Part shown: one piece after another, positions 1 through 64,000 of the stretch
Layout: every line of letters begins with the position of its first letter
How positions within the stretch are numbered: position 1 is the stretch's first letter
Assembly (NCBI GenBank): GCA_033764315.1
Contig: JANRJA010000229.1
Span: 1 to 64,000, forward strand
From: Oculatellaceae cyanobacterium bins.114
Lineage (GTDB): Bacteria; Cyanobacteriota; Cyanobacteriia; Elainellales; Elainellaceae
Length of the DNA stretch: 64,000 bases
Direction: 5' to 3'
Notes under the pieces: model-generated
Database searches by the model: none
The model's input: only the letters and a program-made list of their open reading frames with translations
Told to the model about the DNA's origin: nothing
Program-made: the position numbers and the translations under genes

Positions 1-140
1 TACAGTTCATGGCTCCTTATGCTGAAATCGTTACCCAATTACTTCAACTCTCACCCCACAAGTGGCAGTATTATCGCAAGGGTATGAGGGCGATGAAGCT
101 TGTCCAGTCTGCTTTGTAGCTACTCTTGTCACCCCGTCAG
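1..140 (+). mobile_element. Right end of an IS4-family-like insertion sequence (transposase C-terminus at 3..119 plus terminal sequence TTGTCACCCCGTCAG ending at 140), truncated by the window edge
   Basis: Plus-strand frame from 3 reads QFMAPYAEIVTQLLQLSPHKWQYYRKGMRAMKLVQSAL*, resembling C-termini of cyanobacterial IS4-type transposases. The cas3-like frame on the minus strand loses its recognisable character at this point. Confidence 0.65.
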
Positions 141-288
141 AGAAGCGACACCAGTTTTTTCCCCATCGTTTATCAAGTCGGAAGATTTGAGTCGCACAAG
201 CTTCTGTATCCCGCAAGTGCTTTTCTAGGGTGATTTCTTTTGTCCCTCGTTTACTTTTGGCTAAAAGCCTCTCTGGCAGTTTAGGCAT
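141..288 (-). pseudogene. cas3: 5' fragment of CRISPR-associated Cas3 (HD-domain start), interrupted by the IS
   Basis: ATG at 288 overlaps the cas6 stop. MPKLPERLLAKSKRGTKEITLEKHLRDT matches the LLAKS...TL..HL.D start of Cas3 HD domains. After NWCRF the frame runs into IS sequence and stops at 31. Confidence 0.7.
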
Positions 289-955
289 CGTAAAACCTCC
301 AGGCGCGAGGAAATGCAGTAAAAATTCCGCACCCCATGCGATGTTTGCCACCTAAGCCAGTTGCTTGAAGTTTGATTGAATCTTCATCGCTTAGCCCCAT
401 GATCGCTAGGCTAAATCCAATCACAGAGTAAGTTTTGATTTTGATTGCCTTACGGTTAGGCTCTCCGGCTTCATTCAGTGGAATAAACAGGTTGCCTTGA
501 ATGCCCAACGCATCTAGTTGACGTTGAGCAGCTTCTAGAAATGGCTCAGGTTCTTGGAATTTCTTAATTGTGACAATGCGCGATCGCAGCTTATCCACTG
601 GTCGCAGGGCATGAATTTGAGGAATGCCCAATTGAATGGCATGACTGCCGATAACTAAACGTTGCCCCGCCAGTGGCAGTACCAAAGCAATCTTCTCAGG
701 CTCATATGGTAGCCGAATTCTTAATTGAGATTGACGGGAAAGATAAATCTTGCCTTGCTTATCAGGTTCCCCAGAAATAGTCTGAATACTGACTCCTTCC
801 TGCTCATGAATATCAGGACAGAGATGGGCGATCGCGCTATACAACCCATATCCATGATCGGCGGGCAACGTTTGCCCAATGACACCAAAACTCAGTTTCA
901 CATAAGGCAAGTTCAGCAAACCTGATCCGCTTGGATTGAACTCAGTTGACAGCAT
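281..955 (-). CDS. cas6: CRISPR-associated endoribonuclease Cas6 (type I-MYXAN/Cmx6-like)
   Basis: N-terminal LPADHGYGLYSAI motif and C-terminal glycine-rich loop GLGGKHRMGCGIF; lies between the WYL gene and cas3. Confidence 0.9.
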   Translation of the reverse strand: MLSTEFNPSGSGLLNLPYVKLSFGVIGQTLPADHGYGLYSAIAHLCPDIHEQEGVSIQTISGEPDKQGKIYLSRQSQLRIRLPYEPEKIALVLPLAGQRLVIGSHAIQLGIPQIHALRPVDKLRSRIVTIKKFQEPEPFLEAAQRQLDALGIQGNLFIPLNEAGEPNRKAIKIKTYSVIGFSLAIMGLSDEDSIKLQATGLGGKHRMGCGIFTAFPRAWRFYDA

Positions 956-1943
956 CTTTCTCTCCTAGAGAATTTAAGTAATTATAGTTCATTTGTTCTA
1001 TTTCATCCCGCACAAGTTTAATCAACTCCGGTGGCTCTCGCACGATCGCCCCCTTGCCGTAACCCAAAATCCACCGTTTCAGATCATTCATCCCCCTCAC
1101 CAACATATGCAGCGTCAGCGACCCATCCTCATGTTCTTGAATGTCTTGAGTTGGATGCCAGCGTCGCTCTCGAATGTAAGGAGCCGTCGCCTTATCAAAC
1201 CAAATAGATACTGGCTGCGGTACGCCCCCTGCCTCGTGCTGAAATATCATCTCCAAGTGGTCTCTGGCATCAAAGGTTGGGTCAGGCACAAACGTTTCTG
1301 CAAGTACCTGAATTGACTTGATGCGATCGACTCGAAACCAGCGAATCTCCTGCCGTTGATGGCAGTAGCCGATCACATACGGATTTGTTCCCCGGTAGAT
1401 ATGGAGAACATAGGGGTCAAGCTTGCGATCGGATGTAGCATCACGGCTGGCGGTGTAATAGGTCATCTGCACCATCTTCTGACTCTGGCAAGCCTCTTCA
1501 AGCTGATGCCACACATCTGGATTGAGATCAATGGCTGCACCAGAGCGAAACAAGATCCGCTCATCTGCCAGTTGTTGCAGGTCTACCCAGCTTTGTTCGG
1601 GGAGCCGCTCACTTAGCCGATTGATGGCAGAGCGCAGATCTTGGGCATAGGGCGAACCTGCATAAGCCTCCAACATCCTCGCTCCGATGGTCAGCGCAAA
1701 CAGTTCCCCCTTGCTGAGGGTGATAGTCGGCAACCGCCATTCCGAGTCAGTGTAGTGATAGCCCTGCTGTTTGTTGAACTCAATTGGTGCATGGTAGCGA
1801 TCGCGCAAGAAGTCGATGTCACTACGAATCGTGCGTTCGCTAACTTCTAGTTGCTCCGCAAGAGTCTGAGCGGTATAACGTTGTTTAGATCGGAGCAGGG
1901 CATCAAGATTCAGCAATCGTTCAATGTGACGAGACATATCCAA
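942..1943 (-). CDS. HTH-WYL-WCX transcriptional regulator (YafY/PafBC-like) of the cas operon
   Basis: N-terminal HTH (LAEQLEVSERTIRSDIDFLRD), WYL core (YVIGYCHQRQEIRWFRVDRI), C-terminal WILGYG; overlaps the cas6 start. Confidence 0.9.
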   Translation of the reverse strand: MDMSRHIERLLNLDALLRSKQRYTAQTLAEQLEVSERTIRSDIDFLRDRYHAPIEFNKQQGYHYTDSEWRLPTITLSKGELFALTIGARMLEAYAGSPYAQDLRSAINRLSERLPEQSWVDLQQLADERILFRSGAAIDLNPDVWHQLEEACQSQKMVQMTYYTASRDATSDRKLDPYVLHIYRGTNPYVIGYCHQRQEIRWFRVDRIKSIQVLAETFVPDPTFDARDHLEMIFQHEAGGVPQPVSIWFDKATAPYIRERRWHPTQDIQEHEDGSLTLHMLVRGMNDLKRWILGYGKGAIVREPPELIKLVRDEIEQMNYNYLNSLGEKDAVN

Positions 1944-2222
1944 TACCAGGCGATTGAGACCAGCTTACGGAACGTACCCTGCAAAATTGCTTCCGGGTTG
2001 CAGGGATGAAGCAAAATTTTTTCCGTTGCCGATATCGGTATTGGATTTGGCATCAATGTCTCTGAAAGCTACGATGGGGGCGATGGTCATATGACCTTTC
2101 GGAGTCTTCCCGTTTTAGCCTTGATGACCACATTCCTACCCTGTTTTTAACATCCTCTTAATATTGGTTTTAGGAATAACAATGGCTCTTCCGCAAAGCA
2201 ATCTATGCTTTCTTGAGGCTTG

Positions 2223-3206
2223 CTAGATCGCTTGGTTGCCCCCTTCAAATTCCTGCTGAGTGTCGTTTAGTTGTCCTTCATTGAGGGTAAAGCCCCAATC
2301 AGAGCGGCGATCGCAAAGAGTTTGGATAGAGTTGGGGTAGCAGGAATAGTGCTGCCGCAGTTTGAAATAGGCAATTTCTCGGCTTCCACCAAGAAGCATC
2401 CAATCGATTTCTTGCTCAACTTCTCTCTCATTAAAGAAAATAGTGTTGCTTGGTGGCGGAACTTTGCTCCCTATCGAGTTAGAGTGTTGCTCACTCAAAA
2501 ATTGACGTTGATTGGCAGGAATACAGCTCTGTGCTTCAATCCACTGCTCGATAAGGATAGGAGGTTCTTTGAGTTGTTTCGCTTTGCTGCGAAGCCACTT
2601 ATCGTAATCGGGTGCAATTTTGCGTGACTGTTTATCCGTCGATTCAAAAAAGAGTAAGCCAGGTACAGACAAATCTTGATTTTTATCGATCTCTCTCTCC
2701 TCTTTGAGAGAGTATGGATTAGTATGATTTTTATGAGAAAGGCTGGAAGCCTTGTCCTGCAATGTTTCTAAGACGAAATCTGAATCTTCGGATCGATTTG
2801 TCGTCTCGTGGATCAATTTGCCGTTTTCTGGATCAGTTTGTCGGCGATTGGATCGATTTGTCATCTTCCGAATCGTTTTGCCCGTAGAAAAATTGCATAT
2901 CTTCTCTGAAAGTGTTGTATTTCTCGCCTTCCAACGTTTGAGATCTATTTCAAATAGACCACAATCGTTGAGACGTCGCGCAGCACGTTTAACAGTTACA
3001 GGATCGATTCCCAGAGCTATGGCAATTTCGGTAGGAGTTGGTAGTTCAACCCAGCGATCGCCGTAAGGATCCAGAATACAGAGATAAAGCCAGAGCTTAT
3101 ATTGAGTACCCGAAAGATCACAGGAGCAAGCAAATTGAATAACCTCATTCAGTATTTGGGTAAAAGCGTGACGTTTGGGTAGCTTTGAAATTTTGGACCG
3201 TGTCAT
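2223..3206 (-). CDS. HTH-containing putative replication initiator of a mobile element
   Basis: N-terminal winged-HTH-like segment (PTEIAIALGIDPVTVKRAARRL) followed by a low-complexity region that carries DNA-level 20-bp repeats. Confidence 0.55.
   Translation of the reverse strand: MTRSKISKLPKRHAFTQILNEVIQFACSCDLSGTQYKLWLYLCILDPYGDRWVELPTPTEIAIALGIDPVTVKRAARRLNDCGLFEIDLKRWKARNTTLSEKICNFSTGKTIRKMTNRSNRRQTDPENGKLIHETTNRSEDSDFVLETLQDKASSLSHKNHTNPYSLKEEREIDKNQDLSVPGLLFFESTDKQSRKIAPDYDKWLRSKAKQLKEPPILIEQWIEAQSCIPANQRQFLSEQHSNSIGSKVPPPSNTIFFNEREVEQEIDWMLLGGSREIAYFKLRQHYSCYPNSIQTLCDRRSDWGFTLNEGQLNDTQQEFEGGNQAI
2790..2889. repeat. Five tandem 20-bp iteron-like repeats (core GGATCRRTTTGYC)
   Basis: Units start at 2790 (ggatcgatttgtc), 2810 (ggatcaatttgcc), 2830 (ggatcagtttgtc), 2850 (ggatcgatttgtc) and 2870 (gaatcgttttgcc); the period is exactly 20 bp. 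Confidence 0.8.
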
Positions 3207-3232
3207 AATGGTGATCAGAATAAATGTGTGAT

Positions 3233-3268
3233 CGCCCCGTGGATTAAAGCAAACGGGGCGGTTTTTTT
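3233..3268 (+). terminator. Rho-independent terminator-like hairpin
   Basis: cgccccgt-N12-acggggcg followed by a T-run on the plus strand. Confidence 0.5.
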
Positions 3269-3476
3269 GTCAATTCTCCGAATCGGGAGTTGCAAGCAGG
3301 TGAGCGCAACCTATTGTTAATTAACCGCAAAGTAGAGCGGTATTCTCTCCACTCAATATTCTCTAAACTGCTGAAGTTCTTGTTGGAAGAAACTGAGATT
3401 TTAGCGATCGCACTCTCTGCTAGTGATCGTCTTCTCTTGAGTTTACTTTACGGTTATAGAATTGAAAATTATCTAG

Positions 3477-3728
3477 TTAGGGACTTCTACTTTGCTCTAA
3501 ATCTTGAAGGTAATTCTCAATTGCCTTTTGGTGAAGATCGGGAAAATTTCTAGTCGCAAGCCAATCTAGGCAAAGATTTTGATTGTAACGGATTGTACGT
3601 GAGTTTAGGCGCACGAAATGAATCCCTTCAGACCAAAATTTCTTTCGGATTGATTTCAAGGTGTGTGGGCTGAAACCTAGAGCAGCAGACAACTCTGCTT
3701 TGGTGCAAAAATTAGAAGTATTACCCAT
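3477..3728 (-). CDS. Excisionase-like small HTH DNA-binding protein
   Basis: AELSAALGFSPHTLKSIRKKFWSEGIHFVRLNSRTIRYN resembles cyanobacterial excisionase/AlpA-type proteins; ATG at 3728 is preferred over the ORF-track start. Confidence 0.65.
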   Translation of the reverse strand: MGNTSNFCTKAELSAALGFSPHTLKSIRKKFWSEGIHFVRLNSRTIRYNQNLCLDWLATRNFPDLHQKAIENYLQDLEQSRSP

Positions 3729-3740
3729 TGTTGTTGCCTC

Positions 3741-3783
3741 AAAAAACAAAACGGGAGCTAGCGTATTAGTACTAGCTCCCGTT
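3741..3783 (-). terminator. Hairpin plus U-tract immediately upstream of the excisionase-like gene
   Basis: 12-bp inverted repeat aacgggagctag / ctagctcccgtt, followed on the minus strand by a T-rich tract. Confidence 0.5.
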
Positions 3784-4706
3784 AGGGTTACCTGAAATAT
3801 TTAATTTTTTTGAGTAAATTAGAAGTTCTAGAATTAGAGTTAGAACTCTAAATTAACCTAAAGAAGTGAGGAAAACTCTCTTCTTCTCTAAACTACTATA
3901 ATTCTAAGACTAACGCAAGCTTTATCTACTCTTTTTTCCAAATTAAGATTCATCCTCTTTAAGAGCTTGTTTTCGCTATTTAGGAACTGTATTTAGTGCA
4001 ACACTCGTTATCATGCCAACTTGTGTTGCGGTCTTGAGGAAGTTTCATACATTTTGGGCGAAACTCTGGAGAAAAAACTTTTGGTTTTCCCTTAGCAATG
4101 GATTTCTCTTGCTTAATGCCTAACTTTATCAATCCAACCACTAATTGTATAAATTGACACCCCTGTTATAGATTCAACAGTTTTGTAGGAGTATCCTTGT
4201 TTTGAGCATTCAAATCAAAGGTAAGAATAACTTGCCCGATCGGCTGGAGATTACAGCACTAACAAAGTTTTGGGAGGCGTTACAGTGTCAACCTGGGAAT
4301 TTACTCTGGCACATCCCAAATGAGCAGTGAGGCGATCGCCAATGAATTACTGGATGCATGGCAAGTCGGTTTAACTGGGGGACGAACAGATACTTGCGGC
4401 AGCTGTCTGTGTTTGTAATCGCTGGATTGAAAGTTTCCCTTCTCAGTCCGAAAGGTTTTATCTTTTGAAAGATATTTGGATACGGTCAGTAAAGCGATAC
4501 ATAATCGAACAGGAAGTTTTTGTAGTGATCTTACGGTTCAGTGTTTCTCTTTGGAAGAGTTTTATATAACCCTTCTATTGATTTCTATTTATAGTTGGGT
4601 TATATATTACTTAAATCATCAATTTCTCCATTCATATTTTGAGAACCCCAACGGGACTCGTTGACTGCAATAGTTAGCGGGTCCCTAATTTTTTGAGGTA
4701 AGTTTC

Positions 4707-4997
4707 ATGCCCAATTCTAGAAGAATTCGTAAAAAACGTTGCTCTAATTGCACAAGAAATCAAAAAAAGAATGTGCGCTCAATGCGTGGGGTGCCAGAGA
4801 ACAATTATGGAGAAGTGAAGAAGGTGTCATCTTTTAGCCTCACACCTACAGCTGTCAATTTGTTAAAGGATACTAGTCGAGATTTAAATATTTCTACTAG
4901 TGAATTGTTGGAGCGATTTGCTCGTTTAGGTGCAGAGCTAAAAGATAGCTTGAGGCAGGAGTTAGTCCAGGCTAAGGCTTTGACTGAAAGTACTTAG
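4707..4997 (+). CDS. Ribbon-helix-helix (CopG-like) DNA-binding protein
   Basis: VSSFSLTPTAVNLLKDTSRDLNISTSELLERFAR fits the RHH pattern; GAGG ribosome-binding site upstream. Confidence 0.6.
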   Translation: MPNSRRIRKKRCSNCTRNQKKNVRSMRGVPENNYGEVKKVSSFSLTPTAVNLLKDTSRDLNISTSELLERFARLGAELKDSLRQELVQAKALTEST

Positions 4998-5376
4998 GAG
5001 GTATGTAAACCCTAATTCTTGAGTTTTAGCTGTGTTCTTCTAAATAGTACCTTTTATAGAAGAGCTTAATAAACCTAAGAATTGGATAGCTGAGGAATTA
5101 TTAATGACCACTTATGTATTGGAAAAATCGCAATTATTTATTGAAGACTTCTTCTAGGTTTTCTTCAGAACATATGCTGCATCAATACTTAGGCTTTATA
5201 TAGCAAATATCCAACAGGAACGTAAGAGAAGAACAATGCTATACTTCTATTTAATATTATTAATAAATATCCAAATTTACCTACTAATTTCTGATATTTA
5301 TTCTACAAGTTTTCAGGTTATTAATAATACCTAAACTGCAATTTGATGAGCCAAAAGCAACAAAAGAGGATTTATT

Positions 5377-7470
5377 ATGGTGGACGTTCAAAATTTACTG
5401 GATGCCTTTTTAGATATTGAAGAGGTTGTTAAAGATCTCCATGGTGAGCAAGCAGCTCAATCCAAAAACAACGAGTTAAGAACGCTTCGCAGACGGTTTC
5501 TTGCCTCAGCCTGTAAGAAGGCACCTATTACAACCGATCGCAAAATGACGGAGGAAACAGGGAAAGAAGCAGACGAATGTTTGAGAAATCAACCTATTAA
5601 GCGATTGCTCAAGCTGCAGAGTGATTTGCAATCAGGATTTGATTTGATGAATGCTTCTCGCGCCAGCCGTAATACCTATAGTGCCAGACTTGAATGGTTT
5701 CTAAATTTGGCAAAGGAGTGCCCTTGGTGGCCCAACAGTCAAACCGTCAACATCCAAAATCAGTGCCGCCCTGGTCGTCACGTGAGTGGGCGGCGACACT
5801 ATTCTGATTTACCTCTAACGGTTCGCAGTGGGCAGTACGAGCAGTATCGACTAAGGGAAGAGGAAACACCACCTCATTTACAGCCTGAATTGGAGGACTT
5901 TTACTGCTTCCTAGTTGCTCCGGTTTATCCCAAACGCGTATGTGATGCGGTCAAGGATTCAACTGCTGACACTTATCTCAAAGATATTCGGCTGGAGCTA
6001 GGGTATTGGCATCATATTCGAGGTATGCCGTTAGAAGAGTTGACCTTGGATTGCTTGGTTCCTCTTGTTACCGAGGAACAGTTAGAGGGGTTGTCTCATC
6101 GAGAGCAGCAGAATCTTTGGGATGAGAAACAATTGCACATTGAGGAGTGGACTGAGGAATATTTTCAGGAAATTCAGCGGCGCAATAATTCCTTGAGTCC
6201 GAGGACTAAAAACGGCAAGCTTTTGGCACTACAAAGGTTGGCGCATTATCGTTATCGTCATCAGGTTAGACGAAAGCGTGACTACGATACCATTCCTGTC
6301 ATGAGCGTCATTCAGGAGAAGATTGGCCAGATTGTTAAAGTGATCAAGAAGTGGCAGAAGACCCGCACCTATGTTGCCAATCAAGATCGGAAGTGGCCTG
6401 ATGTTGTTGAGGGAGAGACTGCCCTAACCACTCTGCGGCGTACAGTAGTGGAGCCGTTGCGTTTGGAAACTCGCCCACGTCGTAAAAACGCAGCATTTCG
6501 TGAGGGACATGCCATTGCAAAATCGACCCAACACTATCTGAAATGGGCGTTTGTGTCGGACGTTCCGCCGCGACGGCAGTTTGACCTTCGTACCACTAAA
6601 GTGGCTCTAAGTTGTCCATTAAAGCGTCCAGATGACGTGCCGATTGATGGCTACTATTTTCCACTGCCGCCACCTGCGGTTCGTGACAAAGATCATGATG
6701 GAACTGTGGCTGACAACTATCTCTACAAAACCTATATTCATAAAGGAAAACTTTACCCAGAAGGGATATGGGTTTTGGAGCTTTGCTCCTTTAAGACGGA
6801 CGAAACTTACGGGGTGTACTCAATGGTGATTCCGAATCGGCAGTTTGGGGACGATACGCACTTCTACGAGTATCTAGAGCATTATCTGTGTGGATGGTGG
6901 ATGCCAGGAAAGTTCTACAAGCGCCACCGTTACACTTGGTGGGATGCCAAACTTAAAGGACAAGTGGGGCATTGGATTACAAAGGGGTGGATGGAGTTTG
7001 AACCAAAGGATCTGGAAGTTGTGGAGGAGCCAAGGGGACCTCTATGGCGGTGGGGTTACTTGTTTCCGTTACCAGAAACGGGAGAACAGGGTGATGGAAC
7101 AACTTTTGGTGGCTCCTACTTGAGAACTTCCTATCACCTGATTGGGAAACGCATCACACCCCATATGGTGCGCTATTTTTGGGCTACTTGGGCATTCCAG
7201 GTTGGATTAACCGATCGGCAGTTGGAGTCCCTCGCGTATGCAATGGGTCACAGTGTCAAAGCATTGCGAGAAATGTACGAGCGGTGTACGCCGGAGGAGA
7301 AGCTTCGTCCCATTTTTGAGGTAATCGATCGCTTGCTATTCGAGAAATTGGAAGAACCCCCAACTGATGAGAAGGTAGACGAGCGTATTCCGATGCGGTT
7401 AGTGGCGGAGCTACGAAAACTTAGCCCAGAAGAGCGACAACAAATCATGCAGATGGTTGAGAGTGCTTAG
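5377..7470 (+). CDS. Large divergent tyrosine recombinase/integrase-like protein
   Basis: PPRRQFDLR (catalytic R), ITPHMVRYFWAT (HxxR) and LAYAMGHSVKALREMY (H...Y) motifs; AGAGG ribosome-binding site upstream. Confidence 0.7.
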   Translation: MVDVQNLLDAFLDIEEVVKDLHGEQAAQSKNNELRTLRRRFLASACKKAPITTDRKMTEETGKEADECLRNQPIKRLLKLQSDLQSGFDLMNASRASRNTYSARLEWFLNLAKECPWWPNSQTVNIQNQCRPGRHVSGRRHYSDLPLTVRSGQYEQYRLREEETPPHLQPELEDFYCFLVAPVYPKRVCDAVKDSTADTYLKDIRLELGYWHHIRGMPLEELTLDCLVPLVTEEQLEGLSHREQQNLWDEKQLHIEEWTEEYFQEIQRRNNSLSPRTKNGKLLALQRLAHYRYRHQVRRKRDYDTIPVMSVIQEKIGQIVKVIKKWQKTRTYVANQDRKWPDVVEGETALTTLRRTVVEPLRLETRPRRKNAAFREGHAIAKSTQHYLKWAFVSDVPPRRQFDLRTTKVALSCPLKRPDDVPIDGYYFPLPPPAVRDKDHDGTVADNYLYKTYIHKGKLYPEGIWVLELCSFKTDETYGVYSMVIPNRQFGDDTHFYEYLEHYLCGWWMPGKFYKRHRYTWWDAKLKGQVGHWITKGWMEFEPKDLEVVEEPRGPLWRWGYLFPLPETGEQGDGTTFGGSYLRTSYHLIGKRITPHMVRYFWATWAFQVGLTDRQLESLAYAMGHSVKALREMYERCTPEEKLRPIFEVIDRLLFEKLEEPPTDEKVDERIPMRLVAELRKLSPEERQQIMQMVESA

Positions 7471-7493
7471 ATGAGGGGCGATCGCTTGCCATA

Positions 7494-7586
7494 GACCCAA
7501 CGCGATCGGTCACATCCATTTGTGAGCATTTGAAAATAAGCCGTCCTACTTTCTACCGCTATATCCGCCCAGAAATTAAGGGTTAG
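7494..7586 (+). pseudogene. Remnant of a serine resolvase/invertase C-terminal HTH
   Basis: Translates DPTRSVTSICEHLKISRPTFYRYIRPEIKG*, a Hin/resolvase-type HTH, with no start codon or catalytic domain nearby. Confidence 0.5.
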
Positions 7587-7713
7587 TGTCGGCAGCTATA
7601 ACAATAACGAGTTCACTTGTCGTAACGAAAAAGTTAATAGAAACTCACAAAATCACAAAAAATTTCGAGGCGCTTTGCGCCAAAAAGAGTAAGAGGGTAA
7701 AAGAGAGAAAGGG

Positions 7714-8541
7714 TTACGGAAGAGCCCTGGGGAAACTACAGACAACCCGAAAACCAAGGAGGTCGTTGGTCCCGCGCGGGTTGTAGTAGTCGCGAGTGGC
7801 AGAACGGCAATTCCTCGGAATGCTGCCCCAGGAACCGCCGCGAATTACTCGTGCAGTATCTTCATCATCACTTAACCAGGCACTACCATCGGTGGGGGCA
7901 CCCTCATAGTTGCTATGCCAGTGATCTTGGCACCACTCCCACACATTCCCATGCATGTCCGACAATCCCCAGGCGTTAGCAAACTCAAAGTGGTCTACTG
8001 GGGTTGTTTTTTCCCGGTATTCACCTTCAGGACTGTTGTTGTAAGTTTTGGTGCCATCATAGTTAACGACTTCAGGGGTAATAATTGAGCCAAAGTAAAA
8101 TGGCGTTTTGGTGCCAGCCCGACAGGCATATTCCCATTCCGCTTCGCTGGGCAGCCGATAGGCTCGTTTGGTATAGGCTGACAGGCGTTGGCAAAACTCC
8201 ACGGCGTCATACCAGCTTACTTGCTCTACTGGCAGGGTATCCCCTTTGAAATTTGAGGGATCTGGGTTGAGTTCTTGTTTAACGGGTGTCAATCCTGCTA
8301 CAAATCGCCATTGCGCCTGGGTTACAGGATATCGCCCCATACAGAAGTCTGAAACGTTGACTAAATGCTGAGGTCTTTCATCATCGTATCGTTCAGGCTC
8401 ATCCTCAGGGGAACCCATCTCAAACTGTCCACCGGGTATTACAATCATGTCCAGTCCAACGCTGTTGGCTAGCGACTCGGTGAAGTATTGAGCTTGTCTA
8501 TTTTCTGGGCGCAGTGTCAGTTCTACCATGCCAGACATCAA
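7714..8541 (-). CDS. DGR target 1: stand-alone FGE-sulfatase (C-type lectin fold) domain protein
   Basis: F.MGSP, RLPSEAEWEYACRAG, DMHGNVWEWC and RGGSW...GFRVV motifs; the C-terminus carries VR1. Confidence 0.92.
   Translation of the reverse strand: MMSGMVELTLRPENRQAQYFTESLANSVGLDMIVIPGGQFEMGSPEDEPERYDDERPQHLVNVSDFCMGRYPVTQAQWRFVAGLTPVKQELNPDPSNFKGDTLPVEQVSWYDAVEFCQRLSAYTKRAYRLPSEAEWEYACRAGTKTPFYFGSIITPEVVNYDGTKTYNNSPEGEYREKTTPVDHFEFANAWGLSDMHGNVWEWCQDHWHSNYEGAPTDGSAWLSDDEDTARVIRGGSWGSIPRNCRSATRDYYNPRGTNDLLGFRVVCSFPRALP
7727..7842 (-). repeat. DGR variable repeat VR1
   Basis: 116-bp match to the TR with 12 mismatches by manual alignment, all at TR adenines (coding strand). Confidence 0.95.
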
Positions 8542-8712
8542 TCAAGACTCGAGGGGTCAGCTAACACTTCAGCGAACTTACCAAGCTAACTGACCCAGTT
8601 TGATTTTCGGATACGGCTATCTTAATGATGAAGCGCATTACAGGAGCAGGTCTGGACTCTTCTAAACACGCCCGACAGATATCCCACCTGCCGGTTCTGG
8701 CCAGGAAGAGTG

Positions 8713-8828
8713 CTGGGGAAACTACAGACAACCCGAAAACCAAGGTTGTTGTTGGTTTCGCGCGGGTTGTTGTTGTTGCGAGTGGCAGAACGGCAATTCC
8801 TCGGATTGTTGTTCCAGGAACCGCCGCG
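8713..8828 (-). ncRNA. DGR template repeat (TR)
   Basis: Intergenic copy of the target 3' ends reading [38 protein letters not shown] with 11 AAY codons; sits just downstream of the RT gene. Confidence 0.95.
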
Positions 8829-8900
8829 TTTGCCGGCCTGCCCCACGACTATCCTATCGCACCCACCTGGTGTTATCTCTTTTCACACTGCTTCCAGTTT

Positions 8901-9068
8901 GCCATTCCCACGTTTTCTCTTCCGTCATTCCCACGTTTTCTCTTACGTCATTCACGCGTAGGCGGAAATATAGGCTGTTGGAATGGTTAATAGTGGATTC
9001 CCATTTTCATGGGAATGACGAGGCAAAAGTTCACGGGAATGACGGGGCAAAAGTTCACGGGAATGATG
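8901..9068. repeat. REP-like palindrome cluster (GTCATTCCC-N8-GGGAATCCA family) with tandem half-copies
   Basis: Full copy at 8993-9020, degenerate copy near 8946-8968, tandem cattcccacgttttctctt units and 24-bp gggaatgac...aaagttcac units. Confidence 0.8.
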
Positions 9069-9086
9069 AGCAAAAGGGGCGATCGC

Positions 9087-10172
9087 TCAGTTTACAGGGA
9101 GCCTGTGGGGTTCTGGCGGTGGGGTAAAGACTAACTGGTCAAATAGTCGTCGTCTCAGTCGGTGGGTGTCGCCATGCAACAGGTGTGCTTCCCAACTTTG
9201 GAGACGCTGCACTATATCTGAGAGTGATAGTTCTCCAGCTGTATAACCTCGCTGTAATTGACGGCAGCGATCGCGCGATCGCCTTAGGTTATCGTTACGC
9301 ACTCGAATGCGGTCGGGCAACACTCGAAAGCCTACAAAGTTAGCCCCGTGTCGAGTCTCAAAGAGTTGAGTTTTGACTGGGTGCAGCCTTAACCGTAGTG
9401 TAGCCAGATAGTCTACGATCGCCAGTCGTGCCTCTTCTAGGAAGGAGCGATCGCTTGAAAATAAAGCAAAATCATCGACATAGCGCAGATACTTTTGGGC
9501 ATGGAGTTGTTCTTTAACAAAATGGTCAAAGCCACTCAGGTAGAGATTGGCAAAGAACTGACTGGTGAGGTTGCCGATGGGTAGCCCTTTGCGCCGCTGA
9601 ATTGGGGTTAGCAGATTGTCGTGGGGAAAGTATTCTACGTCTTCGCCCTGGTCATTGCTATTGTCGATGATGCGATCGCTTAACCACAGTGTGTCTGGGC
9701 ACTTGATCTTACGCCGTAGCATCTCCTTCAGAATGGCGAGGTCAATACTTGGGAAATATTTGCGGATATCGCATTGCAACACATAGCGACTGCTGCGAGC
9801 AAAGTCTGTGAACCGAGTCAAGGCACGATGAGTACCATACCCCTTGCGATTGGCGTAGGTATCGTGAATGAATGTGCACTCGATCAAAGGGATAATGACA
9901 TTGCAGAGGGCGTGATGCACCACTCTGTCACGATAAGGTGCTGCCGAAATTAACCGCGACTTTGGATCTCGAATCACGAAGGTTTTATAGCCGCCCGGTG
10001 TATAGGTTTTCTGCCGCAGCTCTGTTTGCAGCTTTAACAGTTCATTCTCCAGGTTGTAGTTAAATGCCAATACGCTGGAGCGATATCGTTTGCCCTGCTG
10101 CGCTTGCTGCGACGCTTGCAGGAGATTTTCAAAATCCGTTATCTGCGACCACAAATTGCCATAGCGTTTCAT
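9087..10172 (-). CDS. DGR reverse transcriptase
   Basis: [34 protein letters not shown] (SQ motif typical of DGR RTs) and YLRYVDDF; no maturase or endonuclease extension; flanked by avd and the TR. Confidence 0.95.
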
Positions 10173-10507
10173 ACAGCTTGCTGTTGCTTAATCCAACTGC
10201 CCAGATCCATCCCGATACTGTTGATGGACTGCCCTGCGTACCCGTAACGACGAGCAGACAAAATCTGAAAGTCTAGCAATAGCCGGGTTTGATGGCGCAA
10301 TACTTCTAACCGAATGTTGAGCGCTTTCAGCTGAGGCAATTTCTCTTTGGTATAACGAACTTGAATAAAACCCTCCAGTAAGTCATACAGACCTGCAATA
10401 ATTCGTTCTCCCAAAGCAAATTTATGGTCACGCGGCAGCCGATTCAAGATGGGCACATACCACTTAATTAGATCGTAGGTCTTTTGAATAATCGGCAGAT
10501 CGCTCAA
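10169..10507 (-). CDS. avd: DGR accessory variability determinant Avd (four-helix bundle)
   Basis: [35 protein letters not shown]...[10 protein letters not shown]; stop overlaps the RT ATG. The TTG at 10507 is the probable start, because the ORF-track start (10606) lies inside a REP. Confidence 0.9.
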
Positions 10508-10600
10508 AGTAGGGTTCTCATTCACAATGACGCTACTCTTACCAAATTCCTCACCATGAATGCTGGAAGTACAGAATGTATTCGGTTTTGAGGCAGATTC

Positions 10601-10697
10601 CGTCATTCCCGTGAAACGGTTCGGTCATTCCCGTGAAAACGGGAATCCACTTCTAAGTATCCTATTTATTTGGATTCCCACCTGCGCGGGAATGACG
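10601..10697. repeat. REP-like inverted doublet plus a half-copy
   Basis: gtcattcccgtgaaaacgggaatccac at 10624-10650 and tggattcccacctgcgcgggaatgacg at 10671-10697. Confidence 0.85.
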
Positions 10698-10774
10698 GGG
10701 AGATAGCCAAAATCGCAAAAAAAATTCGAGGCGCTCTGCGCCAAAAAGAGTAAGAGGGTAAAAGAGAGAAAGGG

Positions 10775-11635
10775 TTAACTAAGAGCCCTGGGGAAACTAC
10801 AGACAACCCGAAAACCAAGGCTGTAGTCGGTAGCGGGCGGGTCGTTGACGAAGCGAGAGGCAGAACGGCAACTCCTCGGATTGAGGCCCCAGGAACCGCC
10901 GCGTATCACTCGTCTTGCATTCTCATCTTCACTCAACCAGGCACTTCCATCAGTGGGTGCCCCCTCATAGTTATCATGCCAATGATCTTGACACCATTCC
11001 CAGACGTTGCCATGCATGTCGCACAGCCCAAACGCATTGGCGCTGCTAAAATGGTCTACCGGAGTTGTTTCTTGTCGATATTCACCTTTAGGACCTTGCC
11101 CGTAAGAACCTGACCATTTATATTTTTCGTTATCTGTTCCTCGATAATTTGCCACCTCTGTTGTGATCGTCTCTCCAAAGTGAAACGGGGTTGTGGTGCC
11201 CGCTCGACAGGCATATTCCCATTCCGCTTCGCTCGGTAGCCGATAACTGCGTCCGGTGTAGTGGGAAAGGCGGGCACAGAACTCGACCGCATCGTACCAG
11301 CTCACCCGCTCTACTGGACGGTTGTCACCCTTGAACTGTGAGGGATCAGCCTTCAGTTCTCGCTCTGCTTGCGGTAGCCCTGCCACAAATCGCCATTGGG
11401 CTTGAGTGATGGGGTATTTGCCCATGCAAAAGGCACTCACGCTCACCTCATGCTGGGGTCCTTCATGCTCCATCCGCTCAGGTTCATCCTCTGGCGAACC
11501 CATCATAAAGGTGCCTGCTGGAATCAGCATCATTTTAAGTGCCAGGTGATTGCCCAATGGTTCATTAAAAAACTGGGCAGTTCCCTGCCGTTGCAGATAG
11601 GTGAGTTTTGGCAGTGGATCTGAAATGGCAGCCAT
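10775..11635 (-). CDS. DGR target 2: stand-alone FGE-sulfatase (C-type lectin fold) domain protein
   Basis: Same FGE motifs as target 1; the C-terminus carries VR2. Confidence 0.92.
   Translation of the reverse strand: MAAISDPLPKLTYLQRQGTAQFFNEPLGNHLALKMMLIPAGTFMMGSPEDEPERMEHEGPQHEVSVSAFCMGKYPITQAQWRFVAGLPQAERELKADPSQFKGDNRPVERVSWYDAVEFCARLSHYTGRSYRLPSEAEWEYACRAGTTTPFHFGETITTEVANYRGTDNEKYKWSGSYGQGPKGEYRQETTPVDHFSSANAFGLCDMHGNVWEWCQDHWHDNYEGAPTDGSAWLSEDENARRVIRGGSWGLNPRSCRSASRFVNDPPATDYSLGFRVVCSFPRALS
10788..10903 (-). repeat. DGR variable repeat VR2
   Basis: 116-bp match to the TR with 17 mismatches by manual alignment, 16 at TR adenines. Confidence 0.95.
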
Positions 11636-11659
11636 CGTTTTTCATACAGTAATTTCTTC

Positions 11660-11825
11660 CGTCATTCCCGTGAAAACGGGAATCCACCTCTATGTATCCT
11701 AATTGATCTGGATTCCCGCGCAGGCGGGAATGACAGCCATAAATTTCCTTCGTCATTCCCGTGAAAACGGGAATCCACAAAAAACCATTCCCACGTCCGT
11801 CATTCCCGTGAAAACGGGAATCCAC
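11660..11825. repeat. REP-like cluster (4 copies)
   Basis: cgtcattcccgtgaaaacgggaatccac at 11660, 11751 and 11798; an inverted variant at 11709-11734. Confidence 0.88.
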
Positions 11826-11842
11826 AAAAAACCAGCAAACCC

Positions 11843-12154
11843 TTAACCAGTAGTCCCCTCCTCCCCAAAAACCGTCACCCACAAATCCAACCACTCAGGG
11901 TTTGCCTCCTCAATCAACGCAATCTTCCAAGCTCGATTCCACTTTTTGAGCTGCTTTTCACGCTGAATCGCTGTAGCTATGTCACTATGCTGCTCAAAAT
12001 AGACGAGGCAGTGAATGCTATAGCGCTTTGTGAACCCATCAACCAGATCATTGCGATGTTCCCAAACCCTTTTAATCAGATCGCTGGTTACTCCAATATA
12101 AAGGGTTCCATTACGCCGGCTTGCCATGATGTAGATGGCAGGCTGTTTGTTCAT
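11843..12154 (-). CDS. Small GIY-YIG nuclease family protein (UPF0213-like)
   Basis: IYIMASRRNGTLYIGVTSDLIKRVWEH and AIQREKQLKKWNRAWK motifs. Confidence 0.9.
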   Translation of the reverse strand: MNKQPAIYIMASRRNGTLYIGVTSDLIKRVWEHRNDLVDGFTKRYSIHCLVYFEQHSDIATAIQREKQLKKWNRAWKIALIEEANPEWLDLWVTVFGEEGTTG

Positions 12155-12191
12155 GTTTATAGATGTTAAATGTTGGGGTTATTAAGTTTAT

Positions 12192-12255
12192 AGATTCCCA
12201 TTTTCATGGGAATGACAGCCGTAAATTGTTGGATTCCCGCGTCGGCGGGAATGAC
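12192..12255. repeat. REP-like pair
   Basis: agattcccattttcatgggaatgac and tggattcccgcgtcggcgggaatgac. Confidence 0.85.
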
Positions 12256-12383
12256 AGGGAAAAGGGCGCAAGAATGATTGGAAGATAGCCAAAATAGCAA
12301 AAAATTCGAGGCGCTTTGCGCCCAAGACAGTAAGAGAGTAAGAGGGTAAAAGAGAAAGGGCTTCGACAAGCTCAGCCCAAGGG

Positions 12384-15188
12384 TTAGCTAAGAGCCCTGG
12401 GGAAACTACAGACAACTCGAAAACCAAAGCTGACGTAGGTAACGCGCGGGGAGTAAAAGTTGCGAGTGGCAGAACGGCAATTCCTCGGAATGAAGTCCCA
12501 GGAACCGCCGCGTATTACTCGTGCAGCATCCTCGTCTTCACTCAACCAGGCGCTGCCATCCGTGGGTGCTCCCTCATAGGTGTCATGCCAGTGATCCTGG
12601 CACCACTCCCACACATTCCCATGCATATCCGATAATCCCCAGGCATTGGCAACCTCAAAGTGGTCTACTGGGGTTGTTTTTTCCCGGTATTCACCTTTTG
12701 GTCCGCCATTATAAGCTTCGGTTCCTCGATAGTTGGCGAGTTCAGGGCTAATAGTTTCGCCAAAGTGAAATGGGGTTGTTCTTCCAGCCCGACATGCATA
12801 TTCCCATTCAGCCTCAGTTGGTAAGCGGTATAAGTTTCCACTGTGGCGAGAGAGGCGATCGCAAAACTCCACGGCATCGTACCAACTCACTTGAGTAACA
12901 GGATGGTCAAGCTCCCCAAACTGCTTAGCTAGTGCGGGGTCTAGTGCTCGATTGATCTCAGGTAGCAGAGTCGCTACAGCTTGCCACTGCGCCTGTGTAA
13001 TTGGGAATCGCCCTATAAAGAACGGTTCAATTGTCACTTCATGTTGGGGAGACTCGCTCGATTGGCAATCGGGTTCATTGTCAGGCGACCCCATCAAAAA
13101 TGTTCCTCCAGGGATCGAAACCATTTCAAGCAAGATGCTTCTGGGGAGGCTTAGCGTTTCAAAGAAGTGATATCCGTGTCCTTCTTGATGGCGGATCACC
13201 CATTCAGGGGTACTACCATACCTGGCAGTGCCATCATACCTGGCGGTGCCATCATGCTTAATGGTGCCATCACGTTGGATAGTATCATTGCGCTGGAGAG
13301 TGGCAACAATAAAGTTAAAGGGCTGTACGTCGATGGAAGTGGCATCTCTGTCTGGTTCAATAACGATGGTGGTTATTGTAAACTCGTCGGTTTGAATGGG
13401 TGGGAAGTCTTCCCCCAGTTCAGGCTCTGCTTCAAGGTCTATAAAGCGAGCGGTTCTAAAGTTGAGCACCTTTAGCTCTGGATCGGCTGCACTAGAATCA
13501 ATCGGTTGAATCCAGTCAGAATAGCCCTGAGCATCTTGCTCCACTAACTGAGCCAGCTCAGCATAGTCGCCGCCCAAGCGATGAAGAACCTCTGTCGCAA
13601 CCTGGGCAAAGGGCAAAATGGCATCTTTTGCTGCTTTACTCCAGGCAGATTTTGGGGAGAGCAGCGCCGTAAAGCTCTTGATTTCAAAACCCAGCGTTCT
13701 AGCAATGCGCTGAGATAGGGCTTCCAGTACCCCCAGAGTTTCATCTAATGGCGTAGTCTCATTCAACACCTTCCGAACATCTTCGACAAAGTCGTATTGC
13801 GTAGAGGTATCCAGCGTTGATTGACCTGGTTTTACATTTTTGGGCTTAACGGCTTCTAATAGCCCACTCGAATACACCTCGGCAATATGCACGGGCTGCA
13901 CATCTGGCAATAATTCTTGCTGAATCAGATGCACGACGGGCAACTCTACCGGAACTGCTGCCATCAGACTAGCTAAGTGTTGAGCCAGGGGAGAGGCAGT
14001 CGCTTTGAACAGTTCTACTCGTTCTTTCGCAGATTTCGGGTGAATCACTGCCCTGGATCGATCCCGGTCTGGATCTTTCACCCACGATAGGTCAAACAGG
14101 CGAGCCGGAGACCGCTGCCGACCCGCTGCCGCTATGACCAATGCCCACTGCTTCAGCGCACTAGGAACTAGCGTCACAATTGGGACTGTCAATCCATCCA
14201 CCGGGGCAATTTCAGTGCGAATTGGCAGTTCTCTAACGTGCAGTTTTGAATTGGGGGCACCAGGGATCAGGGAACCAACCTGCACAGCAAACCCTACATC
14301 CAGTTCACTTTCGCTCCACAGCCGTTCGGGTAACAGTTGGGCGATCGCCGCTGGTCCGTGCTGGCTCCAGAGGGCTAACCAGTCATGGATCTGTCCGCGT
14401 TTCCAGATTTGAGATCGGCAGTCGCTGATCAATAGCACTAACCGCCGCCCCGATGTATCAACCAGCTCTTTATGGCTTCGTAACGGTTGGTCTAGCTCCG
14501 TGTCTGTCTGTTTCTGCTTTTTAGCTACCAGTTCAGGTTGCCCTGTAGCCCCCTCGCGGACATACCAGGTTCGGACATTCCGAAAAGCACCCTGGCATTC
14601 CACCAACTGTTGAAATTCATCCAGGGTATCTTGCCAAATAAAGCTAAATTGATTGGCTTCAATCACTAACTCCAGGTCAAACCAGCGTTCGGGTGAGGGT
14701 TGGAGAACCGGCACCCAGATATCTCGCTCGGCAATGCGGTTAACGGTGGCAATTTCATCGAGTTCTAATCGGGTCAATGACGGCACCTTTCGCATCAAAG
14801 GACGCAGCGATCGCCCAATGTCACGCGGGTTGGGCAGAGCAGGGGCAGCCTGGACTTGAATGGGCAAGCCCTGTTCTGGTGTTTCGACAGAGGATGGCTC
14901 AGGCTTAGCCCTCTGGGGCATATAGGCAGAAACAAAGGGCTGGGGTTCTACTGGCGGCGTGTTGTCATCAATGATCTGAATCGATGCTCCTGCACCAGAA
15001 TCCTCTGATCCGTCTGACTCATCCATTGGATCAATGTCGTAAGCGCCACCCATTTTAGACGCTAACCAGAGCGCATCGGCAATGTCTTCGTCGTGCAACA
15101 CCGACTGTGCCTCACTAAAGGCTGCAATCTCCTGATCGCTCAGAAGCAGACTATTTTGCTGCAACATCGCGATGAGGCGATCGATCAT
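12384..15188 (-). CDS. DGR target 3: vWA-like (SAV_2336 N-terminal-type) protein fused to a C-terminal FGE-sulfatase/C-type lectin domain
   Basis: DIADALWLA, LRPLMRKVPS, LDEIATVNRIAE, LVLLISDCRS and QLLPERLW motifs of the MoxR-associated vWA-like family; C-terminal FGE domain with VR3; start overlaps the MoxR stop. Confidence 0.88.
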   Translation of the reverse strand: MIDRLIAMLQQNSLLLSDQEIAAFSEAQSVLHDEDIADALWLASKMGGAYDIDPMDESDGSEDSGAGASIQIIDDNTPPVEPQPFVSAYMPQRAKPEPSSVETPEQGLPIQVQAAPALPNPRDIGRSLRPLMRKVPSLTRLELDEIATVNRIAERDIWVPVLQPSPERWFDLELVIEANQFSFIWQDTLDEFQQLVECQGAFRNVRTWYVREGATGQPELVAKKQKQTDTELDQPLRSHKELVDTSGRRLVLLISDCRSQIWKRGQIHDWLALWSQHGPAAIAQLLPERLWSESELDVGFAVQVGSLIPGAPNSKLHVRELPIRTEIAPVDGLTVPIVTLVPSALKQWALVIAAAGRQRSPARLFDLSWVKDPDRDRSRAVIHPKSAKERVELFKATASPLAQHLASLMAAVPVELPVVHLIQQELLPDVQPVHIAEVYSSGLLEAVKPKNVKPGQSTLDTSTQYDFVEDVRKVLNETTPLDETLGVLEALSQRIARTLGFEIKSFTALLSPKSAWSKAAKDAILPFAQVATEVLHRLGGDYAELAQLVEQDAQGYSDWIQPIDSSAADPELKVLNFRTARFIDLEAEPELGEDFPPIQTDEFTITTIVIEPDRDATSIDVQPFNFIVATLQRNDTIQRDGTIKHDGTARYDGTARYGSTPEWVIRHQEGHGYHFFETLSLPRSILLEMVSIPGGTFLMGSPDNEPDCQSSESPQHEVTIEPFFIGRFPITQAQWQAVATLLPEINRALDPALAKQFGELDHPVTQVSWYDAVEFCDRLSRHSGNLYRLPTEAEWEYACRAGRTTPFHFGETISPELANYRGTEAYNGGPKGEYREKTTPVDHFEVANAWGLSDMHGNVWEWCQDHWHDTYEGAPTDGSAWLSEDEDAARVIRGGSWDFIPRNCRSATRNFYSPRVTYVSFGFRVVCSFPRALS
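12397..12512 (-). repeat. DGR variable repeat VR3
   Basis: 116-bp match to the TR with 18 mismatches by manual alignment, 15 at TR adenines. Confidence 0.93.
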
Positions 15189-16282
15189 TTGCCCTTAGCC
15201 TCCGACGAACGATTTTTAGGCTTGACCTCTAATGCCCGATCTAACGGTGCAAGTAGGTGGTCAAGCAAGCTCTCTTTTTCGTCGCCTACCCAGTCGCGCT
15301 GGCGAATAATCATAAACAGGGCATTCAACAGTTGATCGGTAGAAAGTTGCTCTCTTCCTTTATCTCGACGTTTAAGAAACTGATCAATCAACTCGCTGAC
15401 CTGACTGTCTGAAAGATTGCATTGCTCTAGATGGGCTTTGATAATGCGCTCTAGCTGAACGCGATCGGGGTCGCGCATATTGAGCCGCAAACAACGACGC
15501 AGAAAAGCAGGCGGAAAATCGCGTTCACCATTACTGGTCAAAATCACCAGAGGAAACTCCTGGCAGGTGATTCGGCCACCGCGAATTTTAACTTTTTTTT
15601 CTGCGTAGGTGGTTTCGGCTTCGTCGGTATAGGCTGTGCGTACCTTGACGACGATTGGCTCAGTTTTTTGATTGGGGTCATCCGTATCTTTTTCCAGTCG
15701 CGCCAACTCTGGGATCTCAAACCGACCTTCCTCAAAGATAGTCAGCAGGTCATTCGGTAGATCAATATCACTTTTATCAATCTCATCAATAATCAGCACA
15801 CGGGGTTTAGGTGACTCCAGCAGAGCAGTTCCCAGAGGTCCCAGGGTAATGTAGTCGGCTATTTTTTGTGGGTCTTCGGTGTAGTCCCCTTTCGCTTCAG
15901 ACTGCTTGACCTCTTGCAGACGACCAATGGCATCGTAGGTGTAAAGACCATCCTTCAGCGTGGTACGGGTAGTAATGGGCCAATAGAGGACCTCCCCTAG
16001 CTTCAACTCATGAGCCACCGAATACGCTAGAGAAGATTTACCCGTCCCCGGTTTGCCGGTAATCAGCAGCGGTCGCCGCAGGTACAGCGCCGCATTAACC
16101 ATCTCAATCTCTTCAGGCTGTGCCTGAAAGGTTTTACCCCGACGTTTGCGGCGACTAACACCTGGATTGGGGTCTTTACCAAAGGGTCGCCAGGGTGGGG
16201 CATCGGGCAAGTCGGCGATCGCGTCATGGGGTTCGCGGTTATCGCCTTGAAACAGCTTCCAGTCTTCGGGTGGGTTACTCAT
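15185..16282 (-). CDS. MoxR-family AAA+ ATPase
   Basis: Walker A GKPGTGKS, Walker B VLIIDEIDK, and TSNGERDFPPAFLRRC. Confidence 0.92.
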   Translation of the reverse strand: MSNPPEDWKLFQGDNREPHDAIADLPDAPPWRPFGKDPNPGVSRRKRRGKTFQAQPEEIEMVNAALYLRRPLLITGKPGTGKSSLAYSVAHELKLGEVLYWPITTRTTLKDGLYTYDAIGRLQEVKQSEAKGDYTEDPQKIADYITLGPLGTALLESPKPRVLIIDEIDKSDIDLPNDLLTIFEEGRFEIPELARLEKDTDDPNQKTEPIVVKVRTAYTDEAETTYAEKKVKIRGGRITCQEFPLVILTSNGERDFPPAFLRRCLRLNMRDPDRVQLERIIKAHLEQCNLSDSQVSELIDQFLKRRDKGREQLSTDQLLNALFMIIRQRDWVGDEKESLLDHLLAPLDRALEVKPKNRSSEAKGK

Positions 16283-16294
16283 GGAGTTCTCAAA

Positions 16295-17674
16295 TTAGGC
16301 AGACTTCGGGGGGACTAAATAAGGGTCATCCCATAGGAGAGATAAATGATGGCCAATATGGGCATCCACTGGTGCTTTACGGGCTTTTAGACGCTCTTCT
16401 TTAACCGTATGAAGCAAATTTCTGAGCTTGCATAAACTCAATATTCGAGCCAGCTCAGTCTCGTTAGTTGTGCTATTAAGATTTGAACGACCCCAGATAG
16501 CGATCGGTATGCCTACTTGTAAAAGTACTCCAAAGAGGCTATTTACCCCAACAGTAGTCGGAGCTTGCTTAACTTTCAAACCAACTGCCGTTTCCTCAAG
16601 TAGCTCGTAGTAAAGCGTTTCCAGGTCATCATCGTCCCCTTCAATGAAAGCATCACAAGCCATCTTCTCTAATAAAGACTTGTGCCGCTCCCACTTTTGC
16701 TTCCATATTTTCTCTTGCTTATAGCTGCGACTCCAGCGCTCTGTACATCGCAAAACCACCTTATACGGACGACCCAGGAGTGGTTTAACAGGTCCATCGT
16801 CATCTAATTGCCAAAGATCAACGTCATGATTCATCAGTTCTACAGGCAAGCAGACATGTAACTCTGGCTCATTATCAAACAAGTGGCTACTTTCAGTTAA
16901 AAATTGAGAAATGAGGTTGGGTAGTTCATGGGGCAAATTGGACTGTGCATAGGTTTCATCCCCTGTCATCCCAGCAATTATGAGGGGGCTGATACCTTGC
17001 TGATGAGCTTGATAGTCTTGAGTGTCGCGAATCAGCCACGCTTTAATCTGATAGTAAGTCTCAGACTGCGATTGGGTTGATGCTCCGTCACTACGGCTGA
17101 TGGCTATCAGCAAAGCCGTCTGAAGCTGTTGCGCCTGTTGCGCCTGTTGTGCCTCCTGCTGATTTACCTGTTGCAGTAAGGCAGCCCAGTCCTTATCTAG
17201 CTGTTGATCAATCCATTGCTGCAACGCTGCGATCGCACCTGCTTCTTGAAGCTCAGACACCAAGTAGGCAACGAACTCTTCCAATGCGTCATAGTCAAAT
17301 TGACCTTTAGGAATTCGTAATAACTGAGTAACAATCTCACCTGGCGTTGCAGGATCATGCTGAATCTTCCAACCTCGACGCTTCAAAACATTTAAATAAG
17401 TAGCCCGCAAAATATCCATCTTTTCCTGGATATCACTAGCTTGCAAAATCTCAATCAGATGCTCAATGTTTCGTTTACGGAGAGAACCTTTCAAGCTCTC
17501 GATTTCCTGATCAATCTGCTCAATTTGTTTGAACAACAGATGCAAACGGTTTTCGTACTGGTTCTTCAGTGTTATGTCAATGAGCGCGTCAAGTTCAGCT
17601 TGCACTTCATCAAGCTGTTTCTTATATTCAGAGCGTCGTGATTGCAAATACTCTAATTTAGGGTTACTACTCAT
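16295..17674 (-). CDS. VMAP-like (vWA-MoxR-associated) protein with an N-terminal helical effector-associated domain
   Basis: C-terminal LHVCLPVELMNHDVDLW, GIPIAIWGR and HLSLLWDDP motifs typical of VMAP-C; positioned directly upstream of moxR. Confidence 0.75.
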   Translation of the reverse strand: MSSNPKLEYLQSRRSEYKKQLDEVQAELDALIDITLKNQYENRLHLLFKQIEQIDQEIESLKGSLRKRNIEHLIEILQASDIQEKMDILRATYLNVLKRRGWKIQHDPATPGEIVTQLLRIPKGQFDYDALEEFVAYLVSELQEAGAIAALQQWIDQQLDKDWAALLQQVNQQEAQQAQQAQQLQTALLIAISRSDGASTQSQSETYYQIKAWLIRDTQDYQAHQQGISPLIIAGMTGDETYAQSNLPHELPNLISQFLTESSHLFDNEPELHVCLPVELMNHDVDLWQLDDDGPVKPLLGRPYKVVLRCTERWSRSYKQEKIWKQKWERHKSLLEKMACDAFIEGDDDDLETLYYELLEETAVGLKVKQAPTTVGVNSLFGVLLQVGIPIAIWGRSNLNSTTNETELARILSLCKLRNLLHTVKEERLKARKAPVDAHIGHHLSLLWDDPYLVPPKSA

Positions 17675-18375
17675 CCTTTCCTAACCTTTTGAATATCTTG
17701 ATCAACCTGCTCAATCTGCTGAAACAAAAGATTCAAACGATTTTCATACTGACCTTTAATGGTTACATCAGCAATGGCTTCCATTTCGGCTTGAACGACT
17801 TCAAGCTGCTGCTCAAGATTGCTACGTTTGTTTTGTAAGTATTGCAGCTTGAGAGTCTGAGCTGAGTTAGTGGGAGCCTCTGCCTCTACTGACAGTTCAG
17901 GCGATCCCACAATTTCCTCAAGCGCCCGAATCAGCCGAGTCAGATCCTGATGGAAATCAGGGTCAGGTCGAGCTTGAGCCGCATTCCGATAAGCTAACTC
18001 TGCTAGCGTATTTGGCAATTCATCGACTCTCGGCAACCGTGCCCCTCCCACTAGCAAAGGAATCACGGGAATGTTTCTCCCTAATGCCGTCTCAATCTCT
18101 GCCCGCACCCAGTCATCAGGCTTATCAAGCCGTCGATTTCCCTCATCATCCTGCACGCTGAGCCAAGTTGAACCAATGACTGCGACTAATACCTGACAAT
18201 TGCCCACACCTTGATTGAGATGCGTCCGAAAGTCCACCCCAGGCGGAATAGAATCTACATCCTTAAAAACAACCTTTCGCCCAAAGTGTTCAGACAGGCG
18301 ATCGTAGATACGTCCAGTAACATCATTGCTGTCACTGCGACGGTAGGAAATAAAAATCGAGTTTGAAGGGGGCAT
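17671..18375 (-). CDS. TIR-domain protein with a C-terminal helical effector-associated domain
   Basis: IFISYRRSDS, VFKDVDSIPPGVDF and DWVRAEIETAL (conserved Glu) TIR_2 motifs; ATG at 18375 preferred; stop overlaps the VMAP start. Confidence 0.88.
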   Translation of the reverse strand: MPPSNSIFISYRRSDSNDVTGRIYDRLSEHFGRKVVFKDVDSIPPGVDFRTHLNQGVGNCQVLVAVIGSTWLSVQDDEGNRRLDKPDDWVRAEIETALGRNIPVIPLLVGGARLPRVDELPNTLAELAYRNAAQARPDPDFHQDLTRLIRALEEIVGSPELSVEAEAPTNSAQTLKLQYLQNKRSNLEQQLEVVQAEMEAIADVTIKGQYENRLNLLFQQIEQVDQDIQKVRKG

Positions 18376-18618
18376 GGTTGAGAGGGAGATTTCAGCAAAA
18401 TAGAAAATACTTTCTCTAAGTGCTATTAAAACCTCTACATAACCCAATCTGCTATGTCAGCAAACTTCTTTTTATGCCCAATATGTCGATAGCAGGTGGA
18501 TGGCTAACCACAAAATAGTTCAAATTGAAGTCATCGACTGCTTTAAGTCTTGTCAGCGACTGTAGTGCCAACTTTTGCCATCATCGTCAAAGGGAGAAAA
18601 ACAAGAAAACTGCTCCAG

Positions 18619-19788
18619 TCAAAGTTCAGGAACTTGGACTTGCTTAACAGGCTTCGCATAAACGCGATCGATCATTTCAGCCGAGTTGCCCACCCATTTA
18701 GCAATCTGAATGCTGGCAATATCTACTTCTCGGCACAAACTACAAAACGTATGCCGAGTTTGGTAAGGGTTTCGATATTCTATGTCAGGTAACGTTGCTA
18801 GCACTTTCTTCCAGGCACGATTCGTGAAGTTACTCCAGTCGATAAAACTTCCCTTAGGGCTGGGAAATACTAGAGTATCGGGTTGAACATCTAACGGACG
18901 AATAGATTTCATTAGCTCAGACAATTGAGCATTCACTGGAAATTTTCGAGACTTTTGAGTCTTCAATCCTGGGGTCAAAACAAGGCTATGACCATCAAAA
19001 ATTAATGCCTGCTCAAACTTAATGTGCTGATTCCCAACGGTTTTCCACATGAGGGCCAATGCTTCAGAAGGACGGCACCCTGTGAAGAATAAAAATCCGA
19101 TCAGTGGTGTGTAGTACTTGTAATACCGATTCTTCTCAAAAGCCACAATGATGCGATCGCGCTCTTCACGAGTAAATGGGTTTATGTCCTCTTCCTCATC
19201 TACAACCTTCAATTTGATCTTTGATGCCATACCTAAGAAGGGGGTGGAATCTAACTTTCCCAAGTTCATCGCCCATTTACAACAGGCGTTGAGTTGAACC
19301 AGAATGCGCCTTGCTGAATCAGCAGGGACATTCACGGTTAGCCAATCAAAAATCGCGTGCGCTTCATTGGGGGAATCGTATGGGCATCGCTCCAGATGTT
19401 TAGCAACCCATCCATACATCCTGATAGTGGCAGGAGACTTCCCAACCTTGCGGATCTCTACATACTGTTCCCATAAGTCCTTCAACGACAGGGTTGGTAC
19501 TAGCTTCAGTGCAACAGGCACATCAGATGTTGCTACTGGCTGAGCTTTGTACTTCCGATAAGTTGAGTCAAACTCTCCGTACTCTATGTCCCGCTGAATC
19601 TGAAATGCTGTTTGTTGAGCTTTCATTCGATTGAGGGGAGTATTTGCCATCCCAAGCGATAAAAAATGACGTTTCCCTCCATAAGAGAAAACAAGGCTCA
19701 GGCGATCGCGAAGATTTTTGATTTGAACTGTCCCTACTTTGGCTTTTCGTTTGGAAGGCTTGGAATACATAGGAGCGTAGTAGAACAA
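18619..19788 (-). CDS. Tyrosine integrase with N-terminal arm-binding domain
   Basis: TGCRPSEA, PYQTRHTF and IAKWVGNSAEMIDRVY motifs; adjacent to a tRNA 3' end. Confidence 0.9.
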   Translation of the reverse strand: MFYYAPMYSKPSKRKAKVGTVQIKNLRDRLSLVFSYGGKRHFLSLGMANTPLNRMKAQQTAFQIQRDIEYGEFDSTYRKYKAQPVATSDVPVALKLVPTLSLKDLWEQYVEIRKVGKSPATIRMYGWVAKHLERCPYDSPNEAHAIFDWLTVNVPADSARRILVQLNACCKWAMNLGKLDSTPFLGMASKIKLKVVDEEEDINPFTREERDRIIVAFEKNRYYKYYTPLIGFLFFTGCRPSEALALMWKTVGNQHIKFEQALIFDGHSLVLTPGLKTQKSRKFPVNAQLSELMKSIRPLDVQPDTLVFPSPKGSFIDWSNFTNRAWKKVLATLPDIEYRNPYQTRHTFCSLCREVDIASIQIAKWVGNSAEMIDRVYAKPVKQVQVPEL

Positions 19789-19917
19789 TTGATCTCAATT
19801 GCAATCCTACACTGGCAATTTTTGATCTCAATCTCGATCTCAATCGCCTATCTAAACCTCCCAAAAAATACCCAAAAATGCCTAAGTAAATTTTTGTGAA
19901 CTCCCCCAAAACACGAA

Positions 19918-19943
19918 TTGCCAGAGGATACAACCCCTGGCAA
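19918..19943 (-). terminator. Hairpin downstream of tRNA-Thr
   Basis: ttgccag...ctggcaa inverted repeat. Confidence 0.4.
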
Positions 19944-19970
19944 TGAAGCAAAACGCCGTTAAGACAGGCA

Positions 19971-20043
19971 AGCTGGTGACAAGGTTCGAACTTGCGACCT
20001 GCTGATTACAAGTCAGCTGCTCTACCAACTGAGCTACACCAGC
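19971..20043 (-). tRNA. trnT: tRNA-Thr (anticodon UGU)
   Basis: GCTGGTG acceptor stem, D-arm AGCTCAGTTGGTAGAGC, anticodon loop CTTGTAA, T-loop GTTCGAA; CCA not encoded. Confidence 0.95.
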
Positions 20044-20257
20044 AATCAAAAAATACTATAACACTTTTTTAGATCGTTCTTTTTCCAAGTTCTCCACAGG
20101 TTTTCTCAGAAATTTTGCTTTAGTAGAAATACGTAATCTTTATGAAAGAGCTAAAAACCAAGAAGATTAAGCAAAATCAGCGATTTGAGGTATCGCTTCG
20201 ACGGGAAAACCTTTTAAATCAGTAGTATTACTACCGCTGCGTAGAGGGTTCGAGCTT

Positions 20258-20587
20258 ATGGTTTCTCAGTATTGCAATTCAGATTATTCTGCCTCAGGGC
20301 TAACTGCTCCTGACCTCCTCAATCCTGCGCAAGCGATCGCCGACATCATAGACGACAATCGCCTCATTCAGACCCAGATTCGGTTGCAAATCCCTAAAAA
20401 CTTCCACCGAGAGCCCATTATCTCTCGTCTTATTTCTGAACATCGCATTGCTGTTAATGTAACATCGGCACCTACCGGGACAAATCCTCGGTGCGATCGC
20501 TGGTTTACCTTAGAGCTGCGAGGCAAGGTTAAGCAAGTTCGGAGTGCACTAGCTTACCTCAAGGATACAAAACCTGAAGTTCTTTAG
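20258..20587 (+). CDS. NIL domain-containing protein
   Basis: IRLQIPKNFHREPIISRLISEH...WFTLELRG pattern. Confidence 0.65.
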   Translation: MVSQYCNSDYSASGLTAPDLLNPAQAIADIIDDNRLIQTQIRLQIPKNFHREPIISRLISEHRIAVNVTSAPTGTNPRCDRWFTLELRGKVKQVRSALAYLKDTKPEVL

Positions 20588-20934
20588 AATGAGCCTTGGC
20601 AAAGACCAGCAACACCGGGCAGAGGCTATAGCAACAGACAAGTTGTTAAGAAGCCGCTGATGTGAAAGGGCTATTGGGTTAGTGGCGTGGCCGTAAAGAG
20701 AATGGTGGTGGTTTGCGTACGGGTAGTTGTGCCTTTTATACAAAAACTTTATTAAGTCTCTCTGAGTTTTCCGAAGGTCGAGCAATCAATAAAAGCCAGA
20801 TTTCACGGATGTCAGGTACTGCACCAATTTGTTTACATCAGAAGTATAGCAACCATTATTAGGGTCAAGACGATAATGTCTTCACCTGCCTAACCGCTGC
20901 TATTAATACCTTTAGACACCATCAGGACGGGTCT

Positions 20935-21222
20935 ATGAATGGCACTTCTGAAGTGATTACGGTTTATGCGCCCAGACGTATTGATCTCTGTACGGCTCCG
21001 TTTTTGGCTAAAGATCTAGATGAAAAACTGCAAGCAGGGGTTTCTCTTGTTCTTGATTTAAGTCAAACGCGATTTATTGACCCTCCTAGCACAGATGTTT
21101 TGATTCAAGGCATCTTGAAAGCAAGACAGCGTCGTGCTCGGCTGTCACTCCAAAAAGTCGCTCCTCAAGTCAAGGTCGTTCTAGAGCTGGCAGGGGTACT
21201 GCAATTTTTCCGTCGTAAATAG
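20935..21222 (+). CDS. STAS-domain anti-sigma-factor antagonist
   Basis: LVLDLSQTRFID and PQVKVVLELAG motifs. Confidence 0.8.
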   Translation: MNGTSEVITVYAPRRIDLCTAPFLAKDLDEKLQAGVSLVLDLSQTRFIDPPSTDVLIQGILKARQRRARLSLQKVAPQVKVVLELAGVLQFFRRK

Positions 21223-21618
21223 CGATCGTCAATAACGGTCTTTGTATAGTTCTAAATTCATTGTGAGATGTTTAATCTGTGAGAGCTGTATCCCCTCAAG
21301 GGTGCGGCTCTCATTTATTTGGGATTGCTGGGGAAGTGTTGTATTGAGCTGTTCTGGCTGGGCTTTTAGCAGTGCTAGAAGGGGCAGGATGATGAATAGG
21401 AATGCCGAATTTTTGGGGGTGGCGATCGCTCTTTAATCGGTTACGCCAACTTGCATCTACACGCTTAGATCAGGGTATTCAAAAATTGCATTTTCCTGAT
21501 GCATCCACCGCATTGAGCAGTTTTATCTGACCAAATAAAAGGTTACATTAGAATTGCTTGTTATCTAGATTAAAAATACTTGTCGCAGCTTGCCCTGGTT
21601 CCTAGATAGGTGCAGATT

Positions 21619-21765
21619 ATGGATAAAAGAGCTGACAGAAAACATCAAGACCTAGTTGTTGCTACCGCTAGCAGCACTCCTGAGCATGATTTCAACTTTG
21701 ATCTGTGGGCAAGTGCGGTGAAGCGGCAAATGATTGCTTCATTGCGTAAGCGTGGGGATCAGTAG
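21619..21765 (+). CDS. Small (48 aa) hypothetical protein, absent from the ORF track
   Basis: ATG at 21619 to TAG at 21765, MDKRADRKHQDLVVATASSTPEHDFNFDLWASAVKRQMIASLRKRGDQ; ends 15 bp before the next gene. Confidence 0.55.
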   Translation: MDKRADRKHQDLVVATASSTPEHDFNFDLWASAVKRQMIASLRKRGDQ

Positions 21766-21780
21766 ATCCTGCTATTTCGT

Positions 21781-22626
21781 ATGGCGACCAAAGTTATTCT
21801 GGTCATTTTAGATGGTTTGCGGCTTGACGTGGCGCAAACCTCAATGGGCTTTTTGGCACACTGGGTTGAGACAGCCCAGGCCAGCTTATACAAAATTCGG
21901 GCAGAGCTTCCTACCCTCTCTCGCCCGCTCTATGAAACGGTCTTAACTGGAACCTCTGCAACTGTTCATGGCATCACAGCCAACGAGGTGGCTCGCCTGT
22001 CTCACCAGGTCAGTCTGTTTCATTTGGCAACTCAGCGAGGGTTGATAACGGCTGCGGCTGCCTATCATTGGTTTAGCGAACTGTACAATCGGTTTCCCTT
22101 TAGCCCATTTAGGGATCGCGAACAACATGATTGCGATCGCCCGATTCAACACGGCAAGTTTTATTTTGAAGATAGTTACCCTGACTCTCACTTGTTTGCC
22201 GATGCTGAGGTGTTGCGGCAAGATTGGCACCCTGATTTTATGCTAGTTCACCCGATGGGGTTGGATTACGCAGGGCATTGCTTTGGGGCGGATACCCAGC
22301 ACTATCGAGGGCGGGCGATCGCGATGGATAGTTTGTTGGCGCAGTATCTACCGCTGTGGTGCAAGGAAGGGTATGACGTTTTGATTACTGCTGATCACGG
22401 TATGAATGCAGACGGACAACATGGGGGGACGCTGCCTGATGTACGGGAAATTCCTCTCTTTTGTCTGGGGCAAGGTTTTACTCCGGGCACCTATTTAGAG
22501 GGGGTGTCACAGTTGGCGATCGCGCCTCTGATTTGCCAAATGTTAGGGTTGCCGCTTGCTGAAAATATGCGGTTGATTGACGTTCCAGGGTATCGTTCAC
22601 CTGTGGTATTGGGGAGCCACCCCTAA
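21781..22626 (+). CDS. Alkaline phosphatase / nucleotide pyrophosphatase superfamily protein
   Basis: VILVILDGLR, LDYAGH and ITADHGM metal-binding motifs. Confidence 0.85.
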   Translation: MATKVILVILDGLRLDVAQTSMGFLAHWVETAQASLYKIRAELPTLSRPLYETVLTGTSATVHGITANEVARLSHQVSLFHLATQRGLITAAAAYHWFSELYNRFPFSPFRDREQHDCDRPIQHGKFYFEDSYPDSHLFADAEVLRQDWHPDFMLVHPMGLDYAGHCFGADTQHYRGRAIAMDSLLAQYLPLWCKEGYDVLITADHGMNADGQHGGTLPDVREIPLFCLGQGFTPGTYLEGVSQLAIAPLICQMLGLPLAENMRLIDVPGYRSPVVLGSHP

Positions 22627-22692
22627 GAGAAGAGTGATCCTGAAGGGGCAGAAATTGCTTAAAATCAAGCGGAAACTCTCATTCAGGCACTC

Positions 22693-23703
22693 ATGAGCCA
22701 GATTTCACCGCAAAAGCCCCCTATTGCTCCTCAGACTAAATCAAAATCTAGTCTTTTACAGCAACACGCCCCCTGGCTCTATGCTTTTTGGAAATTTTCT
22801 CGCCCTCATACCATTGTGGGTACGACTCTCAGTGGGCTGGGATTGTATTTCATGGTCTTATCGGGAGTAGGAGTACTTTCCTCTGCTGAGGGTTTAAATT
22901 CTGGAGCTGTACAGGGATGGGAATCGATTGTTGGTACGTTGTTACCAGCACTGTTGGCATGTCTCTGTGGCAATGTCTATATTGTGGGACTCAATCAACT
23001 AGAAGATGTGGCGATCGACCAGGTTAACAAGCCCCATTTGCCGTTAGCATCAGGAGAATTTTCTCGGCGCGAGGCACAGCTAATTGTTGCCATTATGGGT
23101 AGTGCTGCGATCGCGATCGCCTTAACACAAGGTCAATTTTTGTTGGCAACCATTGGCATCAGTTTGGCGATCGGCACTGCCTACTCACTGCCCCCCATTC
23201 GGTTAAAACGATTTCCGATGTGGGCATCGTTTTGCATCTTCACAGTCCGTGGGGTTGTGGTGAATCTGGGATTGTTTTTGCACTTTAATAGTCGATTGCA
23301 ACAGAGCACCTATGTGCCAGAGATAGTGTGGGCTTTAACAACCTTCATTTTGGTGTTTACGTTGGTGATTGCTCTGTTTAAAGACATTCCTGATATGGAG
23401 GGCGATCGGCGTTATCACATCACCACGTTTACGATTCGCTTGGGTCAAGAGGCTGTCTTTAACGGCTGCCGTTGGATTCTCACCAGTTGTTATGTTGGCA
23501 TCATGCTTGTGGCTGTGTGGATGCCCCATGTCAATGCAGCGTTTCTCAGCGGCACTCACGGCATCATCTTAGCTCTGTTTTGGTGGCAGAGCTGGCGCGT
23601 CAATCTGTCTGAAAAAGCGCAAATCGCTCGATTTTATCAATTCATCTGGAAACTCTTTTTCCTGGAATATGTGTTGTTTCCAGTTGCCTGCTGGTTGGGG
23701 TAG
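22693..23703 (+). CDS. hpt: Homogentisate phytyltransferase (UbiA family, tocopherol synthesis)
   Basis: FWKFSRPHTIVGT, NQLEDVAIDQVNKPHLPLASG, KDIPDMEGD and FYQFIWKLFFLEY motifs. Confidence 0.9.
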   Translation: MSQISPQKPPIAPQTKSKSSLLQQHAPWLYAFWKFSRPHTIVGTTLSGLGLYFMVLSGVGVLSSAEGLNSGAVQGWESIVGTLLPALLACLCGNVYIVGLNQLEDVAIDQVNKPHLPLASGEFSRREAQLIVAIMGSAAIAIALTQGQFLLATIGISLAIGTAYSLPPIRLKRFPMWASFCIFTVRGVVVNLGLFLHFNSRLQQSTYVPEIVWALTTFILVFTLVIALFKDIPDMEGDRRYHITTFTIRLGQEAVFNGCRWILTSCYVGIMLVAVWMPHVNAAFLSGTHGIILALFWWQSWRVNLSEKAQIARFYQFIWKLFFLEYVLFPVACWLG

Positions 23704-24032
23704 GGCAAGAGTAATGAGCCGTCCAAGTGTTGCTCATCCAGGGCAGCATCTCCTATCTGTACATGAATCGATGGCAGGAGTGCGATCGCCTCGCTTGCAC
23801 AGACAGACGTTTGCATTTTAAGAATCAAACCGAGGAGGCACTCTCGTCAATTGACCATAAACCATTGACTATTGCCCCCTTAACCATGAACGATTGACCT
23901 AATACCATTTCTAGAAATTTGGGCTACACATCAACATGCTTGTAAGGGCTTTTGCGAACTTCCCCTACTGCTGATCTGTGACCGTTATTTGTCGAAGTTG
24001 GTACTGGCACCTTCTCACAAGCGGCAGTTGAC

Positions 24033-24761
24033 ATGACCAATTCATCCGGGAAAGTTTATGTAGTTGGCTCTGGGCCAGGTGATCCGGCTTACTTAACGGT
24101 GCGGGGTCAGCAATTGCTCAATCAATCTGAAGTCGTGGTCTATGATGCGCTGGTGGATGCGGAGTTGTTGCATCAAGTACCTGCGACCTGCGAGTTAGTG
24201 GATGTGGGTAAGCGGGGGGGACAACCCAGCATGAAGCAAGCGGAGATCGATCGCCTATTGGTGGAGTATTGCTCTCAGGGCAAACAGGTGGTTCGTCTCA
24301 AGAGCGGTGATCCGTTTATCTTTGGGCGCACGACCTCTGAGTTGCAAGCTTTAATCGCAGCAAATTGTGATTTTGAAGTGGTTCCAGGGGTTTCCTCGGC
24401 ATTAGCTGCGCCTTTGCTAGCGGGCATTCCGTTGACGGATCCGGTGATGAGCCGTTGTTTTGCGGTGTTAACTGCCCATGATCCCGATGCTCTTGATTGG
24501 GAAGCACTAGCAGGAATTGAAACCCTGGTGATTTTGATGGGTGGGCAACATCTGCTGACAATTACTCATCGCTTACAAGAACATGGGCGATCGCCCCATA
24601 CTCCGGTTGCAGTGATTCAATGGGCAGGACATCCCACTCAAACCATTTGGACTGGAACCCTGACAACGATCGTTCAAACAATTGCAGGAGAGTCAATCTC
24701 ACCTTGCGTGATCACGGTTGGCGAAGTAGTGGCGTTGCGTCCCTACCTGATGAAAAATTAA
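24033..24761 (+). CDS. cobA: Uroporphyrinogen-III C-methyltransferase
   Basis: VGSGPGD, VRLKSGDPFIFGR and VPGVSSALAA motifs. Confidence 0.92.
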   Translation: MTNSSGKVYVVGSGPGDPAYLTVRGQQLLNQSEVVVYDALVDAELLHQVPATCELVDVGKRGGQPSMKQAEIDRLLVEYCSQGKQVVRLKSGDPFIFGRTTSELQALIAANCDFEVVPGVSSALAAPLLAGIPLTDPVMSRCFAVLTAHDPDALDWEALAGIETLVILMGGQHLLTITHRLQEHGRSPHTPVAVIQWAGHPTQTIWTGTLTTIVQTIAGESISPCVITVGEVVALRPYLMKN

Positions 24762-24784
24762 AGGAGCCGGGATGAATCACGTTT

Positions 24785-25606
24785 GTGCTGGAGGGTGACA
24801 GGATGCAGGATGCAACGGTGAAACCACTGCTTGGCAAGACGGTGTTGGTGACGCGATCGGCGGGTCAGTCTAGTCAGTTTACCCAATTGCTATCGCAACA
24901 AGGGGCAGCGGTTATTGAGATGCCTGCGTTAGAGATCGGGGCACCTTCGAGTTGGGCCGCGTTAGATCAGGCGATCGCCCACTTGTGTGACTTTGATTGG
25001 TTGATTTTGACCTCGACTAATGGAGTTGATTATTTTTTTGCGCGATTGGCATTAAACAACCAGTCAGGAGAAGCACTGGCCGCCGTTAAAGTGGCAGTCG
25101 TGGGGCAAAAGACAGCGGCTCGCTTGCGTCAACATGGGCGAGAGCCAGATTTTATTCCCCCTGATTATGTGGCTGATGTTTTGGTCGAGACGTTTCCAGA
25201 AAGCGATCGCCTCTCAGGGTTAAAAATCTTGTTTCCGCGAGTTGAGACGGGTGGACGGGAGGTGTTAGTGCAAGAGTTTACGGCTAAAGGGGCGATCGTC
25301 ACAGAGGTGGCAGCTTACCAATCTTGCTGTGCTCAGACTATCCCCACCGACATATGGCAGGCATTGCACCAGGGCAAAGTGGATATTGTCACATTTGCCA
25401 GTTCTAAAACTGTGCAGTGTTTTTGGCAATTGATTCATCAAGACAAAATGTTGATTCCTGCGGCGGTATGCATTGCTTCAATTGGTCCCCAAACCTCAAC
25501 TGCCTGTCAACACTGCTTGGGGCGCGTAGATGTGGAGGCAGAGGAGTATACTTTGGAGGGGTTAACTCAAGCGATCGCACGTTGGGCAGTGACTACACAT
25601 CAGTGA
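24785..25606 (+). CDS. hemD: Uroporphyrinogen-III synthase
   Basis: VLVTR, LILTSTNGV, VTFASSKTV and ASIGPQT motifs; the real start may be the ATG near 24803. Confidence 0.9.
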   Translation: MLEGDRMQDATVKPLLGKTVLVTRSAGQSSQFTQLLSQQGAAVIEMPALEIGAPSSWAALDQAIAHLCDFDWLILTSTNGVDYFFARLALNNQSGEALAAVKVAVVGQKTAARLRQHGREPDFIPPDYVADVLVETFPESDRLSGLKILFPRVETGGREVLVQEFTAKGAIVTEVAAYQSCCAQTIPTDIWQALHQGKVDIVTFASSKTVQCFWQLIHQDKMLIPAAVCIASIGPQTSTACQHCLGRVDVEAEEYTLEGLTQAIARWAVTTHQ

Positions 25607-25620
25607 CCACACATTAGGGT

Positions 25621-26295
25621 ATGAGTGACGACGGGCAAACTTTCGGCAAATTTCCACAGCGAACGATTGGCATTACAGGTGGTTTAGGAATGGGCAAAAC
25701 AACTATTTCTAATTACCTGTCAACCACTCATCATTTACCCGTTTTAGATGCCGATTTATATGCCCGAGAGGCGGTGCAGCCTGATTCAGCTGTATATCAA
25801 GAGATTATTGAGCGGTATGGCTCTAGTGTGTTATTGCCGAATCGAACCCTCGATCGGACGCGGTTAGGTGAAATTATTTTTAATAATTCATCTGAGCGAC
25901 TTTGGCTAGAGCAACGCATTCATCCCTATGTGCGCGATCGCATGGAGACAACCCTAAAGGAACTGAGATCGCAAGCGGTGCCAACCGCAGTATTGGTAAT
26001 TCCACTGCTGTTTGAGGCGCGTATGACTGATCTCGTCAACGAGATTTGGGTGGTCTATTGCCCTGCTGAAAAACAAGTAGAACGCTTGATGCAGCGGGAC
26101 CATTTGAATCTAGAGCAGATTCATGCTCGAATTAACAGCCAGATGGCGATCGAGCAAAAAATCAGACGAGCTGATGTTGTGTTAGATAACTCATCTACTC
26201 CGGAAGTTTTGCTTCAGCAGGTGAATTTAGCTTTAACACAATCTCAACCCAATGCTCAATCGCAATTCTCTACTCGTCGCTCTCTAGAAGAGTGA
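25621..26295 (+). CDS. coaE: Dephospho-CoA kinase
   Basis: IGITGGLGMGKT, IPLLFE and RINSQM motifs. Confidence 0.92.
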   Translation: MSDDGQTFGKFPQRTIGITGGLGMGKTTISNYLSTTHHLPVLDADLYAREAVQPDSAVYQEIIERYGSSVLLPNRTLDRTRLGEIIFNNSSERLWLEQRIHPYVRDRMETTLKELRSQAVPTAVLVIPLLFEARMTDLVNEIWVVYCPAEKQVERLMQRDHLNLEQIHARINSQMAIEQKIRRADVVLDNSSTPEVLLQQVNLALTQSQPNAQSQFSTRRSLEE

Positions 26296-26356
26296 TAGGT
26301 AGAGCGGCTGAAGGATTGTGATGCTGATGACCCAGCTATGCCAATCTTGAAAATGG

Positions 26357-26950
26357 ATGCTTCACCGTCAATTACGAGGAGACTTCATGGGCGCGACGCT
26401 GCAACAGATTGCTATGTATCTTGATAATGCAGGCTGGAAATACCAAATTGATGAAGCCGAACACCGCATCTTGACGGGTGTTTATGCTGAGCATATTGAA
26501 GATTTTTTAATTGTGGTACAGCTTGAAGAAGATGGAGAGTTTTTTGAATTGTTTGCGCCACGAGTGCTCTCTGGCGTTCAAGAACATCCCCACAAAACGG
26601 CTATTCTGCAAGCAATGCTCAGCATCTCCTGGGAAACCAAAATGCTGCAATGGGAATATGACCCGAATGATGGAGAGATTCGTGCCATTATTGAATTCCC
26701 TCTAGAAGACTCTATTCTCACCGAGAGGCAATTCAACCGTTGCCTGCATGGATTGGTGCAACTCGTTGATGAAATTGCCTTACCTCGGCTCAAAGAGGTT
26801 ATGGAAACGGGACATGATCCCGGTGATGTTGAAGAAGGAGAGCGGTTATTGCTCAAGCTTCAAGAAGAAGCTCCCGGCTTACTAACAGTGCTGGAGAGAG
26901 CGATGGAAGCTCGTAAGCGGCGGGGACGCTTTCCCACAAATGAGGCATAA
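26357..26950 (+). CDS. Conserved cyanobacterial hypothetical protein (YbjN-like)
   Basis: Long ORF; WETKMLQWEYDPNDGEIRAIIEFPLED segment resembles a conserved cyanobacterial family. Confidence 0.6.
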   Translation: MLHRQLRGDFMGATLQQIAMYLDNAGWKYQIDEAEHRILTGVYAEHIEDFLIVVQLEEDGEFFELFAPRVLSGVQEHPHKTAILQAMLSISWETKMLQWEYDPNDGEIRAIIEFPLEDSILTERQFNRCLHGLVQLVDEIALPRLKEVMETGHDPGDVEEGERLLLKLQEEAPGLLTVLERAMEARKRRGRFPTNEA

Positions 26951-27071
26951 AGAGAACGAAGGTTATTCGTTAGAGGTCAAATAACCCCGGTGAATAACTC
27001 CAAGTGATTAATTCCAAGTGTGGCTATTCCAGATCCCCGGTTTTGCGTTTACCTAAAGTAGTCTTACGGAT

Positions 27072-27123
27072 GTCCCCTTCGGCTACGCTCAGGGGACGCT
27101 GACTGAGCGCAGTCGAAGGCAGC
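27072..27123. repeat. REP-like element (CCCTTCGGCTACGCTCAGGG type)
   Basis: gtccccttcggctacgctcaggggac followed by its near-complement ctgagcgcagtcgaagg, between convergent genes. Confidence 0.6.
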
Positions 27124-27210
27124 CTGATCAATAACTCTAATTTAGAGAATTGGTATAAGGCCGGTCTGATCAGAAACCGAGGGTCGAAACCCTCAGTTGC
27201 CCATCGCGTC

Positions 27211-28653
27211 TTATTCTTTTTCCCCGTCTCCCTCTTCTGTCTCGCCTCCTACAACTACATTGCGGATTCGTAGACTGGGGCCGCCGCACCCGACGGCTAA
27301 CCCACTTTGTCCCCCTTTGCCACACCCTCCAGACTCATCCCAAAAGAAGTCATCGCCGATCGCCTCGATATCTGCCAGGGTGGTAAAGACATTGCCAGAG
27401 AGGGTGACATCGCGCACAGGTTCGGCGATCGCCCCATTGCGAATCATCCAGGCTTCTCCAGCCGTGAAGGTAAACATCTCCCCATTGGTCATGCCGCCTA
27501 TCCAGTTGCAAGCGTAGACGCCTTCTTCAATGCCTTCAAACAGATCGGCAACTGGGGTTTTTCCTCGCTCAATCCAAGTGTTGGTCATGCGGACGAGGGG
27601 AGGGTAGTGATAGTTGAGACAACGCGCGTTACCTGTGGGGGTTTCTCCTAATTTACCTGCGGTTTCTCGCGAATGCAGCCGACCGACTAACACGCCATCT
27701 CGAATTAACTGAGTAGTAGTGGCGGGCACGCCCTCGTCATCGTAATAATAGCTGCCTCGATGTCCTTCTGGGGCTGCCCCATCAAAAATCTGCAACTCTT
27801 GAGGACCAAAGCGTCGTCCTAAGGTCATGACTTCTAGCAAGTCAGGGTTTTCATAGGCCATGTCTGCCTCAGATAGGTGCCCAAAAGCTTCATGAACAAA
27901 AAGCCCTGTCAAAATCGGATCGATCACAACGGTGTAGGTGTTGCCCTTAACGGGTGGCAGTGCCAGAGCATCGACGGCTCGTTGAGCAGCACTGCGAACC
28001 TGATCATCCAGATTTTCTAAATCTTCATAGCCGTTGCGAGACCCGGTCGTTTCTCGTCCGGTTTGCACCGTCTCACCGCTGCGGGCAGTTGCAGCATATC
28101 GCATTTCCATGTCTGCCCAAGATTGCTCAATCACGGTGCCTTCAGAGGTGGCTAAAACCATGCGCTGAGTGCTGTCGCCATACCGCACTGAGGTTGTCGC
28201 GATGCGGCTATCAACACTGCGCAAAATCTCGGCGTAGTGACTGCACAATGCTTTTTTGCGAGCCAGGGGAATGTGGCGTGGGTCGCTGCCAATGAGCCGC
28301 AATCGACGGCTATCTTGAATCGGGTCAATTGGAGCCAATAGGGTTTCTTCGTCCCCAACGAGTCGAGCCGCTGCGATCGCCTCTTCGATGCGTTCTGCCA
28401 AAGTAGCCAGTTGATTAAAGCTGGCAAACCCCCAACCTCCTTTATAACAAGCCCGTACCTGACCTCCAATCGAAATTCCTTCGCTTAAGGTCTCAACGCG
28501 ATCGCCCCGTAATAAAATGTCTGTTCCTTCTGCTTCCTCCAGTCGAATTGAGAGGTAATCGACCTGAACACGATAGCGAGCAATTAAATCGCTCAACAGA
28601 TTTCTGGCGTCATTTAACAAATTAGACATGATGAAGATGGGGTGAAGGAGCAA
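27211..28653 (-). CDS. tldD: TldD/PmbA family metalloprotease
   Basis: HEAFGHLSEAD (HExxGH), RMTNT and GCGKGGQ...GGPSLR motifs. Confidence 0.9.
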   Translation of the reverse strand: MLLHPIFIMSNLLNDARNLLSDLIARYRVQVDYLSIRLEEAEGTDILLRGDRVETLSEGISIGGQVRACYKGGWGFASFNQLATLAERIEEAIAAARLVGDEETLLAPIDPIQDSRRLRLIGSDPRHIPLARKKALCSHYAEILRSVDSRIATTSVRYGDSTQRMVLATSEGTVIEQSWADMEMRYAATARSGETVQTGRETTGSRNGYEDLENLDDQVRSAAQRAVDALALPPVKGNTYTVVIDPILTGLFVHEAFGHLSEADMAYENPDLLEVMTLGRRFGPQELQIFDGAAPEGHRGSYYYDDEGVPATTTQLIRDGVLVGRLHSRETAGKLGETPTGNARCLNYHYPPLVRMTNTWIERGKTPVADLFEGIEEGVYACNWIGGMTNGEMFTFTAGEAWMIRNGAIAEPVRDVTLSGNVFTTLADIEAIGDDFFWDESGGCGKGGQSGLAVGCGGPSLRIRNVVVGGETEEGDGEKE

Positions 28654-28806
28654 CTGTCTTTATTTTGTAGCAGACTGAGAGAAGAAGCGTCTGATAGGAA
28701 GCGATTTTTGCGATCAACGCTTGCTTTCCACAATATCAATAAACCTAATTTATTGAAGCAGTCTAAGAGTCTCAGCTTCAGCTGGGTTTGATTATAAGGG
28801 GGTTCA

Positions 28807-29703
28807 ATGGTCAGGGCATCTCGGCAAGGATGGGTGGCAACACGCCCCCAGGAATATACTCGGCTCCCCATTTTTCCACAGGCTCCTATGTTGTCTAGTC
28901 AAGCCGTGACCTGGGAAGGCATTTATCTCGAAATTCATTGTCAACCTGCCTATGAAACGCCGAGTTATCGGTATGGCTGGCACATTGTTGGGGTGCATTT
29001 AGGTCAGCCTGTTACCGGAGATGTGTGGTTAGAAAATGGCTATACCGAACGTAAAACCTTATTTGATGGGGATGTGTGCATTTTTCCTGCCAACGCCTGG
29101 TATCGAGAAAAGTGCTATTGCGACAATCGGTTTATTGATCTGCATCTTGAGCCAACTCTGTTAGTTCATATGGCTCAAGACTTGTTGGGAACGGACACTG
29201 TCGATCTTGCAACCCATTACTCGACGCGCGATCCACTGATTCATCAGATTGGGTTAGCCCTCAAGACTGAGCTAGAAACAACCGGCGATCGCCTCTATGC
29301 TGAATCAATGACACACGCATTGGCTGCTCACTTGGTGCGGCGATATATGGCAACTCCGCGATCGCTCTCCCTAGCCTCAGAGACCTTGCCTCAGCACAAA
29401 TTGCATCTCGTATTGGATTATATTCACGAGCATCTAGCTCAGGAGTTGAGTGTCAGTGCGATCGCGGCTCTGGCTCAAATGAGTCCCTATCACTTTTCGC
29501 GGTTATTCAAACAGGCAACTGGGCGATCGCCTTACCACTACATTCTGCACCGTCGTGTTGAACAGGCTCAAGTGTTATTGAGGCAAGGAGAACTGGCGAT
29601 CGCAGAGGTTGCCTATGCGGTTGGGTTTGCCAATCAAAGCCATCTCACTCGCCAGTGTAAACGTATTCTGGGGTTGACCCCAAGACAATTGCAGAAGCAA
29701 TAA
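28807..29703 (+). CDS. AraC-family transcriptional regulator
   Basis: C-terminal double HTH (MSPYHFSRLFKQATG...VGFANQSHLTR). Confidence 0.92.
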   Translation: MVRASRQGWVATRPQEYTRLPIFPQAPMLSSQAVTWEGIYLEIHCQPAYETPSYRYGWHIVGVHLGQPVTGDVWLENGYTERKTLFDGDVCIFPANAWYREKCYCDNRFIDLHLEPTLLVHMAQDLLGTDTVDLATHYSTRDPLIHQIGLALKTELETTGDRLYAESMTHALAAHLVRRYMATPRSLSLASETLPQHKLHLVLDYIHEHLAQELSVSAIAALAQMSPYHFSRLFKQATGRSPYHYILHRRVEQAQVLLRQGELAIAEVAYAVGFANQSHLTRQCKRILGLTPRQLQKQ

Positions 29704-29819
29704 GGTGACAATAAAAACCCCCTGATAGTCTTCATTAAAAGAGAGAGACTTCAGGGGGTCGCTAAATCAATACCTAACAGCAGCTAACAATTGAGTTAGC
29801 TGGTGAGTTAGCGATTGAG

Positions 29820-30800
29820 TTAGCTGGCTAAGTAGCCACGCACATTTGCTTTGCGGCGACGCAAATGATCGAGAGCTTGCCGCTCTAACTGACGCACCCG
29901 CTCACGGCTGATGTTCATGCGCTGACCCACTTTCGCCAGAGACAGCTCATGACCATCGTTTAAGCCAAATCGCAGAATCAAGACTTCCCGTTGTTGTGGA
30001 GTCAAATCTGCCAGCATGTTGTCAAGGTCTTGACGCAATGACTCTTGAACGGTGTAGCTCTCAGGAGATGGACCATCATCTTCGAGCAACTCTTGTAACT
30101 CAGTATCTTGGTTGTCACCGACTCGCAAATCAAGCGAAACGGGTTGCCGTGACATGAGCAAAAATTCTCGAATTTGAGCAGGTTCTAACTCCAGTGCCTC
30201 AGCGATCTCACCTGCATTGGGCGCACGTCCAAGTGATTGGGTTAGCTCTCGTTGCACCTTCTTGATCTTGTTCAGTTTTTCGGTAATGTGAATTGGCAAG
30301 CGAATGGTTCGGGCTTGCTGAGCGATCGCCCGCGTAATGGCCTGACGAATCCACCAGTACGCATAGGTCGAAAACTTATAACCGCGCATGGGATCAAACT
30401 TTTCGACCCCGCGTTCTAGACCCAACGTGCCTTCCTGGATCAGATCCAGAAATTCCATGTTGCGCTTCTGATACTTTTTGGCGATCGCCACAACAAGCCG
30501 CAGGTTGGCTTCGATCATCTTCTGCTTAGCTCGATTGCCTTCTCGCAACTGTTTGTTGAGGTCTGCTTCGGTTAACCCAACTTCTGCCGACCACTCTTCG
30601 CGAGTCGGTTCACGATCTAGCTTTTCTGCCAGCTTCTCGCGAGCTTCTAGTAGAGGCATCATTTGTTGAACCTGTTTGCCATAAACAATCTCTTGTTCAT
30701 GGGTCAACAGGGGAACACGCCCAATCTCATGCAGATAGGTGCGTACCATATCTGCTGTAAACATCGGTTTAGCTTTTTCTTGAGGGTTTGCGGTTGGCAT
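29820..30800 (-). CDS. Group 2 RNA polymerase sigma-70 factor (SigB-like)
   Basis: [29 protein letters not shown] and [14 protein letters not shown] motifs. The sequence shows CAT at 30798-30800 and TTA at 29820-29822, so the gene is on the minus strand although the ORF track lists it as plus. Confidence 0.92.
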
Positions 30801-31579
30801 GGGGTACAGTGAACTCCGTCGAACAATGCTAAAAAACAGGGAACTTCAGGAAGTCCGCGAATAGCCTTCCTGGGAAAAGGAGTGATAGTGGTAGACAGAT
30901 CACCGACAATGCGGCGACTCAGGGCGGCGACTAAAGCAAACTCAAATAAGGTTGTGTCGAAAATAGACGGGAAATGACTTGAAGAAAATCACTTCGGGAT
31001 GCTCACCCGATATGAAGAGCGAAGAACAGGTGAATTTGTAAAAGATGATCCCGGCTTGTAGCAATCAGCTGAATATGGCTGCTGTCCAAAAAGGCTAGGT
31101 ATCTGGCTTACTCGAATCCAAACCCATCACTGTGAAGCAATCGCAGTGACACCCAATTGCCTGCAAATTTTGAATAGTCTCCTGAGGAATGGTAGGTTGG
31201 TGTTGCGAAAGTCGAAATCATTATGACTTTGACTTAGTTAAAGTGTAGTACAAATTTAACTGTCAGTAAAGCGGTCGCGATTCATCCAAAAGGATGAACC
31301 TGCCGGAGGAATTGCACCAACTAAAAAGCAGTCAACCTGTAATACGTGGCTTAACCCGCACTGGTTTAAACTGCGATCGCCGATTTATTTTCTCCTTCTA
31401 CCATAGTGGACTGAACAGTCTAGTTTGGCTAGAGCGGCGGCAGAGTGATAACCGAACTGTTTAGATCGGGAATTATCGCCTCCTCGATCGGGATTATCAT
31501 GAGTGGTTGAAGGTCTTGGTGGACAAGGGTTTGAGCCAATTGCTTGAGATTAAGCAAGCCTTGGATTCATGAATAATTT

Positions 31580-33385
31580 CTAAAAACCCAAGTCTGCCTT
31601 GGCCGCTTCTGCCGCTTGAAAAACAGCTGTGGTCGGCATGTCTTCCCAGGCAACATCGCCAATCTCGGCATAAAACTGCTCATCATAGGGACGAGTTCTG
31701 ATCACCACTGGCATAGGCACCGCATGCCCCAAAATCAGGGCTTGCTGCTTTGAATCCAATTTGGCTAAGACCGATCGCAACGCTTGCCCACCAGAAACCC
31801 CAGTGAAAATCGCTTCGATATCTTTTTCATCATTTAAGAGAGCCGTAATCCGAGTACCGATCTGAGACATAACTTCATTGTCGATGCCAGACGGGCGTTG
31901 ATCAACGACCATTAGGGTGACAAAATACTTCCGCATTTCACGGGCGATTGTTCCAAAGATTGTTTGCCGCACCGTCGCGGGATCCAGGAAACGGTGGGCT
32001 TCTTCAATCGTGATCACCAATTGGCGGGGGCGATCGCTAACATTCTTAGTCTGCAAAAACTTCTCTGCTTTCTGCACATAACTAGCGTGGATGCGCCGCG
32101 CAATCACGTTTGTCGCCAGCATGTAAGACAGCAGATTAGATTGAGAGCCAAATTCAACCACAACATGTTTGCCTGCCTCCAGAGATTCCAAAATTTGACC
32201 GACATAATTGTGAGGACAACTTTGCCGCAGGTACTTTAGATCATCCAGACGAGTTAACTTGCGTTGAAGTGCCATGATGGAAGATTTGCTGCCCATCTTG
32301 ACCTCACAGAATTCCTGGATCTCCTCGTTGCTCATCGACAACAGGCGAGTAATCCATGTTTTGCCAAATTCATTCCGAAGAATAATGGCGTTTTCAAGGC
32401 TAGCTTCTGACAGGTTGAGTTCGCCCCGCACCAACATCAAGTCCTCAACGTCGATTTGGTCATAGCTGATGTATAGCTCTTGAGCATCGCGCACTCCCCG
32501 CCGTTTAGTTGATTCGGGGTCGAGGGTATAGATCTGTACCTGACCAGGGAACAGTTGCCGTAAGCCCTTGACTGTGCTGAAGCGTTTGCCCTCACTGGCG
32601 GCTTCCCATCCATACTCTGAGTGCATGTCAAAGATTAGATTGACCGCCGCCCGCTTGCGAATGATCCCCGATAACAACAACCGCGTCAAAAAGGACTTTC
32701 CGGTGCCAGATTTGCCGAAGACCCCGTTGCTGCGTTCGACAAAGCGATCGAGGTCAATGCAAATGGGCACATCCATGTCAATGGGTTGCCCAATGGCAAA
32801 GTTGCGGCGATGGGGATCATCTTCCCAACCAAAGACAGCCCGAAAGTCACGTTCACTGGCATCAAATACTTGACTGAAATGGCTAGGAATCGTTTTGACG
32901 GGCAGTAACTCAATCGTGCTGGTTTGGGCCTCATAGGACGCTAAAGGAGCAGAGTCAGCCGCGATCGCTTTTTTAGAACGAGATTTTGGCGGTGGAGGTG
33001 GGCTGTCATCCTGAGCGGTGCTGGGCGTAAACATCAACATAGGCGTGAGGTTGATGGTGCCATAGGTGCCTGTTCCTGCCAGCACCTCATGGAGAAATGT
33101 GTTGTCGGGTTCTGGAGGGTTTGCCACAATGCGCGGGCTGGCTGTGCCCAAGGCTACATCCGTTAGCATGCAAAAGAAGCGCGATCGCCGCCCCTGCACC
33201 ACCACAAACTTCCCAACCCGCATATCTTCAACAGAGACATCGGGGTGCAAACGCACTTCTAAGCCTTGGCTGAGGGAGCCTTGAATAACGGAGCCAAGTG
33301 GCTGATCTAATTGCATGCGAGATGGCTGCCAAAGAGAGCAAAAAGGGACAGTAAACCTCCGTTTTAATAATACATCCGTTCGCAA
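31580..33385 (-). CDS. HerA/DUF87-family P-loop ATPase
   Basis: GKSGTGKS, IFDMHSEY, IEEAHRF and REMRKY...DQRPS motifs; the real start is probably MQLDQPLG (33316). Confidence 0.85.
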   Translation of the reverse strand: MRTDVLLKRRFTVPFCSLWQPSRMQLDQPLGSVIQGSLSQGLEVRLHPDVSVEDMRVGKFVVVQGRRSRFFCMLTDVALGTASPRIVANPPEPDNTFLHEVLAGTGTYGTINLTPMLMFTPSTAQDDSPPPPPKSRSKKAIAADSAPLASYEAQTSTIELLPVKTIPSHFSQVFDASERDFRAVFGWEDDPHRRNFAIGQPIDMDVPICIDLDRFVERSNGVFGKSGTGKSFLTRLLLSGIIRKRAAVNLIFDMHSEYGWEAASEGKRFSTVKGLRQLFPGQVQIYTLDPESTKRRGVRDAQELYISYDQIDVEDLMLVRGELNLSEASLENAIILRNEFGKTWITRLLSMSNEEIQEFCEVKMGSKSSIMALQRKLTRLDDLKYLRQSCPHNYVGQILESLEAGKHVVVEFGSQSNLLSYMLATNVIARRIHASYVQKAEKFLQTKNVSDRPRQLVITIEEAHRFLDPATVRQTIFGTIAREMRKYFVTLMVVDQRPSGIDNEVMSQIGTRITALLNDEKDIEAIFTGVSGGQALRSVLAKLDSKQQALILGHAVPMPVVIRTRPYDEQFYAEIGDVAWEDMPTTAVFQAAEAAKADLGF

Positions 33386-33668
33386 TACATTTGTTCTAAA
33401 TCATACGCGATGTGCAATTTAGGGATCTGGAATAGTGCATATGGGGTTAAATCATGGTCTAAATCGTGAGTTCACAGGTTTATCTAGTCGTTGGGGGACT
33501 GAACCCGGCGAATAAATTCACAGCTATTGGAACGAAGTCCGCGGCTTGACTGAGCATGGCCGAACGTCCGACCGTCAAATGCACCTGAGTTCATCTTTAG
33601 GGTGATGTCACTCAATAGAGGTCGCCCCTAAGGTGGGTTTAAACTTTAAAGATTGTCTGTGATGGTCG

Positions 33669-35546
33669 ATGATAGGACTTTTAAATCACTTTTTATTTTC
33701 AAATAGGTTTATTCCCTGTAATCCCTGTCATCTTTGGCAGCTCCAATTCGTTTGGTTGTATGTGTTGCCCGATGTAGTGATCGCCCTCTCCTATCTTCTG
33801 ATTGCGCTGTTGTTGCTTTATTTTGTTTATCGACAACACAGCTTTCCGTTCTCAACTCATTTTTTACTTTTTGAAGCATTCATTGTGCTCTTTGGTATGA
33901 CCTATTTAGTTGAGGTCTGGACACTTCGGCATCCTGAAAATGGGTTCTCTAGTCTGCTTAAAGGAGTGACTATAATTGTATCTTTCGCTACTCTTTTTAA
34001 GGCAGTTGTTGTAATTCCACAGGCGTTAACATTGCCTAGCCCAGACGAATTAAAAACAGCCAACCAAGCCCTTGAAACCCAAATTGCTGAGCGTCAACGA
34101 GCTGAACAATCTTTGCGACAATATGCGGCTCAACTGCGCCAAGCCCTAGAGTTTGAATCGATGTTGAAGCGGGTTACTGATAAGGTGCGAGATTCTTTAG
34201 ATGAATCGCAAATTTTTGATACCGCTGTGCAAGAACTAGGGCAAGGTTTGGGGGTACGTTGTTGTAGTGCAGCGTTATATAACCTGGCAACCCAGACCTC
34301 CACGATCTGCCATGAATATACAACATCGATGTTTCCGGTCAAGGGCAGTGTGGTGCAGATGGCAGAGTTTCCTGAAATTTATACTCCGTTGTTGGAGGGG
34401 CAGTATTTTCAGTTTTGTTTTATTCAGCCTGACCCGATTCGGGGGCGAGTTGCCGTTTTGGCCTGTCCTTTGATGGATGATCAGGAGGTGTTGGGAGATC
34501 TGTGGCTGCTTAACGATCGCGACTATGGGTTTCGGGATTTAGAGTTGCGATTTGTGCAACAAGTCGCCAACCAATGTGCGATCGCCATTCGTCAGGCAAG
34601 GCTCTATCAATCTGCCCAAATGCAAGTGCAAGAACTGGAACGGCTCAACCACCTAAAAGATGATTTTCTCAGCACCGTTTCCCATGAGTTGCGCACGCCC
34701 ATGTCGAATATCAAGCTCGCCACGCAAATGCTAGAGTTTACCCTGACGCAAGCCGGTTTAGTGGGGTCTGAGAACGATGCAACTCACACATCAACTAACA
34801 AAGTTGAACGATACTTGACGATTTTGCAAGAAGAAGGACATCGAGAAATTACCCTGATTAACGACTTGTTAGATTTGTCACGATTGGAAGCAGAAACAGA
34901 ACTTTTGAACCTGACAACGATCGCCCCCCATCATTGGCTTGAGAGTATTGCAGACATCTTTCAAGAGCGGGCTTTGAACCAGCAGCAACGGTTGCAAGTT
35001 GAGATCGAGTCTCTGCCACCGCTGACAACTGACCTGAGAAGCTTAGAGCAAATTGTGATGGAGTTGTTGAATAACGCTTGTAAATACACTCCTGCCGGGG
35101 GAACGATTACTGTGTCGGCGCAGGTTGTGTGCCAACAACACGCTGAGTCTAGTCAGGCGATGACCTCAACAGCGAAACCGCTTCGCGTCACTGCTCCGGT
35201 GGCTACCATGCCAACTGTGTCTATTCTGCCAAGTTCTATTCTGCCAAGTTCTAGTGTGCCAAGTTCTAGCTTGTCAGGGTTGGCATCGGTTGACATCCCA
35301 GTGGGTGAGCCACAGGTGTTGCGAGTGAGTGTTAGCAATTCGGGAGTCGAGATTCCGCCAGAGGAGTGCGATCGCATCTTTGAAAAGTTTTACCGCATTC
35401 CCAACCATGATCCTTGGAAGCATGGTGGCACTGGGTTGGGTTTGGCATTGGTGAAAAAGCGGGTTGAAAGTTTAGGAGCCAACATTTCAGTCGAAAGTAG
35501 CAACCAAATCACCACGTTTTCCGTCGAACTCCCCTTTAACCCTTGA
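33669..35546 (+). CDS. Sensor histidine kinase with ethylene-receptor-like TM region, GAF, HisKA and HATPase domains
   Basis: N-terminal TM helices, GAF, SHELRTPM, ELLNNACKYT and GGTGLGLALV motifs. Confidence 0.88.
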   Translation: MIGLLNHFLFSNRFIPCNPCHLWQLQFVWLYVLPDVVIALSYLLIALLLLYFVYRQHSFPFSTHFLLFEAFIVLFGMTYLVEVWTLRHPENGFSSLLKGVTIIVSFATLFKAVVVIPQALTLPSPDELKTANQALETQIAERQRAEQSLRQYAAQLRQALEFESMLKRVTDKVRDSLDESQIFDTAVQELGQGLGVRCCSAALYNLATQTSTICHEYTTSMFPVKGSVVQMAEFPEIYTPLLEGQYFQFCFIQPDPIRGRVAVLACPLMDDQEVLGDLWLLNDRDYGFRDLELRFVQQVANQCAIAIRQARLYQSAQMQVQELERLNHLKDDFLSTVSHELRTPMSNIKLATQMLEFTLTQAGLVGSENDATHTSTNKVERYLTILQEEGHREITLINDLLDLSRLEAETELLNLTTIAPHHWLESIADIFQERALNQQQRLQVEIESLPPLTTDLRSLEQIVMELLNNACKYTPAGGTITVSAQVVCQQHAESSQAMTSTAKPLRVTAPVATMPTVSILPSSILPSSSVPSSSLSGLASVDIPVGEPQVLRVSVSNSGVEIPPEECDRIFEKFYRIPNHDPWKHGGTGLGLALVKKRVESLGANISVESSNQITTFSVELPFNP

Positions 35547-35548
35547 AC

Positions 35549-36595
35549 TTAGGCAGGCTGGAGGGCAAATGACTTAGCCTCTTTGGGTTTTACAAACACC
35601 TGTTGATGGGGTTTTAGTTGCAGTTGATCAAAGCGTTCACGAGTGACATAGGCAACAAACGTTTGTCCATCTTCTAGGGCTAACTCCACCTGCACTTCCC
35701 ACCCTAAATGAACCACGCGATTTACTGTGACCAGAGAGGTGCCTGAATGCGGTTCATGGCTGATCAAAATATCATGGGGACGCAGGAATACTTCGGGTTG
35801 GCGATGGTTGATGCCGACATCCTGAAATAGTTTGACATTGCTGCGTAAGACATTGACTGGGCCAATAAAACTCATGACAAATGGAGTGGCAGGGTTGTCG
35901 TAAATCTCAGCGGGTGAACCGATCTGTTCAATTCGTCCCTGATTCATCACTACAATGTTGTCTGAGACTTCCATTGCTTCTTCTTGGTCGTGGGTGACAA
36001 AGACAGTCGTGACATGCACTTCGTCATGCAGGCGACGTAACCAGTTGCGAAGATCTTTGCGAACTTTGGCATCCAATGCTCCAAAAGGCTCATCTAACAA
36101 CAACACTTGAGGTTCGAGAGCCAGAGCACGGGCCAAGGCGACCCGTTGACGCTGTCCGCCAGAGAGTTGAGAGGGATAGCGATCGCCAAAGCCAGTTAAT
36201 TGAATTAACTCCAACAACTCATCGACCCGATGTTTAATTCGCACGGGAGACCATTTGTTGATCTCTAGCCCAAAAGCGATATTTTTGCGAACGGTTAAGT
36301 GCTTAAACAGAGCGTAGTGCTGAAACACAAACCCAATTTTGCGATCTTGGATGCTGGCGTAAGTTTTGTCTCGACCAGTCATAAAAATTTTGCCCTGATC
36401 TGGCTGTTCTAGCCCAGCAATCACCCGTAACAAAGTGGACTTTCCTGAACCAGAGGGACCTAGCAGGGCAACGAGTGAACCCGTCTCGATGTTGACACTA
36501 ACTTGGTCTAATGCTTGAAAACTGCCGAATTGCTTAGAGATATTCTCGACGGTAATTCCCATGTAATGCTTGTCTCCTGAAAATCTAGACTGCAT
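35549..36595 (-). CDS. cysA: Sulfate/thiosulfate ABC transporter ATP-binding protein
   Basis: [34 protein letters not shown] and a C-terminal TOBE-like region. Confidence 0.9.
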
Positions 36596-36682
36596 AAAAT
36601 ACTATATGCCGATCAAGATACCGTATTTTTACCAGAATAAAAAGCTATAGCAATCCCAAAGGGGGTGCGCCTCTCACAACAG

Positions 36683-37684
36683 CTAAAAAACGGCTTGGCG
36701 CAATTGGGGAAAGACCTTTGATACCTTATTCAATACATAGTCGCCGTAGGTTCCTTGAAACTCATGCACGCTGGTTTTATCCCACCGTTCTTGGGGATCG
36801 TCTTGGGTGGATGTCACGAGCAAGTCAATCGGTTTCACCTCAACACTGAAATTGGGGTCAAAAAAGAAAGGAAAGGAGAGGCGATCGCGCCCTGACCTGT
36901 TTTTGACGCGATGGGGAGTCGAGCGATATAGCCCACCCGTCATACGATCGAGCATATCGCCAATGTTGCAGACAAAAGCATTGGGAATTGGGGGAGCCTC
37001 GACCCAGTGTGATTTTGACTTGACCTGCAAACCACCCGACTCATCCTGTTTCAAAATGGTTAACAATCCATAGTCGGTGTGTTCGCCGACGCCCCATGTG
37101 GGTTCAAGTTGAGCCGCTGTGGGGGGATAGTTGAAGATGCGAAATAAGATTAAGGGGTCACTGGTGTAGCGATCGCTGAAGTAAGTTGCCTCTAACCCCA
37201 AGCTGAGAGCAATGCCTGTCATCAAGGTGTGACCTAATTGAGTCATTGCATCGAGATAGCGCAACACCGTTTCACGCCACGCTGGATCATGTTCTGGAAA
37301 AAGATTGTGTCCGTGCATCGGCACCCCTGCTTGCACAAGGGGGTGATCGGGATCTAACTCTGTGCCAAAATAAATGCCTTCTTTGATGTCGGGTTTGCCA
37401 GAGGTTAACTCACCCCCGACCGGAAAGTAGCCTCGCCATGCTCTGCCACCTTTTGCCATTGCGATCGCCAGTTTGACATCCAGATCTTGAGCAAAAAAAT
37501 CACGACTCAGGTGCTCTAATTGCTGTTGTAAGTCCTGATCAACATCATGCCCGATGATATAAAAAAAGCCGCTTTCTCGGCAGGCATGCCCAATTTGCTG
37601 AGCCACATCATGGCGATCGCCCTGACCTGTGACAAGTGGACTAATATCAATCACCGGAATGTGAGTAAACTCAATCACCATCAC
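36683..37684 (-). CDS. 2-oxoglutarate/Fe(II) oxygenase (isopenicillin N synthase family)
   Basis: HTDYG, STPHRV and RLSFPFF motifs. Confidence 0.88.
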   Translation of the reverse strand: MMVIEFTHIPVIDISPLVTGQGDRHDVAQQIGHACRESGFFYIIGHDVDQDLQQQLEHLSRDFFAQDLDVKLAIAMAKGGRAWRGYFPVGGELTSGKPDIKEGIYFGTELDPDHPLVQAGVPMHGHNLFPEHDPAWRETVLRYLDAMTQLGHTLMTGIALSLGLEATYFSDRYTSDPLILFRIFNYPPTAAQLEPTWGVGEHTDYGLLTILKQDESGGLQVKSKSHWVEAPPIPNAFVCNIGDMLDRMTGGLYRSTPHRVKNRSGRDRLSFPFFFDPNFSVEVKPIDLLVTSTQDDPQERWDKTSVHEFQGTYGDYVLNKVSKVFPQLRQAVF

Positions 37685-37743
37685 TCAGCCCTTAACATAA
37701 TCATCTAATGACCAATGACCGATAACCAATAACCCTCAAAAAC

Positions 37744-37795
37744 GTACAGACGCGATTAATCGCGTCTCTCCTCATAGCGATTAATCGCGTCTCTC
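37744..37795. repeat. REP-like palindrome AGACGCGATTAATCGCGTCT (one full, one partial copy)
   Basis: Perfect palindrome; a 28-bp identical inverted copy lies inside mutS2 at 46987-47014. Confidence 0.75.
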
Positions 37796-37823
37796 CTTAT
37801 AGAATCTGCTCAGCACTCAGCAC

Positions 37824-38330
37824 TCAATACTCAGCACTGACCGATCGGACGTAGACCTTCAGACGACGTAAGCCCCGAAGCCATGCTCTGGCAGGTTCTT
37901 CAAAAAAAGTAAAAATGTCGCCATAGGCAATATTAGTGCGTTGATGATGCAACCAATGTCGCTCTGGGGTTGTAATACACAAGATTTGACACAAAAGGGC
38001 GATCGGTTTGGAAGTTTGCCATCCCAAAATGCTAGTATGCCGCCACCAGACGTGAATCTGACCCAATACCAGACCCATCACGACACCGACCGGGGAGTAA
38101 GACCACATCAAAACGCTTGCAATGAGATAGGGTAAGGCTCCCAAAATGCCATCCAACAATACTGAAAAGTGGGGCATTAAAACGGCGTAGTGGCGAAAGT
38201 TTTGTTTGGCAGCATGGTGGGTTTTGAGGTGCAGTGACCCAAACACATGCTCTGGGATGTGATAGCAAAAGGTCGAGATAAAGTCTCCAAGAACCAAGAG
38301 TAGCCAGGTAACAGCGATCGCGTTTAACAT
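37824..38330 (-). CDS. Sterol desaturase / fatty acid hydroxylase family protein
   Basis: His boxes YHIPEH, HLKTHH, HVWWRH and RHWLHH. Confidence 0.75.
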   Translation of the reverse strand: MLNAIAVTWLLLVLGDFISTFCYHIPEHVFGSLHLKTHHAAKQNFRHYAVLMPHFSVLLDGILGALPYLIASVLMWSYSPVGVVMGLVLGQIHVWWRHTSILGWQTSKPIALLCQILCITTPERHWLHHQRTNIAYGDIFTFFEEPARAWLRGLRRLKVYVRSVSAEY

Positions 38331-38624
38331 TCAAAGCCTCTGTAATACAGAATCTACGATAAACCGATAAAGATTTAGTAGATTTCACGGATTTTGGCAG
38401 CAGTATGTCACACATCTGTGTGAGAGGCAAGATTTGTAGAATACATTTGAAGTTTAGTGATTTAGAGGATTGATGCAGTTAATCTTAAATCTTGAAACGT
38501 TTACTGTTGCTTGAGTTCCTCCTGCTTTACTAAAAAAGAGGGAAGCCAAAAAAAAGGCTGAAATCCTCACTTTATAAGGTGGGTTTAGCAGGATCAAAAC
38601 TTTTATTAATAAAACAACTCTTAT

Positions 38625-39569
38625 ATGGATAAAAGATCACCTCAAAAGAACAATCAAAATCAACCCCTTAGTTTTGGCTCAGAGCTTCCCGCTTCTTTAA
38701 GAAAGAATTACGCCATTACTATTTTCGTTTTAGTTGTATTGAGCGTACTCAATCTTTCTCTGAGTTCCGATCATGGAACCTGGACTTTTTCGCTTGAGTT
38801 AAAAGTTACATCAATCACATTATTTCTACTATTTTTGCTTTGGTTGCCCATTCTGCTGCCCTGGTTTTTATATAGAGTTCCACAGTTACAAGGATCTTTA
38901 AGCTGGTTGCGCGAACAAGGAATTGAAGAGATTGAAACTAATCTTTTAAGAATTAAGTTGAAGTATGGTGTTCAAGAAGCATCAGACCAATATCGAGAGC
39001 AAATATCAGAAGCTGGAGCGGTTAATCTAGCCTCTGAGGAAACACAACAGCAGCTTGAAAAACGATATCGAGAGGCGATCGCTTTAGTCAATGCCACGAG
39101 CAACATAGCACCAGAAGAAGCACTCAAACGAATCGATCAATTAGCCGATTATTACGATCGAGTTCGTGAGGAAATGCCCTCTGGACGTAACCGTACTAAA
39201 TTAATGCGTGAAATTTCATCAACGATGTGGACTCTGGTGCCTAAAGTGATTCATTTTCCTATTACTAAAAGGTTGACGAGTGACAAAGGAGGAGAACGTT
39301 TATCGGCTTATAAATATATTGAATGGAGTGCGTTAGTAGACGACATAGACTTGTTAGTATCAAGAGCCATTGGTGCTTTAGAAATGCCTTTCACACAACA
39401 CAGTGCTTTATTAGCATTAAGGCGAGTCGTCACCAACACTACATTGACATCTCAACAATCTGCAAAGATGATTGATATTCTGACTTGGTCAGCCGATCTT
39501 GACTATATGGGCTTAGATCGTCGGCAACTGATGCTTGAAATTGCCTCAATTCTAAAAGCCAAGATATAG
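38625..39569 (+). CDS. Hypothetical membrane protein
   Basis: 314-aa ORF with two N-terminal hydrophobic segments; no family recognised. Confidence 0.6.
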   Translation: MDKRSPQKNNQNQPLSFGSELPASLRKNYAITIFVLVVLSVLNLSLSSDHGTWTFSLELKVTSITLFLLFLLWLPILLPWFLYRVPQLQGSLSWLREQGIEEIETNLLRIKLKYGVQEASDQYREQISEAGAVNLASEETQQQLEKRYREAIALVNATSNIAPEEALKRIDQLADYYDRVREEMPSGRNRTKLMREISSTMWTLVPKVIHFPITKRLTSDKGGERLSAYKYIEWSALVDDIDLLVSRAIGALEMPFTQHSALLALRRVVTNTTLTSQQSAKMIDILTWSADLDYMGLDRRQLMLEIASILKAKI

Positions 39570-39609
39570 CTGCAAGCATCATTTATAGGCTTTCATAAAC
39601 CTCTGGTTT

Positions 39610-39642
39610 AGCACCCCGGATGCTTCAAGCATCCGGGGTGCT
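39610..39642. terminator. Perfect 16-bp inverted repeat between convergent genes
   Basis: agcaccccggatgctt-c-aagcatccggggtgct. Confidence 0.55.
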
Positions 39643-39647
39643 GTGGC

Positions 39648-41117
39648 TCAAAATCGCTCTAGTGATGGGAACTGTTCATGCGCCGTAGCCCTTGCTCCCT
39701 CCCCACAAGTGCGCGGAGTGGGAAAGATCTTCTCAGGGTTAGCGAGTCCTTTGGGGTTAAACACCTGCCGCACCCACTGCATCGTTTCTAAATCGGTGGG
39801 GCTAAACATCTCTGGCATATAACAGGCTTTGTCTGCCCCGATGCCGTGCTCGCCTGAAATGCTGCCGCCTACCTCAACACACAGTTTGAGAATGTCGCCC
39901 CCCAAAGCTTCGACCTGCTCTAACTGACCAGGTACTGAGTTGTCGTAGAGAATTAATGGATGTAAATTGCCATCCCCAGCATGAAACACATTAGCGACGC
40001 GATAGCCGTGTTTTGTGCCCAATTCCTCAATTTGCTTGAGCACATATTGCAGCCTCGTGCGGGGAATCACCCCATCTTGCACGTAGTAGTCAGGGCTAAT
40101 TTTGCCCATTGCGGCGAAGGCGGCTTTGCGTCCCTTCCACAGAGTTAATCGCTCTTGCGGGTCAGTGGCCGTGCGAATGTTGCGTGCTCCATTGTGCCGA
40201 CAAATGGCTTCGACCTGCTGGCTATTGCTAGCCACCTCGACCTCTAAGCCATCGATCTCAATTAACAAGATGGCTGCCGCGTCACGGGGATAGCAATTGG
40301 TCGCAACCACATCTTCAACAGCATTGATGCTGAAGTTGTCCATCATCTCCATGCCACCAGGAATGATGCCTGCGCTGATGATGTCAGATACGGCTTGTCC
40401 TGCCGCTTCGACACTGGTGAAGTCTGCCAACAATACATGAATCGCTTCTGGGGCTTTGAGAATGCGGAGGGTAATTTCGGTGGCGATGCCCAACGTGCCC
40501 TCAGAGCCAACAAATAGTCCCGTCAGGTCATACCCTGGCATCTCTGGAATTTTGTTGCCAATGTCTACAATTGAGCCATCCGGTAACACAACTTTTAAGC
40601 CCAAGACGTGATTGGTGGTGACGCCATACTTCAAGCAATGCACGCCACCAGAGTTTTCGGCTACATTGCCGCCGACAGAGCAGATGATTTGGCTGGAGGG
40701 GTCTGGGGCATAGTAAAACCCAGAGCCACTCACCGCTTGAGTCACCCAGTTGTTGATCACCCCCGGTTGCACGACGACTCGCTGATTCTCTAGATCCACT
40801 TCCAGGATGCGGTTCATCAACGCTGTGACAATAAGGACGCTGTTTTCAATGGGCAAGCCCCCCCCTGATAACCCTGTCCCTGCCCCGCGCGCAATAAAGG
40901 GCACCTGATAGCGATCGCACACCTTTACCAACTCTGCTACCTGCTCAGTCGTGCGTGGCAACACCACCAGTGCTGGGCGTTGTTTATAGCTGGTTAGCCC
41001 ATCGCATTCGTAGACAAATAACTCCTCGCGTCGCTGAATCACCTGGGCTTTACCAGCGATCGCCTCAAAGTCTCGAATAATCGGTTTCCAATCGCGTTGA
41101 GTGTTCAGCGTCAGCAT
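39648..41117 (-). CDS. glcD: Glycolate oxidase FAD-linked subunit
   Basis: ARGAGTGLSGG, APDPSSQ, HAGDGNLHP and ISGEHGIG motifs. Confidence 0.9.
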   Translation of the reverse strand: MLTLNTQRDWKPIIRDFEAIAGKAQVIQRREELFVYECDGLTSYKQRPALVVLPRTTEQVAELVKVCDRYQVPFIARGAGTGLSGGGLPIENSVLIVTALMNRILEVDLENQRVVVQPGVINNWVTQAVSGSGFYYAPDPSSQIICSVGGNVAENSGGVHCLKYGVTTNHVLGLKVVLPDGSIVDIGNKIPEMPGYDLTGLFVGSEGTLGIATEITLRILKAPEAIHVLLADFTSVEAAGQAVSDIISAGIIPGGMEMMDNFSINAVEDVVATNCYPRDAAAILLIEIDGLEVEVASNSQQVEAICRHNGARNIRTATDPQERLTLWKGRKAAFAAMGKISPDYYVQDGVIPRTRLQYVLKQIEELGTKHGYRVANVFHAGDGNLHPLILYDNSVPGQLEQVEALGGDILKLCVEVGGSISGEHGIGADKACYMPEMFSPTDLETMQWVRQVFNPKGLANPEKIFPTPRTCGEGARATAHEQFPSLERF

Positions 41118-41283
41118 GAGGAGGAAAAAAGGAAAAAAGAAGAGAGAAGAAGGAAAAAGAAGAGAGAATACAAAAAAGAGAAAAGGCTGAAGGCTAAAGG
41201 GTCAATTGAGCGATACTTGCTAAAGTCGGAATAAGCTTTATTTTTCAATCTTCATTTTTCAATCTTCATTCTTCCAACTTACC

Positions 41284-42813
41284 TCACTCTGTCCCTTCTA
41301 AAAAGGTTTGTACTCTGCCATCAGGGCTGAGAACTAGCCGGATTCGAGCACTCTGCCCTCTTTCGAGGGGAGAGACCAACGGCTCACCTGTCAGGGGAAT
41401 GCCTGTGCGATCGATGTAGGTGCTAGAGGCTTGCCCCAAAGGGGTGATTTGCTGGAGTGTGCCGTCAGCCCCCAGCGACAACCGATATTCTAGGGTTTGA
41501 TTTAAGGTCTCAGGGGGCGTCCAGCGTTGTTGAAAGTAGTCTCTCAATTCTGAGACTTGAGGAATCGTATCAAAGGCAGTGCCTCTCGATGCACCAGCGG
41601 CGGTGCGTTGGTTAGGTGCTTCTAGGGCAACCCCACCCTCTGGCGCAACTCGACTCGCGGCGGCACTATCACTGGCAGCCTCAGGTGCAGCAGGCAACGG
41701 AGGGGCTTGCACGGCACCAGGGCGAGGAGGAATCTGAATCTGAGAGTTGGGGGGTGCTGAGGCGATCGCCCCTGGTCGAGCGTTTTGTTGAGGAATTGGA
41801 GCTAACTGTGGCAAGGCAGGGAGGTCGGTGGGGCGAGTGGGGATAGTGCTGCCATTGGGCGGAACAGTGCCCGGAACGGGTACTGGAGGGAGTGTCCCCG
41901 TTGGGATTGGAGTCGGAATTGAGGTTAAGTCGGGGGACGTCTTGGCAGGGTCAAGAACAGGTGGAGCCGTGCTAAAAGTCTCTGGCGCACTTGCTCCGTC
42001 CTGGCTGCTAGCTGGACTGGAGGCCGTTTGCATCTCTGGGGATGACACATCCATCACAAATTTGCCTAACGTCGCCGTGACTCCTACCGCTAAAACAGCA
42101 GCAGCGGCTATTTTTAGCCAACCACTCCGAGACTGCAACCAAGCTGGACGGGTCAGCAATGGCAATGCGATCGCATCCGCCGCATACTCATCTAACGCAT
42201 TGGCCAAATCAAACAGTTGCAGTGTACTCAAAGTAACCACCAGCCCTGACTCATCAGTCATCAACGTGCCGAGATGCAATTCGTGGTGGAGTAGTCCTTT
42301 AGGTTGCAGGTAGATATTCTCTGACTCGACTGCCCTAAGCGGAGGGGTGATGGGTGCTTGCATCGAGGGGGCAGCAGCATAGAGCCGTTCTCCGTTAGAA
42401 GGAATCATGCCATCCGGCAGGGATCTCGGTGTTGAACTGGGGTCGGCCATGACCCCATCCGGAGAATTGCGGCGCATCCCCTCTGAGTTAACCTGCATAA
42501 ACCGCTGGTTAAACTGGGTTGGAGCTGAGTCTAACAACGTTTGAACATAGGTTTCGACCGCTTCGTGCAATGCTTCCAATTGAGTGCGATCGCCCGTCAC
42601 ATGAACCTGGTCTTCAGGCATCAACCGGGGGTCATCAAAACTCAACTGAAACCGCAACTGCTTTAACACCGCCCGATCAGTCCACCGTGAGAGAGGGGAC
42701 TCATTGGCGGTAATGACCAAAGTGCAGGTTGGTGGCGTATATCGACGAAGAACAGAGGGCATTAGTCTAGAACGAGGAACGACAAGGGAAGAGAAAAAAA
42801 GAAGAGAGAACAA
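41284..42813 (-). CDS. DUF4335-like cyanobacterial protein
   Basis: RRYTPPTCTL and LSTLQLFDLANALDEY motifs, one TM helix, Pro-rich linker. Confidence 0.7.
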   Translation of the reverse strand: MFSLLFFSSLVVPRSRLMPSVLRRYTPPTCTLVITANESPLSRWTDRAVLKQLRFQLSFDDPRLMPEDQVHVTGDRTQLEALHEAVETYVQTLLDSAPTQFNQRFMQVNSEGMRRNSPDGVMADPSSTPRSLPDGMIPSNGERLYAAAPSMQAPITPPLRAVESENIYLQPKGLLHHELHLGTLMTDESGLVVTLSTLQLFDLANALDEYAADAIALPLLTRPAWLQSRSGWLKIAAAAVLAVGVTATLGKFVMDVSSPEMQTASSPASSQDGASAPETFSTAPPVLDPAKTSPDLTSIPTPIPTGTLPPVPVPGTVPPNGSTIPTRPTDLPALPQLAPIPQQNARPGAIASAPPNSQIQIPPRPGAVQAPPLPAAPEAASDSAAASRVAPEGGVALEAPNQRTAAGASRGTAFDTIPQVSELRDYFQQRWTPPETLNQTLEYRLSLGADGTLQQITPLGQASSTYIDRTGIPLTGEPLVSPLERGQSARIRLVLSPDGRVQTFLEGTE

Positions 42814-42816
42814 GAA

Positions 42817-43464
42817 TTATCGGGCGCGATCGAGTAGGGCCATCCACAATCGACGGGTTCCCGTTGGCGCACTATAAAACAGCAGGTCAATCAAGAGCTT
42901 GAGTGCCAGATAGGTCAGTTGATCGGGAGGCGTTTCATCGCCTTCATCCATGCGCTCTTGATACATATTATTGAAAGAATCGAGGTAATCACCTAATAAT
43001 GCTGTTTGATGAGGGGGTTTGTTTTGTTCGGTGAGTTGTTCGAGCAGGGCAACAGCACGGCGAATCAGTTCTTGATGCTGTTTTGCCAGATGACAGGTGA
43101 TCAAAACGAGCGATCGCGCTTCTTCTACATCTAAGCGTTTGCGCCCATGCCCTTTACGAAGGGGACTCGATTGCCGTAATCGCCACAACGAGACGCGATC
43201 GGCAACCACTTCAGTCAGATTTAAATCGGTTGCAGCTTGTAGCATCGCCTCTGAGCCAATGCCAGCCAGTGCTTCTAACGCCAACAAGATTAAGTCTAAT
43301 TGCGCCTTAATGTTGTCGAGTTGAGCAGGGTCAGGCTGATGTGTGAGGGGCAAATCGTCCCAAGCAGAATGGGTGGTAGGCGGCTTCACAGTAGAGGGCA
43401 TAGTGTTAGAAATAGGCATTTTAAATAGCGCATCACCTCCCAAAAACTTGACTGCTACTTTCAA
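42817..43464 (-). CDS. DUF3038-like cyanobacterial protein
   Basis: LDLILLALEAL, DRVSLWRLRQSSPLR and LLFYSAPTGTRRLW motifs. Confidence 0.75.
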   Translation of the reverse strand: MKVAVKFLGGDALFKMPISNTMPSTVKPPTTHSAWDDLPLTHQPDPAQLDNIKAQLDLILLALEALAGIGSEAMLQAATDLNLTEVVADRVSLWRLRQSSPLRKGHGRKRLDVEEARSLVLITCHLAKQHQELIRRAVALLEQLTEQNKPPHQTALLGDYLDSFNNMYQERMDEGDETPPDQLTYLALKLLIDLLFYSAPTGTRRLWMALLDRAR

Positions 43465-43806
43465 GGTAGGAGGTAATGAGGCTGAGAAAAGGTGTGTTTC
43501 AAGACTTGAAACACGACTGCTGAAATCGTGAGTAAGTTTCCACTTACCCTACGATGTTTCAAATCAAACAACATCCATCAAGTGGGCTATATCTTACTAA
43601 CGCACGACTGTAACGAAAACAGTGACGTTTGTGTTGAATCTGGTAAAGAATCTTGAGGGATGCTTTATTGCATTCAACACGACATCACATTCAGCATGAC
43701 ACCAATTGTGTTCGTTGCAGTGAGAGGGGTTAGTTGAGAGGGGTTAGCTGTTTGCGATCGCTATCTACCGCTGCTGTTTTTGAATTGTTAAGATGATGGT
43801 AAGCGC

Positions 43807-44193
43807 GTGCTAGAACCCATGATTGAAACTCTGTTAATTTTTGTAGGAACGGCGATCGCCCTTTACCTCTTACTGGGGTTACTTGAGCAATCGGTCAAGT
43901 GGTTTCGGCAGTTTGTGTTCAAAAACAACACTGACACTTGTACAGCAACTTCTACGGCGACTGCCCAGGGTCGTAAAGCAACTATCTGCGATGGTCTAGC
44001 CTCTGCTTCACAGACGTTTCCTGCGGATCTTGACTGGGGGGTTGCTCAGTGTGACACTCATATTGATGTATGTCCTGCAACCCCTGAAGCCGTCAGCAGT
44101 TTTGCAGAAGGAATGCAGGGAGTGTTAGACGGATCGGGAGAACACGTGGGCAAGCTGGTGGAATCGGCGATTCATGCTGTTTCAGAGTTATAG
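43807..44193 (+). CDS. Hypothetical protein
   Basis: ORF with an N-terminal hydrophobic helix; no family recognised. Confidence 0.45.
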   Translation: MLEPMIETLLIFVGTAIALYLLLGLLEQSVKWFRQFVFKNNTDTCTATSTATAQGRKATICDGLASASQTFPADLDWGVAQCDTHIDVCPATPEAVSSFAEGMQGVLDGSGEHVGKLVESAIHAVSEL

Positions 44194-44341
44194 ACTGAAA
44201 AGTTATAAACTGAAAACCGACCCTCGATCGATTCTCCCTGCAACTCCTAATTGACGTTAGCGATTGAACGGCACCTAGCCCCGCACGCATCAGCAAAAAG
44301 GCTACTGGGAGTGGTAACCGCATTTATCAACCGACTCCTTT

Positions 44342-44788
44342 CTAAAACAAACGAACGTGGTGCTTTTCACAAACGGCGAGGAAGGCGTCTAGATCGGCAG
44401 GCAGCGATGGAGCTTTCTCCCCTGCTTCGCGATAAAACCCTGCTGCAAACGTAGGAATGATTTCCAACATGCGAGTTGTTGGGGAACAAATTCTAAAGCT
44501 GTGAGCTACATTTTCAGGAACATACATCATTGTTCCTGGAATTGCTAGGGCTTTGCGGTTGGCGACTTGTACTTCTACCTCACCTTCTAAAACATAAAAG
44601 GTTTCAGCCCAGGGGTGGCTGTGCAGGGGTGCTCCATTATCAGTGGTGCCAGTGATTTCATGCATTACCCATTCGCTTTGGGTGTTATCTTGACCTAGTT
44701 TTAGGGTAAAGGTCAGATTTGCCATTTGAAACGACTTACCTTCACCGGGTGTGAGCAATTTGGGCGATCGCAATAATTGGCTTGTCAT
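44342..44788 (-). CDS. Cupin-domain protein
   Basis: PLHSHPWAETFYVLEG and VPENVAHSF motifs. Confidence 0.85.
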   Translation of the reverse strand: MTSQLLRSPKLLTPGEGKSFQMANLTFTLKLGQDNTQSEWVMHEITGTTDNGAPLHSHPWAETFYVLEGEVEVQVANRKALAIPGTMMYVPENVAHSFRICSPTTRMLEIIPTFAAGFYREAGEKAPSLPADLDAFLAVCEKHHVRLF

Positions 44789-45094
44789 GATGCATTCTCT
44801 TGGTAACGTGTGACTAAAATGACATAGCTCTAAGGGCGATCGACTTATGCAGTAGTACAGTTGCTATTGCTATCTATAGGGGAGTGAATTCAGTTAATCT
44901 TCTAAAATAGAATTGGCTGTATAGCTTGCTATATCAGCGATGTACGAAGTTTTTGCTGGATTGAGGGTGCTAGTGTGGGCGATGAATTGATCAATCATTG
45001 CGATCTTTAAAAGCACAATAGGGATATGGTTATGCCATACCCCTTGGTAAAAAATAGTACCTAAATCTATAAGAGATTTATGGATGCTTTTTTA

Positions 45095-45580
45095 TTAACG
45101 ACGAGCGGCGGCTGTTGCAAACTGTTTGGCCGACTCCTGCAATCGCTGTGGATTCAATGCATTGAGATATTTTTGAGTCATTGCGGGGGTGAGTAACTCG
45201 ATCATCAAACGGTTTTCAACCCAAAGCTCAAGCACATCAAACAAATCGTCCCGGTTTGCAAAGCAGACCCGCCATCCTTCGCGATCGCCAATGCGTTCAA
45301 TTTCTTCACGACTAATGGGCACGGAAATGGCAGCGTGAAACGAGCTGTATTGAGTGGTTTGAGCGTTAATTTGAAACCCTACATGACCTTCCCAAGCATC
45401 TGGCACTAACTCAGTGCCCATCGGATAAAACTCGATTCCGGTGCCAACTTCATCGACTGCGAGGGTCATAAAACTGCCAGGATTGGGTGGAAAGGGGATT
45501 GCTTGACCCTGCAAGATCTCAGCAAAAACGTCTGCAACATGCTGAGGATTTTGTACAGCGATTGAAAAGTGGTGAAGCAT
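45095..45580 (-). CDS. VOC/glyoxalase-like protein
   Basis: MLHHFSIAVQNPQHVA, FHAAISV and ELWVENRLMIELL; ATG at 45580 preferred because the longer ORF overlaps mutS2. Confidence 0.65.
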   Translation of the reverse strand: MLHHFSIAVQNPQHVADVFAEILQGQAIPFPPNPGSFMTLAVDEVGTGIEFYPMGTELVPDAWEGHVGFQINAQTTQYSSFHAAISVPISREEIERIGDREGWRVCFANRDDLFDVLELWVENRLMIELLTPAMTQKYLNALNPQRLQESAKQFATAAARR

Positions 45581-45740
45581 AAGTGTCTCCTGGAAAACTG
45601 GGGAAAACCAGTCTGTGGTTGTATCGGCTAATACAAACTCTAGCCTTGGCGATCGCTCAACCACATACTCCAGATAGATGACCAAATGGAGTGAACTTCT
45701 TTTCATCAAATCGGGTGAACTTTGCCTGAGACTGGGTGAT

Positions 45741-48422
45741 TTATTCGACGTAGGCAACAGTTGCCCCTGTGCCTCCATCAGCTTTATCAGCCGCCTCAAA
45801 GCGAGAGATTTGAGGGTGGCGTTTAAGAAATTCGTGTACACCCTGACGTAGTTTTCCGGTGCCATGACCGTGGATGATCCAAATTGGGCCGGGATGGGCA
45901 GAGGCGATCGCCCGCTCTAGCGTGACTTCTGCGTCGGGCACTCGGCTACCCCGAATGTCGATCGTATTGCGGCTCGTGCGAACCGCCGGAGCCTCGACTT
46001 TGGCTTCTACTTTTGGAGTCGGAGTTGGAGTCGGAGTCGGTTTGGGCTTTTCGGGGAGTTCTGCTTTTTCGCCTTGCAAGGATTCAACGTCGGCTAAGGA
46101 AACCGTCATTTGCATTAACCCAAACCTGACTCGTAGATCTCCGTCGTTGTTTGGATTGCTCAACACTTCAGCGGTTTGTCCTAGTCGGGGAATGCGGACG
46201 CGATCGCCCACTTTAGGACGAAAACCGGGTTTGGGCTTGGCAGGTTGTTGGCGCGAGGGCAGTTGTTGTTCGGCAATCTGGTTCAGGGCTTCTGTCGCCT
46301 GTTGAGCATCCTGAGCTGTGACATTGCCGCGTTGTAATTGGCGAATCACCTGAGCAATTTCGCTACGTGCCTCCGCGATCGCTGCTTGCACTCGTTGTTC
46401 CTGTTGTTGTTGCAAATCTCGTTCGCGTTGTTGCAGAGAGTCTGCTTTGCGCGACAACTCTCGATGCAGTTGCTCGGTCTGCTGCAATAACTGGGCAGCG
46501 GCTTGAGCTTTTTGCTCTTGTTGGCGACGTTGTGCCTCTAACCCAGAAATCACCGCATTGACATCCTGCGAGGCTTCTAAACCGACTTTTTCGCGGGCTG
46601 ATGCAATAATGTCGAGTTTTAATCCCAATCGACTGGCGATCGCCAATGCATTTGAGCGACCGGGGATGCCCCAGAGGAGGCGATAGGTGGGTGAGAGGTT
46701 GACATCATCAAACTCCACAGACGCATTCTCAAACCGCTCGTCTTGATATTTCAATGCCTTGAGTTCGCCGTAGTGAGTTGTGGCTACGGTCAACAGAGCG
46801 TGGTCTGCTAGATATTGCAAGAGGGCGATCGCCAAGGCACTGCCTTCGGAGGGGTCTGTCCCTGCGCCGACTTCATCTAGCAGCACCAGAGAGTTGGAGA
46901 GGTAAGAATGAAGGCTAAAGGATGAAGGTGACGGAGAGACGCTAAAGGATGAAGGTGACGGAGAGACGCTAAAGGATGAAGGTGACGGAGAGACGCGATT
47001 AATCGCGTCTGTACTAAATAATTCATCACCGGATAATTCACCAGATAATTCATCACCAGGTAATTCACCAGATAATTCATCACCAGATAATTCATCCGGT
47101 TTGGTTGGTTGGTTTGGGGCGGTGTCCAAGGCATTCAAAATACGGCTGATGCGGCGAATGTGCCCAGAGAAGGTGGAAAGGCTTTGTTGCAGCGATTGCT
47201 CGTCACCAATGTCTGCTAACACAGCATCAAACCAGGGCAATTCAACGGGTTCGCGGGCAGGCACAAACAAACCTGCTTTTGCCATTAACACAGCAAGTCC
47301 GAGGGTTTTGAGGGTGACGGTTTTGCCCCCGGTGTTGGGTCCAGTAATGGCAATAACACGCAGATGGGGCTGAATCACCAGATCAATGGGGACGACAGGA
47401 AACCCTTGTTCGTGTTGTTGTTGCCACACTAACAGGGGATGGCGCAGTTGCCGTAACACGATGGATTCGGGACGATTTTCACTGGCTGACTGACCAAATT
47501 GAATAAAACGAGGAGAGTTAGCCCCTAACCACAGTGAATAACGAGCACGGGCAGCGGCTAGATCTAACGTTGTGGCGATCGCCAACACATTCTCCAGATC
47601 CGGCTTCACGGCGGCAACTTGCTCAGTCAACACCCGTCGCACAATTTCTTCTTCAGTTTGCTCGCGTCGTAGTAACTGCCGTAGTTGGTTGCCCTGGTTA
47701 ATAATAGCGTTTGGCTCTACATACAAGGTGGCACCGCTACTAGAGGCATCGTGGACAATTCCAGGAATTGCATCTTTGTGAGTGGCTTTGACGGGAATCA
47801 CAAAGCGATCGCCCCGTTGCGTAATGACGGATTCTTGAACGGCATTGCTGTGACGTTGCAAGATATTTTGCAGCATTTGGTAGACGCGATCGCGCACTGA
47901 GCGCAACTGCTCTCGAATCCCTTCTAGCTTTAAACTGGCGCGATCCATGACGCGCCCCCGCTCATCAATGCAGCGATGAATTTCTTGCTCCAATTCAGGG
48001 TAGGTGCGCAGATCGGAGACTAACGCCTGTAACACAGGCAGTTCCAGTTGATTGTCGATGGTGCGACGCAAGCTACGGGCACCCGATAGGGTGGTGGCGA
48101 TCGCCAACAACTCATCCCCCACCAAAATGCCCTGCAACTCAGCTCGCTCTAATGACTCACCAATATCTTGAATGCCTTCAAAGCTCAAGCTAGTGGATGA
48201 ACGGCTTTCGAGTTGATAAATTTCACGAGTCTGCGCCAACAGTGTCTCACTCTCACCCTGAGTTGTGGGAATGCGGAGATGACGGATGGCCGTGACTCCC
48301 AGCTTAGTGGCTGCAAAGGTGGCTAAATGTTGACATAAACGGGACCATTCCAATAAATCGAGGGTTTCAGTGGCAATGGTATCGATGGAATTCAAAGTGG
48401 TGACAGAAGGGTTGGGTTGCAA
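45741..48422 (-). CDS. mutS2: MutS2 family endonuclease/ATPase
   Basis: ITGPNTGGKT, QSLSTFSGHI, LLDEVGAGTDP and C-terminal Smr domain (IIHGHGTGKLR); contains a repeat-derived insertion. Confidence 0.93.
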   Translation of the reverse strand: MQPNPSVTTLNSIDTIATETLDLLEWSRLCQHLATFAATKLGVTAIRHLRIPTTQGESETLLAQTREIYQLESRSSTSLSFEGIQDIGESLERAELQGILVGDELLAIATTLSGARSLRRTIDNQLELPVLQALVSDLRTYPELEQEIHRCIDERGRVMDRASLKLEGIREQLRSVRDRVYQMLQNILQRHSNAVQESVITQRGDRFVIPVKATHKDAIPGIVHDASSSGATLYVEPNAIINQGNQLRQLLRREQTEEEIVRRVLTEQVAAVKPDLENVLAIATTLDLAAARARYSLWLGANSPRFIQFGQSASENRPESIVLRQLRHPLLVWQQQHEQGFPVVPIDLVIQPHLRVIAITGPNTGGKTVTLKTLGLAVLMAKAGLFVPAREPVELPWFDAVLADIGDEQSLQQSLSTFSGHIRRISRILNALDTAPNQPTKPDELSGDELSGELPGDELSGELSGDELFSTDAINRVSPSPSSFSVSPSPSSFSVSPSPSSFSLHSYLSNSLVLLDEVGAGTDPSEGSALAIALLQYLADHALLTVATTHYGELKALKYQDERFENASVEFDDVNLSPTYRLLWGIPGRSNALAIASRLGLKLDIIASAREKVGLEASQDVNAVISGLEAQRRQQEQKAQAAAQLLQQTEQLHRELSRKADSLQQRERDLQQQQEQRVQAAIAEARSEIAQVIRQLQRGNVTAQDAQQATEALNQIAEQQLPSRQQPAKPKPGFRPKVGDRVRIPRLGQTAEVLSNPNNDGDLRVRFGLMQMTVSLADVESLQGEKAELPEKPKPTPTPTPTPKVEAKVEAPAVRTSRNTIDIRGSRVPDAEVTLERAIASAHPGPIWIIHGHGTGKLRQGVHEFLKRHPQISRFEAADKADGGTGATVAYVE
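46914..47097. repeat. In-frame tandem repeats and a REP inside mutS2
   Basis: Three exact 27-bp units (gctaaaggatgaaggtgacggagagac) at 46914, 46941 and 46968; REP palindrome at 46987-47014; 12/15-bp taattca(tca)ccag units to about 47097. Confidence 0.85.
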
Positions 48423-48586
48423 AGCAGGGCGATCGCAAACGACTCAAAATAACAAGTCTTAACTCTTCCATTATCAAACACTCTGCTTGAAACAGGGTTG
48501 ACCCGATGAGGGAATTGCACTCATCCCCTGACCTCACCCTCTCTTAATCCTTTCTCCTTGAGGCTTCCGGTGCCCAAAAACAGGTT

Positions 48587-48616
48587 CTTAATAAAGCCTT
48601 AATTGAAGTTAAACCC
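48587..48616 (+). promoter_or_regulatory. Possible SphR/Pho box
   Basis: cttaataa, cttaattg and ttaaaccc at an 11-bp period upstream of a phosphatase gene; an imperfect match to YTTAAYYW repeats. Confidence 0.35.
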
Positions 48617-48707
48617 AATATTAGAGGCACTTAACGTCCTTGTGGGATTTTGAAAAGGTTAACAAAATTAAACCCACCATCCGTAATATTACTCATCGCC
48701 AGAAGCT

Positions 48708-51266
48708 ATGCCATTTACCCTACAACTGTTACACGCATCTGACTTTGAAGCTGGGATTCCCGCAATCGATGATGCTGTCCGCTTTTCAGCGATCATTAAT
48801 TATTTTCAAGATTCTTCGATAGGTCAGTTTGCTGCTTCTCCTACGGTTCGTGCGAACACCTTAACCCTCTCCTCAGGGGATAACTACATTCCTAGCCCTT
48901 TCCTCACTGCCTCCAGTGACACAGCGTTAAACGGCGTTGGAGGTTTAGGCACTTCGACTGCCCCTACCTTAGGCCGAGCAGATGTTGCCATTCTCAATGC
49001 CCTCGGTATTCAAGCCTCTGCCTTTGGCAACCATGAATTTGATTTAGGAATTCGCCAGGTTCGCGACATTTTAAGAGCAGGCGGTGGTAGCCCTGGCTTA
49101 AATTTCCCCTATCTCAGTTCTAACCTCAACTTTGCGCCTGAAATCGCCAGTGGTCGTGGTGACTTGGCTCAAAGTGATCTGGCAGCCAACCAAAGCACCG
49201 CTGAAGCTAGCACGATTCGCGGCAAAATCGCCGAGAGCACTATCATCACTTTGCCTGGAAATGATGGCTTGCCTAGTACGGGCGATGAACAGCGCATCGG
49301 CATTGTGGGTGCGACAACTCCTCTGTTGCGGCAGATTTCGTCTCCTGGCGATACACAGGTGATACCCGCTAACCCTGTAGACTACGATGCTCTCGCGGCT
49401 GAGATTCAGACATCAGTTGATGCTCTAGTAGCGACTGGCATTAACAAGGTTGTCTTGTTGGCTCACATGCAACAGATTGAGATTGAGCGGGATGAACTAG
49501 CTCGTCGTCTTCGTAATGTTGACATCATTGTTTCAGGGGGGTCTAATACGCTGTTATCGGACAGCAACGATACGTTGCGAACAGGAGATACAAGCGAAGG
49601 GCCCTATCCAACCCTTAGAACCTCTGCGTCTGGGCAACCTGTATTAATTGTCAATACAGATGGCAACTACCGATATGTTGGGCGATTGGTAGCTACGTTT
49701 GACGATAACGGAGTGTTGGATACCAACAGCCTGAATAACACCTTAAGTGGTGTGTTTGCCGCAGATGAAGCCGGGGTCGATCGCGTCTATGGTAGTGACG
49801 TCAACCCTAGAACCGTTGCCGATGCCAACGTGGTTGCCATCACCGATGCGTTGCGAAATGTTATTTCTACCAAAGACAGCACCATCGCAGGTTCGGCACC
49901 CGTGTTTTTGAATGGTGCTCGCAGTAGTGTGCGGACACAGGAAACTAATCTGGGGAACCTCAGTGCAGACGCAAACCTGTTCTATGCTCGTCAGGTTGAC
50001 CCGACAACGGTTATCTCAATTAAAAATGGCGGTGGCATTCGAGATGTGATCGGTGTCGTTCAGCCTGTTCCTGGTGCAACTAGTGCCGATGATGTCGATT
50101 TCTTGCCGACTCAACCCAACCCCCTGGCACCTAACAAGCGCGAAGGGGATGTGTCGCAACTCGATATCGAGAACTCACTGCGCTTTAATAACAGCTTGAC
50201 GCTGATTACAGTGACAGCCACTCAACTCAAGGAAGTGCTAGAGCATGGGGTGGCAGCGACTCGTGCTGGTGCAACTCCAGGTCAGTTTCCTCAGATTGGG
50301 GGTGTCTCGTTTAGCTTTGACCCTACTGGCACTGCTCAGGTTTTAGACACAAATGGCAACGTCACCACTCCTGGCACCCGTATTCGCTCGATCTCGATTA
50401 CAGATGCCAACGGTAACTCCACCCAGATCGTGGCTCAAAATGGTCAGATTGTGGGTGATCCCAACCGGACATTCCGTGTCGTTACTCTTAACTTTTTGGC
50501 AGGCACGACGCTAACGGCTGGTGGAGATAGTTATCCCTTCTTCCGATTTGTGCGTGAAAACCCAACCCTGGCAAATCGGGTCGATCTGGCGGGTGAAACC
50601 ACGATTGATTTAAACCGCAATGGCAGAATTGATCCAGCTGCGTTTACCACCGCTGGAGCGTTAACCTTTGCGAATCCAGGTACTGAGCAAGATGCCCTGG
50701 CTGAATATCTGCGTCAACTGACAACTCCGTTTTCGGCTCCAGATGTGGCTCCTGCACGCGATCGCCGCATTCAAAACCTCTCGGCTCGTGAAGACAACGT
50801 GCTTGGGGTGGTGTTGAAAGGCAGCAATCGGGCCAACCGCCTTGCCGGGAAATTTGCAGATGACACCATCAGCGGCTTGGCAGGCAACGATCGCATTGTT
50901 GGTCTAGCAGGCGATGATGTGCTATTGGGGGGTGCTGGCAATGACGTCCTGGATGGGGGTAGAGGCAACGATGTGGTGAATGGTGGTTCTGGTAACAACA
51001 CTGCTCGCGGTGCCGCAGGCAATGACATCTTCGTTTTAGAACGGGGTGTCGGCAGAACGTTGATTGTTGATTTCCGCGATACTCTCGACCGTCTGGGCTT
51101 TGGTGAAGGCGTCACGATTCGGGGCATCCGCATTCGGGAAGAAGGCAACAACACCGTTATTAGCTTTAGAGGTGATGACTTGGCCGTGTTGCGTGGGGTT
51201 GATCGTTCTTTGATTAACCGCCGTGACTTCACCAGTGTCATCCCAACCGGTGAAGTGATTGTGTAG
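48708..51266 (+). CDS. Metallophosphoesterase / 5'-nucleotidase with C-terminal RTX Ca-binding repeats
   Basis: LLHASDFE, SSGDNY, GNHEFD, RTQETNLGNL and NGGGIR motifs; GGAGND-type repeats. Confidence 0.88.
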   Translation: MPFTLQLLHASDFEAGIPAIDDAVRFSAIINYFQDSSIGQFAASPTVRANTLTLSSGDNYIPSPFLTASSDTALNGVGGLGTSTAPTLGRADVAILNALGIQASAFGNHEFDLGIRQVRDILRAGGGSPGLNFPYLSSNLNFAPEIASGRGDLAQSDLAANQSTAEASTIRGKIAESTIITLPGNDGLPSTGDEQRIGIVGATTPLLRQISSPGDTQVIPANPVDYDALAAEIQTSVDALVATGINKVVLLAHMQQIEIERDELARRLRNVDIIVSGGSNTLLSDSNDTLRTGDTSEGPYPTLRTSASGQPVLIVNTDGNYRYVGRLVATFDDNGVLDTNSLNNTLSGVFAADEAGVDRVYGSDVNPRTVADANVVAITDALRNVISTKDSTIAGSAPVFLNGARSSVRTQETNLGNLSADANLFYARQVDPTTVISIKNGGGIRDVIGVVQPVPGATSADDVDFLPTQPNPLAPNKREGDVSQLDIENSLRFNNSLTLITVTATQLKEVLEHGVAATRAGATPGQFPQIGGVSFSFDPTGTAQVLDTNGNVTTPGTRIRSISITDANGNSTQIVAQNGQIVGDPNRTFRVVTLNFLAGTTLTAGGDSYPFFRFVRENPTLANRVDLAGETTIDLNRNGRIDPAAFTTAGALTFANPGTEQDALAEYLRQLTTPFSAPDVAPARDRRIQNLSAREDNVLGVVLKGSNRANRLAGKFADDTISGLAGNDRIVGLAGDDVLLGGAGNDVLDGGRGNDVVNGGSGNNTARGAAGNDIFVLERGVGRTLIVDFRDTLDRLGFGEGVTIRGIRIREEGNNTVISFRGDDLAVLRGVDRSLINRRDFTSVIPTGEVIV

Positions 51267-51299
51267 CACTCCGGTTCTACCTGAGTTGAGATAGGTCGG

Positions 51300-52229
51300 G
51301 TGGGTGGGCGATCGCTCACCCACTCATGTTTTAGGGTAGAAGATTTGGAGCTTTATCATAGACAATATACCTATAGACACAAAATATTGAGGGCAGCAAT
51401 GATGAAACAGAGGGATGGGGCGATAACCTCAGCAGGGAAACTGCTTCGTATTGCACTTCTGGGACTATCCTTCTTCACCCTGACATCTGTTCCGATGCAA
51501 GCCCAACCTTCATTTCCAGTTGCTGTCACAGGGGGTATTCATCAGCCTGAATCTGCTCAAGCTCTGTTTAATGAGGGTTTAGACCATACAGAACAAGGAA
51601 ATTTACAAGCTGCCATTCTGAGTTATACCCAGGCAATCGAGATTGACCCAACCTTTACGGCAGCCTATATTCATCGGGGAATTGCGTATCACGATTTGGA
51701 TGATATTCAACAGGCAATGACCGATTTTCAAGCCGCTTTACGCCTCAATCCTAATAGTGCTGAAGCATATTATGGCCTGGGAGAAGCCCACGTTCATTTG
51801 AGTGATCTTGTGAGAGCGATCGCCCATTTAGACCGGGCGATTGTGTTAGATCCGAACTATGTTGAGGCTTACAACAACCGAGGAACGATCTACGCCATGA
51901 GGGGTGATTTTGTCCGGGCACTGGCCGATTTTGATCGAGCGATCGCCATCAACCCAACCTATCCTGATGCTTACTATAACCGGGGCAAAACTCGCACTGA
52001 AATGAACGATGCGGCAGGCGCGATCGCTGATTTTACTCAAACCATTCGCCTCAATCCCACCTTGGCCGATGCTTATGGTAGCCGGGGGCTGCTTTACTTT
52101 GAAACGGGCGATCGCAATGCTGCCCTGACTGATTTAGAGAGAGCCGCTGAATTGTTTAGACAACAAAATGATCAATACAGCTATCAGCAAACTCAGTTTT
52201 ATCTGCAACAGATTCGGCAACAGCCTTGA
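51300..52229 (+). CDS. Tetratricopeptide repeat protein
   Basis: Multiple AY.NRG...A.ADF..AI.LNP repeats; the real start is probably near 51399. Confidence 0.85.
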   Translation: MGGRSLTHSCFRVEDLELYHRQYTYRHKILRAAMMKQRDGAITSAGKLLRIALLGLSFFTLTSVPMQAQPSFPVAVTGGIHQPESAQALFNEGLDHTEQGNLQAAILSYTQAIEIDPTFTAAYIHRGIAYHDLDDIQQAMTDFQAALRLNPNSAEAYYGLGEAHVHLSDLVRAIAHLDRAIVLDPNYVEAYNNRGTIYAMRGDFVRALADFDRAIAINPTYPDAYYNRGKTRTEMNDAAGAIADFTQTIRLNPTLADAYGSRGLLYFETGDRNAALTDLERAAELFRQQNDQYSYQQTQFYLQQIRQQP

Positions 52230-52348
52230 ACCTTATACCGTTTTTATATGAAGATGCGTCTTATTGAACCCCCGGCTGTCGCCGTCCCCCTTGCCAAGGG
52301 GGACTACAGGGGGTGATTGATTTGGCGCATCCTCACATCTGATTGGTA

Positions 52349-53287
52349 TTAGACTGAATGCATCGAAGCCAATTTACAAGGATGTTTAGCATTGCCAATC
52401 TCGACTTGGATCGTGGCATGTTCAATGCCAAAGTGCTCGTGTAGCTCTTGTGTCATTTGCTGCAAATAATCATCACCAGGATGTCCATCAGGAAGAACAA
52501 GATGCACTGTCAATGCTGTTTCTGTTGTACTCATTGCCCAAATATGCAAATCGTGAACTTGAGCAACCCCAGCACACTCTGCTAAAAATAGGCGAACGGC
52601 TCGTTCATCAATGTTGTCTGGCACAGCATCGATCGCCATATTGAATGAATCTTTGAGCAGTTGCCACGTATTAAAGATGATCAGGGCACTGACGACCAGA
52701 CTAAACAAGGGGTCTAACCAAAACCACTGGGTATATAAAATTAAAACACCTGCCAAAACAACCCCAAACGACACCATTGCATCAGCTATCAAGTGCAAAA
52801 AAGCCGCCCGAATATTCAAATCATGGCTACGACCTGACGCAAACATGAGGGCTGTGACGGTATTAATCATCACGCCGATCGCCGCTACCCCAATGATGAT
52901 GCCACCTTGCACTTCACCCGGATTTTGAAAGCGTCGTATCGCTTCCCAGGCAATGCCCCCAGTGGCAACGAGCAACACAATCGCGTTTAAAAACGCCGCC
53001 AAAATAGTGGTTTTGCGCCATCCATGGGTATATCGCGATGAGGGTTGGCGACGACAGAGCAAGGTGGCGATCCAGGCAAGGACTAAACCCAAGACATCAC
53101 TGAGGTTGTGTCCAGCATCGGCAATGAGCGCAACGGAATGGGCCAAAACTCCATAAACAAACTCGATGACGACAAAACCGCTATTCAGCAGCAACCCTAC
53201 AAAAAAAGCACGATTGTAGTTAGAAACAGTGTGATGATGCCCCGCATGGGAGTGAGCGTGATCAGCATGAGAGTGATGATGAGGCAT
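52349..53287 (-). CDS. Cation diffusion facilitator (Zn/Co/Cd efflux)
   Basis: His-rich N-terminus; ADAGHNLSD, AFLHLIAD and HDLHIW motifs. Confidence 0.9.
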   Translation of the reverse strand: MPHHHSHADHAHSHAGHHHTVSNYNRAFFVGLLLNSGFVVIEFVYGVLAHSVALIADAGHNLSDVLGLVLAWIATLLCRRQPSSRYTHGWRKTTILAAFLNAIVLLVATGGIAWEAIRRFQNPGEVQGGIIIGVAAIGVMINTVTALMFASGRSHDLNIRAAFLHLIADAMVSFGVVLAGVLILYTQWFWLDPLFSLVVSALIIFNTWQLLKDSFNMAIDAVPDNIDERAVRLFLAECAGVAQVHDLHIWAMSTTETALTVHLVLPDGHPGDDYLQQMTQELHEHFGIEHATIQVEIGNAKHPCKLASMHSV

Positions 53288-53382
53288 GGGGATAAACCCT
53301 CAGAATGAATAAGCTGGTTAGTGTCGAGTAGTCAAGCTGTCCTACCTCAACATCATAATTCAACTCACTCGAACTATGAGTC

Positions 53383-53475
53383 TATAGCAATCCCAAATGG
53401 GTTGTGAGAGGCGCACCCCGCCGGGGTGCGCCTCTCACAACCTGCCAATCTCACAAATGATTTAGGACTGCTATA
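53383..53475. mobile_element. MITE/REP-like element with imperfect terminal inverted repeats
   Basis: tatagcaatcccaaat ... atttaggactgctata with an internal hairpin gttgtgagaggcgcacccc/ggggtgcgcctctcacaac; an internally deleted copy lies at 36646-36680. Confidence 0.6.
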
Positions 53476-53568
53476 TCTCTATAGTTGGTCTTGGGGTGCA
53501 TCTGCATATCAAATGGGCATAACACGACTGGAGCATGGAAACGAGAAAAAAATCTCCTGTCCAGGTGA

Positions 53569-54240
53569 TTAACCGTTGTTGAGTTCCATCAATGAGAGTG
53601 TCTCCCCTGAGTAAAGCCACTTCTCAAAATTGACTTTACACCGTCTCCATTCTTTGTCGGTCATCGCAAACCAATCCGTATCTCGGTTTAAGCCACGAAC
53701 AATCATGTGGTGTCGAAAGCGTCCTTCATACAAAAATCCCAGTCTCACAGCAGTTGTGCGACTGGCGTGATTTAGAGCGTTACATTTCCACTCTACTCTG
53801 CGATATAAATAGTGATCAAAGAGATGACGCAATAGTAAAAATTGGGACTCTGTATTGACTTTACTCTTGTGTACGGTTGGGCTAAACCACACATGACCAA
53901 TTTCGGCTCGACCGTGACTTGGGGCGATCGCCAACAATCCAACCATGCCGACTGGAGACTGGCTGGAGTTGTCAAACACAGTCCATACGAGTAGATCGGG
54001 GTTGCCAACCATGTCTCGTTTCATCCACTCTTGCATCGCCGCAGGACTCTCAAAAGGCCCATAGAGCATATACTCCCACACAGCTTCCTGTTCAGGAGTG
54101 CCATGTGACCCAACATACAGAGCCTCTACATCTCTTTCGGGAACGAGGGGCTTGAGCGTGACAAATTGACCGTTGAGTTGAGTGTATTCAGGAACTTGCC
54201 AGGTTGGATATTGCATGACGCGATCGCTTGTGAATTCCAC
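53569..54240 (-). CDS. GNAT family N-acetyltransferase (RimJ/RimL-like)
   Basis: AEIGHVWF, YRRVEWKCNALN and GFLYEGRFR motifs. Confidence 0.85.
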   Translation of the reverse strand: MEFTSDRVMQYPTWQVPEYTQLNGQFVTLKPLVPERDVEALYVGSHGTPEQEAVWEYMLYGPFESPAAMQEWMKRDMVGNPDLLVWTVFDNSSQSPVGMVGLLAIAPSHGRAEIGHVWFSPTVHKSKVNTESQFLLLRHLFDHYLYRRVEWKCNALNHASRTTAVRLGFLYEGRFRHHMIVRGLNRDTDWFAMTDKEWRRCKVNFEKWLYSGETLSLMELNNG

Positions 54241-54412
54241 TTCAATTCTTCGGCAATTTTGGTGTCAATTTCCCGATCGAATTGATAGCAGCATCTCAAT
54301 CAAAGCTTGCTTATATAGCTTTGGTCAGAAAGCTTAAGGCAAAGGCAATGGCTCAAATCCTGATGCTGGGAAAGCTTTCTGACTCGCCTCCGCCCATTGA
54401 ATGTGGCTACGA

Positions 54413-55213
54413 CTATACTGCCAGGAAACGCTGAATCACTTCATTGCTCAACTCACTGGTGGGACCTGACGCCACAATGCCGCCTTTTTGCATAGCGTAA
54501 TAGCGATCGGCCTGACGCACAAAGTGAAGGTGTTGTTCGACCAGCAACACTGAAATGCCAGTGGTGGCGACAATGCGCCGCACCGCTGACTCAATATCGA
54601 GAATGATGGAGGGTTGAATCCCTTCGGTGGGTTCGTCGAGCACCAACAGTTTAGGGTTGCCCATCAAAGCACGGGCGATCGCCAATTGTTGTTGTTGACC
54701 ACCGCTCAAATCACCGCCCATGCGCCATAACATGCTCTTCAGCACTGGGAATAGCTCAAAGATTTCATCGGGAATGGTTTTGGGGCCTTTCACTTTTTCG
54801 GCGCGTGCCTCAAATCCCAAAATCAAGTTTTCTTTAACAGTGAGACGGGGGATGATTTCTCGACCTTGGGGCACATAGCCAATGCCTAGACGCGCCCGTT
54901 GATCGGGTGAGATATCGGTAATGGGGCGATCGCCAAAGATGATGGAACCACGACGAGGTTTAATCAACCCCATAATGGTTTTGAGTAGGGTTGTTTTGCC
55001 CACTCCATTACGCCCAATCAAACATACCATCTGTCCTTTAGGAACACTCAAATCTACATCGCGCAAAATATGGCTCTCACCGTAATAGACGTTTAAGCCA
55101 TTGACTTGCAACATCAGAGAACCGGAATCAGCAGATGTATCAGGGGTGAGAATGGAAGAATTGGCTTGGCTCATGAGAGGAGAATTGGGAGTGGGGAATA
55201 AGAGAGAGTTCAA
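54413..55213 (-). CDS. urtE: Urea ABC transporter ATP-binding subunit
   Basis: GRNGVGKT, LSGGQQQQ and DEPTEGIQPSII motifs; last gene of the urt operon. Confidence 0.9.
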   Translation of the reverse strand: MNSLLFPTPNSPLMSQANSSILTPDTSADSGSLMLQVNGLNVYYGESHILRDVDLSVPKGQMVCLIGRNGVGKTTLLKTIMGLIKPRRGSIIFGDRPITDISPDQRARLGIGYVPQGREIIPRLTVKENLILGFEARAEKVKGPKTIPDEIFELFPVLKSMLWRMGGDLSGGQQQQLAIARALMGNPKLLVLDEPTEGIQPSIILDIESAVRRIVATTGISVLLVEQHLHFVRQADRYYAMQKGGIVASGPTSELSNEVIQRFLAV

Positions 55214-55271
55214 AATCCCTTTTCAAGGGGGATTTAGAGAGTGCTGAAGCCTATTGGCCTACACATCTGGC

Positions 55272-56078
55272 CTACACATCAGAACCACTAGCAACTTCTA
55301 ATACAGCTTGCTCAAGGTTGATGGGTTGATCAGAGTGAATTTCTTGACCGAGATAGACCTCAATCACGCGGGGGTCGCTCTGCACTTCGTCGATCGTGCC
55401 TTCAAACAGCACAGAGCCTTCGTGTAAGACCGTCACTTGGCGGGCAATTTGTCGAACAAATTCCATGTCGTGCTCGATCACGATAACCGAATGGCTCTCA
55501 GCCAGAGAAAGCAACAGATCACCAGTACGTGCTGTTTCTTCATCGGTGAGTCCGGCAACGGGTTCATCCACCAGCAACAGATCGGGTGATTGGGCAACCA
55601 GCATACCGATTTCGAGCCATTGCTTTTCCCCGTGAGAAAGCAAATTAGCTTTCATGTCGGCTTTGTGGCTCAAACCAATGGTTTCTAACAAGCTCACTAC
55701 GTTGCGGGTTTCAGGTGCAGGAGTGCCTCGCAGCAATGTGGCAAAAACATTCTTATTGCGATTGCAAGCCAGTTCCAGGTTTTCACGGGGTGATAGGTTT
55801 AAGTAAACCCGTGGGGTCTGAAACTTGCGACCAACCCCAAATCGGGCAATTTGGTATTCTTTGAGCGATCGCACATTGCGCCCTTTGACCAACACTCGCC
55901 CTTCGGTGGGTTTGACTTTGCCTGTGATCACATCCAAAAAGGTCGTTTTACCTGCCCCGTTAGGCCCGATGATCACCCGCAATTCACCGACATCCATGCT
56001 GAAATTGAGATGATTGAGTGCCTTAAACCCGTCAAAATCAACGGTTAAGTCCTCAATCTCCAAGATTTTTCCGTTCAT
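55272..56078 (-). CDS. urtD: Urea ABC transporter ATP-binding subunit
   Basis: GPNGAGKT and LSHGEKQWLEIGM motifs. Confidence 0.9.
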   Translation of the reverse strand: MNGKILEIEDLTVDFDGFKALNHLNFSMDVGELRVIIGPNGAGKTTFLDVITGKVKPTEGRVLVKGRNVRSLKEYQIARFGVGRKFQTPRVYLNLSPRENLELACNRNKNVFATLLRGTPAPETRNVVSLLETIGLSHKADMKANLLSHGEKQWLEIGMLVAQSPDLLLVDEPVAGLTDEETARTGDLLLSLAESHSVIVIEHDMEFVRQIARQVTVLHEGSVLFEGTIDEVQSDPRVIEVYLGQEIHSDQPINLEQAVLEVASGSDV

Positions 56079-57225
56079 ACTGAACCTCTGGGTCTTCTTC
56101 TAAGCTGGGATAGGTAGCCACATTACGACGACCAGTTAAGATCTGGAACCATTCAACACTGCGCTCGCGCAGAACTCCGACAATTCCGGTGGGCATGACC
56201 AGCACCACCAGCAGGAATAAACTGCCCTGAAAGAACAACCAGATATCGGGGAACTGTTCGCTGAGCAAACTCTTGGCAAAGTTCACCACCAAGGCTCCTA
56301 AAACGGCTCCTATCAGGGTTGCTCGTCCGCCAACTGCCACCCAAATCACCATCTCAATGGAGAAAGCAATATCCATTGCCTTGGGCGAAATGATGCCAGT
56401 TTGCAGGGTAAACATGGCTCCAGCGATTCCCGCCAGGGCACCCGATACGGCAAACACCAACACCTTAAAGCCAGTCGGGTCATATCCTGAAAAGCGAACT
56501 CTGGGTTCGTCATCGCGGATCGCAATCAGCAATCGCCCAAACCGTCCACTGGTAAGCCAGCGACAAAGCGCGTAGGCAAGCACCAAAAAAACGATAGTGG
56601 CGACATAAAACGCAAAGCGAGTGGCGTCATCTTTGACAGGCGCACCTAACAACGTGTTGAAGTCGGTCAAGCCGTTGGTGCCGTTGATGGACTGTTGCTG
56701 ACCATTAAACAGGTTAAAAAAGATAATGGTGGTTGCTTGCGTCAAGATCGAGAAATAGACGCCACGAATGCGGTTGCGAAACACCAGATAGCCCAGAATG
56801 GCCGCCAAAATAGCCGGGATGAAGATCACGGCCAACGCCGCAAAAGCAAAGGAGTGGAACGGCTCCCAAAACCAGGGCAACTCTGTCACCCCATAGAGAG
56901 TCATAAATTCTGGTAGCTGAATGCTTGAACTGGCTGGAATTTGCAGCTTCATGTGCATCGCCAGAGCATAGCCCCCCAACGCAAAGAAGACCCCGTGTCC
57001 TAAACTCAGCAACCCGGTATAGCCCCAAATCAAATCAATGCCGAGGGCAGCGATCGCCAGTGCCAAAAATCGCCACACCAGTTCCAACCGAAAATCGGAT
57101 AGAACGGCTGGAACGATAAAGATCAACGCCAACGCGATGGCCAAAACAACGCCTGACTCAACCCAGAGCGATCGCTGTTTTACTGCTTTGGCTGCCGGTT
57201 GTTCAACGGCTGCTTGTGTTGTCAT
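56053..57225 (-). CDS. urtC: Urea ABC transporter permease
   Basis: DLIWGYTGLLSLGHG and RIRGVYFSILTQA motifs. Confidence 0.9.
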   Translation of the reverse strand: MTTQAAVEQPAAKAVKQRSLWVESGVVLAIALALIFIVPAVLSDFRLELVWRFLALAIAALGIDLIWGYTGLLSLGHGVFFALGGYALAMHMKLQIPASSSIQLPEFMTLYGVTELPWFWEPFHSFAFAALAVIFIPAILAAILGYLVFRNRIRGVYFSILTQATTIIFFNLFNGQQQSINGTNGLTDFNTLLGAPVKDDATRFAFYVATIVFLVLAYALCRWLTSGRFGRLLIAIRDDEPRVRFSGYDPTGFKVLVFAVSGALAGIAGAMFTLQTGIISPKAMDIAFSIEMVIWVAVGGRATLIGAVLGALVVNFAKSLLSEQFPDIWLFFQGSLFLLVVLVMPTGIVGVLRERSVEWFQILTGRRNVATYPSLEEDPEVQYERKNLGD

Positions 57226-57361
57226 TGCTAGTGATCCCTACCCTAGATATGTTGTTGGTCAAAAGGATGAAGGTTAAAGACTGGTGTTAAAAGGATGAAG
57301 GCTGAAGGATGGAAAAATTGGCATTCTTTAGTCCTTCATCGTTTATCCTTTAGCCTTTTTC

Positions 57362-58522
57362 TTAGGCGTCCACCGTGCGCCCTTTCTGCGGAAACAGCCC
57401 CCCTGGACGGTATTGCAAGAAAACCACAATCAAGGCAAAGACCATGACCTTTGCCATACTGCTGGTGGCAAAAAAGGTAAAGAAATCGACCAACGGCTGA
57501 AACTTGGTTAAAAAAGACAAGATGCCAGTACCAATCACATACTCCGTGATGCCGATCGCCATCGCTCCCAAAACACTGCCCAACAAATTACCAACCCCAC
57601 CCACGACTACCACCATGAAGGTGTTGACAATGTAGTTTTGTCCCGTGTTGGGACCAACTGACCCCAACATGCTGACGGCACAACCTGCTACTCCAGCCAA
57701 ACCAGAACCAATGGCAAAGGTAATCGCGTCTACCTTACGAGTGGAAATGCCCAAACAAGCACTCATGTTGCGATTTTGAGTGACTGCCCGAATGCGTAAC
57801 CCCCAAGGCGATTTTTGTAGGAAAAAGTAAACACCAACCACGCAGATAATCGTGAGCACCAAAATAAAAATACGGACGTAGGGAAGCTGAAAACCACCCG
57901 CAATTTCAAGCCCACCTCTAAGCCAGCTAGGAGCCGTCACGTCTTTGTTTTGTGCTCCAAACCAGGGTTCTGTCACTGCCAGCTTATAGGTTTGTGCCAA
58001 AAAGGTGCCCACTGCTAGAGAAACCGCTATCGACAGCGACAACAAGAGCGCGATCGCCCACTGTTTAATCGGTTGCCCATTAGACCGCCGTCGTAATAGC
58101 CACTGTCCGCCAAAAAACAGTAGACAAAATAGTCCTAACCCGACTACCAACATCCAGTTCACACTGCGAACAAACTGTTGCAAGATCAAACTCACACCCC
58201 AGGTTGCCAGCAAGGTCTCTAGGGGTCGCCCATAGAGATAGCGAATGACCCCTCGCTCCAGGATTAACCCCATCACGGCCGCCACCAAGAAGGCTGCTAC
58301 CAGTGCAAAGAGAATATAGACCTCAAACAGGGGACCGCCGATTTGCTTAAAGGCGTTTTGGACAACAAACGTGGTGTAAGCACCTAGCATCATTAATTCG
58401 CCGTGAGCCATGTTGATGACCCCCATCAGCCCAAAGACGATCGCCAACCCCAAAGCAGCCAATAGCAAGATTGAGCCAATGCTGAGTCCGCTAAATACAC
58501 CATCCAAAATACTTGGTAACAA
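57362..58522 (-). CDS. urtB: Urea ABC transporter permease
   Basis: GVINMAHGELMMLGAY and LYGRPLETLLATWG motifs. Confidence 0.9.
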   Translation of the reverse strand: MLPSILDGVFSGLSIGSILLLAALGLAIVFGLMGVINMAHGELMMLGAYTTFVVQNAFKQIGGPLFEVYILFALVAAFLVAAVMGLILERGVIRYLYGRPLETLLATWGVSLILQQFVRSVNWMLVVGLGLFCLLFFGGQWLLRRRSNGQPIKQWAIALLLSLSIAVSLAVGTFLAQTYKLAVTEPWFGAQNKDVTAPSWLRGGLEIAGGFQLPYVRIFILVLTIICVVGVYFFLQKSPWGLRIRAVTQNRNMSACLGISTRKVDAITFAIGSGLAGVAGCAVSMLGSVGPNTGQNYIVNTFMVVVVGGVGNLLGSVLGAMAIGITEYVIGTGILSFLTKFQPLVDFFTFFATSSMAKVMVFALIVVFLQYRPGGLFPQKGRTVDA

Positions 58523-58567
58523 ACTCTCTCTCCCTTGATGCGGCGTTGTTGTGAAGTCAACTGATAG

Positions 58568-58600
58568 AGAAGTCGGAGTTCTTCAAGAACCCCGACTTCT
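58568..58600. terminator. Stem-loop between urtA and urtB
   Basis: agaagtcggagttctt-c-aagaaccccgacttct. Confidence 0.5.
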
Positions 58601-58614
58601 AGACAATCGAATCG

Positions 58615-59949
58615 TTAGATCTGGTACTTACCAGGGTTCTCAACATCGGTCTTAGTCCAGTCGCAGGCAAAGCCTTTGGTCTCAGCTACATACTGGTTCC
58701 AGGGCACTGGATCAACAGGGCCATCTGTTGCAAAGACGATCTCAAACAGACCATCATCGCGGATTTCCCCAATTCGCACTGTCTTAGAAATGTGGTGGTT
58801 GGGGTTCATCTTCACAGGCCCTTCTGGAGCTGCAAATTCTTGACCATAAGCCGCTTCCCGAACAGCTTCTAAATCAGACACCGTACCTTCAGTACCTGCT
58901 TTCTCAACCGCTTGCTTCCAGATGTTGACGGAGATATAAGCCGCTTCCATCGGGTCGTTTGTTACACGGCTATCGCCATACTCTGCCTTGAAAGCATCAA
59001 CATAAGCCGTGTTTTCGGGAGTTTCAACGGTCATGAAGTAGTTCCAAGCCGCATAGTGACCGAGCAAATATTCCTTACCGATCGCTTGCACTTCTTCTTC
59101 TGCAATACTCACCGACATCACAGGATATTTGTCTGCGGTCAGACCTGCACCTTGCATTTGCTTGAAGAAAGCAACGTTGCTGTCACCGTTGAGGGTGTTA
59201 TAAATCACACCACCGTTGGGCAGAGCCGAGCGGATCTTAGCGATGATAGGTGCAACTTCAGTGTTGCCTAAAGGCAGGTAGTCTTCACCCAGTGTTTTAC
59301 CACCCTTCGCTTCTAATTGAGCTTTGATGATGGTGTTGGCGGTGCGAGGGAAGACGTAGTCAGAACCCACCAGGTAGAAATCAGTACCTTTGTTTTCTAA
59401 CAACCAATCGACCGAAGGCTCAATCTGTTGGTTAGGAGCCGCTCCGGTGTAGAAGATATTCTTGGAGCACTCTTGACCCTCATATTGCACAGGGTAGTAG
59501 AGCATGTGGTTTTTGGCTTCAAACACAGGAAGCACAGCTTTGCGGCTGGCCGAAGTCCAACAGCCAAAGATGACGACGACTTGATCTTCATCAATCAGCT
59601 TGGTTGCTTTCTCAGCGAAGGTTGGCCAGTCAGAGGCACCGTCTTCTTCGATCGCCTCAATTTGCTTGCCTAAGATTCCACCTGCGTCATTAATTTGCTT
59701 GATCGCAAGCTTAGTAGAATCTACTACGCTCTTTTCAGAGATTGCCATCGTGCCACTGAGAGAGTGCAAAATCCCTACTTTGATTGTTTCACCACCAGCG
59801 GCAGGAGACTCAGCCATTGCTGATTCTTCTGGTGCCGGAGATTCTGCAGTCTCAGTCGGGGCACTGGCGCAAGCTTTTAATAAAACACTGGTTCCTAATG
59901 CAGCAGAACCATACAACAAAAATTTGCGGCGACCAAATAGCCTTGTCAT
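58615..59949 (-). CDS. urtA: Urea ABC transporter substrate-binding lipoprotein
   Basis: Twin-Arg-like leader and lipobox LKAC; GILHSLSGTMAISE and GCWTSASRK motifs. Confidence 0.92.
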   Translation of the reverse strand: MTRLFGRRKFLLYGSAALGTSVLLKACASAPTETAESPAPEESAMAESPAAGGETIKVGILHSLSGTMAISEKSVVDSTKLAIKQINDAGGILGKQIEAIEEDGASDWPTFAEKATKLIDEDQVVVIFGCWTSASRKAVLPVFEAKNHMLYYPVQYEGQECSKNIFYTGAAPNQQIEPSVDWLLENKGTDFYLVGSDYVFPRTANTIIKAQLEAKGGKTLGEDYLPLGNTEVAPIIAKIRSALPNGGVIYNTLNGDSNVAFFKQMQGAGLTADKYPVMSVSIAEEEVQAIGKEYLLGHYAAWNYFMTVETPENTAYVDAFKAEYGDSRVTNDPMEAAYISVNIWKQAVEKAGTEGTVSDLEAVREAAYGQEFAAPEGPVKMNPNHHISKTVRIGEIRDDGLFEIVFATDGPVDPVPWNQYVAETKGFACDWTKTDVENPGKYQI

Positions 59950-60085
59950 GTAATGCTCCTCAACGAGGGAAAACGGAAAATTTAGGGGTGCGTAAACTAG
60001 ACCCGGATCGCATGAAGATACACTCCCTGCAAGAGCATTCGGCCAACTAGCCTGTGCAATGTCCGTGTCGATTGCTTACGCAGTG

Positions 60086-60128
60086 ATATTAGGGCTGTGA
60101 TTGACCGCTAATTGTATCCATTGATACA
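60086..60128 (-). promoter_or_regulatory. Canonical NtcA-activated promoter of urtA
   Basis: Minus strand TGTA-TCAATGGA-TACA (GTA-N8-TAC, 60127-60114), then exactly 22 nt, then TAATAT (-10; 60091-60086). Confidence 0.85.
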
Positions 60129-60161
60129 AAGAGTCAAGTCTTAAGTTTTTGTAAACCATCT

Positions 60162-60791
60162 TTAGGGTGAAATAGGCTGTGCGATCGGGGTGATTTTTCC
60201 CATGTGTAAGCGAATTAGATCGATGATGACTGGCAATCCTTCTTGAGTTTTTAAGTTAGTAAAAATAAATGGTTTGTCGCCTCGCATCTGGCGGGTGTCG
60301 CGATCCATCACTGACAAATCAGCCCCCACAAAAGGAGCCAAATCAATTTTATTAATTACGAGCAGGTCTGATTTTGTGATCCCTGGCCCCCCTTTGCGAG
60401 GAATTTTATCTCCGGCTGCGACATCAATGACATAAATAGTCAGGTCTACTAGCTCTGGGCTAAAGGTAGACGCCAGGTTGTCGCCACCACTTTCAACAAA
60501 CACCAGATCGAGGGTTTGAAAACGCTGTTCTAATTGCTCGATCGCTACGAGATTAATGGATGCGTCTTCTCGAATGGCCGTGTGAGGACATCCCCCTGTC
60601 TCAACGCCGACAATGCGATCGCGCTCTAATGCCTGACTGCGTACTAAAAACTGAGCATCTTCTTGGGTGTAAATGTCATTGGTGACAACAGCAATGTTGA
60701 ACTCGTCTCGCATGGCTTTACAGAGTCGATCCACTAATGCGGTTTTTCCTGACCCAACTGGACCTGCAATTCCGACTCGAAATGTGTGCAT
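60162..60791 (-). CDS. ureG: Urease accessory GTPase
   Basis: [28 protein letters not shown] and INKIDL motifs. Confidence 0.95.
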
Positions 60792-61219
60792 GTGCCTCTC
60801 AACTCGAATTTTAACTTTCCGTAAAACACAACCAGTTTTTCATCTGGATCTCTATCTAACGGCTCGTAAACATGAATTAGATAGGTAAATCGATAGGTTT
60901 GGGTATCACTCGCTTTGACGATGTAGAGACTGGTCTATCCCGTCATCCTAGAGATTCAAGCTTGAACTTTACTACAGTTACAGGCGTACAGTTACAGGCG
61001 ATCGCGCAGTTGTTTACAAGGTCATGGTGCTATGGAAACGTTAGCTTATCTATATTCCGTTACAGAGACAGAGCAATCGAGACCCGCTACACACTCTGAT
61101 GATGCTCATGCCTCTTTTTCTGACTCTACAGCTGTTGCTGACTCTGCCAACGACGCATCTTGTGAATTGCTGGAAGATCAGATCGACGAGTTAGAGCAGT
61201 CCATCGTCTGGATGATGCC

Positions 61220-61915
61220 CTAACTGCGAAAGAGGCGAGAGTACAACGTTTCGTGAGTCATGCTGGCGATCGCCACCCCCCAGCTACAACAGTCGAGTGC
61301 CTCGTCTGGCATGTCTAAAATCTCATCCACCGCTGCTACTAAGTGAGTGTGAAGGGCTAACCCCATCTGCTGTCCGGCGGTTTGCCCCAGCGGGATCAAT
61401 TTAACCCCTGCATTTACCAGGTTGGTTGCCCAACTCTGCAAATAGCCCAACAAAGCCGATCGACGGTCGATGTGCCAGTGAGCCGCGGCAATAGCAAAGG
61501 CGATCGCAAAATGACAGGGATTGCCGCCAGCATTGACGGGATCCCGCAATTGGGGATCAAGCTCCAGCAACAACCGAGTGAGCGATCGCCCCATTTGCCA
61601 GCTTTGCTCCCGTAGCTCTTCGGTTTCTCGAAAGGCCGAGAGCCATTGATTCCAGGTCTGCAAGCCAGCGAGATCGGCGTGTTGGACACAGTGATAGGCT
61701 CGCAGTGCGATCGCCGCCTCAACCCGGATCGCCCCATACCGTAACTCTTGCTCTAACCAGGCTTGCAGACGTGATGCATGGTCAATTTGACCCGCTTGAA
61801 CCAGAGTTTCTAACCCCTCAGAGTAGGTGTAGGCTCCTACTGGCAGAGCCGGACTGGTCAATTGCAGTAATCGTAATAAAGCATGGGGATCAGTCGTTAC
61901 TGCTCTAGGCTCCAT
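61220..61915 (-). CDS. ureF: Urease accessory protein
   Basis: [20 protein letters not shown] and [11 protein letters not shown] motifs; ATG at 61915, overlapping the ureE end, is preferred over 62038. Confidence 0.9.
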
Positions 61916-62456
61916 GACGATGCTCTCCAGAAGTGGGTTTTTGAGGGGTGAATTCATCGTCTCCAGAGTATTCATGTCCAGAGTGTCCATGTCCAGAGTG
62001 TCCATCGTCTTCACTGGCTGCTCCGTGGCTGTGTCCATAGGCTCCGGTTTCGGGTTGAAAGGGTGCGATTTCTTCCATCACCTGTAAGCCCATTTGGTTT
62101 AACATCGATCGCAACACTGGATCGGGCGATAAACGTAAATAGGTTTCTGTAATCTCTAATGCGACATGCCGATTACCCAGGTGATAAGCTGCTTTTAGCA
62201 AGAGCAGAGATGTTGTAGCAGTGACCGTTAAAACGGGTTCAGGCTTGGCAACGACTTGAATCACTGAATTATGCTCTGGGGATCGCAATAAATCGCCGTG
62301 ATGGAGGACGCTCCCTCTAGGCAAATGTAAGTAGACCGCTTGACCCTCAGTTTCAAAATAATGGCGCGATCGCACCCGTTCATCGGCGGTCAGAGCCAGC
62401 ATAAAGTTGACGGTAATGTCTGAAGAATTGGGTATGCGCTGTGTGTAAGTCAACAT
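61905..62456 (-). CDS. ureE: Urease accessory Ni chaperone
   Basis: AAYHLGNRH and PFQPETGAY motifs; His-rich tail. Confidence 0.92.
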
Positions 62457-62592
62457 GATGCGACGGCAGACTGGGGCGATAGAAAAGGTTTATGGATTAT
62501 TTATCACAGTTCACACTGAGTTCAATTAGGTTAACCTGAAGCCCTCAGTTGAGCTATGTAATTTTGAACAGATATGCTACTCAGGTTTCACT

Positions 62593-62904
62593 ATGACAGT
62601 TGACGCTTTTCAGAAACTTTTGACGCAGACTCAAGCTCAGGTTTATCAGGGTTTAAGCTATCTCTTTGCAGATGCTTATGATGTGATTCGCTACGACTCT
62701 CATATGCATCGGTTGTTAGCAGAAGCCAATATTGACTGTCAAACTTATGTGACATTGCCTTGGCTCGACTACTGCAATCCCGTGTTAAAAGTGTGGACGA
62801 TTTTGGCGATGCAACACGACGGGTGGAAGGTTGTCAAACTTCCTAATCCCTTTTATCAAGAGACATCTGCGTGTGCAGGTGCAACGCTGAGAGAAGCGAT
62901 GTGA
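62593..62904 (+). CDS. Hypothetical protein
   Basis: 103-aa intergenic ORF; no family recognised. Confidence 0.4.
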   Translation: MTVDAFQKLLTQTQAQVYQGLSYLFADAYDVIRYDSHMHRLLAEANIDCQTYVTLPWLDYCNPVLKVWTILAMQHDGWKVVKLPNPFYQETSACAGATLREAM

Positions 62905-63025
62905 TGAATGGTGTGATGAACCGTGTGATGCGAGTTTATGAAGGTGATATACGCTTTAGAGCGCGATCGCCTCTAATCTCGCTCATGAGCTTTCTACCCA
63001 CACAGGAATAACGGCTGCGATGCTC

Positions 63026-63682
63026 TTACAAAACCCCTTTAGAACTGGGGATCGCCTGTGCCCGTCGAGGATCAATCTCGACTGCCATTCGTAGGGCACG
63101 GGCAAACGCCTTAAACGTCGCCTCAATAATGTGGTGAGAGTTGATGCCATCGAGTTGGCGAATGTGGAGCGTCATCTGAGCATGGTTGACGATCGCCACA
63201 AAAAACTCGCGCACTAGTTGAGTGTCGTAGGTGCCCACCCGTTGTGTGGGAATCTCTAAGCCATAGCTGAGGTGGGGTCGTCCTGAAAAGTCGAGTACCA
63301 CTTGCACCAACGCTTCATCTAGCGGGGCAACAAAGTGCCCAAAGCGGGTAATGCCTTTGCGATCGCCCAGGGCTTTTGCTAACGCTTGCCCCAAGGTGAT
63401 GCCCACATCTTCGTTGGTGTGGTGATCGTCAATGTGCAAGTCACCCGTTGCTCTGACCTCTAGATCAATCAACCCATGCGACGCAATCTGATCTAGCATG
63501 TGGTCTAAAAAGGGAACCCCTGTCGTGGCGGTACAACGTCCCTCACCGTCGAGATTGAGGCTGACCTGAACATCGGTTTCTTTGGTAGCGCGGCTCACCG
63601 ATGCGGTGCGAGTGGGAATCGTTAAATTTGAGGTGGATGAAAGGCTGTTGAGATCGGTTGAGCGAGTTTGCATGGCATTCAA
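63026..63682 (-). CDS. hisB: Imidazoleglycerol-phosphate dehydratase
   Basis: [22 protein letters not shown] and [12 protein letters not shown] motifs. Confidence 0.95.
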
Positions 63683-63866
63683 CGTGAACAGGAGTGTCCA
63701 TTTATTATCGCTTAAGGGCTACCGTGCATACAGATCCCGATGAGGTTGCTAGGAGCCTCACAAGATCCCCCTGCCTGCGGCATCCCCTTAAAAAGCTACG
63801 GTGTACACAGATCTCGGGTTGAGAGTTCAAAACCTGGCTCGATCCCCCTCAATCCCCCTTGAAAAG

Positions 63867-64000
63867 CAGGGTGGTTTCATTTAGGTGGAGGAAAGCCTTG
63901 GGTAAGGATCGCGTAAACCTGTTTGAGTTGGTTGGTGAGGGCACGCACTCCTTGAGGAATGGTGCGGAAGGCAAGCTGGCGGACAATGGAGATGAGAAAA
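63867..64000 (-). mobile_element. End of an ISAs1-family-like insertion sequence (transposase C-terminus plus terminal IR), truncated by the window edge
   Basis: Minus frame FLISIVRQLAFRTIPQGVRALTNQLKQVYAILTQGFPPPK*; the stop (63879-63877) falls inside the terminal sequence TGAAACCACCCTG, similar to ISAs1-type ends. Confidence 0.6.

Follow-up and report, generated by a model that had tools for sequence, protein, structure and literature searches.

The locus comprises genes for an Avd accessory protein and an intact reverse transcriptase (RT), a template repeat (TR), a structured RNA and three target genes, arranged in the order target 3, GIY-YIG, target 2, avd, RT, TR and target 1. All features described below lie on the minus strand of the window (the whole 64,000-nt stretch of DNA that was analyzed), apart from a palindromic repeat that is given without a strand.

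Genes of the locus

The Avd protein (bAvd, 10169..10606) scored 134.5 bits with the NCBIfam equivalog model NF033474 (DivGenRetAVD, cut-off 80) and 69.1 with the Pfam bAvd model (cut-off 40). Its gene has a 4 nt overlap with that of the DGR reverse transcriptase (9087..10172), a protein of 361 aa that matches RVT_1 (5e-21) and contains the motifs IGNLTSQ (within ...LPIGNLTSQ...) and YVDD (within ...RYVDDF...). YVDD is the catalytic motif, and the IGxxxSQ palm motif is characteristic of DGRs. The I-G-x4-Q spacing is the same as that of residues I181/G182/Q187 of bRT, which are named in bioRxiv 10.1101/2023.10.23.563531. None of the NCBIfam RT models reached its cut-off with this RT; the protein aligns end to end with the RT of a second DGR in the assembly (residues 1–353) as well as with an orthologue from a metagenome (1500 nt, 4 gaps).

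Targets 1 (7714..8541, 275 aa) and 2 (10775..11635, 286 aa) consist only of an FGE-sulfatase/C-type-lectin (CLec) domain. The start of target 1 lies 13 nt past the end of the TR-associated RNA, and an in-frame ATG follows one codon in, at 8538. Target 3 (12384..15188, 934 aa) combines a SAV_2336-type N-terminal region (residues 33–500; NF041121, 431.7 bits with a cut-off of 200), which includes a vWA-like fold (167–356), with an FGE-sulfatase/CLec domain (688–926). The FGE-sulfatase domain was detected in the targets with E values from 1e-56 to 1e-59, and target 1 also matched PvdO (4.8e-37) and TvpA of T. denticola (2y3c, 3.2e-20). The targets are paralogues, with 66–68% nucleotide identity across the lectin domain. 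Pfam did not report a vWA domain in target 3 at E <= 0.1. For residues 167–356 of the structural model (pLDDT mostly 70–90, with a whole-model mean of 58), vWA domains were the best match, with middling Z scores of 8.6 against 9doc (rmsd 3.0 Å over 131 residues) and 7.5 against the NorD vWA. The vWA identity is supported moderately at best. Homologues of target 3 were extracted from relatives as 14 frames, 12 of which were aligned, and the architecture is common to them.

The start of target 3 is overlapped by the gene for a MoxR-like AAA ATPase (15185..16282), which was assigned at the level of the AAA_5 model (44.1 bits, cut-off 22). The adjoining genes encode a VMAP protein (16295..17674; VMAP-M1, 65.9 bits with a cut-off of 25; VMAP-C, 133.6 with a cut-off of 27) and a TIR-domain protein (17671..18447; TIR_2, 54.7 bits, cut-off 28) that is a putative effector. 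In ternary conflict systems, the effector is linked by a pair of effector-associated domains (EADs); weak EAD9 matches at the N-terminus of the VMAP protein (16.7 bits) and the C-terminus of the TIR protein (17.2 bits) stayed below the cut-off of 25. Target 3 is the large vWA-like/lectin-fold protein of this TIR/VMAP/MoxR-ATPase operon. Between targets 3 and 2 lies a small gene for a GIY-YIG nuclease-domain protein of 103 aa (11843..12154).

The template repeat and the variable repeats

The TR (8713..8828) is a non-coding copy of the target C-terminus, 116 nt in length, with the composition A29 C37 G26 T24. An ungapped scan of both window strands with this 116-nt query at >=70% identity identified four places, every one on the minus strand: the TR itself and three variable repeats. 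VR1 (7727..7842) lies within the 42 codons that end target 1, VR2 (10788..10903) in target 2 and VR3 (12397..12512) in target 3, and they are identical to the TR at 104, 99 and 98 of the 116 positions, respectively. Each VR is in frame, running from codon position 1 of its ORF to a point 10 nt short of the stop codon. The genome-wide search for remote VRs proposed in the earlier note was run on the assembly and found no further VR of this TR.

All 12 mismatches of VR1 fall on TR adenines (hypergeometric P 7.5e-9, against a background of 29 A among 116 TR positions), as do 16 of the 17 in VR2 (P 5.8e-11; the exception is G->C) and 15 of the 18 in VR3 (P 1.5e-8; the other three are two C->T and one G->A). 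Thus, the repeat coordinates, the mismatch counts and the adenine enrichment that had been noted before were recovered on realignment, and the VR-encoded peptides were reproduced exactly. The methods of PMC7517822 give, as a DGR criterion, more than 80% of TR/VR mismatches at TR adenines; the shares found here are 100% for VR1, 94% for VR2 and 83% for VR3, all above that value.

Of the 29 adenines in the TR, 21 are changed in one or more VRs, and 28 are located at codon positions 1 or 2. As also stated in the earlier note, 22 of them reside in 11 AAY codons, and none of the 38 complete TR codons can be turned into a stop by any A-to-N combination. The earlier estimate of 15^11 variants from the AAY codons is correct as a lower bound (8.65e12), and with every A-bearing TR codon counted, each target could take 8.3e15 peptide variants. 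For this class of DGR, it is ordinary that the template is stop-proof and rich in AAY and that a locus has several targets.

The TR/VR homology extends 7–9 nt beyond the 3' end assigned earlier, to about 7718, 10781 and 12390. Around the earlier 3' end, the sequence is CCCCAG-CA-CTCTT in the TR and CCCCAG-GG-CTCTT in each of the three VRs, so that the extension includes two changes that are not of the adenine type. An IMH/IMH*-type 3' asymmetry between VRs and TR is therefore present, with a putative function. The second DGR of the assembly has the same kind of 3'-end difference.

A structured RNA downstream of the TR

A covariation-supported structured RNA of about 195 nt was found 3' of the TR. 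The Spacer-like segment (8554..8712), which was compared with the RNA in bioRxiv 10.1101/2023.10.23.563531, contributes to four local helices: H1 (8713–8705 with 8654–8662), in which the IMH* end pairs with downstream sequence; H2 (8694–8686 with 8672–8680), a stem-loop whose 9-bp stem carries a GGGA-type loop; H3 (8639–8634 with 8610–8615), which is followed by an A-rich stretch; and H4 (8596–8584 with 8554–8566). In addition, a long-range stop duplex brackets the TR, with the 5' strand GGGGCAGG (8837..8844) pairing with the 3' strand at 8643–8650.

Across 23 TR loci from 14 genomes, the 49 proposed pairs were 90.8% paired, compared to 29–48% when the partners were slid by 1–3 columns, and 34 of the 49 had changed on both sides. 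None of 500 shuffles matched any of the five RNA measures, and RNAalifold predicted 39 pairs, with compensatory changes in 29. Helices 2–7 were 93–100% paired, whereas the TR-bracketing duplex was weaker (73% over 10 pairs), with each of its 8 core pairs paired in 15–23 of the 23 sequences. The VRs lack this covarying structure. A −10-like hexamer, TAGGAT (8851..8856), is located 6 nt upstream of a G-run and may be a promoter dedicated to the TR RNA; TAnnnT occurs at exactly the same spacing in 11 of the 23 TR loci. For a Nodularia DGR, a strong TSS downstream of the RT has been described (PMC3610870).

Flanks of the VRs and palindromic repeats

Each target gene is followed by a pyrimidine-rich spacer, a GC hairpin and a T-run. 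The module of VR1 (7650..7713) consists of a 32-nt pyrimidine-rich spacer, the hairpin GGCGC-AAA-GCGCC (7669–7681) and TCGAAATTTTTT; that of VR2 (10711..10774) has the same spacer, the hairpin GGCGC-AGA-GCGCC (10730–10742) and a T-run. In the module of VR3 (12300..12383), an insert of 29 nt with an extra small hairpin lengthens the spacer to 61 nt, so that the hairpin GGCGC-AAA-GCGCC (12310–12322), again followed by a T-run, is 61 nt instead of 32 nt away from the stop codon.

The cassette's four intergenic spacers, including that between RT and TR, contain nine 23-nt copies of a palindromic repeat, GATTCCC-N8/9-GGGAATGA (8996..12254; starts at 8996, 10625, 10673, 11662, 11711, 11753, 11800, 12193 and 12232), which is confined to this locus. 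Besides the second DGR, the assembly has one remnant, a decayed DGR cassette on contig C187, and one orphan target.

Past activity of the DGR

The earlier note had proposed that the DGR is or was recently active, and the comparison with an orthologous locus of another genus bears out the past part of this claim only. At the seven non-adenine positions where the two TRs differ, the VR cells match the TR of their own genome in 19 of 21 and 14 of 14 cases, and never the other TR. At the level of sequence comparison, this concerted TR/VR evolution shows that the DGR has been active in the past. No sequencing run is listed, and contigs from the same population were not found; the sole metagenome contig recovered is an orthologue of about 80% identity.

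The proposal that VR1 is the youngest and VR3 the oldest repeat did not gain statistical support. Among the 87 non-adenine positions, VR1 has 0, VR2 1 and VR3 3 mismatches, and the difference between VR1 and VR3 is not significant (Fisher P = 0.25). From the sequences, this order may be called a reasonable guess.

Discussion

The locus is, with high confidence, a complete chromosomal DGR of the cyanobacterial type that would operate by the mechanism proposed below. The DGR call made earlier is confirmed by an Avd above the NCBIfam equivalog cut-off, a full-length RT with its catalytic and DGR-type motifs, a TR-flanking RNA and VRs that end lectin-fold ORFs. An RNA carrying the TR and the structured 3' segment would be transcribed, probably from a promoter of its own a short way upstream of the TR, and would be bound by the Avd-RT complex. 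The TR 3' end GCACTCTTC would pair with the downstream strand GAAGAGTCC, and hence the cDNA would be primed in cis, starting near the last TR bases CCCCAG. The RT would copy the C, G and T of the TR faithfully but could insert any base at an adenine, and the cDNA would replace the homologous 116-nt stretch that ends any of the three lectin-fold genes. The direction would be kept because each VR has GG in place of the TR's CA, just past the presumed cDNA start. Since the adenines are almost exclusively at positions 1 and 2 of AAY codons, each round could place any of 15 residues at 11 sites; five further sites could take a few residues each, all of this free of stops. We infer these steps by analogy with the Bordetella-phage model, and the priming site and the promoter are likewise putative.

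The three VRs might also have been rewritten from this TR at different rates, with VR3 as the poorer target because of its hairpin distance of 61 nt. The flank geometry and the concentration of non-adenine mismatches in VR3 fit this explanation, as does published work in which the efficiency of a phage system depends on the hairpin-VR distance (PMC3240598) and targets within one locus are diversified differently (PMC10907252). However, the mismatch difference is the non-significant one given above, hairpins 50–95 nt from the stop codon are common among the VRs of relatives, and the role of the hairpin is itself putative, so that we regard unequal rewriting as possible but rather doubtful.

It is unlikely that the DGR is a relic, an element that once diversified its three target genes and has since become silent or inactive, with the VR differences as fossils. 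The non-adenine mismatches in VR3 and VR2 would be expected from point mutations after the last homing, and every spacer carries repeat insertions. Members of this lineage do die: RT codons 1–106 are missing from the orthologous cassette of genome G022, although the VRs there are still matched to the TR, and the C187 cassette is decayed. Against this, in the copy described here, the ORFs of Avd, the RT and the three targets run without interruption, every RNA helix is intact, VR1 is free of non-adenine mismatches, and the IMH-type GG is retained in all three VRs. Divergence of paralogous C-termini by point mutation or gene conversion, with the TR as a pseudogene fragment, could draw on the paralogy of the targets and on target-like reading frames of two relatives that contain TR-like copies, but is effectively refuted by the concentration of 43 of 47 mismatches on TR adenines, which make up 25% of the positions. 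An AAY richness found in the TR and in no VR, and a TR that adjoins Avd and RT and then a covarying RNA structure, also speak against it.

The closest known counterparts of this complete DGR come from cyanobacteria, where DGRs diversify the vWA/CLec proteins that belong to MoxR-VMAP ternary conflict systems (PMC10907252, PMC7159879, PMC7517822). RT clade 5E was described by Dore et al. 2024 (PMC10907252), the vWA-MoxR-VMAP ternary conflict system by Kaur et al. 2020 (PMC7159879), and cyanobacterial DGRs were also treated by Vallota-Eastman et al. 2020 (PMC7517822). Shared with the systems as published are the Avd, RT and TR with C-terminal CLec/FGS variable regions; multiple targets, namely short CLec-only proteins and a long, N-terminally extended one; adjoining MoxR ATPase, VMAP and TIR/adaptor genes; and more than one DGR plus dispersed CLec paralogues per genome. 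Compared to these descriptions, the gene order, the spacer-confined palindromic repeats and the start of target 1 13 nt after the RNA are specific to the present locus.

The mechanistic prototype is the DGR of Bordetella phage BPP-1 (mtd-avd-TR-brt; PMC3240598, bioRxiv 10.1101/2023.10.23.563531). As described there, both systems have adenine-specific mutagenesis and an Avd-RT pair. In both, a structured spacer RNA comes after the TR and pairs with its 3' end, a stem-loop of the Avd-binding type is present, and a duplex encloses the TR; VR and TR are asymmetric at the 3' end, and each VR has a GC hairpin on its downstream side. In contrast, the cyanobacterial DGR is chromosomal and not phage-borne, its TR is downstream of the RT instead of between avd and RT, and it has three targets instead of one, with an FGE-sulfatase-type CLec fold instead of Mtd. 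The downstream hairpin also differs: here it has a 5-bp stem (5–9 bp in relatives) and a 3–4-nt loop and lies 32–95 nt after the stop codon behind a pyrimidine tract, whereas stems of 7–10 bp, GRNA loops and distances of 4–34 bp are described for phage DGRs.

TvpA of Treponema denticola is a surface lipoprotein of a pathogen. Like the targets, it carries its VR at the C-terminus of a C-type-lectin fold of the FGE-sulfatase type (PDB 2y3c; Z 8.6 and rmsd 3.6 Å over 156 residues against the model of the target 3 C-terminus), but one target at the present locus is fused to a vWA-like domain within a conflict-system operon.

The association of cyanobacterial DGRs with conflict-system genes has already been published (PMC10907252, PMC7159879). 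The kind of DGR found here has been described in filamentous cyanobacteria, and the locus is a well-preserved example of it and nothing categorically new. By analogy, the variable tip of target 3 may be a ligand or antigen sensor. The DGR would rewrite the binding tips of its three lectin-fold targets, among them what may be the sensor protein in a putative immune-like system.

Results

Template and variable repeats

When the 116-nt template repeat (TR) was compared without gaps to both strands of the window, matches of at least 70% identity appeared in four places, the TR itself (8713-8828) included. All four lie on the minus strand, and the other three are the variable repeats at the 3' ends of the target genes, namely VR1 (7727-7842; 104 of 116 nt identical to the TR), VR2 (10788-10903; 99 of 116) and VR3 (12397-12512; 98 of 116). 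The earlier note had described the mismatches as adenine-specific, and a position-by-position comparison upheld this description: all 12 mismatches of VR1, 16 of the 17 of VR2 and 15 of the 18 of VR3 fall at TR adenines. Given 29 adenines among the 116 nt of the TR, the hypergeometric P values for this bias are 7.5e-9, 5.8e-11 and 1.5e-8, respectively. Altogether, 21 of the 29 adenines are changed in at least one VR. All three VRs start at codon base 1 and have their stop codon 10 nt past the VR end, and the VR-encoded peptides were reproduced exactly as previously read. The template is indeed stop-proof, because A-to-N changes in its 38 complete codons yield no stop codon, and it contains 11 AAY codons, as counted before. 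The value of 15^11 variants derived from these codons is correct as a lower bound on the diversity; 8.3e15 peptides are possible per target once the five other A-bearing codons of the TR are counted.

Organization of the locus

The diversity-generating retroelement (DGR) and its associated genes all read on the minus strand. They comprise the genes for a TIR-domain protein (18447->17671), VMAP (17674->16295) and a MoxR-like AAA ATPase (16282->15185), followed by target 3 (15188->12384), a small GIY-YIG gene (12154->11843), target 2 (11635->10775), avd (10606->10169), the gene for the reverse transcriptase (RT; 10172->9087), the TR (8828->8713) downstream of the RT gene, and target 1 (8541->7714). 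The accessory protein Avd scores 134.5 bits against an NCBIfam equivalog with a cut-off of 80, and the RT (361 aa) contains the RVT_1 domain as well as the IGNLTSQ and YVDD motifs and can be aligned end to end with the second RT of this genome and with a metagenomic orthologue. An FGE-sulfatase domain is present in all three targets (E values of 1e-56 to 1e-59), and their relatives of solved structure include PvdO and the Treponema denticola DGR target TvpA. The surroundings resemble a defence island, with genes for Cas6 (955->281) and a WYL/WCX regulator (1943->942) at window positions 281-1943 and for a tyrosine integrase (19788->18619) at 18619-19788.

Target 3 (934 aa) is a member of the TIR/VMAP/MoxR operon, and its residues 33-500 match the SAV_2336 N-terminal family; searches with its N-terminus gave nothing usable in Pfam (E <= 0.1) or among PDB sequences (E <= 1). 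Fourteen homologous frames were extracted from relatives, and the 12 of them that were aligned are 860-1030 aa long, 37-57% identical, and share the lectin-fold C-terminus. The model built from this alignment is poor overall (mean pLDDT 58) and good for residues 170-450. The best structural matches of residues 167-356 are vWA domains, with a middling Z score of 8.6 (rmsd 3.0 A over 131 residues), and the match to NorD of the NorQ/NorD pair is likewise middling (Z 7.5). The helical residues 385-555, which follow the vWA-like domain, match the helical/winged-helix part of STAND/NB-ARC proteins, again at middling scores (CED-4, Z 8.1; plant NLRs, Z 7-7.7) of a size that helical models commonly give.

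A 23-nt palindromic repeat, GATTCCC-N8/9-GGGAATGA, occurs in nine copies in the 6.64-Mb assembly, all of them within the four intergenic spacers of the cassette (window 8996-12254; starts at 8996, 10625, 10673, 11662, 11711, 11753, 11800, 12193 and 12232) and partly arranged as inverted doublets 48 nt apart. These repeats flank the single-copy GIY-YIG nuclease-domain gene between targets 3 and 2, which encodes 103 aa. With the window protein as query, no GIY-YIG protein was found in three relatives' genomes (G012, G022 and G001), so that a link between this gene and the repeats could not be drawn. In a survey of 41 genomes (40 relatives and this one), G012 contains 449 copies of the repeat, often likewise paired as inverted doublets at a distance of 48 nt; each of the remaining 39 relatives has 0 to 2. 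G012 was rejected as a direct recent donor, since its sole TR-like target is 54% identical at the protein level and lies on a contig that lacks the repeat.

Structure of the RNA downstream of the TR

Conservation is higher in the approximately 195 nt 3' of the TR than in the RT gene: relative to the orthologous locus in G022, a genome of another genus of the same family, the identities are 90% and 79%, respectively. For 23 aligned TR loci from 14 genomes, RNAalifold predicted 39 base pairs, 29 of them with compensatory changes. With the addition of a long-range duplex, in which a G-run upstream of the TR pairs with a CCTGCTCC box downstream of it, the structure comprises 49 pairs. Across the 23 loci these positions are 90.8% paired, versus 29-48% after the 3' partners had been slid by one to three columns, and 34 of the 49 pairs have changes on both sides. 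None of 500 shuffles reached any of five measures of this structure; as the structure was derived from these same, related sequences, more weight should be given to the slid control. An Rfam search of positions 7000-13000 found no family at E <= 1 except for one chance-level match to a plant miRNA.

In the predicted structure, the extreme 3' end of the TR homology (GCACTCTTC, 8713-8705) pairs with GAAGAGTCC (8662-8654) to form helix H1, which is followed by a stem of 9 bp closed by a GGGA-type loop (8694-8672), a hairpin and then an A-rich stretch (8639-8599), and a terminal hairpin (8596-8554). The duplex that brackets the TR (8844-8837 with 8643-8650) is weaker; each of its core pairs is formed in 15-23 of the 23 sequences. 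These elements correspond to the RNA elements of the Bordetella-phage DGR, which, according to the available text of Handa et al. (bioRxiv 10.1101/2023.10.23.563531), were predicted in 207 of 278 Avd-bearing DGRs. By analogy with that phage DGR, priming of cDNA synthesis would occur in cis, with a start near TR base 8714. The homology between the TR and the VRs extends a few bases beyond the 3' end assigned in the earlier note, and there the TR has CA and all three VRs have GG. This difference would be located within the primer duplex, past the putative cDNA start, which would explain why the CA is never copied into the VRs.

Exactly 6 nt upstream of the G-run lies a TAnnnT hexamer (8856-8851), a placement shared by 11 of the 23 TR loci. 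This placement fits a putative dedicated promoter of the TR RNA, and a promoter has been mapped downstream of a Nodularia DGR RT, as far as the available part of that report goes (PMC3610870). A scan for consensus sigma-70 promoters found none on the minus strand of the locus, and fewer matches than in shuffled sequences.

At two loci of relatives, L039 (G005:C81:50190-50570) and L038 (G003:C1:5445475-5445855), a target-like reading frame runs on into a repeat, after which comes a spacer-like RNA element. The L039 repeat, which is adenine-depleted and has a 3'-terminal GGG of the VR type, may represent either a decayed template or one that has undergone mutagenesis itself.

Past activity of the DGR

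The G022 cassette has the identical order of target, avd, RT, TR and target, and its TR differs from the one studied here at seven non-adenine positions. At these diagnostic sites, the base of the own TR was found in 19 of 21 VR cells here and in 14 of 14 in G022, and the base of the other TR in none; the two non-matching cells are private changes of VR3. Since the VR cells track the TR of their own genome and never the other, homing went on after the lineages had split. The earlier note had stated that the DGR is or was recently active, and it is past activity that this concordance establishes by sequence comparison. The G022 locus (L020, G022:C31 7713-8877) has a 343-nt deletion that removed RT codons 1-106, so decay is real in this group; in the window DGR, every part is intact. 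The G022 TR also contains one extra AAC codon, which is present in one of its two VRs and absent from the other.

The proposed ranking of VR1 as the youngest and VR3 as the oldest copy is plausible but not statistically supported; it is based on 0, 1 and 3 non-adenine mismatches in VR1, VR2 and VR3 (VR1 versus VR3, P = 0.25). The three changes in VR3, two synonymous and one Leu->Phe, fit drift after homing and give no date. A metagenome scan, for which 30 nt of the spacer RNA served as an exact query, retrieved a single contig of 2.7 kb; at about 80% identity it was rejected as an allele of the same population and is regarded as an orthologue.

Further DGR sequences in the genome

The assembly (6.64 Mb, 90.7% complete) was searched for remote VRs, as the earlier note had proposed, by a DNA search of the genome and by blastn (word size 7, E <= 1e-3). 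No fourth VR of this TR was found in the 251 contigs, and sequence missing from the assembly could carry one. The remaining matches are on contigs C236, C110 and C187. Those on C236 belong to a second complete DGR (C236:1566-4168; L005, L007) consisting of target, avd, RT and TR2, the RT and Avd of which are 63% and 66% identical to those of the window DGR; all 12 mismatches between the cores of TR2 and its VR are at adenines. The matches on C110 and C187 fit neither TR well, and their VR-like segments have no close match to any TR in the assembly. C187:22784-24002 contains a lectin-fold target followed by a truncated avd, without an RT, and looks like a decayed cassette; the target at C110:31775-32569 is an orphan at the end of its contig. 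At 1.6 occurrences per kb, the octamer GCGATCGC marks a cyanobacterium.

A module 3' of the target genes

The stop codon of each target gene is followed by a shared module: first a spacer of 32-95 nt that is rich in pyrimidines (74-94% of the coding strand), then a GCGC-type hairpin whose loop is 3-4 nt long, and finally TCRA with a T-run. It is located at window positions 7650-7713, 10711-10774 and 12300-12383 and at about C236 3230, C110 31702 and C187 23109. The pattern of hairpin and tail has six matches in 6.6 Mb, each directly after one of the six lectin-fold target genes; as it was written from these flanks, all that follows from the six of six is that the motif is no general terminator. 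Of 24 VR flanks sampled across 14 genomes, 17 contain a GC-rich hairpin with a T-rich tail within 150 nt of the stop codon. Targets 1 and 2 share 57 of 64 flank positions, including nearly all of the first 52, and the coding sequences of their lectin domains are 66% identical. A small hairpin insert, GGCTGAGCTTGTCGAAGCC (12335-12360, minus strand), lies between the stop codon of target 3 and the pyrimidine tract and recurs in two other target flanks, on C110 and at L047 of G001.

In phage DGR targets, according to the available text of PMC3240598, the hairpin combines a stem of 7-10 bp with a GRNA loop, at 4-34 bp from the VR, whereas the element described here is farther from the VR and built differently. 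It may serve in homing, in transcription termination or in both. It is possible, if somewhat improbable, that this module is the DNA element by which genes are licensed as targets of mutagenic homing in this clade of cyanobacterial DGRs. If so, it would act at several times the distance of the phage hairpin and under a different loop rule, homing might be coupled to transcription termination of the target, and the module would predict which dispersed paralogues are addressable. A literature search found no paper joining diversity-generating retroelements with pyrimidine-rich elements; cruciforms near remote targets are suggested, rather than described, in the available part of PMC7517822.

Discussion

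The locus displays every DGR-defining feature that could be tested. The DGR class, multi-target loci and the MoxR-VMAP link are already in print, and the locus leaves the knowledge of DGRs unchanged. As far as the available parts of these papers go, both multi-target CLec/FGS DGRs of filamentous cyanobacteria and a link of DGRs to MoxR-VMAP ternary systems with vWA-FGS fusion proteins have been published (PMC7159879, PMC10907252, PMC7517822). There, Kaur et al. report that roughly 80% of the VMAP systems in cyanobacteria and gammaproteobacteria are associated with DGRs (PMC7159879), Dore et al. describe the cyanobacterial RT clade, with paired short and long targets in a related clade, and propose that the targets are antigen sensors (PMC10907252), and in 52 genomes Vallota-Eastman et al. 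document multiple as well as remote targets (PMC7517822).

What the locus offers is that 8 kb hold all known DGR parts, intact: the enzyme pair, a template with a likely promoter of its own, the spacer RNA with its covariation, the three targets together with their flanks, and a putative conflict-system operon with a diversified candidate sensor. This intact full set makes it a convenient natural test case for cellular DGRs, in particular for the questions of which ligands the putative diversified lectin-fold sensors bind and what marks genes as targets.
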